A DNA stretch of 64,000 nucleotides from Cycas panzhihuaensis (GCA_023213395.1 CM041465.1:137027741-137091740); one strand, 5' to 3'; shown: positions 1 through 64,000, counted from the stretch's first letter. The notes: generated from the sequence alone by a model not told the origin. Translations and numbers: made by a program.

Positions 1-850
1 AGATTATAGGGCTTCCCAAGGAAAGGGACATCCCAACATCCACTAAATGGTTAGCAGTGGACCATGAAATATGGTTTATGGGAATATTGTAAAGAAAATG
101 CACAAGTTCTCTTAGGTGGAATATGAGTGGCTGACATCAGGGAGGCAAGATTGCAGTAGTTGGTCAAAGTCATTAATACTCAGTTTTTGTCCAAAAGAAA
201 ATATACATACATTGTAGGGGGTATGATGCCAGTGTTACCTAGTATTCGTGCTGGAATACAACTCAATTGGTTAGAATTTTTAGCAGTAAACATGAATCAA
301 CAAATTGATGAGATATTAACACACCCCTTCAAACATCCTTCTTTGTTGCTGGCAGTGTTACTTCACCAATGTCTAGGGGTACAACCTCCTCAAATTCTAA
401 TTCGTCCACATGATCCATTGATTAAATAATGGGTGGATGCCTTCTCAGAGACTACTCAAGATATGGAGGTAAAAAGGAGGGTGAAAAAAGATATGACAAG
501 AATTCTTAAGTGGCTACAACAAAAACCTAGTGGTTGCATCCATCATTGCTCTAAGCAGATTGCGAAAAAGAGTACCAAGTAAAGGTGTGATGACGAAGAG
601 GGAGAAATCGAGATTGAACTATCACTAGAAGAGTGGGAGGAATTTCCCCCTACAATGGAAATAGGAGAAACATCCTCCCAGACAGAGGGAAAAGGACAAC
701 AGATTACCCATATGATTGAGGAATTATAAGTAGGGTAGAAGGCAAAGATCACTACTTTACAAGAAAAGATAAAAGAAAAAGATGCAATTATAACTGCCAT
801 GACTCAAATAAATGAAGAAATATTAAGGACAAATGAAGCTCCAATAGATC
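1..850 (+). pseudogene. Retrotransposon 3' accessory ORF, degenerate; homolog of 16527-17608
   Basis: ORF 160-429 plus downstream continuation across stops, ending in an acidic stretch and a coiled-coil-like tail. Confidence 0.8.
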
Positions 851-959
851 CAAGGTAGCAAGAGCAACCTTACTACAGTGTGGGGGAGAAGATGAATCAA
901 AATTTTGAAAATCTTTTGTGAGAAGGGATGCTTAACCCTTTTTGTTGACCCCAGATAGA

Positions 960-1765
960 TGTTGGAACAAAATTTGGCATGCATGACATTTTGGACCATG
1001 GAAAAATCAAAATGCATGCTTGTGTTAACTAGAAGAATGTAGGTATGCATCTACTGGGTATGCATGTGGGAACACATAACTAGAAGTAGTAGAAAAATCC
1101 AGAAAAAGGACTCTCGGAGAATGCATTATAGGGTGCATACTTGAATGGTACGTACACAGATAGGAATACACACGATATGCACAAAAGGAAATTTGCAGTA
1201 TATATGCCTAGATTCAGACCATACGCTCTAGATGGAATGACATCGCTTAGGGACATGTGTATGTATGGATGGAAAAGACACCAGTTAATGGATTGTAATG
1301 TATCTTGAGTGAGAAGGCACCATTTGTTAAGGAATGGAATGGTTGTGACCAGAAGGCACAACCATTCCTCCAAAAGCCATGTATTTGTATTTGATTGTAT
1401 TTGGTCTTAGCCAATGTGCAACATTGAATGTCATAGTGCATTCCAATAGGGTATGGTATGCATGAGCAGTGGAAGGAATGCATGCAGTGATATGTTCTAG
1501 ACTTACATGGGAATGTATAAACAATGATATTGCTTAATATAATTGAGTTACGTGGAATATTGTGTATTGTGCATGATAGTGATTGCATGTGGAATGTATG
1601 ATGGCTTACTAACTAGTATAATGGAATAATGTACTATTATGTTGTTGTAGTGATGATGCTAATAATTCAGTGATATAATGATGTTGACTGACCCTAACTA
1701 GATTACTAGCAGTGACCCCTTGACAAGTGCATATCTCACAAGTGTAGTGAAATAGGAAGTCAACG
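960..1765 (+). repeat. 3' LTR of the B-related element
   Basis: Starts TGTTGG after GATAGA; ends ...GTCAAC(G); terminal ~60 bp align with the element B LTR end. Confidence 0.75.
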
Positions 1766-2212
1766 GCCACAACAAAACAAAAATTACAAATTACATGATT
1801 CAAGGTGTTAAAGAAAATGTTCGACACCTTATAATATAACACAATACACACAAACTAACTATCCTAATGAACAAAGCTAAATGGTGCACCGTCACACCTG
1901 GTGGAGCATGGGATAAGCATCCACCTTACATAGGGTGAATAAGACTATGAAACAAGAAGAATTTACACTTGAGCAAAATATGAAATGAAGAAGTCTTTAC
2001 ATATATACATAATTTTAGAAGTAACTTCTATAGAAAAGATGGAAGATCAAATGGAATCAAGGTCGGGCCATTACATAAAGCTAGAGATATTGCGGTTTTC
2101 CTTTCAATATTTACTTTTAGTGCTTGTTACTAGTGTAAAACTCTAGAAGATAGTCTTGTGTATGGATATTACCTTTGTTTGAGGTGCGAATTCTCCTTGG
2201 GATTTCCACAAG

Positions 2213-2225
2213 TGGTATTAGAGCC
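2213..2225 (+). promoter_or_regulatory. Primer binding site (tRNA-iMet)
   Basis: TGGTATTAGAGCC, one mismatch to TGGTATCAGAGCC, 2 nt after the LTR end CCACA. Confidence 0.85.
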
Positions 2226-3814
2226 TTGTTATCAAAGCCTTTTTTTTCGGGAGTAGTACACTACAGATTAGTAGCCCAGTAGGAAAGGTCAGTGGTGTCC
2301 TAGCAGAAAAGGCGGCCAATTTCTTTCTATTTGATGGAGTTGAGATCTAGGAAAAGAGTTGCGCTATACAAGATGGTGAATCAACCATCAATAACAATGG
2401 AGGATGTGTCTTAAAGAACGGATGCCATGAATGATGACTTAATAAGCATAAAGAATGAGATATCAACCTGATTCAATGTCATGTCTAAAGTTGTATAGGG
2501 ATTATATAAGAAATCAAATGACCCTAAGGATGAGGCAGGGCCATCCAACAAAAAGGAGGATTTTCTTTGGGACATGGATCGGGGGAGATCAACAAAACAT
2601 ACCAAGCTAGGGGATTTAGGATACCAAATTCCTTCTAGAGAAGTTTAATCCAGAGAAATCAAAGGACATTCGTAGTTGGATAATCCAAATGGAAATATAT
2701 TTTTGGATGAACATAGGATCGATAAAAGACAAAATCCTAGCAACATCTCTTCATTTATATGGGAAGGCACTTAAATGGTTTTTTTGGTGGAATAAAGTCT
2801 ACCAAGGGACAAAACATTATAATCGGGATTGTTTAAAAGCATTTCAGATCTAACAACACGAAGACACTTGGAGCATAGATTACCTCGGCTAGCTTATGCA
2901 ATTACAATAGATTGGTTAAGTATAGGCCTGCAAGGGACAATTCCAGAACTAGAAAGCCTGATCATGAAGGAAATCAATCAAGGAACATTGAGGCTGAATC
3001 TCGGGAGGTAAGGCAAAGTTCTGTTCATCACAATGAACCCTTTAGATATTAGGGCCAAAGTTACCAACCTAATTGGAACCGCTCAGACACTAAAGTAGAG
3101 CCTCCACTTATAGAAGAGAAAGAAGGTGGACCGATAGGAAGTAAACTATCCAAGGATGAACATCTATGAAGAGGAACTTGTTTTGAATGCAAAGAAAAAT
3201 GAAATCGTGACCACAAGTGCCAACCAAAAAAGGTGTTCATGATCAACATTGAAGACATAGATATCCCAAACACAGAGATCTGAAGGAAGAGTTGTAGCTA
3301 GTCAATGAGGAAGTAGAAATCAAGGAGTTAATGAGATGGAAGCTAAAAATGGACAGATATCATTGTAGGCCATTACAAGAGAGGTCAACACACCTCAAAC
3401 ACTATGTTTCAAAGGGATGATAAAAAAATGCAAAGATATCTGTTCTAGTGGATAGTGATAGGACTCAAAACTTCATCAATAGGCCTACAACAACTAAAGT
3501 TAGTCTTCGAATAAAATAGCTCAAGCTATTTTTGGTTGCTATCGCTAACAGAAAGAGTATGTCATCTGGAGGTTATTATGATAAGATGCACTTATACATG
3601 GTAGATTATTTTACCAATACTTGCATGTTCACTATGCCAATAGGAGGAGTTGATGTAGTTCTTGGCATTCAATGACTACAAAATCTCAGTAATATTGTTA
3701 CCAACTGTAGGACCCATTTCGTGAGTTTTTTTGTTAGAAAGGGTGCAAGCATAGGTTGCAAGCATCACCCACACCATCAACTAAGTTAGTAATTTCGCTT
3801 TGGATGGAGAAGTT

Positions 3815-4690
3815 TAGAATGCAAGGGATTGAGGAGCCTAAAACTCTATGGAAAAAGGTTAACGGCTTTCTTAGACACACCTCCTTAGGGAGAGTCTGGT
3901 AGTACAAAAGCCATGTATGCAAATTTGTCCTCAAGTTGAGAGTTCTTGAAATGGAAATACAAAATAGATGGATCATGAGACATTGATATTATTAATTGAC
4001 ATCAAAATTCAATTATAGTGTATGTCAAATATATCATTATGGATCTAAAACTTTATTGAGATTTTCATCGTAAACTATGCCTTCTTTTTGTTTAAATCCT
4101 TTAGCAACCAATCAAGCCTTGTCACGCTTGATTGAACCATTAGATCAGAATTTGGTTTTATAAATCCATTTGCAACTTATTGCCTATTTTCCCTTAGGCA
4201 GTTCAACCAAATCCCAAGTACCATTCTTTTCAATAGAATGGATTTCATCATCCCACACTTTGAGGAGGGTAGATTCTATTATGAATATTAATCAAATAGG
4301 ATTTTATCACTATTTATCTATTAATCTTTAGAATATTCTACGTGCAACATTCCCTTTTATTGATTTATTCCATGAGCTTTCATTCTCTTAGGAATTGAAT
4401 ATTAGATTGATCATTGGTGGCTTTGAGCTCATGATCTTGTTGAGAAAAGGATGGATGTCTAAGCGTTTGAAAGAGTTGGTCTTGAAAACTGAAGTATTTA
4501 TAAGAATATCAGGGGTTTGAATCCCTTTCCGTCTGTGAGTATGGTTATAAGTTAACATTCTCTTTGATGTGTTTCGTACTTATTGATGTGGCTGGGATTT
4601 GTTTCAAGAAGAACAAATCAGATTGACTTGGTGGATATGATGGAATTGGTAGATATGCCATGTTTAGGTTCTCATGACCGTAATCGTGGG
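3815..4690 (-). mobile_element. Foreign insert in family D copy 1 containing a Copia RT-start fragment
   Basis: D homology to the other copies breaks after ATGGAGAAGTT (~3814) and resumes at TTCATGACATG (~4693). 4060-4260 on minus reads DEIHSIEKNGTWDLVELPKGK...CKWIYKTKF, a Copia RT start. Confidence 0.65.
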
Positions 4691-6251
4691 GGTTCATGAC
4701 ATGCTTTAAAATCTCAATTGAGACTATTCCAGAAGAGGTACAAGCCCTCATTAATCAATGCAGTAAAGTTTTTGAAGGCCCACCCCAAGGGTTACCCCTA
4801 AGTTGTGGATGCGAGCACAACACTGGAGACCGCACTAGTAAACATTTGGCCATATCGGCATCCATATCATTTCAAGTGTGAGATTGAATGAATTACTCAA
4901 AAACTCTTGCAGCAAGGGTACATTACCTCAACTCTAGCCCCTTCACAGCCCTGGTTATATTAAGTCGGAAGAAAGATGGATCATACCGTATGTGCATCGA
5001 TCACAAAGGACTCAACAAGCTCATAGCCAAGAATAGGTACCCAATTCCTAGAATAAACGACCTACTCGATGAGCTACATGGAGCTTGGTATTTTCCTAAA
5101 ATCAATAGGCACTTAAGATATTACCAATCCCACATTAAGGTAGAGGATGCATACAAGATAACTTTCCAAACCCATGTGGGGTTATTTGAATTCTGTGTCA
5201 TTTCATTTGGCTTAACCAATGCCCTAATCACGTTCCAGAGTACCATGAACAAAGTACTAAAACCCTTTTTACACAAATTTGAGTGAGTATTCTTTGATGA
5301 CATTTTGATTTACAACAAAACATGGGAGGAGCATTTAGAACATCTTAAGGCCATACTACAAGTGCTAGATAATAATTAGTTCTTTGCAAATAAGGCTAAA
5401 TGTATTTTTCGGCAAACAAATTTAGAATATTTGGGACACATTATCACATGGGAAGGTGCCAAATTGGACCTTAAGAGGGTTCGAGCAATTATAGAGTAGC
5501 CCACATCGAAGAATGTAATGGGTGTATGAAGCTTCTAAGGCACCGTTGGCTTTTTGCATAATTTCATCAAGGGATATGCCAACATTGTAGCACAATTAAC
5601 AGATCTAAGGAAGGAGGCATTCACATGGAGCGAACTTGTCAATAAAACTTTTCAAGGATTGAAAATAGAACTGGTGACAACTCGAGTACTTGGAACATCA
5701 GATTTCAGCTACCCATTCATTTGGATTGTGATCCATTGAGAGTAGAGCTAGGAGTTGTAGTTCTCCAAGATGACTGACATTTAGAATATAAAAGTCGTAA
5801 ACTGAATACAAAAGAATGATTAAAACCTATTTACGACCAGGAGATGTTAGCAATTATGCATGCTATACACCAATGGCAACAATATCTACTAAGAAGCAAA
5901 TTTGCGGTCAAGATTGATCACAATAGTCTTGAGTACATCCTGAACCAAAAAACCTTATTAGATCAATAAAAAAAATGGGTAAGTAAACTTTAGACCTTTG
6001 ATTTTAATATTATTTACAAAAAAGGAAAAGAAAATGTCATTATAGATGTATTATCACGAATTTCTAAGGATATCTCCATACAGGTAGTTTCTATAGCCAC
6101 CCTAAGTTGGATCCATGAGCTATTTCGAGACTATTGGAACAATGTAATAACCTAAAAAATACTATAGGAAATTCATACCCGAAGACAAACCAACTGTGAA
6201 CTCAAAGATGACCGACTTACACAGAAAGGAAAGATTGTTGTACTGACTACG

Positions 6252-7933
6252 TGTTGAGAATGGGGCATTAGGCCTGTGGCCTTAAGGATCTAAAAGAGAG
6301 GAAAGATTGCAATGAGAATGAAGATGATTAGCATCTATTCAAGCTAGCATAGAGATGAGTACTATAAGCAAGCATAAGCATGAGGACACAAAATATGGAG
6401 GAGGAGGAATTGATCCAACTCCAAATAAATAAGAAGCTTGTATTGATCAAGAACAACAACATAACACTATAACACTCACTCATATAAAGTACGTGAGGAA
6501 TGGTCTCAATATATAGAGACTCAAGTGCTGCATGCTTGACGAATGTCAAGCATGCAAACATGCTAGTTGCATGAGGAACAAGTGTCTCTTAAAGCTCTCT
6601 TATGAGCATAAGTGCATGAGGATACATTAACCCTCAAGTTACAACATTGTGCAACTATAAATAAAGTGGGTGTGTACTTTATCACTTAAGTGATAAGTCA
6701 CACTAACATAAAGTACATTAATAAAACATTACAAAGTATATCACTTAACATTTAAACATAAAGATTTTACAACCCCCCTTAATGTTTACAATGTTAAGTC
6801 GAACACCAAGACCATATCTAAATTTTTCAATCTTCTCTTTACAAAGTGGCTTGGTAAAGATATTTGCAATTTGCTAGTCCGTGGGCCTGAAGAAGAGGTT
6901 GATCTCATTGTTCTGAACATGCTCTCTAATAAAATGGTGATGAACCTCGATGTGCTTGGTCCGGACATGAAAACTTAGATTCTTGGTTAACTTGAGCACA
7001 CTTTGATTGTTGCAATATAGCCTGGTGGGGTGATCCTGGTCAAGTCCAAGCTCTCCAAGAATTCTTCTCACCCAAATAGCTACACAAGCTATGTTGATTG
7101 TAGCTTTGTACTCAACTTCCGTGGATGACAAGGTAGCATTTGGTTGCTTCTTGCAACTCATCGAAATGATTCTTGAACTAAGGGTGAAACAGTGTCCTAA
7201 GGTCCATCTACGACTATCTTGGCAACTTGCCCAATTAAAATCCAAGAAACCCTCCAAAATAAAGTTCTCATTATGAGTATACTGAAGATTGCATGTAATG
7301 TGCCTTTGATGTACCTCATTATATGCTTTGCTGCATTCCAATGCTTTTGATTTGGCTGAGACATATATTTGGAACAAATCCCAAATACAAATAAAATGTT
7401 CGGTCTAGTGTTGGTGAGGTAGATTAGGCTGCCCATTAGTTGCCGGTATAATGTAGGATTTGCTGGTTTTGCTTCCTCATCAAGTGATAACGTAGTGCCA
7501 TTCTTCGTAGGTGTGGCCGTTGGTTTGCAATCATCCATTTTGAAACGCTACAACTTGTCTCAAGAATACTTTGCTTGGGAAATGAAGATATGACTTGGCT
7601 GCTGCCATATCTCCATGCCTTAAAAATAATGGAGGAGTCTAAGATCAGTCATCTCAAAGCTCCTCTTAAGATCATCTTGGAGAATTTGAATCATTTTAGT
7701 GTCATTCCCTATGATCACTAAGTCATCAACATACAGCACGACAAAGACAACATGGTTCTCCCTAACTTTTATATACAAGTTAGGATTTGATGTGGATCGA
7801 TGATATCCATGTCTTAAAAAATAATCATCGATTTTAAAGTACCATGCTCTAGGGGCCTACTTTAAGCCATATAATGCCTTCTTGAGACGATAGACGAAAT
7901 GTTCTTTGCCAAGTACAATGTAACCAAATGTTC
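6252..7933 (-). mobile_element. Ty1/Copia 3' fragment (RT C-part, RNaseH, PPT, 3' LTR 6252-6771)
   Basis: LKKALYGLK, YRQLMGSLIYLTNTRP, LSSTEVEY, RTKHIEVHHHFIRE; PPT ATTAAGGGGGGT next to the LTR; LTR TG...CA termini. Confidence 0.85.
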
Positions 7934-8410
7934 TTGGTAAGGATAAAGCGCATAGTGCACCTTGGTCCTCAAACTTGCGCAATAATGCATCAAGTACCGT
8001 ATGTTCTTTGCCTTCTTTGTAGACAATCTCATAATTATAGCCCAATAACTTAGTGGCCTACTTTTATTGTTCGGGCGAGGAGACTCTTTGATCCAAGAAA
8101 TATTTGAGGTTATGATTGTCGGTCTTGATATAAAAATGCCCCAAAATGTATGACTACAAGTGGTTAACAACATGAATGATGGCTAACATTTCCTTCTCAT
8201 ACGTGGATTTTCCCAAATTCTTGTGAGCCAGTGCCTTACTAGTGAATGCCGGTGGTTGCCCTTCTTGCATCAAGACCATGCCAATTCCCACCCTAGAGAC
8301 ATCACTTTCAATGAAGAATGGTTTAGAAAAATCGGGCACAACGAGTACAAGTGTGTGCCACATGGCCTCCTTGAGAACACCAAAAGCATGCTTTTCCAGT
8401 TCTAACCATT
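7934..8410 (-). mobile_element. Gypsy element C, RNaseH segment
   Basis: PDFSKPFFIESDVSRVGIGMVLMQEGQP...STYEKEMLAII; MGYNYEIVYKEGKEH. Confidence 0.85.
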
Positions 8411-8768
8411 TGTTCAGAAACATGAAATCATACACAAATGTTCCCATACGCAGGATCTTTAACCATAGACAGCAAGCAACAAATAGAAAACACAGAAAAC
8501 AGATGCACAGTACACAGGATTTACATGGAAAACCCTTTCGGGAAAAAACCCACCACAAAGAGGATCCTTAATGGATCACTTGATTATTGCACAATGAACT
8601 TGGATATGAATATACAAGGCCTCAAGGCTTTTATACTCTCCAACAGGTGTCACTCGACTAGGGTTGTGACCCTTCGAATAAATTGCACCTTTTGGCTCGC
8701 ACCCTTTCACATAATTAAACCACATTAACATTAATTAAGTGGCTTAATAATTAAATGCCACGCTAACA
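8411..8768 (-). repeat. E1 3' LTR
   Basis: Direct repeat of 14351-14617; same family as 51310-51668 and 54072-54430. Confidence 0.95.
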
Positions 8769-8889
8769 TCCCCCCTTAATGTGAATGTGGGGAACCTGCA
8801 ATGTGCAGCAGTTGAGTTATCACAAAGGCTGGGATTATCTTGCAGCTTCTTTATCCTTGTTGATACATCCTCCCTCAAGGATAACATCG

Positions 8890-11800
8890 GTGAGTCCTAA
8901 TTCGGTACGCATCTTCATGAATTGATCTTCAGTGAGTGGCTTGGTGAACATGTTCGCAAGTTGTAATTCACTCGGACAATAGTCGACCTGCAGTTTCCCT
9001 GACTTGATCTACTCACAAATGTAATGGTGTTGAATCTCGATATACTTTGTACACGCATGAAACTCTGGATTCTTTGACAGACGAATGGTACTCTGATTAT
9101 CAACAAAGAGAATCGGATGTCTATTGGAAACGCCAAGAAATTCCAAGAGACCTTGCAACCATGCTGCTTCTTTCTCACCAGCACTGAGTCCTTGATATTC
9201 TGCTTCTGTAGAAGATAGCGCCACTGTCTGCTGCTTTTTCGACTGCCACGAAACAAATCCATTGCCAATACTAAACAGGTATCCAGCAGTGGACTCCCAA
9301 TCGTCAGAATCTCCTCCCCAATTAGCATCCGTGTAGCCATGCAACCTGATCTTCTCACCTCTGCAGTATTCAAGACCAAGATTGATTGTCCCCTTCATAT
9401 ATTTCAGAATCCGCTTTGCTGCCACCAAATGAAGCTCTTGAGGATTCTGCATGTAGCGGGAAACCAATCCAACAGCGTATGCGATATCTGGCCTGGTATG
9501 AGTCAAATAAATGAGACTCCCTACCGACTAGCGATATTTTGTGCCATCTACAGAAGGTTGGGCCATATCCTTCTGCAATCTTGCACCTTTTACACATGGT
9601 GTTGCAACAGGTTTGCAGTGTTGCATCCCAAATCTTTCCAGTAAGTTCTTCACATACTGCGATTGCAACAACACGATCCTATCTTCCATCTGCCTGATCT
9701 GAATGCCTAAGAAATAGTGAAGTTTCCCAAGATCCGTCATGTCAAATGAAGCTTCCAAATTGGATTTGATTTCGGTTATAGCCTTGCCATGATTACCGCC
9801 GATGATTAGATCATCCACATACACCATGCAAGCAACTACAGAAGTCCCTCTTCTTTTCACATGTAGGTTCGGGTCGAGTTCTGAAATTTCAAAACCTTCA
9901 ACTTTCAACTTGGCATCCATCTTCTCATACCAGGCACGAGGTGCTTGTTTTAGGCCATAGATTGACTTTTTCAGATGGCAAACAAGATGCTCCTGTCCAT
10001 CCTTAATGAATCCCAGAGGCTGCGACATGTATATCTCCTTCTTTAGATCCCCATTAAGGAATGCAGATTTAACGCCCATCTGGTGTAACTCCCAATCTAA
10101 TGCAGCTGCTAAGAAAATGAGTAAGCAGACCGATGTCATTCTGGAGACTGGTGCATACGTCTCCTCGTAGTCAATTCCTTCTTTTTGCTTGAATCCCTGC
10201 GCAATAAGTCTGCCTTGTACTTGTCCACCTCTCCATCGAAGCGGAACTTTGTCTTATAGACCCACTTGCATCCTACAAGGTTCTTTGACAGAGGTAGTGG
10301 AACCAAATCCCACGTATCGTTCTTCATCAAAGAACGATATTCTTCGTCCATTGTAGCTCTCCATCTTGGATCTCCTTTCGCTCCAACAAACAAATTAGGA
10401 TCACTGGAGTCATTGGTGTCTACCAGCAAAGTTCGACTGGCATGCTGACTTCTGGTTCGTCAGTCATCAATTAGGGTTTGCATCGCCACACCAGAATCTT
10501 CAAGAGTTTTCCTTGCCCATAAAGGTATAGAAGGACTCGTTGTTGGAGGTACTTCTTGTTGTGGCGGCTCCTTACTGTTACTCGTCCCACTCGATCCTGC
10601 TTCCTCAGGTGCTATAGCGATTGGCTCATTGTCCTCTTTGCTTGAAGAATCTGGAAATGGGAGAAGGGGAGGGTAGAAAGGTTCCTCTGATGCCTTTTCA
10701 GCATGATACGTTGATGACTCGTCAAATTTAACATCTTGACTAACCATAATCTTCTCCCCCTGTGAATCCCATAGTCTGTAGGCTTTGTTCTCCGTGCAAT
10801 ACCCCATGAATATGCACTTAAGACTTTTTCGATCCAACTTCTTTCGGGTATCATCTGGGATGTGGGCATATGCAATACACCCAAACGTTCTCAAATGGCT
10901 AATGGTAGGCTTCCGACTGGTCCATTTCTCTTCGGGGGTCATGCTGCAAATTGCCTAAGTGGGTACCCTGTTCAAATTATAAGCTGATCGCCACAACCAC
11001 GCCCAAAACTTCGGTGGCAGGTTTTTAGCATGCACCATACACCTCGCCATCTCCATCATGGTACAGTTCTTTCTTTCAGCAACTCCATTCAGTTGTGGGG
11101 TATACGGGACTGTGAACTCCCGCTTTATACCATGGTTGCGACAGAACTGATTGAACGCACGATTGTTGTACTCCTTGCCATTATCACTTCGTAAAGTTTT
11201 TATTTTCTTATCACTTTCATTTTCAACCATCGCTTTCCAATCACGGAAGCAATCAAATACGTTTGACTTGTTCTTGAGAAAATAAACTCAGGCTTTCCTA
11301 GTGTAATCATCCACAAATGCAAGTATATATTGGGCTCCTGATATTGAAGGGTTTGGGAGTGGTACCATAATATCTGAGTGCACAAGCTCCAACTTCTCCT
11401 TGGCTCTCCAGGCATTATCTCGAGCAAAAGGATAGCAGTGATGCTTGCCATACATGCACCCTTCGCATACACCGTCTGAGCTGGAAACCGATGACAGTCC
11501 TTCCACCATCTTCAACCTCTTTAGTAGTGAAATACTCCTGTAATTAAGATGCCCAAGGTGATTGTGCCACAGTTTACTTTCATCATCCGCACTGGCAACA
11601 AAGGCATAGGACTTCTTCTGAGACTGAAATTTTTCAAACACCCAGAAGTTGTCCCTAACTTTCCTGGTAGCTATGACATCAAAGTTCTGTTTTGGGTCCT
11701 TTATCAAGCACTTATCATTATAGAGCTCCACTTTCATACCTTGTTTGCAGATCTCTCGAGCAGACAGAAGGTTCAACTGCATCTTGGGTACATAATATAC

Positions 11801-12830
11801 CCCGGAAAACTTGTCTCCTGCAATGGAAACTTCACCGATACCATCTACCGGCAACACACGAGCATCTCCAAGAACAATCTCAGCACCACTTTGATTTGCA
11901 TTCAACGTATCAAAGTTCCGCCTTTGGTAAGAGATGTGCTTCTACGCTCCAGAATCCAACACCCAATAGTCTCTCCGATCTGACTCGGCTGACAAGGTAT
12001 GTGCTTGGACACAATGAGCAGCAACACTCTTTCCTTTATCATCTTGGTTACCTTTGCGCTTGTCACAACGTTTGAACCAACAGTTCTTTTCGCGGTGACC
12101 ATCCTTCTTGCAGTAATTGCACTTTTCATTAAACTTCTTCTTGTCTTGAGAGCTTTCTCCAGATCTTTGTGTGATTTTCTCCTCCTTAGGGGCCTCCTTC
12201 CTCTGAGTTTTCATGGCTAAGGCTTGACTTGAACCATAACCTCCAAGCAATCCATGATGTTTTAGCTTGGCATCCTCTGCTAGAATTAGGTTTTTGAACC
12301 CATCAAAAGTTTCTGCCTCCATCACTTCGTCTCTACCGTAAATGGTCTGGAATGTGGCGAACACAATTGGCAACTTCGACATGATTATCACAAACAAGAG
12401 CGCATCATCGATCGAGTTCTGCTTTAACTCTTCTAGCTTGTTCTTCAAGTCAGTTGTTTTATTTAGGTAGGAGCTAATATTGTTCTCATCTTCAATTTTT
12501 GAATTGAGTAGTTCCAACATCAGAGAAAGACACCTATTCGTCTTCTTCTTCTCAAAAGTATCACATAACTTTGTCCAAAATCTCGGCTGGGTCATCCAGA
12601 TTGTGAACTAGAGCCCTCTGGTCCAGTGCCAGTGAGAGTTTCAGTAATCCAACGGCCATATATTGCTTCTCTTCAAGTTTGATACGCTCCTTATGGTCAA
12701 GTGGGACTGAAACAAGCTTCGCCTTGGTGATTCCCCAGAGTTGGTTCACCATCAATATAAGCTCCATATTAGCCTTCCATTCGGTGAAATTGTTACCGTT
12801 AAAGATAACCTTAGGCATAAGCTTCTCCAT
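8890..12830 (-). pseudogene. Copia gag-pol polyprotein, frameshifted
   Basis: Gag with CNYCKKDGHREKNC knuckle; PR WVLDSGA; GAG-pre-integrase LWHNHLGH; INT LRSDNGKEY/TPQLNGVAER; RT YVDDL; RH ALSSTEAEY. Confidence 0.95.
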
Positions 12831-14350
12831 CTCGAACAACAGGCTACAATATGAATCACACGACACCCAACGAATGTATTAAGGACGGAAATTGACCCTT
12901 GTGACCTCCTCTGCCTTACGAGCATGCTTCCAAAGGGACCCAACACGGATTATACCCACGTTAAGTGAGTCACCGACTGTTTATATCTCCTTATCCGTCA
13001 ACAAACGACCTTAAATAGCCATTAAATGTCACAACCGACACTCACAATGGCTGCAAATATGTGCTCCAGAACAAAGGATGGCTCCACACGATGATGGTGC
13101 ACGGTCTCCAAGTTAGCAATCCACAAAAAATGCCTCAATCCATGCTTAAAACCGGTCAAGGACACAACAAATACTAAGAAGGTTCTTCACATTATACAAA
13201 TATCCAAGTATCAATGGTCTAAGGGCCTTTTTATAAAGTTGAATTATAAAGTGAATATACCAAAAGGTATATTATCTAAAGTTGCGTCTTTTTAAAAGTC
13301 CCGTGCCTTTGAAACTTAATCCACGTGCTTAAAAAATGGAAGATCAACAATTTTGAATATCACTAAGTATCAAACCTTAGTGAGTATCATCAAACGACAT
13401 CTTCCAAGAGACGCAAGAGATGATAAGAGGCAAGCGACTGCCATGACTCCTCCACGTAGCCAGCGAAGTTCCAGCGAACCAACCACGCAAGAACAAGGGC
13501 TGCACACACTTTTACAGCTGGTAAAAAGCCTAACCTTATTTCAACAGTCCCTTAGAAACGCCCAACCACCTTAAAATCTACGCTTAGCCATGAGAAAGAG
13601 ATGCCAAGACCAAAAATAGTCGCCCAACCAAGGTAATGAACACTTCACCAGAGTATAAACTAGTTGTATAGTGCCTTACGACTGTACACAAGTCTCCACA
13701 CTGCTCACAAATAACCCAACAATTGCTCAACACAAGGATGCAGGCTCAACAGGATGTATTCAGTGCAGATATGGGGTCACTTACTCATAGAAGGAGGCAC
13801 TTCAACTCAAAATGATAGTGAAAAAACTTTATACTGCTGTGTACTTCTCTTAATCTCAGTATAGAGGACTGAAAATTGTTTGAAAAAAACTTCAATTTCT
13901 TCCTAATATAGACTAACTGAAGGCAACACAAGAAGAAGCTTTGATTTTTTGAGTTTTATAGTGCTTTGAGTGGGAATACCCCAGACTTAATTGTATGGAT
14001 AGATGGTTGTCCTTAATGTCACTGAATCACCATCAGTACGTGTTCTGTTCGCTTGAACCACTTCAACAGATCATCAACCGGCTTCGAATGACCCCAACGA
14101 GCCAACTCCAACCACAAACATGGTCTTCACGCTTGAATACCGACTCCAATAACCCTTACACTCCGTCGAATAGTGATCTCCACTGCTCCAACAACCATTG
14201 ATTTTTCTGTGCCTGCTTCTGCACGATGTTGGGGTTGATGGACCCTCAAGACCCGTCTTGGATCAGACGGCGTCACCTGGCAACCAATGATCCAACCGCC
14301 CCGCTCACCGTCAAGCTTCAGCTGTACAGGGCCCTATTGCTCTGATACCA

Positions 14351-14617
14351 TGTTCGGGAACATGAAATCATACACAAATGTTCCCATACACAAGATCTTT
14401 AACCATACATAGCAAGCAACAAATAGAAAACACAGAAAGCAGATGCACAGTACATAGGATTTACGTGGGAAACCCTTTCGTGAAAAAACCCACCACAAAG
14501 AGGATCTTTGATGGATCACTTGATTATTGCACAATGAACTTGGATATGAATATACAAGGCCTCAAGGCTTTTATACCCTCCAAGAGTTGTCACCCGACTA
14601 GGGTTGTGACCCTTTGA
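14351..14617 (-). repeat. E1 5' LTR, missing ~90 bp at its outer end
   Basis: Identity with the LTR at 8411 stops at GACCCTT(T/C)GAA. Confidence 0.9.
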
Positions 14618-15601
14618 AATTTTACCGTAGTCTTTGACAAATGTATGATAATAGCTTATGAGTCCCAAAAATCCACAAGGACTCTTGAGGGACTTTGGCT
14701 TTGGCCAATTTTGCATGTGTTCAATTTTATTAGGGTCCACTTTAATGCCCTTCATCGAAACAATATGTCCAAGGTATTTCGCTTCCCTGGTACCATAGGA
14801 GCATTTGTAACACTTGGCACGAAGTTGGCTTTTTGTTAAAAGTTGTATAGCTTGGTCCAAGTGAATCAAATGATCCTCTTGTGTTTTATTGCAAACCATG
14901 ATGTCATCAAAGAATATTAGTATGAATTTTCGGAGGAAGGGTTGAAAATTTTGATTCATCAAGCTCCAGGTGGTGGATGATGCATTTGTGAGGGCAAACA
15001 ACATTACCATAATTCATAGTGGCCTTCATGAGTGTGGAAGGTTGTCTTGGGAATATCCCCCTGTCATATTTGGATATGGTGGTAGCCAGACCATATGTCT
15101 AATTTGGAGAAAAAACAAGCACCATGCAATTCATCCAATAATTCATCAATTACTAGAATAGGAAATTTGTCCTTGATGATGATTTTTTTCAGCTCTCGAA
15201 AATCCATACACAACTTCAATGACCTATCTTTCCTTCTAACCAAGAGTATTAGAGGAAAAAGGGTTGATACTTGATCGAATGACCCCTGCATCCAGTAATT
15301 CTCTGACTATCTTTTTGATTTCTGTCTTCTGTGTGTAGGGGTGAGGTCGAATATTAGGTGGTGGATTATCGGGAATTGATTGTGTGGTATGGTCATGCAA
15401 CTGTCGAGGCAATACTTTGTGGGGGTTTGCAGATACTAAGGCATGCTTTTTGAGGACTAATTGCTAATCAAGAGGGACAGTTGCATCTGGCATTGGGTGT
15501 GATGTTGAGTCAGTTGTTTTTGTCACTTGTACTACACATAGTTGAGCCACCACTCCCTAAAGATCCCTTTTTAATATTTTCTCCATTTGGTGGGAGCTAA
15601 C
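14618..15601 (-). mobile_element. Gypsy element C, RT segment
   Basis: LVRRKDRSLKLCMDFRELKKIIIKDKFPI; FILIFFDDIMV; YLGHIVS; GFLGLISYY. Confidence 0.9.
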
Positions 15602-16431
15602 TGTTGACTCAGGTGTTCCCACTGCACTTGTGGGAACAATGCACTTGTCAAGGTTACATAGGCTATAGTCTAGTTAGGATACTGTCAACATGGTTATTCA
15701 CATACATTCCACAGATTATTCATAGAATTATATCACAATAGTACACAACAGCACAGAAATCAACACATATTCAGCTTTTCATCCTTATAAACACAGAGAA
15801 TAGACAGTTTTCCACGTAACTCTTCTTTCCATTAAGCAATAAGTTCAACTACACAGAGGGCTGGAATGCATCCCTGTGCATTCCAGCAGCATACACTCTT
15901 CTGTTACATGTGTACCCAGGTGGTACTTATCAATAACACTTGCTTCAATCGGCTGTCATATGTGCTAGCATCCGTACCATTGCGTACCCTGAATAGTCGG
16001 CTCTCAGCCTAACCAAATGGTCCTTGCGTACTTCCTTAAATATGCCTCTTCGTACCTTTTGGCTGAAGGGTTATAACTGCCTATCATAACCGTACCCCTT
16101 TAGTCAAACGTACCTTTTCCTTAATCATTAGTTATATTTTTAACTAATGTCTTCATCATGTCCGTACGTTAAATGCGTGCACGCCCGCAGCCTCCCAGGG
16201 CTTCTATTGGTCCCGTCTGCGTCGCATCGCCTGCTTTAGTTCCGTTCCATTTGTTGGTATGTATCGTATTACGTACACTGCCTGGTACACACATCATCGT
16301 GCATACGGAATACTAGTTTTTCCACTGTTTCGCCTCGTGCGTACCTCCGTACGGTCCGTACCTACACATCTAGGGTTATCCAGCCTACCTCTGGTCTTCC
16401 AACAACTATATGATCAATTTATGCCCCAACA
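15602..16431 (-). repeat. Element B 3' LTR (830 bp)
   Basis: Direct repeat of 25375-26190 with scattered substitutions and small indels. Confidence 0.97.
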
Positions 16432-16526
16432 TCTATCCCGGGTCAACAGTATGGGTTTGAGCATCCTTGCTCAACAAAATTCCAAAAATTTTTCAAAATT
16501 TTGGGGTATTCCTCCCTCGCTCTGTC

Positions 16527-17608
16527 TCAAGGTGGCTCCTGCTGCCTCTGTCCTACTAGGATTTCTTCATTAATCTGTGTTAAGGTAGCAATGATAGCAT
16601 CCTTTTCCTTAATTTTATCTTGAAGGGCAACTATCTCGGCTTTATACCCTTCCTCCATTTCTTGAATAAGCTGAATTATAGGTCCTGATTTATTATGTGG
16701 TGTGGGAGGTGCTGAGGTTTCACCTGCTTCCATTGACGGAGGGAAGTCTTCCCATTCTTCCCAGGAGGCCTTTGCTTCTTCTTCCTCCTCCCCTGATTCC
16801 TCTTCACCTTTCTTCCGTTTACTTCTTCTGTGGACAACCTGTTTTGTCCGATGTGGAATAGGTGTTCCTGGTGTTCTCTGCAACTAGGCGAGTACCTTAT
16901 GCATTTGTTTTTGAACCCGTCTTCTTGCTTCCGGCCGTTAATCGAATCCGGAATTCCGCGCCTTTGTTTAATGATAGGTTCCCGCGGAGAAATGGTGGTT
17001 CTTGTTAGCTGTACTTCTGGACATTGATAAAACAAGATAGCCACTAATAAGGAGGGATGTCGAAAGGGATGTGTCCTGATCTCCTTGAGTTGCTGCCTCA
17101 TGTTTTCTGCCAAGAATTCAGACCAATTCAGTTTCTCTCCTTCCCGAATTTTTAATAACACTGGCATCATTCGTCCCGGAATGTATGTATACTTCCGTTT
17201 GGACAAAAATCGGGAATTTATAACTTTTGCTATCCATTGGAGTCTGATATCAATGATATCTGCTACGCGAATTCCACCAGACATTATCTAGGTATTTGCT
17301 TGACATAAATCTCTTAACCACATTTCACGGTCAACCTCTGACCTCTTAGTACCCAGGGGAATTTTGCCTTCATTTGGGAGTTTTGTTATGGTGTGAATTA
17401 TTTCTGCATCCATCTTGACCTTCCTGCTATCTTCCTTCAGTGCTAACAAAATCTGGTCCATGAGTTCTGGGTCATAATACATAGGATTGCAATAAATGTA
17501 GTCTCTCCATCCTGCTTGTTTTACCTTGGTCTGAAATTGAGCTGGTAAAGCTTGCAATTCCTACTTAAGCTTTGGTATAAATGCTTCTTGGCATCCTGTT
17601 GTCCTCAT
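16527..17608 (-). pseudogene. Element B 3' accessory ORF (~360 aa; two in-frame stops, one frameshift)
   Basis: ATG at 17608; ORFs 17288-17557 and 16676-17284 share one frame; comparison with the 1-850 homolog puts a frameshift near 16900-16960 into the frame of 16527-16883. Confidence 0.8.
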
Positions 17609-17869
17609 TCTGGCTGTGGAATTCCAGAGATAGTTGAAAATAACCTAACAGTGCAAATCGGAACCCTACATGCGTACTTTTTGGGTATGCTTGCCGTTTT
17701 CTTGAAATTCTGTGCCGAGATGCGTACCAGAGTCACTTTTTTGTCTTGCAGGGTTGTATGGTTGTTTGGCGGAAATTTTGGAGTCGAATCTTTCGTCGTT
17801 TTTCGCTGCGTACTTCACGGAAATGCTCGCAGGTACGTAATGTTTTGTCTTATTCACTATTTTGTCTTA

Positions 17870-18290
17870 TATGTGCTTTTGGTATGTATAATGTTATTCG
17901 CTCCCACTGTGCGTACTCGATTGCATACTTTTTAGGTACGTATAATGTAACTAGGCACTTAGGCTTACTTTCCACTGTGCGTACCCGACTACGTACTTTT
18001 CAGGTACGTACACTGTAATCGGTTAACTTAATTTTCTTTTCACTGTGCGTACCTGATTGCGTACTTTTCAGGTACGTATAATGTAACTGGGTAACTTAAA
18101 CTTTCTTTTCACTGTGCGTACCTGACTGCGTACTTTTCAGGTACGTATAATGTAATTTTGATTCACTTTTTTGAACTATGCGTACTGGACTATATTTTCT
18201 TGGTACGTATAGTGTAATTTCGAAATTTAGTCACTTTTTTAATTGTGCGTACCTGGTAACATACCTTTTTGGTACGTATAATGTATTTTG
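17870..18290. repeat. Tandem array, ~68-bp unit, 6 copies plus a partial, with internal inverted repeat
   Basis: CACTGTGCGTAC-like starts at ~17905, 17973, 18041, 18110, 18174, 18241; CGTACCTGA-n11-TCAGGTACG stem in the central units. Confidence 0.92.
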
Positions 18291-18517
18291 CTTGTATGCT
18301 TTTGAATTTTCCTCTGAATTTTTCAGTTTATGATGCTATTACTTATGTATGTGATGAGTTACGGTTGTTTTTTATTTTTTTCCAATTTTTTTTTTTTGTC
18401 TCTTTTTCCGTATCCATACCGAACTGGATCATGTTTCGGTATCAAGGCAATTCGTTTTGTCTCAACTTCATGCAACACAATATAATACAACCAACTGATC
18501 CGACTGATAAAGCTGAT

Positions 18518-19792
18518 TTATTCAATGCATGGTTTCAGTCTGCTACCATTCACTCGAGTTGGTAGCAGTGGTCCATCTATTTCCCGAAGTTGCACCGATC
18601 CGTTTTCGAAGACTTTTTCTGCGATGTACGGTCCCAACCACCGCATCTTGAGTTTGCCGGGGTGCATTTTGAACTTGCTGTCGTAAAGCAGCACTTGATC
18701 ACCTTCTTTGAACTGAGGTTTACGTAAATGTCGGTCGTGCCATGCTTTTTGTCGTTGCTTTTCTACATTTTGCAACCATTTTGCCATATGTCGCTTCTCT
18801 TCTAATCGCACTAATTCTTCCAATCACTGTCGTAAGGACTGGAAGTTGTCTAATCGACATTGCATAGCAACTCGTAGACTTGGTATCTCAAATTCCGTCG
18901 GAAGAATGGCTTCTGTGCCGTAGACAAGCTGGAATGGAGTTTGTCCAGTTGATCTTTTATACGTTGTTCGGAATGCCCATAGCACGGATGGCAATTTCTC
19001 TACCCAATCAGAGCTGCGGACGTCGCATATCTTCCTTAAGCAATTCTCGATTATCTTATTCGAACTTTCCGCTTGGCCATTTGCTCTCGGATAATAGGGA
19101 GTAGATTTCCGATGACTTATCATGAAGGCTGATGTCAATGTCTCTATAGTTTGATTCAGAAAGTGGGCGCCTTGGTCACTCACAATTTCCAAGGGGCATC
19201 TAAATCGTGTAATAACCACCTCGTACAGAAATCGAGTTGTACTTTCCGCTTCGGCTTTCCGTAATGCTCTCACTTCTACCCACTTCGTCATATAGTCAGT
19301 TGCCACCAAAATATATCGGGCTTTCGATCGACGAGCGGCTGGTTTAATTGGCCCCACGAAGTCGAGTCCCCATTTCTCGAATGGTGCTAAAGGTAAAATG
19401 GGATGTAGGGGTTGCAAATCCTATCGATTAGGTTTCCCAACTCGCTGGCAATAGTTGCAAGGTTGGATCCACTTCCTGACGTCTTCGAACATGGATGGCC
19501 ACCAGAATCCGGACATCAAAATTTTCTGCCATGTGGCTAATTTGCCCATGTGTCCACCTGCTACTCCTTCGTGTGCTTGCGACATGATTTGGTTGATCTC
19601 GTGTGGTCGAACACAACGTCGTAACACTTCGTCTAGTCCCAATTTGTATAATTCCCCATTGATTAGTTGATATGGTTCTACTTTTTTGATAAAATTCCTT
19701 TTTCCCGTGCGATCTAATTCTGCCGACACTTCTCCAGTCGCTAAGTATTCTGGTATTCCCATCATACCAGTCAGTTGGGACCGCTTCCACAC
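18518..19792 (-). pseudogene. Element B integrase (H2C2 zinc finger, catalytic core, GPY/F motif)
   Basis: AHEGVAGGH...CNYCQR; WGLDFVGP; IVSDQGAHF; ANGQAESSNK; RWLGPY; point stops only. Confidence 0.95.
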
Positions 19793-19799
19793 TGAATAG

Positions 19800-21200
19800 T
19801 GTTGCGTCTGGAAAGTCGTCTGACACTCCTGTAGCTTTTTCCCCGTTTGTGATTCTCGACAACTGATCAGGGATGATATGGGCTTTTTCGGGTTTCACAA
19901 TGATCTTAAAAGAAAATTCTTGGAACAACATCAACCACCTGCTGATTCGTCCCCGCATGATCGGTTTGTTTACCAAATACATCAACGCTTGGTGATCGAC
20001 GAAGAACAAAAATGGATTTGACAATAGATAGTGTCGAAATTTCTGCAATGCATATACCATGCCAAGTGCTTCCCTCTCTGTCGTCGTGTAATTCTGCTCG
20101 GCCTTTGTAAGTTTTCGACTGGCGAAATATATCGGGTGGTCTGTTTTGTCGTCATTAGGTTGTGCCAATACACATCCAATAGCGTATTGTGATGCATCCA
20201 CATGTACATGGAAGGTCTTCTTCCAATCGGGAAATCGCAGTATAGGTGCTGCTATGATAACTTGTTTCAGTGCTTCAAATGTTGTTGTTCCTCCGTCCAT
20301 TCCCATTCAATGTTCTTTTTCAATAATTCCTCTAGGGGTCCTGATATGTATGCATATCCCCTGATGAATTTTCTGTAGTATCCCGTCAACCCCAAAAAAC
20401 CTTTCAGTTGTTTCCTCGTAAGTGGCATAGGGAAGTGCAGAATTGCAGATACCTTGGCTGGATCTCGGCCAATCCTTCCTTGCTGACTATGTGCCCCAAC
20501 AGGTTTCCGAAGGGTACCGGGAAGGTACATTTTTCTGGATTTAGGCACAACTTGTTTTCACAGCATGTTTGTAACATTTCCCTCAAATTCTCCATGTGAT
20601 CCTTCATTAATCCATACAATGTCCAATCGTCTAGGAATACCGCAACTTTTTCTCCGATAAATTTCCAAAATATGTTGATTACAATTCGTTGGAATGTAGC
20701 CGGTGCATTCGTAAGACCGAATGGTATCACTTTATATGCATACGTTCCCCATTCTGTCACGGATGTGGTTTTCGTTTGATCTTTTGGGGCAATCTGCACT
20801 TGATTGCACTTGCTGAATCCATCGGTGAAGGAGTATATTTCATTTCTTCCTACTGCTTCTAGAATATCTTCCGTAAAAGGTAACGGAAAGGGATCCTTCT
20901 TTGTTACCTTGTTTAGTTGTCTGTAATCCACTGCATACGGATTTTCCCATTCTTTTGGGAACTACCATTCTGAGGCTCACCCGATCCACTGTAGTCGATT
21001 TCGTAAATATATCCCGCTTCCAACATTTTGTCTAGTTCAGCTTTCACTTTTTCCTTATATTTAGGATTCATCCGGTATGGCCTCTGTTTTACTGGTTTCG
21101 CATCTTCCACCAAATTGATATGATGCATTCTTATTTCTGGAGGAATGCCTTTTAGGTCCTTGTATGACCATGCAAATACGTCGCGGAATTCTTCAAACAA
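19800..21200 (-). pseudogene. Element B reverse transcriptase and RNaseH
   Basis: VFAWSYKDLKGIPPEI; DYRQLNKVTKKDPFPLP; PFGLTNAPATFQ; VFLDDW; HVDASQYAIG; YTTTEREALG; VDHQAL. Confidence 0.95.
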
Positions 21201-21529
21201 CTGTTGGGCTTCCGCTACTGTTTGATGATCCCAATAATTTCCAATTCGTATGAGTTTGGGATTGTCTTAGCTGTCGACATTGATCTCAGTAGTTTTAAAC
21301 TTAGTTACTCCAACATCTTCCTTATTTCCGGTTTTGTGTCCTGGAGTATCCTCTAACTTCCTTTCTCCAATATTAAGTTCTGTGAATTCTGCAGGGTAAT
21401 TCATAATTTCTTCTCCCTCGTCAGGTACTGATTCTTCCTCCTCTTGGTTTGTCAGTTCTTGTTCTAGTTTTATACTCATTAATCTAATATGCTTTAGGAT
21501 TCTATCTATTTACTTGTTTTCCGAGGTAT

Positions 21530-21975
21530 GCCTAAAGTTTTTTATAAAGGATTTCTTCAAGCTTCCCCAAGTCACATCTAAACTTTGTTCCTTTCCGAGG
21601 AACCAGTCCTTGGCTACTTTTCCCAGGGTATGGTAGAAGTAGTTAGGCTAATTTTGTTTTGGTATACTTAAGGATATCCATTTTTGTTTACATTTTTGTA
21701 TATGCTCCCTAGGGTTTCGACCTACATAAAATAATGGGGTGTCTAATTGTTTTGGATGATCGAATCGGATTCGAAACATCGTTTGTAACTCTTTCCAATT
21801 TTTAAGAATGGTTTGGTGGGCTAGGTACCAATACCAAGTCTTTCCCCGTAAGGTCAATACTAGGTCTTGTTGCCATTGGGTTTTATCCCAATTCCCGTGT
21901 TCTATCCAGTATTCAACACAATGAGTTAGGTGGGTAGTCCCATATAACTGCTCTCCGTAGAACGACTTAACATGC
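21530..21975 (-). other. Two tandem Gag capsid N-terminal-like domains, in frame within Pol of element B
   Basis: Repeat 1: FYGEQLYGTTHL...TLRGKTWYWY...NWKELQTMFRIRF. Repeat 2: FYVGRNPREHI...*PNYFYHTLGKVAKDWF...TWGSLKKSFIKNF. Both parallel the element's own Gag TLRGVPLAWY...SWEKIKKSFEERF. Confidence 0.8.
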
Positions 21976-22649
21976 TTCCCAATGTAAATTTGGTGATTTA
22001 TTTCTTCTAGGATAATAACTCTACTGTTTAGACCAGAGTCTCTAGAAGTATTTACCAGTGATTCTCCTTCCATTTTCCTGGTTTTGGCGCCAATTGTTGG
22101 AAGGGATCGGTTACTGGGTGGGTATACTTCTAAGGAAGAGGAGGAAGGAATATTACTCCCTTCCTTGGGTTGTAATAGGGGGGGGGGGGGGGGGGAATCT
22201 ACCTCAGGACCCACGCCTGATGTAGAAGGGAGGTCGGGGTTACTATTAGCTACTACAAAACTATGAAAAATATTAGGTATGCTAGGGGGTTGTTGGTCTA
22301 GTTGGCTGTTATCCCTTAAACTATCATTAGTCATTATATACTCAAAAGAATCTAAATTATCATTAATGTCTTTAGTTATACATTTGGATAATAAATTACA
22401 TCTATGAGAAGAGGAGTTTACTTCATAGGCATCCTGCAGCCAATAATCCACGAATCTCATTCCATTTTCGTCGTCCGAAGAGTTGTATATTTCTCCAAAA
22501 TAGGTCGGTTCTTCTTCTTGGTAATTGGTCGATGTCGTGGGCTCTTCCGCAGTATGATAGAGGTTTTCTTCCTTGAGGGAAGAGGATGTTGTTTCGCTTG
22601 TGACAGTCGTACTGGATCCCTCATCCGGTATCATTTCGATGGAATTCCT

Positions 22650-23000
22650 TCCTAGCATCGGTAATAGTAATTTGTTCCCATTATCCGATAAGGTGAAGGT
22701 CACATTTTTCCAATTTTGGAGGTATTGGGTCTTGTATAGCCACGGCCTCCCCAATAGTGCTGGGTAGGGAGTTGCCCCTTTTTCTGTTTTCACGATTGTG
22801 AAATCAATTTTTACCACAATCCCTGCCACATCCACCTTGATGTCGGCTAATCTTCCCATAGGTCGCACTAATAATTCGTTGGCCAATTTCAACGAATATG
22901 TTGTCTTCAACTTTGGGCTTCCCACTTTCGCCATGTCAAAGCGGTAATACGTTCAATGGCGCCTCCATCAACAATCACTTTTGGGAATGTTTCTCCCAGT
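22650..23000 (-). pseudogene. Element B aspartic protease
   Basis: VIVDGGA active-site motif and ALLGRPWL, separated by a frameshift. Confidence 0.85.
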
Positions 23001-23428
23001 ACCATCATTGTTACCATAGGATCCATATCGAATGATGGCATTATTTTCTTTAAACTCTTTGTAATTCCGCGTTGTAGTACTCCTCCTTTAATCCAATCAA
23101 TGACTTGGCATAGGGGGATGGTCAATTGTAGCTGCTTTGACCAAATTCTCCATCAACAACAAAGATTCCTAATGTCTTCCACTGGTAACCCTTTAAATAG
23201 TTCTTCTATTTGCACCATCTGAGGCTGCACCTTTGGCTCTTCTGGTATGTTCTCTTTTTCTTTCTGCTTATTTTTCCGTACGTATACGTATTTGGTTTCT
23301 GGTTTTCCCATTGGTAATGTATTTTCTTCCTGAGCTAAGCCATCCAATACTTGTTTTGCTTGTTTAAACCGATCCATTTCTGTTTGCGGATCCCGATATC
23401 CTTCGTTTTGTTTCTCCTTCTGTTTATT

Positions 23429-25237
23429 CTAGAGTTTTACGTTTTTAGTTTCTGGTATAATCGTCATTAGGTTAGTGGCTCTGGCCTTCCCTTTACAATC
23501 CTCTGTCTTATGGTCACTTGGACCGCAATTACTGCATATGAATGGTTTCTGCTCGTATTCTTGTTTAGTTGGGCATTCAGACTTCCAGTGCCCAAATTGT
23601 AAACAAATGAGGCATCTCCCCATGGGTTGCTTCTTTCTCGAGGGCTCTTGTGTACCCCTCGTTGTGTAAACATTCTGAGGTGGGTTGCCTCCCCTTCCGC
23701 TACCTCGTCCTCTGTAGGCTTTCCCTCTGGGATTGTAGAAACAATCTTTAGTCACATGCGTATCAACATCACATATGTGGCACCATTTGTCCTGTTGGTG
23801 CAATGCACTAGTTTTTGGATTCAGTGCGCATTCTTTAGTTGTATGTGAATTCTCTTCACAGATATGGCACCATTTGGTTATCTTTTCGGCATGGTCTTTC
23901 TTTTTCGTCGTTTCTTCTTCTCTGCTATTTCTGATTTTTAGCCTGGCCACTTCCTTTCTTAAGGCTTCCAATTCTGATTCCTCTTTTGCTACTCCCACCT
24001 GGCAGAAGGGTCGATTATACTGATTTTTCTTGAGTTCCCTAATCTCCTCTTGCAATCTTAATAGTAGGGAGTCATGTCCTCTTGCCTGTGCATCCATCTC
24101 CATTTCAAAGTCCAATGCTAAATCTTTGGCATTTTTAAATGATTTCAACGGATGGGCATGTATCATGGCTCTCAGTTTTTCATTCAATCCTCTCACAAAA
24201 TAGTTCTTCATGTTGTGGTCAGTTACCGTTTCGTTAATCATACTGGCCGCGATGATTTTTATTCTGCTGATATAAGTTAGCACTGATTCTTCCGGCCTTT
24301 GTTTAATTTCCTTCAAGGCGATTTGCACTGCTTCGTTACTACGGAACTTTTGAAATCTTTCTTCGAAGGATTTCTTGATCTTTTCCCATGAACCATTCTT
24401 GTTTATTTCTTTGTACCATGCCAATGGTACTCCCCTCAGTGTACAGGCGAATCTGGCTTTTATCTCATCCTCGTATGTAATCTTTTTCACATCAATCAGA
24501 TTCTGAAAGAGGTATACGTGTTCTGCTGTGTCCAAAGTGTCGTTGAAAATCAACTTTCCAAAGTCTCTGTAATCATCCATCTTGGGGAATTGCAACAATG
24601 TCCCACCTGGTGGTGATTCTTCCCTTTTCTCCTCCTTCGGGGATGCAGTTGGAGTGCCTACTGCTGTATTATCCTTCCCAAATAACGGATTCTTAAATGG
24701 GGTTTTAATATGTATAGGTTCTACTACACCTGGCACTTGTATGGTTAACGATGTCACTGTAATATATGCTTGATCAGATCCTCTGTCTGATGAATCCTCA
24801 AAAAGCTGTCTTGTGAGCTTATTTTCCCAATATGCCGAGGGACCTTCCTCCGCCTTCTTCTCGCTGTCACTTAGGTCCTTCGGACTATCCTCCACAGGTA
24901 TACTTCCCTCTTTTAAGGTTTGTTTATGTTCCTTATTCACCTTTGATTTTTCTTCATATTCTGGGCTAAACAAATCATCTTTGATTGGGGTTGGTGTTAA
25001 TACCATACGTTTTCCATTAGTTCCCTCTTCTTGTTCTTGAGGTGTCTGGGCTCCACTTGCCTCAGATCCTTCAACGGACTGTCCCTTAGTCTCGTTGTTC
25101 TGCAAACTTAATCTCCTCACCCTTCTCAGTTTTGATTCCTTCGACCATCGTAATGCCCTTTGTCTGCTGGTTTCCTTCCCCTTGGGTGAAGTATCCTTTT
25201 GTGGCTCTTCTGACCTTGAAGGCCTCTTAGGTGGCAT
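23429..25237 (-). CDS. gag: Element B Gag (602 aa open; capsid plus four CCHC zinc knuckles)
   Basis: TLRGVPLAWY; major-homology-like IKQRPEESVLTY; FVRGL; four CX2CX4HX4C motifs. The frame continues past the stop toward the protease. Confidence 0.92.
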   Translation of the reverse strand: MPPKRPSRSEEPQKDTSPKGKETSRQRALRWSKESKLRRVRRLSLQNNETKGQSVEGSEASGAQTPQEQEEGTNGKRMVLTPTPIKDDLFSPEYEEKSKVNKEHKQTLKEGSIPVEDSPKDLSDSEKKAEEGPSAYWENKLTRQLFEDSSDRGSDQAYITVTSLTIQVPGVVEPIHIKTPFKNPLFGKDNTAVGTPTASPKEEKREESPPGGTLLQFPKMDDYRDFGKLIFNDTLDTAEHVYLFQNLIDVKKITYEDEIKARFACTLRGVPLAWYKEINKNGSWEKIKKSFEERFQKFRSNEAVQIALKEIKQRPEESVLTYISRIKIIAASMINETVTDHNMKNYFVRGLNEKLRAMIHAHPLKSFKNAKDLALDFEMEMDAQARGHDSLLLRLQEEIRELKKNQYNRPFCQVGVAKEESELEALRKEVARLKIRNSREEETTKKKDHAEKITKWCHICEENSHTTKECALNPKTSALHQQDKWCHICDVDTHVTKDCFYNPRGKAYRGRGSGRGGNPPQNVYTTRGTQEPSRKKQPMGRCLICLQFGHWKSECPTKQEYEQKPFICSNCGPSDHKTEDCKGKARATNLMTIIPETKNVKL

Positions 25238-25360
25238 TGGAAGGTCCCCTGGCTGCCGATGGCTTAGTTACAACCTGCCATCACGACAATGCCGGGGTCC
25301 TCGCCCTTTACACATTCCTTTCCTTGAAACTCACAGGCCTGTCCCTCCTTAATGGACGTA

Positions 25361-25373
25361 GGCAACGGAACCA
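25361..25373 (-). promoter_or_regulatory. Primer binding site complementary to tRNA-Glu
   Basis: Minus-strand TGGTTCCGTTGCC, 1 nt after the 5' LTR; complement of the plant tRNA-Glu 3' end ...GGCAACGGAA-CCA (recalled sequence). Confidence 0.8.
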
Positions 25374-25374
25374 A

Positions 25375-26190
25375 TGTTGACTCAGGTGTTCCCACTGCAC
25401 TTGTGGGAACAATGCACTTGTCAAGGTTACACAGGCTATAGTCTAGTTAGGATATGGTCAACATGGTTATTCACATACATTCCACAGATTATTCACAGAA
25501 TTATATCACAATAGTACACGTGACGTAAATCAACACATATTCAGCCTTTCATCCTTATAAACACAGAGAATACACAGTTTTCCACGTAACTCTTTTTTCC
25601 ATTAAGCAATAAGTTCAATTACACAGAGGTCTGAAATGCATTCCTGTGCATTTCAGCAGCATACACTCTTCTATTACATGCGTACCCAGGTGGTACTTAT
25701 CAATAACACTTGCTTCAAATGGCTGTCATATGTGCTGGCATCCGTACCATTGCGTACCCTGAATATTCGGCTCTTACCCTAACCGAATGGTCCTTGCGTA
25801 CTTCCTTAAATGTGCCTCTTCGTACCTTTTGGCTGAAGGGTTATGACTACCTGTCATAACCGTGCCCCTTCAGTCAAACGTATCTTTTTCTTAATCATTA
25901 GTTATACCTTTAACTAATGTCTTCATCATGTCCGTACGATAAAATGCGTGCGTCGTGCAGCGACTCAGGGCTTCTCTTGGTCCCGTACTATCGCATGCGT
26001 CGCTTGTTTAGTTCCGTTCATTTGTTGATGCGTATACGTATTCGTGCCGTTCTAGGTACACACCGTCATACGTGCCTGAATCTGGTTTTCCACTGTTTTG
26101 CCTCGTGCGTACCTCCGTACCTACACATCTAGGGTTATCCAGCCTACCTCTGCTCTTCCAACAACCATATGATCAATTTATGCCCCAACA
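25375..26190 (-). repeat. Element B 5' LTR (816 bp)
   Basis: Adjacent to the PBS and to the TSD. Confidence 0.97.
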
Positions 26191-28430
26191 CTAACAGTTT
26201 GGGTGGGACTAGTCATTATGCCCACCAAGGTGTATTGTTGTTCATTAACTATAAACTCCATCCATAGCTCAGTGATATCCCATAGGATGAGTCCCAACGT
26301 GCGAAGCCATTGAGCCCTCAACACCATGTTAGAATCTCCTAGTTAGAGTGCAGACATGTCTGATTTCGTAGCTTAGGCCCCCATGGATAATTTGATGTTT
26401 CGACACTTGCCCTTACAATACAATGTTCCTTTGTTAGCTATCATTACCTCGAAATTGTTGAGTGGGTAAATGTAACATCCTGTTTGTTTGGCTACTCTAG
26501 GATCAATAAAATTTTGGGCATTCCTTGAGTCAATGGGAATAGTCAAACGATGCCCCTTGAAGTATACCAACACTTTCATGCTTTGGGGTGTGTTAATTCT
26601 AGCTAATGTGTGCATTGAAATTTTGAGGGTTGGGTCCTCATTGCCAATGGTCTTTTTAGTTTGTTCATCCTTTGAGTTATCATCTAAGGCATCTAACATG
26701 TCAACCATGGAAGGTGTTTTGACATCTGATAAATGGAGTCTTTGTTTTGTGCTTTTGTGACTAGGCATATATTTTTCATCATAGTTATAACATAGCTGCC
26801 TTGTTTTGTAGGGGGCCATCTCTTCTTGACTTAAGCGCTTAATAGGTGGTGCCCTGGGCCGAGTCTGGTCAAGCCAACTGTGGGGTCGAACTTGTGGAGT
26901 TTTGAATGGTTGGTGCATGTCGACAGATTTATTAATTTTGCTAACCCTAGGGCTTCTCTGAAGGTAGTGGGCTTAAACATTTTAACTTCCACATGCATGT
27001 CCTCTTTTAAGCCACTGATAACACAACTCTTGAAGAAAGCCTCATCGAGTTACACTATTTGACTTGGCAATTTTTCTAACTGTGTTTGATGCTCGCGGAT
27101 AGAATGAGTTTGTTTTAATTTAGTTAAGGCCCCTATGAAGTCTTCATATTCATTTGGTCCAAATTATGTGAGCAAGTATTTGCTAAATTTGACCTACGTG
27201 AGGACACCATAGGTTTTTTCTAGCCACTGGTATGACTGGATTGTATCATGTTCTAGGTGGAATGATGCTACGGAAACTCTTTGGTCCATGGGTGTCTAGT
27301 GGACAGGGAAATATTGTTCTGCCCTATATAACCAACTAGCAAGATCTTCGCCATCAAATTTAGGAAAATCTAGCTTAAGGGGCTAGAGTGTGCCACCAAC
27401 TTGGGGTTTGCTCGAAAATTGTTGGCTTGCATTGGTACCCTGTCCTGTGGATGAGTGCCCATCTTGCGACATTAGAAGGTTCATGGCATTATATTTGGCA
27501 TTCAACCCAATCAATCTATTGTTGAGGTCGTCAATTTGGTTCGGCTTGAACTAGACAAAGAAGATAAGAAGGGAAGGTGATCAGGATTTGCAAAATTCAA
27601 TCCAGCTTGGATAACTGTTAGAGTATAGCTAATTGTGTTGCTTTGGATTGTTTTGATATCCGCATCCTTTTTCTCCAAGGAGAGGTCTTGGGATTTACAA
27701 CTACTAGCTATATTAGCTTCTTGAGGTTGTTTGGTAGGGTTACTAGAGATCTATATCAAAATGATCAACTCATCAAGAGGATCGATTTGGGATATGTGGT
27801 TAGAAGTTGAAATTTTACACTCGAGGCACTCTTTGTCTGGATCACTTTGTGTTGCTAGATTTGCCACAATTCCAAATGGTTTGTAAAATATTCCTTCTTG
27901 TAGTTTTAAATTTTTCTTTACGTTACTGCCCAAGTCTATTTAGATTAGTAGTTTCAATACTTCCAGTCACTATACAAGTATGTTTAGATCTAATCTTGAC
28001 TATTGTGAGATATTCTATGTTGTAGTTTCAAAATGTCTTTCAAACCACTACCTAGGTATATCCAGATTAGAGGTTTCAATATTTTTTATTGCTGTCCAAG
28101 TATGTCAAGATCTATTCACGGCCAGGGTATGGGAAATTTCTAGTTGAGAGAGTATCTGGTTTGCAAGTTCTCTGATATACTCAAAGGTACATAGAGAGTA
28201 GCTTCCTAGTGTTAACCATTAACTAGTGCACTGCAGAGTCAGATGGCTGATGGTTGCCTAGGGCTTCCTATAACTAGGTATCTCCCAACCTAAGGGGTCC
28301 TCCTATACACCCAAAGGTATGTGGAGGCTCGATTCTATATATTGATGCTATCTAAGGCTTATGTGTTGGTGTCTTTTGCACCTTAGTTCACATGCCGGTT
28401 TATCACCAAGCATACTTAGCAAGTAACGAT
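26191..28430 (-). mobile_element. Gypsy element C, 5' part (leader, gag, protease)
   Basis: LKLDFPKFDGEDLASW near 27330-27380; ORF 26373-26918 with PR-like IDSRNAQNFI; continues across TSD CTAAC into 15601. Right boundary uncertain. Confidence 0.75.
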
Positions 28431-29141
28431 AGCTCTGTGATTTTTAAAAATCCCTAGAATGAGGTTTCTATCCTGGACATTATTACAAAAGGAAAAAAAG
28501 AGAGAAAATATTCAAGCACTAGGTTAGTACCCCATTGTTTTCACCATTTTCTGATCACCAAGATCCCGTAAGGGCAAGGTGAGAGCATATGGTGGTTAGT
28601 TGCAGTAGGCCACTAAAAAAATTACCACAATAGAATATGGTCATGGAAAGCGCTTTAATACCGCTTGATACGATACTTCTTGTAATCACAAATACTGAAA
28701 ATAACAATATGCATATATGCATAAATATAACTCAAATCAAAGAAATTACCAAAATAATCAAAGTGCGTATGCTCATAAAGGAATCATTTATAATGTCTCA
28801 AGCCACTTCAAAGAGGCAACGTGCTTAAGAGCAAAACTCAATTACAAGAGATTCAAAAGATATCCTCAAAACTACAAAATGTACAATTATAAAGGAGAGT
28901 CTTATCCCTGTCATGTTATTGAGTGGTGCATGTGGGATAATTCAGCACATACAAAAATAACACGAGTTGTACCGTGAATATTACAATGCTTTATACATCA
29001 TGATTATTACATGGCGTTATACAATGGATGGTTAGGACACGAGGGTCGTAGCAGCTCCATTGGATTTTATGACATATAAGAAACATAATTTCCAAACTAG
29101 TTTCTCCTTTTTTTTTTTTAATTAAAAAAAAAACACAACAG

Positions 29142-29237
29142 AGAATGACACAAACACATGAGGTCATATCTGTGTATACACTCAAGTGGAATTTGCATTT
29201 CCAAAACATAGATATCATTGAAAAACTTCTCCCTCAG
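29142..29237 (+). CDS. Candidate host-gene exon (RMTQTHEVISVYTLKWNLHFQNIDIIEKLLPQ)
   Basis: AG at 29140-29141, CAG|GTTGGG donor, open frame, non-TE context. Product not recognised. Confidence 0.3.
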
Positions 29238-30344
29238 GTTGGGTGTGTGTTGGTGATGCTTGTTATTACCCAAAATGTTGGAAGCATGCTGATTAATGAT
29301 AGGATATTGATTCCACAGTTTTATTTCAAAGCATTGCTAGATTTTCTATTTTCAACCTCTCGCTTTCCGTTGTTCAAATTTCCGTTTTCTGACTGAAAAT
29401 TAGTCCGGACAGTTTTTCTTTATTGCTTCAGACAATTGGGTTGCAGAAATTCATTCAGGTTTCTCCTATCGCATTGCATAATGCTACTACCCTTTCAAAG
29501 GAATCTCATGATTCATCTTTCACACCAGGTTCACTTCAGTTTGTTGTGGGAGATTGGGATTGCTTAAAAATTCTATGCTTGCTTCTTCCGAGAGCTCAAC
29601 AATCTTGTTGTCTCTTCTGTCTGGAAGAAATCTGCAATCTGCACATTGAAAATTATTGCTAAAGAGAACTGTCGTGTGCCATGATCCCCTCTGTTTCAAT
29701 CCTCTGTTCCAGTTGGAATTGTTATTGTACATAATGATCATCTTTCATCTGGTCACAATTGACTTCAGTAGATGAGAGAATGCAATTGCTGAAAATTTTG
29801 TTTCCAAATTTAGAGTCTCCAATGGTTTGAGTAAATTTTCTTTTTAAAAAAGAACTTGAAGTTTTTGCATTCTGCATATTCCATGAATAGTCTGAAGAAG
29901 AGAATTTGCGCTGAGGTTGTTATGCTACGTAAACCTTCTGCTCTAAATTCCCTCTTCAGTTGACTTGTTCCTATTTAAAATGAATCTGTTTTCATTTGGT
30001 CACAACTCCCAACAGTAGGCTTACCATCCTCATCAATGGGGCCAAAATGATGAGTTCCAATACTCTGCTGTAATAAATGTATCCTCAGGTTTGGTTTTAA
30101 ATGATGAATGAAAAGTAGAATTTTCCAGTTGCTAGTGATGAGAACATATGAATGGGAGCCAATCTCTTGTGATTCAAACTTTTAAATGTAAAAACAAAGT
30201 AAATGATGGAAAACAAAAGAAAGCAAACTTGAAAATATAAATGCTTGAAAATAAAATCCATGCAGGCAGCACACACAAATCATAAATCTTAATTAGAGGC
30301 TTTTGGATCGATCACTCGGTGTTGAAAGGGTTATTGTTCTCCAG

Positions 30345-30463
30345 TGCTTTCAAATGGAGAAATGTTGAGCATCCCAAGGACAACCTTCCTAAAGGACACA
30401 AGTCTTCATTTGATTTCCACTTTCATGAAGTGTTTATACATTTGCTTTGGGAAGTTGCTGAAG
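30345..30463 (+). CDS. Candidate host-gene exon (AFKWRNVEHPKDNLPKGHKSSFDFHFHEVFIHLLWEVAE)
   Basis: TTGTTCTCCAG acceptor, AAG|GTATGC donor, open frame. Confidence 0.4.
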
Positions 30464-31125
30464 GTATGCAGCTAATCTTTTAAACTAATCTCTAATGGCT
30501 CATAAATACTTTACTTTAATCATCAAGTTGCATGAAACATGTGGAGTCCATTATAACCCTTCATTGAGTTACCTCTCCCAATTATGAAGGTAATTTAATA
30601 AATATTCTACCTTCACATAAAGTGAAGGCAACTAATAAAACACATTCTTTTGACATTTATGGGCACATAAACAGGACCTATACATGCCGATATGGATGAA
30701 TGCTGTTGATACTACAAAGATGAGATTTTAGTGAATTATAGATAAAGAAACAGGTACAAATGATATGCCAAGTCCTCAAAATGCCATCAAATGCTGGTCA
30801 AAGTTGAGGTCAATATTGGACAGAAATTGTCCCTCACACCATAATTAACCTTAAAACTTGTCTTTGAGGCTTAACCTTGAGACCTTTAACGTTGAAAGCT
30901 TACTTTTATATTAATTTAATTGTTAATTTTATAGCTAAATTCCATTCAATAACATGATTGAAGTACATCACTTAAGTGTACAGCTGGGCTAGATATATGC
31001 TTAATTTTCGAGGGAGATTTGGTGACAATTTTGAGGTGTTTTTCGACTCTTTTAATCACGTCCAAAAACCACATTTGTCTCAAGCAAGAGCTGGTGCCAA
31101 CCAAAGGGAAAATATTGTGCTTTAT

Positions 31126-31491
31126 TGATATCATTAATGTTTTGCCCTCCTTGCTTTGTGCACAAAATTTTCTTGGAAAGATAAGAAGCTTCAGGCCTCA
31201 AAGTTTTCTTAAGAAGTTAGAACCTAAATTAGGCCAGAGGAAGTGGTAAGAAGGAATGTCTTCTCCTTTTTTTCATTGATTCCTTTGGAAAGCTATACAT
31301 ATTTATACAAACTCAGGTTAGTTTGTATGTGGGACATTCTCGTGTTCTATGTAGGACATGTGTCACTTGTGTACCTAATTAATAATTAGATACCCTAAGT
31401 ATCTTTACAATGTTATGTATATCTAATTGATAATTAGGTACCCTAAGTACCTTTTTACAATAAGACTAGGACTATACATAAATACTTATCA
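31126..31491 (-). repeat. 3' LTR of the CRM-like element
   Basis: Direct repeat of 36615-36981; contains a duplicated TAATTAG(G/A)TACCCTAAGTA unit. Confidence 0.95.
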
Positions 31492-31499
31492 TTTTCTCC

Positions 31500-34400
31500 C
31501 TACTTAAAAAGAAATTGGCCCCAATTTTTGCTCAAGATGGAGAAAATGGTCCTTGGGTGCTGATTCAGAGATTCATTTGGCTTTGGTGGGTAGAGTCCCT
31601 TTTCGACCAATGAGAGATATGGGTGTTGTACGTTGTCGTGTCTGTCGATGTCGAGTGTCAAGAATGTTGTCTTCAAAAAGAAAAGGCTGGAAATCTGGAA
31701 CTGTATCAATAGGATGAGCGGGAGGAGGTTTAACTTCCAAATGCGGTGGCTCATATAACTTGAGTTGATTAATATTAACAACATCATGAATACCCAAATG
31801 GGTAGGTAGATCAAGGCGAAAAGCATTTGGTCCTATTGCATGAAGGATAGTATATGGACCAAACTGAATAGGTTTAAGCTTATGGTGATGCTTAACCATT
31901 TGCGATCAAGGTGAAGCTAAACTTTGTTGCCAACTTTAAAGGAACTTGGAGAACGATGTTGATCCTAAGCGGATTTATATTTGACTTGTGTTTGATGAAG
32001 TATCTGGCTGATTGTGGAATGCAGTTTGGTCATGTGATCAATAAAGGAAACAACTTTCTATTGCTCCTTTTGTTCATGTCCTATCACAGAAGAAGGTATA
32101 ACAAGGGAGAGTTCATAAAGAGCAAGTGGTTGATACCCATAGCAAATTTCGAAGGGAGATCGTCTAAGAGAAACGTGAGTTGCTCAATTATAATTGTGTT
32201 GGATATGATGCAAATGTGTGTCCCACTATTTATTGCTATGTTGGTAAATACAAAGTGCATGTACTAGAGTGCGATTAACCATACATACATCCATCAATCT
32301 GAGGATGGAACGACGTTGAAAACTTTAATTGACAACCAAGCATCTTCCATAGAGATTTCCAAAAATAGCTAAAAAATCGACTATCCCTATTGGAAATTAT
32401 AGAAAGGGGAAGTCCATAATGAGTCCAAACATGTTGAAAAAACAAGTCCGCAGCGTGAAAAGCAGAAATGTTTTTTGTGCAGGGAATAAAAATCGCCATC
32501 TTGGAAAACTGACAAACAATGACAAATATGCAGTCGTGACCATGTTGAGTTGTGGGAAGTCTGTTGACGAGGTCCATCGAAATAGATTCCCATGGTCGAC
32601 TGGGAACAAGAAGTGGTTCATAAAGTCCATATTTGTGATTAGATGGTTTTGACTGACTGCAGAGAGAGCAACGTCGTACATAGTCTTCAACTGTCTTTTG
32701 CATAGAAGCCTAGTAAAAATATTGTTGAAGATGTTGAAGAGTTTTATGCATTTCAAAGTGTCCACCACAAGTCGAAGAATGAGCTTCTTTAAGTATTTGT
32801 TGTTGCAGAGTGCCTATAGGAACACTTAGACGATTCACTTTGTAGAGGAGTCCATTTTTGAGATGATAATCTAAAAACGACTCAAGATTGGTTTTTGTTG
32901 GTTGAGACAAAGCAGTAAGGATAGGACCAAATTAGGGATCAGAAGGAAGCAAGTGTTGCCATTCGGAATATAGGCTGAGTGTGGTATTGAGGAAGGTGGC
33001 CAAAGCTAGGGTGGGAGGCCGACTAAGGAAATCAACGACTTTGTTAGAAACTCCTTTTTTGTATTTAATGACTATTTGGAATTGTTGAATATAGGAAGCC
33101 CACTTAAGATGTCTGTGTTCTTGGATTTTGGTTTGGGGGTTAAGAAACTGTAGGGGTTGGTGATCAGTATGAACAATGGTTTTGTTGCCAAGGAGAAAGT
33201 GTCTCCAATGACGTAGGGCCTGTACAAGGGCATAAAATTCTTTGTCATAAGTACTGTAGTTGAGTTTGGCTTGGGAGAAGGTTTCAAAATGATAAGCAAT
33301 AGGATGTCCTCCCTGTTTAAGAATGACACCAAGGGCAAATTGGGAAGCATCAGTTTCTAGTTCAAAAGGTTGAGCGAGATCTAGAAGACGAAGAACAGTG
33401 CGATCTGGAGGGCAATTTTGAGTTCTTGGAAAACTAATTCAGCAAAAGAGTTGCAGACAAAACTTGTGGAATTTTTGGTAAGAATGTTGAGTGGATGTGC
33501 AATGCTAGAAAAGTGAGAAATGAATTTCCTATGAAAGTTGATAGAACCAAGAAAACTTTTCAGCTCAATTAGAGTAGAAGGGGTTGGCCATTGCTGAATT
33601 ATTTGTACCCTTTCTGGATCAACATGGATGCCGTCCTCGTCAATGATGAATCCCATATAAGAGATAGAGTTTTGTGTGAAGAAACATTTCTTGAATTTAG
33701 CTTTGAGATGATGTTGTCGTAATAAAACCATGACCGTATTGACATGATGTAGATGTGCTTCCAAATTGTCGTTGAAGACCTAGATATCATCAAGATAGGC
33801 AATGACAAATTTATCTAAATGAGGGCGAAAAATATCATTGATAAGTTGCATAAAAGTAGCAGGAGCATTAGCCAAACCGAAAGGCATGACTAACCACTCA
33901 TAAAGGCCATTTTGAGTCTTGAAGGTTGTTTTCCATGTGTCCTGAGCTTTGACCCAAACTTGATGGTATCTAGAAGCCAAATTAATTTTAGTAAAATATT
34001 TGGCTCCCTTGAGATGATCTAATAAATCATCAATGCATGGCAGTGGATATCGATTTTTAACAATGTTTTTGTTAAGAGGTTGATAGTTAATACACAAATG
34101 CCATTCTTTATCCTTTTTTGGAATGAGAATTGCAGGTGAACCACAATGAGAACTACTAGGTTGAATATTACCTTCATCAATCAACTGAGCCAATTGGCAC
34201 TCTAGTTCAACATGAGTGAGAGGAGTAGTGCGATATGGAGCTTGATTGGGAAGTGGAGAACCTGGAACAAAATTAATAGAATGTTGCACAACATGCATGG
34301 GAGGTAATCCCTTAGGTTCTGCAAAAACATCAAAGTACACATCCAAAAGAGATTTTATTGCTTTAGGAGGCATTTTAGTATAATTTTTCTTTTCTGCTTG

Positions 34401-35700
34401 TCGGATTACACAAAGTACTGTTTGCTTAGAGGTGCTGGCAAGTTTGACTACAAGATTGCTTGTGATGACAACCAAGGATGGAGAAGCACTATCTGCAGAA
34501 GTTAGTTTATATGCCTTCCCATTTTTATGCAGCATATAGGTGTTATGATATCCATCATATAATGCTCGTTGATCATGTCGATAAGGGCGTCCCAAGAGAA
34601 TGTTGCTGCAATCCATAGGAGTCACATCACAATCGACTGTATCCAAAAATGGTGGAATAGCAAAAGTAATAGTGCACATTTTGTCGACCACCATTGTATG
34701 ACCATTGGCTTTTGCCCACCCAAGAGTATAAGGCTTAGGGTGTGGCTTGGTCACCAATTGTAAAGAATCCACTAATGTTTGGGAGATCAAGTTCTTCATG
34801 CTTCCATTATCAATGATACAGAGAGCCAAGTGGTCCTTAATTTGAAAATTCTATGCGAAAAGTCTCTCTTTGAGAAGCAAAATATTCGGTGGTCATCAAC
34901 ACAAGATGTGGATCTGGAGCTTGGAAATTAGGGACCTCTATGACGTCAGTGGATTCTATCAGTGCCTGATGTTTAGCAATCAAAGTGTGAGATCTATGAT
35001 GTGCTCGATATTCAGCATCTGTATGGCCTTGGCTCTTGTGAAAAGAACAATATTTTTTTGTATTAACCATCCATGGCACATTAAATGCTTTGGAACTTGA
35101 GGCAAATGCTGGAGATGGTCGTGGCCTTCATTTCAACTTGTTTTCAATTTTGAGAGCAAATTGATAAGCAGCTTCAAGTGTAGGAATCTGAAGAAGATCT
35201 ATTTCACGCTACAAAGATGAAAAGAGTCCTCCAATAAATTTCAATTTGAGAATGTGGTCTGGATTAGAGATTTTTAACCGCATAGAAAGTTTGATGAATT
35301 CATCAATGTATTGTTGAATTGTTTGGCCTGCAATTTGTTGGAGATGAAGCCATCGTGTAGTGAGTCCATCAATGTATCTCAAAGGATAAAACCGACTATG
35401 AAAAACATTTTGAATTCTGCCCATGAAATAAGTGGTTTATCACCGGAGTATGCCTGCCACCATGTTAAAGCCTGTTCTTCCATATGTAGTTCAACAACTA
35501 TTATTTTTTGTGCTTTTGTGAATTGATGTGTCTTGAAATAGGGTTCTAAACTCCAAAGCCATGCATCTAATTTATTTGCTTTCATCGTACCTTCAAAAAG
35601 TGAAATATTGATTTTAGCATCCAATTAATGGGGATGACTGAATTGGAACGATTGTTGGGACGTTCTATTTGTGCAAAATTTGTGGAAACATGGTCATCAT
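31500..35700 (-). pseudogene. Gypsy gag-pol, multiple stops and frameshifts
   Basis: ORF fragments 35379-35624 (gag), 33780-34829 (PR-RT), 33381-33764, 32275-32703 (INT) and 31573-31899. Confidence 0.92.
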
Positions 35701-36614
35701 GCTAGTGACTAAATTTTGCTGAAAAGTTTGAGCATCTTGACGTTGATCACGAAGCTCTTGTGTTAAGAGTTCAGTGTTGTCCGGATGTGATTGGTCCTGT
35801 TGATCAAGAGATATGATTTTATGCAGGCTATGCCTGCCTATGAAAAGGGCACAATATGCTCGAAAAACTACAAATGTAAATTTGTATGGGGTATGCCTAC
35901 TTGTGGAGAGGGCTTATGGCAATATACCCCTTTTTCTTTTTTAAATTTAATCTATGTATATATATGGATGTGTGGAGTTCAAAAGACTTGGGAATATGAA
36001 AGGAAAGGTTTTTTTTTTCTTTGAATTTTTTTTCAATGCTTGAAAGTACGATACCGTATAGTTGTACAGCCGTACGGAAATGTACAGTCAAAATGAAAGT
36101 AGGTCTCAAATGAAAGGTTTTTGAGACACCTATCCAAGTCTACAATCAGTTTTTCATTCAACTGTCTTGTTTTGCAGATATTCATATTTGAAGGAATTTC
36201 GGCAACTAGAGTTTCAAAGCTATTTTTGCTTGTTTAAAAAAAATTACTAAATTTAATGTAGCAAATGTATATTCAAAAGAGAGATTTGTTCATTACGAAG
36301 ATTTTAAGACTAGTTTGAAGGAATTTGCCCGAGTGTTTGAAGAGAAATCTGCATTTGAATCTTTAAACCCACACCCTTTATTTTTCTTCAATTTCTCGAT
36401 TTTTGAGTGAGATTTTGGCTTCGGTCCTTTGAGGAAGTTTGTTGTCCGTACTATTGCGCACCTACTGGTGAAATTTCATCAATTTCGGAGCACTTTGTTT
36501 TTTGTCTGTACAATTTAGTACGGTGTTCTTATGGCTGTCCGTACTCTTCTACAATGTCTGAAAAAAAAATTCTGGGTCTTCTTCAGGCAGCTAACTGGGC
36601 TCTGATACCAAAAT

Positions 36615-36981
36615 TGATATGATTACTATTTTGCTCTCCTTGCTTTGTGCACAAAATTTTTCTGGAAAGATAAGAACCTTTAGGCCTCGAAGTTTTCTCA
36701 AAAAGTCAGGACCTAAATTAGGTCAGAGGTAGTGGTAAGAAGGAATGTCTTCTCCTCTTTTTCATTGATTCCTTTGAAAAGTTGTATATATTTATACAAA
36801 CTGAAGTTAGTTTGTATGTGGGACATTCTGGTGTTCTATGTAGGAGATGTGTCACCTATGTACCTACTTAATAATTAGGTACCCTAAGTATCTTGACAAT
36901 GTTATGTATGCCTAATTGATAATTAGGTACCCTAAGTACTCTTTTCACAATAAGACTAGGACTATACATAAATACTCATCA
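36615..36981 (-). repeat. 5' LTR of the CRM-like element
   Basis: Adjacent to PBS-iMet and to the TSD. Confidence 0.95.
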
Positions 36982-37196
36982 TTTATGGCTAGCATGCTGT
37001 CAATCCTCCTCTGTGTTTTCATTGGGGTTTCATGTTGCGAGCAAAGGTTGCTCTCCAATAATTACACAGAATAGTGCTATAGATACAGCAGCCAGGTTAG
37101 CCTTGAAATCTTCCCCACAATCTGTGTTCCATATTATATTTGAATTGAAAAGATTTAATGATGAACAACTGCTTATCCTATCAACAACATTTGCAG

Positions 37197-37233
37197 GAAG
37201 TGAAATTAACTGGAAACAGATCTGCAACCAAAG
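37197..37233 (+). CDS. Candidate small host exon (SEINWKQICNQ)
   Basis: TTTGCAG acceptor, AAG|GTATAG donor; phases fit between 30463 (phase 1) and 38064 (phase 2). Confidence 0.25.
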
Positions 37234-38063
37234 GTATAGAAAAGGTGAGGTTTAAATGCAGCTTGAACAAATTTACTGTCTACTTACGTTTGGCAGATTC
37301 TGTCAAGTAATTAAAATACGTTACAATGTTCTCTTAGAATTAGGGACTGATTGAATTACTTCAGTAAGATCACACGACCAACTCAGCTATGATATAGAAT
37401 CTTCTATTGGAAATTTCTTCCCTGAAAATGTCCAGGGTTCCTTCCAACACTCTCAATCACATGTAGAATCCACAGAGATGCCTTAGGTGATAGCTGGTGT
37501 CAGTTGAAGCAGCAAGAACAAACCATGGCTGATTCAGATTTGGCAGACTGCCATGCCCTTATAGACAGAGTGTACCTTAAATTACACAACTGGGCAAGAT
37601 ACAATTTCTGATCTTTCTGCTGACAGTTCATATGATAATTTAAGATGATTCTTCTACTCTTTAAGTCACCTCTGGAAACCATGTCTCAGGTAAGGGCTAG
37701 AAGGAAAATAGTTGTGATCTGCCTTTCTTCTGCAGGTTGGTATTTCTTTGTGATCTGTGGGTTCCTATTACTGAGAGTGAATTCTGCTTTCAATTAATAG
37801 TTACACTAGGACTAGTGTCATAGACATGGTGGGCTGTTTTACCCTGGAAGCCACCCCTGCGTGGAGGTTTCAGCACTGGATTTGGATGATAAATCGTCAA
37901 CCATTAATAGCAATTTGTCTGTGTTAACCTTCTAAGAAAATCTGACAGAATGTGAGAATAAATTTTGCCAGCTTAGTGATTGCATTGCAATATAACCAAC
38001 CATTATCTATCAACTGCTCTTCAAATTCTTGAATTCTACTTTTGCATTGTTTTTTGTTGGCAG

Positions 38064-38224
38064 GTATTTCTTACACACTAATGAAGTGAGTGTTAAATCA
38101 TCATCTTACATTTCCGAGACTTCTAGTCTTACAGAAATTTTGCGCTGCTACTCACAGGTAGGGTATGCTGACAAGATTGCCAATGTGTGGATGAAAGTTG
38201 CAGAAGAATCCAATGGGTATGCAG
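38064..38224 (+). CDS. Candidate host-gene exon (YFLHTNEV...KIANVWMKVAEESNGYA)
   Basis: Strong T-rich acceptor TTTTTTGTTGGCAG, CAG|GTAGGT donor (alternative donor after 38157), open frame. Confidence 0.45.
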
Positions 38225-39342
38225 GTAGGTCTGCTGTGTCACCAGTTTTTGGCTTCGCTGCTACAAACTAGGATTCTTCTACCAGATATTTTACAAGATA
38301 GAGAAGAAACTCCAAACCCAAAGGGTCTCTCCAAAGTGGATGGTAAGGATATTCTTTGTGGGTGACTTGTCAGTCTTGTACACAAGTTCCATCCATTTTC
38401 TTGTCAACAGAGAGTCCCATGGCATTATAAGTTTTGGGAAGGATAATATAATCTACTCCATATTGTGTGGTTGGAAAGGAAAAGTTGCATCATTCCTATA
38501 GTTGATGTATTTGTTAAAATCTTCTAAATTCATGGCTTACTTGGCTCTGAAGTGGCCAAACTTTACAATTCTTTACATGCTTACTGAGTGAAGATATTCC
38601 ATGGGTTCAGCTGTCGTGTGTTGTATTCTCTCCAATAGTCCATCCTGTTTGCTCTCTGCAAATATGAAGTGGACAATTTTGTCTTAAGAAGAAATTTAGT
38701 TTTGGGCCATAGAGCACATTTCACATTCTAGTGGCTGATAATTTGCAGGGGAAGAGAAATTTTCTAGAACATGAATTTTGCTCTAGCAATGCAGACAAGA
38801 ATAAATGATATTCTTTTTGTCTGGAAGTTGCTACCTGTCTGTAATTTCCATAGTTTCTGGGTGAGTGCACCAAAAAGAGATTGTTGCTTGGGATAAGATC
38901 TGTGATTAATGCATTCTTTTCTCATTTTTTATTCGGCAGCATCATGTAAAGTCAGTCAATTTCCTGTAAGAGTTTGCAAATACTAACAAATGATTTCAGG
39001 GTAAATTACCCAAGGCATATATAGTTTGAAAATTGCAAGTATAGGTGCTTTTGTAGAAAATGTGTGTTTGCCATGCAGCATCTTGTTTAGTTTCTGTGAT
39101 CAGCAACTTTAATGGATTAGAATTGTTATAGCTTTTCTATAACTACCAGATGAATTTTATCGAAGGCATTACAGTTCAATCAACATAATGTTTTGTTTCA
39201 CAATTTTTACTGGGCATGCATACATGGGATGTAATGTGAATATTTCTTATTGGAAGAAGCTTCAGCTGTATCAACTTGGCTGATTTTTTTTATGGGGTGA
39301 ATAAGGGGTCAAAATGCTTAATCTACAATTTCTATTTTATTT

Positions 39343-40100
39343 TGTTTGACGTGTTCCTATATGCAATTGGACGGACATCTTATTCCACCAATCCACTTCA
39401 TGTGAGACAAATATTGAGCCAAAAACAGAACAGCAACACAGTGTTTCCAGTAGAACCAGTCTACCTCAAGAAATTTTGCACTCATTGAGAACTCTTCCTT
39501 CTATATGTACAATACATGTTACAAGTATTAATACTGTTTGGATTGGTAATTGCCCTAACATGTGTCACACATCATTAAGGACTTTGTAACACTCAGGGAT
39601 GGACGACTCACATTGAGTGATGACCCCATGATTCACCAAAACACCACTTGGATTCACTAGGACTCAACATTGATTTATGACCAAGCAAACATTTTAAATA
39701 TACATTAATTCTAACACTTCCTATTAATTTTTACTTCACTGGTTTTTACACCAATGTCTATCTCTGAATATCTAAAATTTGTCTTTGTGCAAGTGGTTTG
39801 GGGAAGATGTCTGCTAACTGGTCATCAATAGGCTTGTAAATTAGCTCAATCTTCCCATTATGGATCTGCTCTTTGATAAAGTGATGATGCAACTCAATAT
39901 GTTTGGTGTGAGCATAGAACATTGGATTCTTGGCTATGTTTAATGTACCTTGATTGTCATGGTACAATTTTGTTGTGTCCTTTTGGTGAAGACCTAAGTC
40001 ACCAAGAATTTATCTCAACTAGATTCTTGGCGGCTTCACATGCTCCTCCAGCTGCAACCTCATGCTCAACTTCAGTTGAAGAAAGTGCAATATTCTGTTT
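39343..40100 (-). mobile_element. Copia 3' fragment (RNaseH and probable 3' LTR ~39343-39716)
   Basis: DNQGTLNIAKNPMFYAHTKHIELHHHFIKE...QLADIF; purine tract then TGTTAG on minus. Outer LTR end uncertain. Confidence 0.75.
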
Positions 40101-40245
40101 CTTGTGTGTGCAGGCTGATAATCCAATGATTGATTTCATTTTTAATCATTTTTGGATCATAATCAAGTCCATAGATCACAATCATGATTGTGATCATAGC
40201 CACTGGTCAGGTCATTCGATTATGGTTAATGAATGGAAAAGTGAA

Positions 40246-43200
40246 TGTAGCATTCCAAATACTTTGGAAGGCTGTTTGGCTGATCTTTTGATGAGTAAAA
40301 AAACGGACTTACATAAAGTTATTTATTTTCTTATTTTTAGAGGAGTTTCTAGCTGACTTTTAATTCTTATTAAGGACGGTTTTTATATCTTTCCTAGCCG
40401 ACTTCCTTCACTATCTTTTGGCCGCCTATTTAAGGGTGGTTTTGGCCTCATTAGTATCATCAAGAAAGGATGTCTTGGACTGCTGTATTTATTTTTGGCC
40501 TTGGGGTAGCTTTGTGGACAGCATCTGACTTCAAAGAGGGACCATTTTTCAGTAGAACTTGCAGGAGCATTTAGTAACCTTGTATCTATTCAGTTGGTTT
40601 TCATTTTATGTTTTGTTCCTTCTGAACTTGGGATATTATTTAGTGGTTGTAGTTCATTATTTATTGTTGTAATTTCCTTCTTACTAGTATACTTTTGGAT
40701 TGTTATCTATTTTTGGAGTTTTTATTCATAAATAATATAGAAAAGAGCAATAAGGTTGGTACAAGTGGTATTAGAGCTTTGTTCAAAGCTAGGTTAGAAG
40801 AAGTTTCTGTAAGAAAAATCTAATTTTCTCCCTTAAGAATGGAATTGAGATCAAGGAAAAAATTTTCATCCAACAAAATGGTGAACCAAGAAACAATAGT
40901 AGATGTATCTCGTCGCGTTGATACTATTACCAATGATTTGGCACATATAAAGAAGGATATTCAGCTACTTATGAATACAATCATGGGAATGAAAAAGGAG
41001 ATAGGGCCATCTAGACATCAAAAACAAGAAGAGTACATAGAAGAAGAGGGAGATCTGGAGGATCAATCTAGTCTTGGAATCACAGGAACCAAATTCCTTT
41101 TAGAAAAATTCGACTTAGAAAGGTCTAGGGATATTTGCAGTTGGATCTTACAGTTAGAAATCTATTTCAAAGAAGCCCCCATGACAAAGAAAGAAAAGCA
41201 TGTGGTCATAGCCCTTCACCTTTATGGAAAAGCCCTAAAATGGTACTATTGGTGGCAAAGATTTTATGAAGGGACAAGCCATTTTAACTGGAATTTTCAA
41301 AAAATGCATCATTGAGCAATACAAAGACACACGTAATACTCTGATTATTTCGCTCAACTCATGTAGTTGTAATAAACTGGATCAATACAAGCATATACAG
41401 AATAATTCCAAACCCTTCATAGTTTGGTAGAGATAGAAATCAATGAAGAACAACTAGCCGAAGTATATATTGCAGCTCGAAAAGGAAATATTAAATACTG
41501 CCTTAAAACATTAGATGTATTGCAGCTTAGTGATGCTAGATGACATGCCAAGAATATCGAAGCGGAGTTTAGAGAGCAGGCAAAATTTTGTCCGACAAAA
41601 TGACCCACCTAGGCATCCAGGTCAGTAGTTCCAACCAAATTGGACGTAATCAGAAACAAAAGTAGAGGCCCTAACCTTTGAGAAAAAAGATGAGTTGTTA
41701 TCTCGAGTTGAACATATTAGGAATGAGACATGTTTCCACTGTAGAGGGAGATCATAAATATCCTGTTAAGAAGATGTTTATGATAAATAACAAAGAAGAC
41801 AATATACTAGAAGAACCTGAAGGGGAAAATCTGGAGGAAGAAGAAATAATTGAGATAAACAACTATGAGATTGATGACCTTCTAAACACCGATACTAACA
41901 ACATCCAGATTTCTCTACAAGCCATCATAGGAGAGGTCCTCACACTTTAGACGTTTTGATTTACAAGGTTAATTAAAAATGTAGAAATTTCGATTTTGGT
42001 GGACAATGGGAGCACTTGTAATTTCATAAACATATCGACCACAAACAAATTGGGACTCTAGATTAAACCACTTAATGTTTTTCAAGTGGCCATTGCAAAT
42101 GGTAGAACCATGCCCTGTGGAGGATATTGTCAACATGTGGACTTATGAATAACTGATTATACAATTACAACATATATGTTCACCATGCTAATTAGGGGTA
42201 TCAATGTTGTTTTGGGAATTCAATGACTACAAACTTTGGGCAATATAGTCACTAATTACAGAGCATGTTTCATGTGTTTTTACTAGAAAGGACAAAAATA
42301 TAAATTGCAACCTGCAGATACTCCTCCAACACAACCAGTTTCCTCTCAGTAGATGGAAAAATTAATGCGGAAGAACCCAACTTCTTTCATGCTCTCCTGT
42401 TATAAATTGACCATTGAAGCATTTATTCATTCGATAGCTAAACTCTTTTTTATTCACATATCCCCACAGAGGTCCAGAGCATCATTGACCAGTACAACCA
42501 AGTATTTGAAGAACTTCCTTAGGAATTACCCCCAAGTTGAGGGTATGAGCACGCAATCGAACTCACTCTACAATCAGCTCCAATAAATATTCGATCTTAC
42601 CATTGTCCATTTCATTTTAAACGAGAAATTGAGTGAATCACACAAGAGATGTTACAACAGGGATCCATCGTTCCAAGCACCAACCCATTTGCATCTCCTA
42701 TCATACTTATTCGAAAAAAGGATGGGTTTTATCGAATGTGCATAGACTATTGGGCTTTAAATAAATTAACCATCAAAAATAGATATCCCATTCCTCGAAT
42801 AGATGATTTATTAGATGAATTGCATGGGGCGCAATATTTTTCAAAAAATGACTTACAATTCAAATACTACCAAATCTGAATCAAAGCAAAGGATGTTTAT
42901 AAGATAGCTTTTCGAACTCGCAAACAATTATTTGAGTTTCAAGTCATGCCATTTGGCTTAACCAATATGCCAACAACTTTCCAAAGCATGATGAACCATG
43001 TTCTTAAACCTTATGAAAATTTGTTTTGGTCTTCTTTGTTGATATTTTGATTTTATTACAAGACTTGGCTAGAACATTTGGGACATATCCACACAATTCT
43101 TTATCTCCTACAAGACTAGAAGTTCTTTGTCAATAAGAACAAATGTATATTTGGACAAACAAAGTTAGAGTACTTGGGTCACATCATCACACCAGGAGTA

Positions 43201-44975
43201 AACATTGATCCCAAGAAGATTCATGCCATCATTAATTGGCCAACACTCAAAAACATAATAAGGGTTTGTGGATTCCTTGGAGCAATAGGCTTTCATGGCG
43301 GTTCATTAAAGGGTATGTGCACATAGCCGCACCATTAATTGAGTTAACAAAGAAAGACGCTTTTATGTGGACCCATAAGGCAGAAGGAGCCTTCCAGGAG
43401 TTAAAAGCAGCAATGACCACAACTTCCATATTAGCAACTCTTGGTTTTTCCAAACCATATATGATTGAATGCGATGTGTTGGGGATTGGAATAGGGGCAG
43501 TTCTCTTACAAGAAGATTGACCTTTGGCATATGAAAGTAGGTAGCTTAATAATTGACAACGTCTCAAACCGATTTACGATAAAGAAATGTTGGCGATCAT
43601 GTATGCTATACACCAATGGCAACAGTGTCTTTTGGGTAATAAGTTCATAGTCAAAACTAATCATGACAGTTTGAAATATTTTCTTAGTCAAACATCACTC
43701 TTCAATGAATAACAAAAATGGGTGAGCAAACTCTAGACCTTTGATTTCTCTATTCTCTATATGAAGGAAAATGAGAACATTATTGCATATGCATTATACA
43801 AGATCCTGACTGAAAGTTCTGGAGATGGTTAACCCACCTTGCAAAGCATCACAATAATTACACCCAAATGGATTGAAGAGCTAGTTCACGAATATAAAAA
43901 TGACCTTCAATGTCAAGAAGCCTTGTGAGAGATCGAAAGGGGAACACTACCAAGTACAATCTACAGGGAAAGCTAATCCCAAGGAAAGGAAAGACACTAG
44001 TTCCAATGGCATTTGCCATTAAGTAAAAAATTTTAGAGAAAGCATATTGTTTTGTAATCAGGGCACACATTGGTGTCAACAAAACTCATTGGGAGATTCA
44101 AGGCACTTCTTTTTCGAAGGGAATGAAAGCTAAAATATACAAATTCGTGGCTGAATATGACATCTACCAAATAAACAAAAGCGAAATTTTGAAAAATCCC
44201 AGGGTTACTCTAGCCACTACTTATATTAGAGCAAAATGGGAAGAAATATCCATGGATTTTATCACTGGGTTGCCTAAATCAGAAGGGAAAGATGCCATTT
44301 TTGTAGTAGTAGATCGTCTGACAAAGTATGCCAATTTTTTAGGAACACAGACAGTTGCTAAGGCTACTCAAATTACAAAGATATTTATATAAGAAATTTA
44401 CCATTTCCATGACTTTCCAAAAGTAATTGTTAGTGATAGAGATCCAAAGTTTACAAGTTTCTTTTGGCAAGACTTATTCAAAATGGTAGGGACTAAGCTA
44501 AACATGAATACGACATATCACCTGCAAACCGATGAGCAAATAGTGGTCGTTAATAAATATCTAGAAGGATATTTGTAAAACTTCATTGCTGATAAGCAAC
44601 ACTAGTGGCATAAGTGGCTTCATTTGGTTAAATGGTGGTATAACACCACGTACCATATCACCACCAAGATGACACCATTTCAAACTCAGTATGGTTTTGA
44701 CCCACCATCACTTCATAAATAGGCTCAAACTTCCTAGGTCCATATTGTACAAGAACAACAACAAATGTAGCATGTTTTGGAAGTTTTAAAGGACAATTTG
44801 AATTTGGCTAGAAACAGACTGAAACAAGAAGTTGATCTTCACAGAACTAAGCGAACTTTTATGCTAGGAGATTGGGTATTTCTTCGACTTCAACCACACA
44901 AGCAAACCTACTTACAACAAGTAGGGCGATACAAATTAAAACCTAAATTCTTTGGGCCTTATAAAATTTTGGGTT
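40246..44975 (+). mobile_element. Decayed Ty3/Gypsy, family D-related copy 2 (5' LTR ~40246-40763, PBS, gag-PR-RT-RH-INT; 3' truncated)
   Basis: TGTA...TACA LTR; PBS TGGTATTAGAGC at 40766; MELRSRKK gag; RMCIDYWALNKLTIKNRYPIP; WEEISMDFITGLP; KFFGPY. Confidence 0.9.
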
Positions 44976-45560
44976 GAGAATGCTTCAGAAGATTCTCCAA
45001 TAATACTATCTTTCAAGATCTACTCATGTTGCAATAACAACGCTTCTAGCTCATTAAATGAGATATATTTCAACTCTTTTTGATAGAAAAAATTTGTGAC
45101 AAAGTTCTCAAATATCTTCGATTAACTCCTCAACACTACAGTGATGATGCTTTTATCATCAACAATCTCCTTAACATTCTCTAACTGATTTATGATTCCC
45201 TTCATTATTTATAGATGCTCAACCATTGAACTTATCATTCCAAGGTTGTAAAGTCGATTATTTTTTAAAATAATGAAATTTACATCAATTTTTGTATTAA
45301 AGACAGATGTAATGGCCTCCCATGCTCCCTTATGGGCCTTTGCTCTTTTGATATTCTCCACCAGAGCTCTATTGATGGGCATGTTATTTAGCCTTGAAAC
45401 AAAGTCATTTTGCGGCTTAAACTTTACACTTTTCTAAGAAGCGGTTGTTATTTCATCTAGTAAAGGTACCTTATCCTACACAATCTACCACATCCCATTC
45501 ACCTATAGTAAATTGGTCAAATGGTGCTTCTAAGTGCCATAGTTTTTAGCACTAGACAAT
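44976..45560 (-). mobile_element. Degenerate Copia gag fragment
   Basis: Minus translation LYNLGM...IINQLENVKEIVDDKSIITVVLRS resembles the Copia gag core. Confidence 0.55.
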
Positions 45561-46038
45561 TTATCTTTTTGGGATTTGAACAACTTTTCACCCAATATAT
45601 TTATGTGAAAAATAAACATTACACAGATAAAATCTACAAATCACACAAGTGGGTGCTAAATAACCGTAGCATACCACACTCGTATGTTTTATTATTTTTT
45701 ATATCTTAATAACCCTAGTCATTACGAAGAGTGTTGGAAAAATGAAAAAATGTTAAGACACCATGCGAGGAGCTAGAAAAATATTATGTGGCCTATGCAA
45801 AATGATAGAGAAATAAATATTATATATGTTTGTACTTCCAAAATTTTAAAAGGGCTACTAAATAAGCCGAAAATGGCTTTAGCATCCTAATACTCCATAT
45901 GACCTGGGTGTTTCCGATTGAGGCTTGCGTTATGATGTTTGTTAGTCTATGAGATGATTTCGTTGAGTTTTATGCAATTTGATCTATTCAATTCAAATCT
46001 AGGCAACTGTGGGTTGAACTCTCGTTCATATTGATATG

Positions 46039-49000
46039 TGTTAGATTGGCATAGATCTATGTTTGGCATTCAACATTCATGCTTTATCTCAGTTCTTTAG
46101 CTTTTCTAAACCCAAGCAAGCTTCGTGCTTAATATTCTTTCTTTGAAAGAAAACAGACTTCAAAGAAGAATGATCTTGATTAAGTGAAAGAGAATGTCTC
46201 TATAAATACATGAAGTGTTGTGTAACTACTTACTATACGTAAGCCACTTGTCTGCCATTTGTCATTGTTACACAAAAGAGGGGACAACACATGACCCTTA
46301 TTAATGTCCTAGATAAAACATTATTTCTAACACCCTCTTTTAATGTCTTATCTATCTTAGGCCAAGTCTATTTCTAAGGAATTGAAACTTGACTTTGCTT
46401 AGAGGTTTGGTCAAAATATCTGCAAGTTGTTCATTTGTTGTGCAATGCAGCAAATCTATTTCTTTGTTTTGTACCTTCTCTCGAGTGAAGTGATGATGTA
46501 CTTTGTTATGTTTGGTTCTAGCAGGGAAGACTAGATTTTTGGTCATTTTTATTATGCTCTAATTGTCACAAAAGACTGTTATTGGTCCAATTTGTTGATG
46601 ATCTTGATCTGTCAATAGTTGTCTTAGTCAGATTGCTTCACAAGATGCATTAACAACTGACTTGCACTCAGCTTCTGTAGACGATAGGATAACTGTTGAT
46701 TATCGTTTGCTACTCCAAGATACTGTTACTGATCCATGGAGGAAGTAGTATCCACTTGTTGATTTTCTTTTTTTCTCATCTCCTACCTAGTCTGAATCAG
46801 TATATCCAATCAAATTACTTAGTTCTTTTCTTTGATATGTGAGTTTCGGATTTGAAGTGCCTTTTAGATACTTCAATATTCTTTTAGCTATTCTCCAATG
46901 TGACAATTTTGGTTCTTGCATGTACCTAGAAATTACACCCACAGAATATGAGATGTCAGGTCTGGTTGCAGTAAGATAGTACAATGTTGCATCAACTGGA
47001 ATTTCATCTATTGAAGAAGTTAGATCGCAGCCTATTTCCATAGGAGTTGCACAACTATTGGAGTCTTCCATTTTGAATTTCTTTAATAGATTCTTGATAT
47101 ATTTGTTTTGTGACAGGGTGACTGAATTCTTTTCTTATTCTATTTCTATATCAAGATAATAATTTAGGAGTCCCAAATCAGTGATTTCAAAAATTTTTCC
47201 AACTGTGACTTTATTACTGAGATGGATTTTGAGTCACTACCTGTGAGGAGCATGTCATCAACATATACAACTACTATTCTAATCAAACCTTTGTTTTTTT
47301 TCTTATATAAGCTAGGATCTGATTCACATCTTTGAATATTATTTTGAATGAGAAACTTGTTTAACTTGGCGTACCATGCTCTTAGGGCTTGTTTTAGCTT
47401 GTTTAGAGTCTTTTTTAGTCTACACACAAGATGTTCTTGACCACTTTGGACATATCTCTCTGGCTGATACATGTAAGCTTCTTTTTCAAGGTCTCCATTT
47501 AGGAAGGTACTCTTTACATCCAGTTGATAAACTTTCCAATTTTGCTATGTAGCCAAGGCAACTATTATTCTCACAGTATTTAATTTTGCTACTTGTGAGA
47601 AAGTCTCATCATGATATGTTTAAATATAGCTTTTTGCTATTAACCTAGCTTTGTATTTTTCTATTTTTCCATCATAGCTCTTGATTTTGTATACCCACTT
47701 ACAGTAAACAATTGGTTTACTTGTACGTGGTTTAACTAGATCCCAAGTTTTCTTTTTTGAGATTGATTCTATTTCTGTATCCATTCTTGATTTCCACTCA
47801 CAATGCTGACTTGCTTCTTCATATGATTGAGGTTCGACTGAACACAGAAGGGCTTGATGTTTTTGAGAGCTAGTCCTGTGATCAAATATGTTGCCTTTAG
47901 CTTCTTCTATTTTTTTGAGATACAATTTAGTTATCTATTTGGACGATGTGCTCTTTTCCTCATTATCTTCGCTGCTTGTAGGAAGTAGAGGGCTTCTTTC
48001 AGATTGTTCTTCTTCCTTCGTTGCGTATCCTCAAAGGTGATTCCTAAAACATCTTTAGGTGGAGGAATTTCTATAGGAGTCTCCCTTGCAGTTACTTCAA
48101 TTTCCTAATATACAATTGGACTTGAAACAATATCTTGTTCATTAAAAATAACATTACTCATATCAACTTTGTTCGTTGTTAGGTCTATGTATTTGTAGGC
48201 TTTTCAATATTTACTGTAGCCCATCATTATGCACTCTGTGCTTTTGCAATAAAGTTTTGACCTTTTTTAAATTTGGAATATGAACAAAAGCTTGATAACC
48301 AAAAATTTTTAAATTACTTACATCTGGTTTGTATTTTGTCCATGCCTCTTCTAGAGTTATTTTGCTCAATGCTTGCATTAGACTTCAATTTATTAGATAG
48401 ACAGCTATGTTTATAGCGTCTGCCCAATAAGTTTTTGAGATTTGTCTATCTTGGATCATGCTATGTGCCATTTCCATAATTGTCCTATTCATTTGTTTAG
48501 CCACTCCATTCAATTGAGGTGTATACGGAGTTGTGATTTATCAACGTATTCCAAGAGTTTTGCAGAAAGTCTAGAACTCTTTTGCAGTGTATTCACCTCC
48601 TCCATCGGACTTGATGCACTTTATTTTGTTTTTGCTTTCCAATTTAGCTTCAACCATGAATTCTTTGAATTTATCAAAAGTTTCAGATTTACTACAAAGA
48701 AAATAAATCTAATCTTTTATAGAGAAATCATCAATAAATGTGAGGAAATATTAGGCACCATTGATTGAGCTTGGAGTGATAGGTTCATACAAGTCTGATG
48801 TATTAATTCTAATTTGCTCTTGGGACAACATTCATTTTTTTAAAAAGGAAAACGATGTTGTTTACCAAGCAAACAACCTTTGCAGACAAAAGAATGAAAT
48901 AACATATCTGGAAGTTGATCAACTATTTTTTTATTTTTGTAATAACTCTAGGTTATCAAAGGAGATATGCCCATACTTCAAATACCAGAGTTTATTATTA

Positions 49001-51083
49001 TCAACATTTGCAATAACAAAAACTTTTACATCCTTTTTAGTAATGATAAGATTATAGAGCAATCTGTAGAGATCATTGCTTTCTATACCTTGAGCAATTA
49101 CAACACCTCCTTTTTTCATGTCTAAAGTGTAGTAGAACCCATTTTCATCAAATACAATTATTAGTTTTCTCTTTCCAAGCTAGGAAACAAAGAGTAAAAT
49201 TTTCTTTAGTCTTGGAACATAAAGGACATTTCCAATCTTTTGAACTATTCCTTTTATTTCGACTGCTATCATTCCAATTCCTTGAATGTTGAGGGGATAC
49301 TTGTTCCCTAACTTTACTGATTTGTTAAGAGGGTAGAGCATGAGAGATTTAAACCACTCTTTGCGACTTGTCATATGCTTGGATGCTCCTAAGTCGATGT
49401 ATCATACATCATCATCTTTGAGACTTGCAATGAGTGCAATTATGAACGTAGTTTCCTCTTCATCTTCATCAAAATTGTTCTACTCCTTGTTGAAGTTTCT
49501 AGCAAGTCTTTTCCCTCGCTAAATATCAAATCTTCTTTGAGTGAACTGATATGAAAAGTGGCATGTTTGCCCATAGTGATAACAAACATCAAAGGGTATG
49601 CAACTGCTAAAAAATGTCCAGGATTTTTGCAGTTGAAATAGACCCTAGCATCTCTTGGTCGAATAGAACGTCCCCTCCCTCTATTTTCTTGTCATCTACC
49701 TCTAGACTGGCTTCTTGTGTTAGGGATCCTTTCACAACCTCTTGAAGTTGATTGCCCACATCCTTTGGAGCCAAAGCTAAGTTTGGACAAAAAGGCTTCT
49801 TCGCTTTCTCTCTCCTCTTCATATCTCTTGTTCCTCTGTTCTTGCCACAGGAGAAGTCTTGTCAAGGTTTCAAAGGACATAGTAGGAATCTGATCATTGT
49901 TAGTTATTGAGTTTACCAAATTATCAAAAGATTTTGGGAGTTAACTCACAATCATTTCAAGAAGTTATTGTTCAGGTAAATTGGCACCAACATTGATCAG
50001 ATCATTTATGACAGAAGTTACTTTATGAATAAACTTTGAGATACTCTCTTTTTTCTTCATAAGCAATTTAAACAATTCTTTTTTTAAAGCCACAACCCTA
50101 GCCTTACTTTTTTGGCTATAAAGATTGACAAAAACCTTCTAAATTTCCTTTGAGAAATTCAAATTTTCAACATACACCAAGAGAGGATCTAAAATAGATA
50201 ATTTTAGAGTTATTACTCCTGCATTGTCTTTCTTATCCCAATTAGATTGAGTAGTTGCATCAATGGGTCTTGTTTTTACCCCTGTGGCTATATTCTAGGG
50301 ATTTCTGGGTCTCAACAGAGTTTCTATCTTAATTTTCCACACAAAATAATTGGTTTCAGTCAATTTGTCTTGATCATTTAAAGCAAGAATGGAAGAGGCC
50401 ATCTTAGAAACTGAGTAGAAGGTATCAAACTATGTTTTAAGATTATGGGTAGGCTGGCCATACGGTTGTACAAAATTCCGTACAAAAATACCACTATACA
50501 AATGATAATAAAAGCGGTCCCAAAAGAAAGATCTTGAAGTAAAGAGTCCAAATATGTAAAAATTTTTGAAGGGTCTTTTTCTATTTTTTCAAAAAATAGC
50601 CTGAAATCTCAAAGTGACAACTAGGGTTTTTTAATGAAAAACACTCGTATTTTTCAAAATACTTAATCACAGATCTTGAGAGTAGACTTAAATGAAGCAC
50701 ATTTAATGAGAGAATATATTTAGACTGATATTACTGTTAGAAAACGAGTATGCAAAGCTTTGATACCATATTAAAAAAATGGTATGCTATGAATACACAA
50801 AATGAAGTATGATGGTGAGTGAATGATACAACAATGAAGCACAAGGAAGATTAAATGTGTACAAGTTAATATAGGATATGAAAGAATGATCAAACTTTAA
50901 ATTAGAATGAATGATAATGTACATACTTAAAGTACAATCTCATCATCAATGATAGAATCCCATTAGTCAATCTTGGAGATAACAAACATCTCTTTGTGGC
51001 TCATAATCTCAAATATAATAATATAAATAAATGTTGAGGGAGTGTAGGTGGAGACAATTATGTAATTAGGTATTACACCCAAC
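46039..51083 (-). mobile_element. Decayed Ty1/Copia element F (gag from 50402, PR, INT, RT, RH)
   Basis: 3' LTR 46039-46332 (TGTTAGA...TCTAACA) with purine tract; PBS TGGTATCAAAGC at 50757-50768; YVDDMLL, TRPDISY, RTKH, QLADILTK. 5' LTR limits uncertain. Confidence 0.85.
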
Positions 51084-51309
51084 ATTTCTCTAATAGATAA
51101 TTACATAAGATAAAATGTCATATCAAAAATAAGTATTGAGTCTTCAAATGAATGCTAGATCATACACTGCTACAATAATATACTTTACTGTCGATGTCCA
51201 TATAAAGAAAAAATTATCTACTGGAATGCATGGATAACTAGCCGCTGCAACCGCTAGTTGAATAGGAAGCTCCTTTGGATACATGGTTCAATTAACGCCA
51301 AGTCAGCTT

Positions 51310-54071
51310 TGTTAGCGTGGCGGTTAATTATTAAGCCACTTAATTAATGTTAATGTGGTTTAATTATGTGAAAGGGTGCGAGCCAAAAGGTGCGATTTAT
51401 TCGGAGGGTCACAACCCTAATCGGGTGACACTTCTTGGAGAGTATAAAAGCCTTGAGGCCTTGTATATTCATCATCCAAGTTCATTGTGTAATATCGAGT
51501 GATCCGTCAAGGATCCTCTTTGTGGTGGGTTTTTTCTCGAAAGGGTTTCCCACGTAAATACCTGTGTACTACGTATCTGTTTTCTGTATTTTCCAGTTGT
51601 TGCTTGTTGTGTATGGTTAAAGATCCTGCATATGAGAACATTAGTGTATGATTTCATGTTCCCGAACTTGGTATCAAAGTCGTAGGGTCCTGCACAGTTG
51701 AAGCTTGACGGTGAGTGGGGTGGTGGGATCGTTGGTTTCCAGGTGACGTCGTCTGACCCAAGACGATTCTTGAGGGTCCATCAACCCCAGCATTGTGCAG
51801 AAGCAGACACAGAAAAATCAATGGTTGTTGGAGCAGTGGAGATCACTATTCAACGGAATATAAGCGTTATTGGAGTCAATATTCAGGCGTGAAGATCACG
51901 TTTGTGGTTGAAGTTGGCTTGTTGGGGTCATTTGAAGCCAGTTGATGATATGTTGAAGTGATTCAGGCGAACAGAACACGTACTGATGGTGATTCAGCGA
52001 CATTGAGGACAACCATCTATCCATATAAGTAAGTCTGGGGTATTTCCACTCAAAGCACTATAAAACTCAAAAAAATCAAAGCTTCTTCTTGTGTTGCCTT
52101 CAGTTAGTCTGTATAAGGAAGAGATTGAAGTCTTTTTCAGACAGTTTTCAGTCCTCTATACTGAGAGAAGTACATAGCAGTATAAAACTTTTTCACTGTC
52201 ATTTTGAGTTGAAGTGCCTCTTTCTGTGGGTAAGTGACCCCATATCCGCACTAAATACATCTTGTTGAGCCTGTGTCCTTGTGTGGAGCAATTGCTAGGC
52301 TGTTTGTGACCAGTGTGGAGACTTGTGTACAATTGTAAGGCACTATACAACTAGAAAATACTTTGTTGAAGTGCTTATTACCTTGGCTGGGCGGTTGTTT
52401 TTTGGACTCGACACCTTTTTCTAATGCCTGAGCGCGATTTGTGATTGATTTGGCGCACTTGGAGGCTAGTTAAGCGTTTTTTTAGACTGGCTAGGCCCGT
52501 TTAAGGCTAGTTGGGCGCTTGTGAGAGGCTGACAGAGCCGTTTTTTGGTGTCTGTGAGTGGTTGGAGGTCAGTTGAGTCTGTTTTATGGTGATCATGCAT
52601 GCGTTGAGGCTAGCTAGGCATGTCCTTGCTATGGCTAGGCATGTTTGAGACTCCGTGAGGTTGAAATCAGCCTATTTACCAGTCGTACAGTGACTGGTAT
52701 CTCTCCCTCTTAGTGCGCTGGTCCGTATGTGGTGTGCAAGTCGTTTTTGAGTTGTGGTAGCCACATCCCTTGGAATCACGTGGTGCAACTTTGTGTATCA
52801 CTTATTTGATGATATTTTACTAAGTTAAAACCTTAGTGATATTGTTGAGTTGATATAACAAGGAAATAAAACATGTCGCTGATCATATAAAGTCGCAATT
52901 GTTGGAATATACCCTTTAGTATATTCCTTTTATAATTCAACTTTATAAAAGGGCCCTCAAATCATTGATGTGAGGAACTTTCTTTGTATTTGGAGTGTCC
53001 TTGACCCGCTTTAAGTGTGGATTGAGGCATTTTTTGTGGATTGTTGACTTGGAGACCGTGCACCGTCACTGTGTGGAGTCGTCCTTTGTTATGGAGCACA
53101 TATTTGTAGCCATTAAGTGTCGGTTGTGACATTTAATGGCTATTTAAGGTCTTTTGTTGATGGTTAAGTAGATATAAACAGTCGGTGGCTCACTTAACTT
53201 GGGTATAATCCATGTTGGGTCCTTTTGGAAGCGTGCTCGTGAGGTAGAGGACACAAGGGTGCATTTATGTCCTTAATACACTCGTTTGGTGTCGTGTAAT
53301 TTATATTGTAGCCTGTTGTTCGAGATGGAGAAGCTTATGCCTAAGGTTATCTTTAACGGTAACAATTTCAGCGAATAGAGGGCTAATATGGAGCTTATTT
53401 TGATGGTGAACCAACTTTGGGGAATCACCAAGGCGAAGCTTGATTCAGTCCCACTTGACCATAAGGAGCGTATCAAACTTGAAGAGAAGCAATATATGGC
53501 CGTTGGATTACTGAAACTCTCACAAGCGTCGGACCAGAGGGCTCTAGTTCACAATCTGGATGGCCTAGCCGAGATTTGGACGAAGTTGTGTGATACTTTT
53601 GAAAAGAAGAAGATGAATAAGCGTTTTGTTCTTATGTTGGAACTACTCAATTCAAAAGTTGAAGATGAGAACAATATCAGCTCCTACCTGAATAAAATAA
53701 CCGACTTGAAGAACAAGCTAGAAGAGTTAAAGCAGAACTTGATCAATGATGCACTCTTGTTTACGATAATCATGTTGAAGCTGTCAATTGCGTTCGCCAC
53801 ATTCCAGACCATTTACAGTAGAGATGAAGTGATGGAGGCAGAAACTTTTGATGGGTTCAAAAACCTAATTGTAGCAGAGGATGCCAAGTTTAAACATCAT
53901 GGATTGCTTGGAGGTTCTGGTTCAAGCCAAGCCTTAGCCATGGAAACTCAGAGGAAGGAGGCCCCTAAGGAGGACAAGATCACACAACGGTCTGGAGAAA
54001 GCTCTCAAGACAAGAAGAAGTTTAATGGAAAGTGCAATTATTGCAAGAAGGATGGTCACCGTAAAAAGAAC
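51310..54071 (+). mobile_element. Copia family E 5' half (E2): LTR 51310-51668, PBS, long leader, gag 53325-54071
   Basis: Reverse complement of E1 LTR, leader and gag; PBS TGGTATCAAAG at 51669; gag stops at the zinc knuckle. Confidence 0.95.
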
Positions 54072-56033
54072 TGTTCGAGAACATGAAATCATACACTGAT
54101 GTTCCCATACGCAGGATCTTTAACCATACACAGCAAGCAACAAATGGAAAATACAGAAAACAGATACACAATACACAGGTATTTACGTGGGAAACCCTTT
54201 CGGGAAAAAACCCACCACAAAGAGGATCCTTAATGGATCACTTGATATTACACAATGAACTTGGATGATGAATATACAAGGCCTCAAGGCTTTTATACTC
54301 TCTAAGAGGTGTCACCTGATTAGGGTTGTGACCCTCTGAATAAATCGCACATTTTGGGTCGCACCCTTTCACATAATTAAACCACATTAACATTAATTAA
54401 GTGGCTTAATAATTAACTGCCACGCTAACATCCCCCCTTAATGTGAATGTGGGGAACCTGCAACGTCTGGCCGGTTGAGTTATCACGAAGGTTGGGACTA
54501 TCCTGCAGCTTCTTTATCCTTGTTGATACATCCCCCCTCAAGGATAACATCGGTGAGTCCTAATCCGGTACGCATCTTCGTGAATTGATTTTCAGTGAGT
54601 GGCTTGGTGAACACGTCCGTAAGTTGTAATTCACTCGGACAATAGTCGACCTGCAGTTTTCCTGACTTGATCTTCTCACGAATGTAATGGTGCTGAATCT
54701 CGATATGCTTTGTATGCGCATGAAACTTTGGATTCTTCGACAGACGAATGGTACTCTTATTATCAACAAAGAGAATCAGATGTCTATTCGAAACACCAAG
54801 AAATTCCAAGAGACCTTGCAACCATACTGCTTCTTTTGCACCAAAGATCGAGTCCTTGATATTACCTTACGTAGAAGATAGCGCCACTATCTGCTGCTTC
54901 TTCGACTGCCACAAAATAAATCCATTGCCAATACTAAACGAGTATCTAGCGGTGGACTTCCGATCGTCGGAATCTCCTTCCCAATCAGCATCTGTGTAGC
55001 CATGCAACCTGATCTTATCTCCTCTGTGGTATTCAAGACCAAGGTTGATTGTCCCCTCCAGATATTTCAGAATCCGCTTTGCTGCCACCAAATGAGGTTC
55101 CTGAGGATTTTGCATGTAGCGGGAAACCAATCCAACAGCGTATGCGATATCTGGCCTGGTATGAGTCAAATTAATGAGACTCCCTACCAATTGGCGATAT
55201 TCCGTGCCATCTACAGAAGGTTGGGCTATATCCTTCTGCAATCTTGTGCCTTTGACACATGGTGTTGCAACAGGTTTGCAGTGCTGCATCCCAAATCTTT
55301 CCAATAAGTTCTTCACATACTGCGATTGCAACAACATGATCCTATCTTCCATCTGCCTGATCTAAATGCCCAAGAAATAGTGAAGTTTTCCAAGAACCGT
55401 CATGTCAAATGAAGCTCCCAAATAGGATTTGACTTCGACTATAGCCTTGCCACGATTACCACCAATGATTAGATCATCCACATACACCACGCAAGCTACT
55501 GCGGAAGTCCCTCTTCTTTTCACATATAGATTCATGTCGAATTCTGAAATTTCAAAACCTTCAGCTTTCAACTTGGCGTCTATTTTTTCATACCAAGCAC
55601 GGGGTGCTTGTTTCAAGCCATAGATTGATTTCTTCAGACGGCAAACAAGATGCTCCTGGCCATCCTTAATGAACCGAGAGGCTGCGACATGTATATCTCC
55701 TCCTTAAGATCCCCATTAAGGAAAGCGGATTTAACATCCATCTGGTGTAACTCCTAATCTAATGCAGCTGCTAAGGAAATGAGTAAGTGGACTGTTGTCA
55801 TTTTGGAGACTGGTGCAAACGTCTCCTCGTAGTCAATTCCTTCTTTCTGCTTGAATCCCTGCGCAACAAGTCTGTCATTGTACTTGTCGACCTCTCCATC
55901 GGAGCGGAACTTTGTCTTATAGACCCACTTGCATCCAACAAGATTCTTCGACGGAGATAGCGGAACCAAATCCCACGTATCGTTCTTCATCAAAGAACCA
56001 TATTCTTCCTCCATTGTAGCTCTCCATCTTGGA
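54072..56033 (-). mobile_element. Copia family E 3' half (E3): 3' LTR 54072-54430, PPT, RH, RT; inverted relative to E2
   Basis: Colinear with E1 8411-10370; homology ends at CCATCTTGGA (56033). Confidence 0.95.
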
Positions 56034-58525
56034 GTTTTTTTGGATAGAAGTTGTTTGGACAATAGCTTATTTGACCAATCATAGTTCCATGACATCTATC
56101 TAGAACATGACACCAAGGGAACCTTGGTTAGGTAAGAAGCCAACCGTAAGCCATTTGAAAATTTTTGGGAGTACTGCATACATGCTTGTTCTAAAGTAAA
56201 ATCATCAGAAATTTGATGATAAAAGTTCCAAGTGTATCCTTGTCAGGTATAATAAAGAGAGCAAGGCATATGGTGTGTTTGAGTTGGCAACATAAAAGGT
56301 CCATACAACTCGAGGTGTCATTTTTGAAGAAGGTAATCAACAAGATGCATGTTTGGATACTTTGAAGATGTGTCAAGATAATGGAAAGTACATTGAAGAA
56401 CAACCTGATTCTAGTTCTTTGAGATAATAATTTGTTGAGCCTAAAATTGAGTAAGAGCCAACCAATACATTGATTGAAGTTGAATTGGAAGGTGAGGAGG
56501 GGGAGTATCAAGATTCTCATTCTAAGGAATCATAGACTAAATCACAATATTAGATTGCTTTGCCTACTAAAAATCTTTGTAAATGGTTTCGAAGACCATT
56601 GCAAAAGTAAAACTACTTGAGAATAAATGTAAGTATAATTCAAGGATGAGACTTGATAGGGTCAAGTTTTATTTAATGGTATATGTGCTTAATGTTGATG
56701 AGTCTTAAAGTTTTGAGAAGGTCTATCATGAGCATAAGTGAAAAATAGGAATGGATGTTGAAATTCTTGTTAACTTGGTTGAATTATCAACGGGTAAGTA
56801 GGAAAATGATTGCATATGGGTCTATAAGACCAAATTCAAATATGATGGCTCTGCTGATAAAGTACAATGTTTGATTAATCGTTAAGGGTTTCAAGCAAAT
56901 AAAAGACATTGATCACTGGGAGACATTTACTTCAGTAGTGAAGATGGTGACATGAGATTGATATTGGCAATAATTGTTTAGTTTATATGATAACTACACT
57001 AGTTTAATGTGAAGAGTGCCTTAATGAAGATCTTATAAAGAAAGTTTACATGGAGCAACCACCTGGATGTGTTACAAAATGGAAAGAACGCCTTATGTAC
57101 TACTTGAAGAAAGTTTTTTATGGCTTGAAGCAGGGTGCAAGAGCTTGGTATTCTAAGATTGATCAATGTTTTTTGAAAAATGGATTTGAGAGATCACCAA
57201 CTAATCTAAACGTTTATATTAAAGTTGAAGGCAAACATTTAATTATCTTTGTAATTTTGTATATGGATGATCTAGTAATTACATGTAATGATACCTCAAA
57301 GGTTGAAGACATAAAATATGATTTCAAGAAAACATTTGATATGATAAGTCCTGGACTACTCCACTACTTTTCGGAAGTAGGAGTACGGTAGAAGCTTTGG
57401 AGAATTATGATTTCATAGATTAAGAACACATGGAAATTTTTGAAGAAATTCATAATGGAGGACTATGAATATGTCCCAACCCCTATGGAGATAAGTTCAA
57501 AGTTGTTAACTCAAGATGATAGAGATTAGATAAATAAAACTTTGTATAGCTAGTTAGTTGGAAGTTTGATTTATTTGACTACAACTAAGCTTGATATTTT
57601 CTTTGTAGTTGGGATAGTGTTAAGGTTCATGTCAAAGTGGAAGTAGAACCATTGCAAAACTACAAAGAGGATCCTTAGATATTTGTAAGAAACTCTGCAT
57701 TATAGATTGAAATTTAGCTACAACAATAATTTTAAGTTGGAAGGGCATTCCAATTTTGATTAGGTTTGATGTGTTGATAACATAATGTCTATTTCAAGAT
57801 ATTGTTTTAGTTTGGGTTTTTCTATTGTTACTTGAAATCGTAAGAAGTAGCCAAATATTACATTATTATCTATTGAAGTAGAGTATAAAGCAATAATCAC
57901 AACAACTTATGAGGCCATATGGTTGAGGTAGATCATTGGTGATTTAAGACTTCATCAAGATAAGGCAACTATATTATATTATGAGAAATAGAATAACATG
58001 AAGATTCCCAAGAATCTAGTGTTCCATACTCGCACCAAACATATTTAGGTGTACCATTATTTCATTAGGGAGTAGACCCAGAACATAGAGGTCAAGTTGA
58101 TATACAATCCTACAAAAGAGCAATAGGCAACTATTTTCACCAAACCCTTGTCTAGAGATAAATTTGATGAATTCAAATTTTGTATTAGTGTTAAAGTTAA
58201 TGATGCAAACATTAAGGGGGAGTGTTAGAATTAATGTATACTCTATTAGGTTAAAACTTAGGTTATAAGTTCTAATAGGTGGTTGGGTAATTTGATGAGT
58301 CATAGGGCCATCATTTAGTTGCTGACACATATTTAGGAGTTACACAATTATGTAATGAGTGTTTATCACATGTCAAGAAGGTTACAAGTTATTGTTAAAT
58401 CATTACCAATTTTGCTTGTAGTTATTTGTATACTAGCTTGTACATAGTGTTTGAATTTTAATGAATTTGAAGGTAGACTAATTTTTCTAGAAAATTTCTT
58501 GTGTATTCACAATTCTTGTTCAACT
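56034..58525 (+). mobile_element. Old Copia element G 3' part (INT end, RT, RH, PPT, LTR 58223-~58525)
   Basis: FWIEVV...KKPTVSHLKIFG; YGLKQGARAWY; LYMDDLV; RTKHI; ATTAAGGGGGAG|TGTTAG. Confidence 0.85.
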
Positions 58526-58559
58526 AATTTTTGTTTTTAACTCGCGTTATATACAAGCC

Positions 58560-60160
58560 ATGTAAAATACCTAAAACCTCATGCAACTATAAAGAAGATC
58601 TTCTTTTGGTTGAGAATGAAGAGAGAGGTGGTGGATTATGTCCTTCCTTGCCTATAGTATTAAAATATTGAGGTGGAACATCAAGACCTTTTGGGGTTTT
58701 CATAGTAGCTAGAGTTTCCATAATAGAAATGGAAAATAATTTTCATAGACTTCATCATAGGATTATCAAAGAATGCAAGAAAGAATTATTCCATTATAGT
58801 CATGGTAGACACACAAAGCAATCGATATAGCTATAAATTTTGAGAGAAGTGGTATGATTACATTGAATTTTAAAGGCAATTATGTCTAATAACAATATTA
58901 AGTTCACTTCTAAATTTTAGCAAGTTCGGTTAGTAAAGCATTAATTTCAAGATAATTATCAGTTAATAACTAAATTATTGTGTTTTTTTATAGCTATTAG
59001 TATTGATTGGATTAGGCCTATAACTATGTTTGAATCTAGGATCTAATTTATTTATTAGCTGATAAATATGTTGTAATCAATAACAAAAAGATTCAAACCA
59101 ATTTTTTTATCACTATTCAAAGAATTTGGAACTAAGCTAAATTTTAGTACAACTTATTATCTAGAAAGAGATGGTCAAACAACATAGGTTAACTATGTAC
59201 TTGAAGATATGTGAAGGATGTATGTGATAGAGCAATTGTCCAAGTGGAAAGGGTATTTATATTTGGTGGAGCTTGTTTACAATCGTAATTATTATGCATC
59301 CTTGGACATGGGCCTAGTTTAGGTGTTATATGGATGAAGATATAATACATTAATGACGGAAGAGCAAGTTTCCAATATTTAAAGGCATTTGAAATCTGCA
59401 TAAGATAAACAAAAGCCTGTGCAAACTTAAAAATGACAATAAATGAATTTAAAATACGAGATCATGTGGTTTTTTATGTGAGATCAAACTGAAGCTCTTC
59501 AAAGTTGGGCAAATTGAGAAATCTTACAAGAAGATATCATTAACCTTTTTGGGGTCTTAAAGCAGATATAAACTATTACATATAGGCTTGCATTGCCATC
59601 TAGCTTAGATGTGCATAATATGCTTCATGGCTCATTGTAAAAAAAGTATGTCATTGAGGTGGAATTTAGGTTAGAGTTCTAAGTAAAGCCTATTTAGATA
59701 TTGAGTAAGAGAATGGAGATATTGACCCATGTTGGACTAGGTGAAGCCATATGGGAGCTTGTACAAACTATGCAACAACAATTTCTACATTTGTTTATAA
59801 GGCATGGTCATATCGAGGACAATGGTTACTTTGAAGAGGAGCAGATGCAATACCTTGTTTAATATATATTATATATTTTATTTTTTTATGACTTATTTCA
59901 TGCCACGATGTAATTATCCCTTATTTATAAAATGGAAGTATAGTAAAAAGTCCCATTAGGTGTGTGACATCTCCATTAGATACATTTTTATTTTGTGAAC
60001 ATGATTCCTATGTGATTGTAAGGGTCAAGGGCCTATGAACATGTGGATATCTTAGAAGTTAGGTATTTGTGTATATATAAATGATGTAAAATAAAGTGAT
60101 TAGATTAGAAGCTCTAAATTTGCGTGATTGATTTTCTCTATTTTCTCGCTTATCGAAGTC
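58560..60160 (+). mobile_element. Highly decayed Gypsy integrase/chromodomain fragment with PPT and probable 3' LTR from ~59846
   Basis: Remnants of W..I..DFI.GL, ST.Y....DGQT and EA.WE motifs; GAAGAGGAGCAGA|TGCAATACC. Confidence 0.6.
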
Positions 60161-60169
60161 GAATCTGCA

Positions 60170-60657
60170 AAAGTGTCTTTCGGATAACAGAATATACTCT
60201 GTGAGACATTCTTACTAGTAAAATTTCACTTCAATTTGAGCACTTTAAAACAATGTCCATATAGTTCCATACTATGGTTCCATACATCGTATGACCTTGT
60301 CTAGTACTTGATTTCTGTTCTTCCTTCCTTCATTCAGATTTTTGCTTTTTGTCTATTCTTACGACTTCTTTAATTTCTTGTACCTTCTTAGTCTTGAGCT
60401 ATTCTCACCCAGTCTACCAAATCTGCTCTAATACCATGTTGAAAAAAATAGACTAAACACAATTTGAGACAATGAAATTGAATTCTTCATTGATTTGATA
60501 CGAGAGAGGTACTCTCTTATATACAAGTGCTTACATAATTGATACATAGACAAATGACAAGTGTCAACATGAGTGACAAGTGTCAGTAAAGTACAAAGAG
60601 GGAACAATGACACCTAACCCTTAGATTGCCTTAGGATAAAACATTAATATTCTAACA
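60170..60657 (-). mobile_element. Copia-type 5' LTR (60437-60657), PBS and leader fragment inserted in family D copy 3
   Basis: TGTT...AACA; PBS TGGTATTAGAGC at 60425-60436; LTR end resembles 46300-46332. Confidence 0.7.
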
Positions 60658-63490
60658 TTATTGATGTTGAGCTTGTTGAGACCTTTGTAGTCTACACATA
60701 TACAATGCGATCCATCCTTCTTCTGACTTAAGATAACCAGAGATTCAAAAGGGTTGGAATAGGGGGTAATGTACCTTTGTTGCAAGAGTTCTTAGGTAAT
60801 TTGCTCAATCTCCTATTTGAAGTGATATAGATGATGATATGGTTGGATGTTTACTGGTGCAACTTTGGGCACTAAGTGAATGTTGTGTTCACATCCCTGG
60901 CTTGGTGGTAACCTTTGAGGTAGGTCTTTGAAGACCTTACTCAATTGGTTAATGAGAGTTTATATCTCCTCTAGAACATCCTTAATTGAAATTTTATAGC
61001 ATGTCATCAAATACAAGGTTGGGATTTTTCTTAATAACTTCTCCATGCAGTGTGATGTTACTAGTTGAGTTTGTAGTGTCTACTTGTGTCCCTTTTGGAA
61101 AACACTCATAAAACATGTCTTGTAGTTAGTAATAATATTCCTAATTCTACAACTATTAAATGCCAAGAACTACATCAACTCCTACTATTGGCATGGTAAA
61201 CATGTTTGTACTAACTTAATAGTCTACCGTTTATAAGTGCATCTTATTGCAAAATCCTCCACATGGTATACTCTTTTTGTTAGCAATTACGACTTGAAAA
61301 ATGCTTGAGCAATTTTATTTGAAGATTGAGCTTGGTTGCGATAAGCTTATTGATGAAGTTTTAAGTACTATCATTGTACGCAAGAACCAATATTTTAACA
61401 TTTTTTATCACCCCCTCGAACTAAGGTGTCTGAGGTGTGTTGACATCTTCTGTAATGGTCTATAGTGATATTTGCACATTTTTGACATTGGTCTCATTAA
61501 GTAACTCCTCGATTTTTGCTTTGTCATTGATTGGCAGCGGCTTTTCTACCGAATTGTTTGTGTTGGGAATATTTGTGTCCTCATTGTTGATCATGAGCAC
61601 CTTTTTGGCCAAACACTTGTGGTCGCGACTCCATTTTCCATTGTAATCAAAGCATGTCCCTCTCCTTAGATGTTTGGCTTTAGACAATTTACTTCTAGTT
61701 GGTCCACTTTCCTTTCCTTCTATAAGTGTAGGCTCAACTTTCATGCTTCAGCAGTATTGGTTGAATTGATTACTCTGACCTTGATATTTAAAAGGTTTGT
61801 TATGGCAAATGTAGGTCTATTTAGCTTTCTAGAATTCAACTTCAATATTCCTTGATTGGCATATTGCTTCTTTTAAGGTCTGTACTCCTATCATTTTAGG
61901 TGGAACTTAATATTCCCTTTAAGTCCTGTGATATATAACTCCAATAGTAGTATGGGCTTAGTTTCCATGGTGATAAGGTTTTGCAGATTTTAGAGTTGTT
62001 TGGTGTAGTCCAACATTGACCCGATTTATTGTAATCACATAAGTTGGGCAAAATAGTTTATGTTCATGGTGTCTTTGTATTGCTCTATGAGAGATGTCCT
62101 TAAGAAGTCTCAATTGTAATGCATTGTCTCTTGGTAATGTTTATTCTGCTAGTGGAATAATTTAAATGGCTTTCTGTATAAATGAAGGGATGCAACTAGG
62201 ATTTTGTCCTTCTTAGATCTAGGATTCATCTGAAAATACATATCTATTTGGATTATCAAGCTTCAAATGTCCTTTGATTTCTCCAAATTGAATTTTTATA
62301 AAGGGAATTCAGAATTCATGAGATTGTTGTTAGGTCTATTTTGCCTATCTTCTCCTTCCTTTTCATGATGAGAATCCTCCCCTTTGTTGGAGGGTTCTAC
62401 ATCATTTTTGTGGTTGTTCATTTTTTAAAATAATCCCAATAAGACCTTATGTATGAAATCAAAACATTTTCTTCATTTTGAAGTCTTATCTCTACCCTTA
62501 TTTCGTTGAATTGAGCTACTACATCATTCCTTATATGAACTGTTTTTTTGTTCAAAGTATCCATTCTTCGAGCCATGTCATCTACTGATGTTGACAGTTG
62601 ATTCACCATCTTGCCTGGTGCAAGTGTCTTTTTGCACCTTGACTTTGTTATAGGAAAAAAATTTATCCCTTTTTGTACTAAAACACCACTATTTTTTTCT
62701 ATTAGGTTGGTGTTTTGCAACGTATTGTTTGCATACAATGACCTCGACCATGAGGCTCTGATACCACTTTGTGATGAACTGTCATACCAAGACCTGGAGG
62801 TGTTAGTGGAGAGGACTTGCTACCAAGTAGATCATGACTTCTCCCACTATTGAATGGGCTAGCATTGCTTTCATCAATGTTTAGGCACTGCAAAGGCTCC
62901 AACTACAACAATGTTCATACACATTGGTGACGTTCATGCACATTGCCCCACTGGCCCTATAAATAGCGTTGCCCCAAGGGGATTTGAAGCTGGGTCTTGG
63001 CTCTGTTATCACTTGTGGGAATTCTAAGGACAAATTCACACCTCAAACACAAATATTATCTATACACAAAACTATCTTGCCAACTTACATATGGAATTAA
63101 ACAATAAAAACTAACATGGAGGAGTAAATTATGATATCCATTGCTTCATAACACTAATTAGACTGAATATCAAGTGAAATAATACCAATAATAACTATTC
63201 AATTGTTGCCAAAACTTAACAGGTAAAGTAGAGTCACTAGCTTCCTCTTCGAGGTGAGGCATCCTTCCAAAACAACTCTTGAAGGTCGAAAATATGGTAG
63301 ATTTAAAATGAGAATGATAATCCAATCCTTGGGTGAAAAGCCCTATATATCAGTAGCAAGATCCCAATTAAAGAAGTCTATGAAGAAGAAAGGGTAAAGT
63401 CAGTCAAAATAGATAAGTATATTAAAGGTAATGGTTTATATAGGACTTTTAATACAATTCATAATGTTATATCGAGGGTTATGTGTCATT
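60658..63490 (-). mobile_element. Decayed Ty3/Gypsy family D copy 3 (LTR from 63014, two PBSs, gag, PR, RT start)
   Basis: 63014-63140 aligns with the reverse complement of 2085-2210; gag and PR align with 2334-3800; RT start KKDGSHCICVDYKGLNKL. Right boundary uncertain. Confidence 0.8.
62770..63011 (-). mobile_element. TRIM-like module (PBS, ~56-bp internal part, purine tract, 173-bp TG...CA unit) between the D LTR and a second PBS
   Basis: Degenerate PBS at 62999-63011; AGGGCCAGTGGGGCAA then TGTGC...TCACA (62942-62770); intact PBS at 62755-62766. Confidence 0.55.
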
Positions 63491-64000
63491 CCCCTCTTTT
63501 CTCATCTAGTGACAAGTGGCAGACATGCATTAAGTCTTGCCTAAGTCCGGTACTCTTTGTATTATATTTATAGAGGGTTCCCCCTTATTAATGCATATTG
63601 ATTTGAGATTTTCTATTGTTAGAAATAATATGTTTATCTGTAGGTTGGCCTACAAGAAAACACAAGAGTTAAATATGAGCATTTTGGCCTATATAGAAGT
63701 CGACCAAAATGTATGCAAGTTGGTCAAAATAAATTATGATATGATGTAAATGCTTATTGTACCACTAAAGCCGGTTTTATTATAGAGTTATTTACTTCTT
63801 ATGAGGTCAGCTACAGTATGAGAGTCTTGACTATACTATATAAAGACTTTTTGTACTTCATTTTTGGTTAATCAAGAATGGAGATTCTTCATATTTTCGG
63901 TTATCTATCTATGCCGTATTCATTGTTTATGTGTGTATTTCAAATATACATAAGGTGTAATTTCGTAACATAGTAACAAGGCATATTTTTTTTAGGTCTA

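Follow-up and report, generated by a model that had tools for sequence, protein, structure and literature searches.

The only extra polyprotein domains recorded in a survey of plant LTR retrotransposons are aRH and chromodomains (PMC6317226). In Tat elements of clubmosses and gymnosperms, the aRH lies between the protease (PR) and the reverse transcriptase (RT) (PMC6317226), an order that is common in gymnosperms (PMC10508981, PMC13468544), and a dUTPase occupies the same junction in LTR retrotransposons of rotifers, fungi (basidiomycetes) and planarians (PMC5408684, PMC6431247). In the surveys consulted, aRH and dUTPase are the sole domains assigned to this junction. The PR–RT junction is a known site of acquisition (PMC6317226, PMC10508981, PMC5408684), which the initial annotation of the locus described here overlooked, and what we report is a new cargo rather than a wholly new principle. 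Our literature search found no description of a capsid-derived domain at this junction, or of a duplicated gag, a result that does not prove their absence.

The J domain of yeast Ty3 is a non-enzymatic PR–RT segment that is not known to be related to capsid and is dispensable, and Ogre elements carry a spliced intron between PR and RT. Truncated capsid protein is familiar from yeast Ty1, in which p22/p18 acts on particle assembly as a restriction factor; p22 is made from the C-terminal part of the capsid by means of an internal start in gag. Here we describe a Ty3/gypsy element in which the stretch between PR and RT holds a disordered linker and then two tandem, diverged copies of a Ty3/gypsy capsid N-lobe, each of about 75 amino acids and four helices; this identity is well supported.

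The window, by which we mean the whole 64,000-nucleotide stretch of Cycas panzhihuaensis DNA that was analysed, is a nest of plant-type retrotransposons. It includes Ty1/copia pieces at 9528-12595 (minus strand) and 53388-54086 (plus strand), and Ty3/gypsy pieces at 14516-15463, 26376-27750 and 33780-35624 in addition to the element of interest, element B, which is nested in another gypsy element and separates the protease of the latter from its RT. Element B spans 15602-26190 on the minus strand (10,589 bp) and is decayed but complete, as judged from its LTR pair and domain order. Its 5′ LTR (25375-26190, minus strand) has TG...CA ends, with the PBS-like sequence TGGTTCCGTTGCC immediately internal to it (~25362-25374); the 3′ LTR (15602-16431, minus strand) aligns to the 5′ one at 89% identity with gaps; and the 5-bp target-site duplication CTAAC is found at 15597-15601 and 26191-26195.

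Between the LTRs, an unbroken Gag ORF of 612 amino acids (23432-25267, minus strand) has a disordered N-terminus, a Retrotrans_gag domain identified with Pfam (PF03732; residues 273-363, nucleotides 24179-24451 on the minus strand) and four CCHC knuckles. The Pol domains lie on the same strand. The protease (22653-23008; VIVDGGA...ALLGRPWL...LLLPML) has a frameshift near 22930-22950 in the window copy, and the protease of a relative (P0001) is matched by Asp_protease_2 in Pfam. The reverse transcriptase (RVT_1; 20407-21266) has a frameshift near 20916-20961, the RNase H is of the Ty3 type (19431-20306; PF17917, E=1e-35), and the integrase (18521-19894) comprises an H2C2 zinc domain, an rve core and a GPY/F-type C-terminus. 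The TG..CA LTR pair, the target-site duplication and the Gag–PR–RT–RH–INT order seen with Pfam are those of Ty3/gypsy (Metaviridae) elements. No chromodomain was found in a domain search of the ORF pieces of element B. The window copy carries several stops and frameshifts and is dead.

Between the protease and the RT lead-in, the spacer measures 466 codons. The initial annotation had put it at about 480 codons and had described a single reading frame broken by three point stops, and all three were located where it placed them: TAG at 21648-21650, TAA at 21510-21512 and TAA at 21267-21269, the last at the RT edge of the spacer. A single frame holds all of the pieces from 22952 to 20916, within which a 434-codon ORF (22952-21651) begins with the C-terminal part of the protease (ALLGRPWL), crosses an S/T/P/E-rich linker and repeat 1, and takes in half of repeat 2. 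Linker 1 (21975-22652, minus strand) is 226 codons long and rich in S, E, N, P and T. The capsid N-lobe-like repeat 1 (21747-21974, minus strand; 76 amino acids, four predicted helices) has the pattern F-x-G...THLxxCxxxW...TLRG...W...W..L...F..RF.H and runs straight into repeat 2 (21513-21746, minus strand; 78 codons), also capsid N-lobe-like, in which the in-frame TAG sits at a column that is conserved among the other repeats. The post-repeat stretch (21270-21509, minus strand), flanked by the two TAA codons, consists of a short helix-like part, an acidic linker and the RT lead-in. Stops in read-through translations were scored as X. We refer to the two repeats together as the module.

Relatives of this region are few. 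A search of 1.84 billion representative proteins returned only five, none of which is a full polyprotein. The 434-aa ORF used as a query for homologues found P0001 as its sole relative, the module profile added only further Ginkgo fragments, Gag residues 200-612 found nothing within 337-1071 amino acids, and scans of metagenomes and viral contigs with the module and PR–linker profiles gave no confirmed relative. P0001, from a Logan assembly, is 76% identical to the window. Protease, linker and the beginning of repeat 1 share one frame in it and are followed directly by the integrase C-terminus, which marks it as an internally deleted derivative; about 110 amino acids of proline/serine-rich linker, from the second half of linker 1, are missing. 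P0003 (47% identity) covers linker and the start of repeat 1, and P0002 and P0005 (39-49%) run from the protease end into the opening part of the linker. Motif blocks in the first half of linker 1 are kept in P0001, P0002 and P0005.

The tandem pair is carried by eleven gene models of Ginkgo biloba, in the order repeat 1, repeat 2 and with 28-35% identity to the window; P0009 stops short inside repeat 1, and P0010 soon after repeat 2 begins. These models are protein fragments, so that the pair is known in Ginkgo apart from its place in an element. The Ginkgo module is preceded by an acidic stretch and, in P0009, also by more than 160 amino acids of N/G/Q-rich low complexity. The case presented here is built from one dead copy and from protein fragments of relatives.

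The spacer bears the marks of coding sequence. Its Pol frame contains 2 stops in 461 codons, compared with 18-40 in the five other frames and with a mean of about 30 (minimum 15) in shuffled sequences, a deficit indicating that the spacer was coding until recently. The module was, as far as can be read from the frame, translated within Pol; the in-frame junction from module to RT is seen in one copy, that of the window. Three stops between PR and RT might instead point to an intron of the Ogre kind, by which the stop-bearing stretch would be spliced out, and the Ginkgo models that extend into repeat 2 end, with one exception, near the same point in it. An Ogre intron is non-coding and stop-rich, whereas this stretch, with the stop count given above, is open in one frame and has capsid homology, its stops falling in or beside the part that is homologous to capsid domains. 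The exception among the Ginkgo models, P0008, continues through the entire repeat 2. We consider splicing of this kind highly improbable and treat the spacer as coding.

The likeness to capsid was assessed with profiles in both directions. Against PF03732, the repeat 2 piece of the window matches positions 2-45 with 18.8 bits (E=0.0019), under the gathering score of 24.1 bits; window repeat 1 alone and the whole 434-aa ORF had no capsid match in Pfam. In Ginkgo, P0004 scores 25.5 bits, above the same gathering score, and P0008, with its whole repeat 2, reaches 40 bits over two stretches that each cover profile positions ~1-48. A profile check of this kind, as proposed with the initial annotation, therefore succeeds for Ginkgo, falls below threshold for window repeat 2 and fails for window repeat 1, which we assign as capsid-like because of its Ginkgo counterpart and a profile match to Gag. 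That match came from an HMM built from the repeats without any Gag and searched against 712 ORF pieces of the window: it found residues 261-306 of element B Gag at E=3.2e-7, with the next non-self match at 0.11. With the Ginkgo repeats as its sole input, a further profile found the window module as two domains at E=1.5e-8 and also the window Gag, at E=8.9e-4. Against the Gag N-lobe of a third gypsy element (35382-35624), likewise in the window, the module profiles reached only E=0.28-0.75. This preference for element B Gag indicates that the module derives from a Gag of element B's own kind; its source was a Gag near that of element B, not the other Gags of the window.

In no repeat of any copy does the match extend beyond positions ~1-48 of the 97 in PF03732, from which it follows that the C-terminal half of the capsid is absent, and in the window no C-lobe follows either repeat. 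Pairwise Smith–Waterman comparisons, scored as z against 2000 shuffles, gave 14.6 for window repeat 1 with Ginkgo repeat 1 and 12.1 for window repeat 2 with Ginkgo repeat 2, compared with 2.6-6.8 between repeats that are not counterparts; repeats against the Gag N-lobe gave 2.6-12.8. These scores, together with the HMM match to Gag and the Ginkgo Pfam matches, uphold the claim in the initial annotation of two repeats of about 70 amino acids with a capsid N-terminal pattern, and its claim that they are without the C-terminal part of the capsid agrees with the profile coverage. Neither the window piece nor the module profile found a match when searched against PDB sequences.

Prediction of the structure adds to this picture with less force. 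An AlphaFold model of 21651-22007, made with a 12-row alignment, had a pLDDT of 58.7 and a pTM of 0.51 and showed four helices in repeat 1; a model of Ginkgo P0004 from a 5-row alignment (pLDDT 40) was unusable. When the former, modest-confidence model was compared by Foldseek with 350,542 PDB chains, the best ten matches were all Arc capsid structures, at non-significant E values (best 1.3, range across the top ten 1.3-3.8). Seven of the ten are crystals of the N-lobe only, matched with TM scores of 0.54-0.63 on the target, an r.m.s.d. of 2.3-3.3 Å and 22-26% identity; the remaining three, crystals of the Arc CTD, align poorly (r.m.s.d. 10.8-14.0 Å). The AlphaFold and Foldseek comparison thus put Arc N-lobes among the best matches, but did so with a modest model and E values of 1.3-3.8; the outcome is consistent with a capsid N-lobe without proving it.

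Corresponding repeats of the window and Ginkgo families are nearer to each other than adjacent repeats within a family are, which places the copying-in and the duplication before the two families split. The repeats of the two families share a hydrophobic/aromatic core and an H-(L/I)-x-x-C-x3-W motif, and no similarity between their linkers was detectable. Repeats kept while linkers diverged is the pattern left by a folded, constrained domain. We regard the age of the module, like its identity, as well supported.

The opposite view is that the module is an accident of one copy, a chance nested or chimeric fragment of gag. The window copy is old and damaged (LTRs at 89% identity with gaps, stops and frameshifts), and a tblastn search within the window with the module and Gag found only themselves and no second module copy. 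Yet no LTR or target-site duplication flanks the module, around which there are only imperfect chance repeats of 14-23 nucleotides; its base composition is that of the rest of element B; it keeps the frame of PR and RT; and the module or its start occurs in independent relatives at 76%, 47% and ~30% identity. A copy-specific accident accordingly has next to no likelihood in our estimation. We ruled out a nested insertion, given that flanking repeats are lacking, and rejected a chimeric fusion of two elements, since neither a second protease nor a zinc knuckle is found 3′ of the repeats in the window spacer. The initial annotation had likewise seen no LTR or target-site duplication here and had read the module as part of the ancestral Pol, a reading borne out by its place in the Pol frame, the missing insertion marks and the recurrence of the tandem pair in Ginkgo. 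The module is an old, inherited part of the lineage, not a chance nested fragment.

As for that lineage, the motifs LLGRPWL and FPLPF, read by eye, are of the OTA type, and the PBS-like sequence presumably resembles a tRNA-Asp site. Sense ORF pieces towards the 3′ end (17560-16530) have no Pfam match. Athila elements are characterised by a tRNA-Asp PBS and a 3′ sense ORF, which in some is env-like or Athila ORF-1. A tandem array lies downstream of the integrase of element B. A second RNase H or aRH was sought with permissive thresholds in all ORF pieces of element B and none was found, and a hidden aRH in the spacer was rejected, as no RNase H signal is present there. Since element B lacks an aRH and its native RNase H is well preserved, it is not a Tat element by the aRH criterion. 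We class it provisionally as an Athila-like (OTA-type) non-chromovirus without aRH, an assignment drawn from the motifs, PBS, 3′ ORFs and tandem array.

What might two capsid N-lobes do in Pol? In Ty3-type capsids the N-lobe contributes contacts to the lattice, and in Arc it binds short peptides; the Arc N-lobe structures matched here are such complexes. Having no C-lobe, the N-lobe pair could not build a shell, yet it could dock. Docking would be onto the N-lobes of Gag, or onto a peptide of Gag or of the linker, and would hold RT–RH–INT against the inside of the particle as it assembles; alternatively, the module may retain RT–RH–INT there after protease cleavage. Either way, docking could set the amount of Pol that is packaged. 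The whole explanation that we favour, a capsid N-lobe pair in Pol acting as a Gag-binding adaptor, has in our judgement about an even chance of being right, with the function as its inferred part. The fuller proposition that in a gymnosperm Athila-like lineage a pair of capsid N-lobes came to function within Pol, recruiting or retaining RT–RH–INT through Gag or a linker peptide, is tentative and, on balance, may well prove wrong.

The main rival to an adaptor is a tolerated fossil. By this account, template switching or inter-element recombination brought a piece of gag to the PR–RT junction, where it was duplicated and has since served as a passive spacer, kept because the frame must stay open for RT and INT; the Ty3 junction domain, as a dispensable passive spacer, offers a comparison. 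The junction is known to accept foreign domains and long disordered linkers (PMC6317226, PMC5408684), P0001 has lost its ~110 amino acids of linker with the frame kept, and the architecture is rare among the 1.84 billion proteins searched. A passive spacer, however, should lose similarity fast, whereas the repeats hold their core and motif at 28-35% identity over a span in which the linkers share nothing, and their tandem order is conserved. We see a fossil as possible but on the doubtful side.

A brake on assembly, or copy-number control, would put the same N-lobe units to a contrary use: released by the protease or still within Pol, they would cap Gag lattices of the element itself or of its competitors. 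The units do lack the C-lobe needed for linking capsomers and are nearest to the Gag of their own lineage, and truncated Gag proteins are inhibitory in yeast Ty1. But an inhibitor made in a fixed ratio with its own RT and INT harms each copy that encodes it, the Ty1 inhibitor comes from the C-terminal and not the N-terminal part of the capsid, and no separate promoter or start for the module was seen. We judge a brake unlikely, and an adaptor remains the function that we favour.

If an adaptor is confirmed, the module would join aRH and dUTPase as the third kind of accessory domain of the PR–RT junction, and would show a retroelement turning the protein of its own shell into an internal adaptor for packaging; it would also mark a sub-lineage that is as yet unnamed in classifications of plant retrotransposons. 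Animals have repeatedly domesticated Ty3/gypsy capsid N-lobes, as in Arc, PNMA and PEG10, and the ability of these lobes to bind peptides and to assemble is of current interest. N-lobes long kept in Pol may offer a natural experiment on Pol recruitment, on new jobs for capsids and on the modularity of the PR–RT junction. There is a consequence for annotation as well: matches to Gag profiles after the protease are usually called nested insertions or assembly errors, and in the lineage of element B they would be part of the element.

Set beside known systems, the repeats share their junction with the J domain of Ty3, which is not known to be related to capsid. They differ from Ty1 p22 in being N-terminal and in Pol, as p22 is C-terminal and from gag. 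They resemble the N-terminal domain of Ty3/gypsy capsids and the Arc N-lobe (PF03732/PF19259; PDB 6tnq, 6tno, 6tq0, 8qf5) in aligning with the opening half of PF03732, above threshold in Ginkgo, and in their predicted four-helix unit, and depart from these capsids in having no C-lobe, in being doubled and in standing in Pol downstream of the protease. The dUTPase-bearing elements (PMC5408684, PMC6431247) have an accessory domain at the same site in Pol, carried by whole lineages; their cargo is a host or viral enzyme in animals and fungi, whereas that of element B is structural, comes from its own kind of Gag and is found in plants. The Tat elements TatI and TatII ('structure 2'/'copia-like'; PMC6317226, PMC10508981, PMC13468544) are, like element B, non-chromovirus Ty3/gypsy elements of plants, occurring in gymnosperms, with an extra folded domain in frame at the PR–RT junction that was probably gained by inter-element recombination; the Tat cargo is an RNase H, and that of element B is two capsid N-lobe-like units. 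Element B would combine a known class of element and a known site of acquisition with a cargo, of capsid origin, that as far as we could find had not been described.

Both capsid N-lobe-like repeats in the PR–RT spacer of element B, a decayed Ty3/gypsy LTR retrotransposon, carry the pattern H-(L/I)-x-x-C-x3-W, with its His and Cys kept in the window family (21513–21974, minus strand) and in the Ginkgo biloba family (P0004–P0013, which are among the gene models with the same repeats). A further His after the final (R/N)F is likewise kept in both repeats of the window family and of the Ginkgo family. At the place of the H-(L/I)-x-x-C-x3-W pattern, the Gag of element B itself reads EHV..F, without the Cys. 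In the Ginkgo gene model P0009 (Gb_26725), the module is preceded by a prion-like, low-complexity stretch of more than 160 amino acids that is rich in N, G and Q; in the window family, an S/T/P-rich linker occupies this place, equal in position but different in composition.

The first half of linker 1, between the protease and repeat 1, contains motif blocks (22250–22650, minus strand) that relatives with 39–76% identity share. The blocks read ..P(T/N)Y(F/Y)GE.. and ..F(V/I)xYW(L/M)x(D/E)xYxVxSxSxxCNL(L/F)S. They could serve for cleavage or as a short motif for binding. The stretch that holds them is the post-protease region that is supposed to be disordered. In the relative P0001 (Logan assembly), the C terminus of the integrase is joined straight onto PR, the linker and the first part of repeat 1 in a frame that is still open over 424 amino acids; P0001 is an internally deleted derivative and is probably non-autonomous.

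The Gag ORF of element B is unbroken (612 amino acids; 23432–25267, minus strand), whereas its Pol is broken. This Gag has a low-complexity N terminus of around 225 amino acids and an unusually large number of CCHC zinc knuckles (four), and a protein search with Gag residues 200–612 as the query (337–1071-amino-acid range) returned no relative. On the minus strand, the start of the protease region shares the reading frame of Gag and is separated from it by the TAG at the end of gag (23429–23431), which may be either a lesion or a read-through stop, and, beyond it, by a TGA (23153–23155). The TGA is a lesion, because P0001 reads through the equivalent position.

Element B is flanked by the TSD CTAAC (15597–15601 and 26191–26195) and interrupts element A, another Ty3/gypsy element in the same minus-strand orientation, between the protease region and the RT of the latter (flanks at 14516–15463 and 26376–27750). 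The remains of a third gypsy element (33780–35624, minus strand) include its own Gag N-lobe and show an ordinary PR–RT distance. The window also contains the remains of a Ty1/copia element (gag, pre-integrase, SH3-like and RVT_2; 8915–12595, minus strand) and a second copia gag (53388–54086, plus strand).

After the end of the integrase of element B lies a tandem array (17889–18306) of five 63-nt units, spaced 68–131 nt apart (mostly 68–69 nt), every one of which has a short palindrome-like core, GTACGTAC...GTACGTA. The array is followed, before the 3′ LTR, by three ORF pieces in sense orientation (90, 203 and 118 amino acids; 16530–17560, minus strand). These pieces had no match in Pfam, and may derive from a decayed extra ORF of the type that is common in Athila/Tat-type elements.
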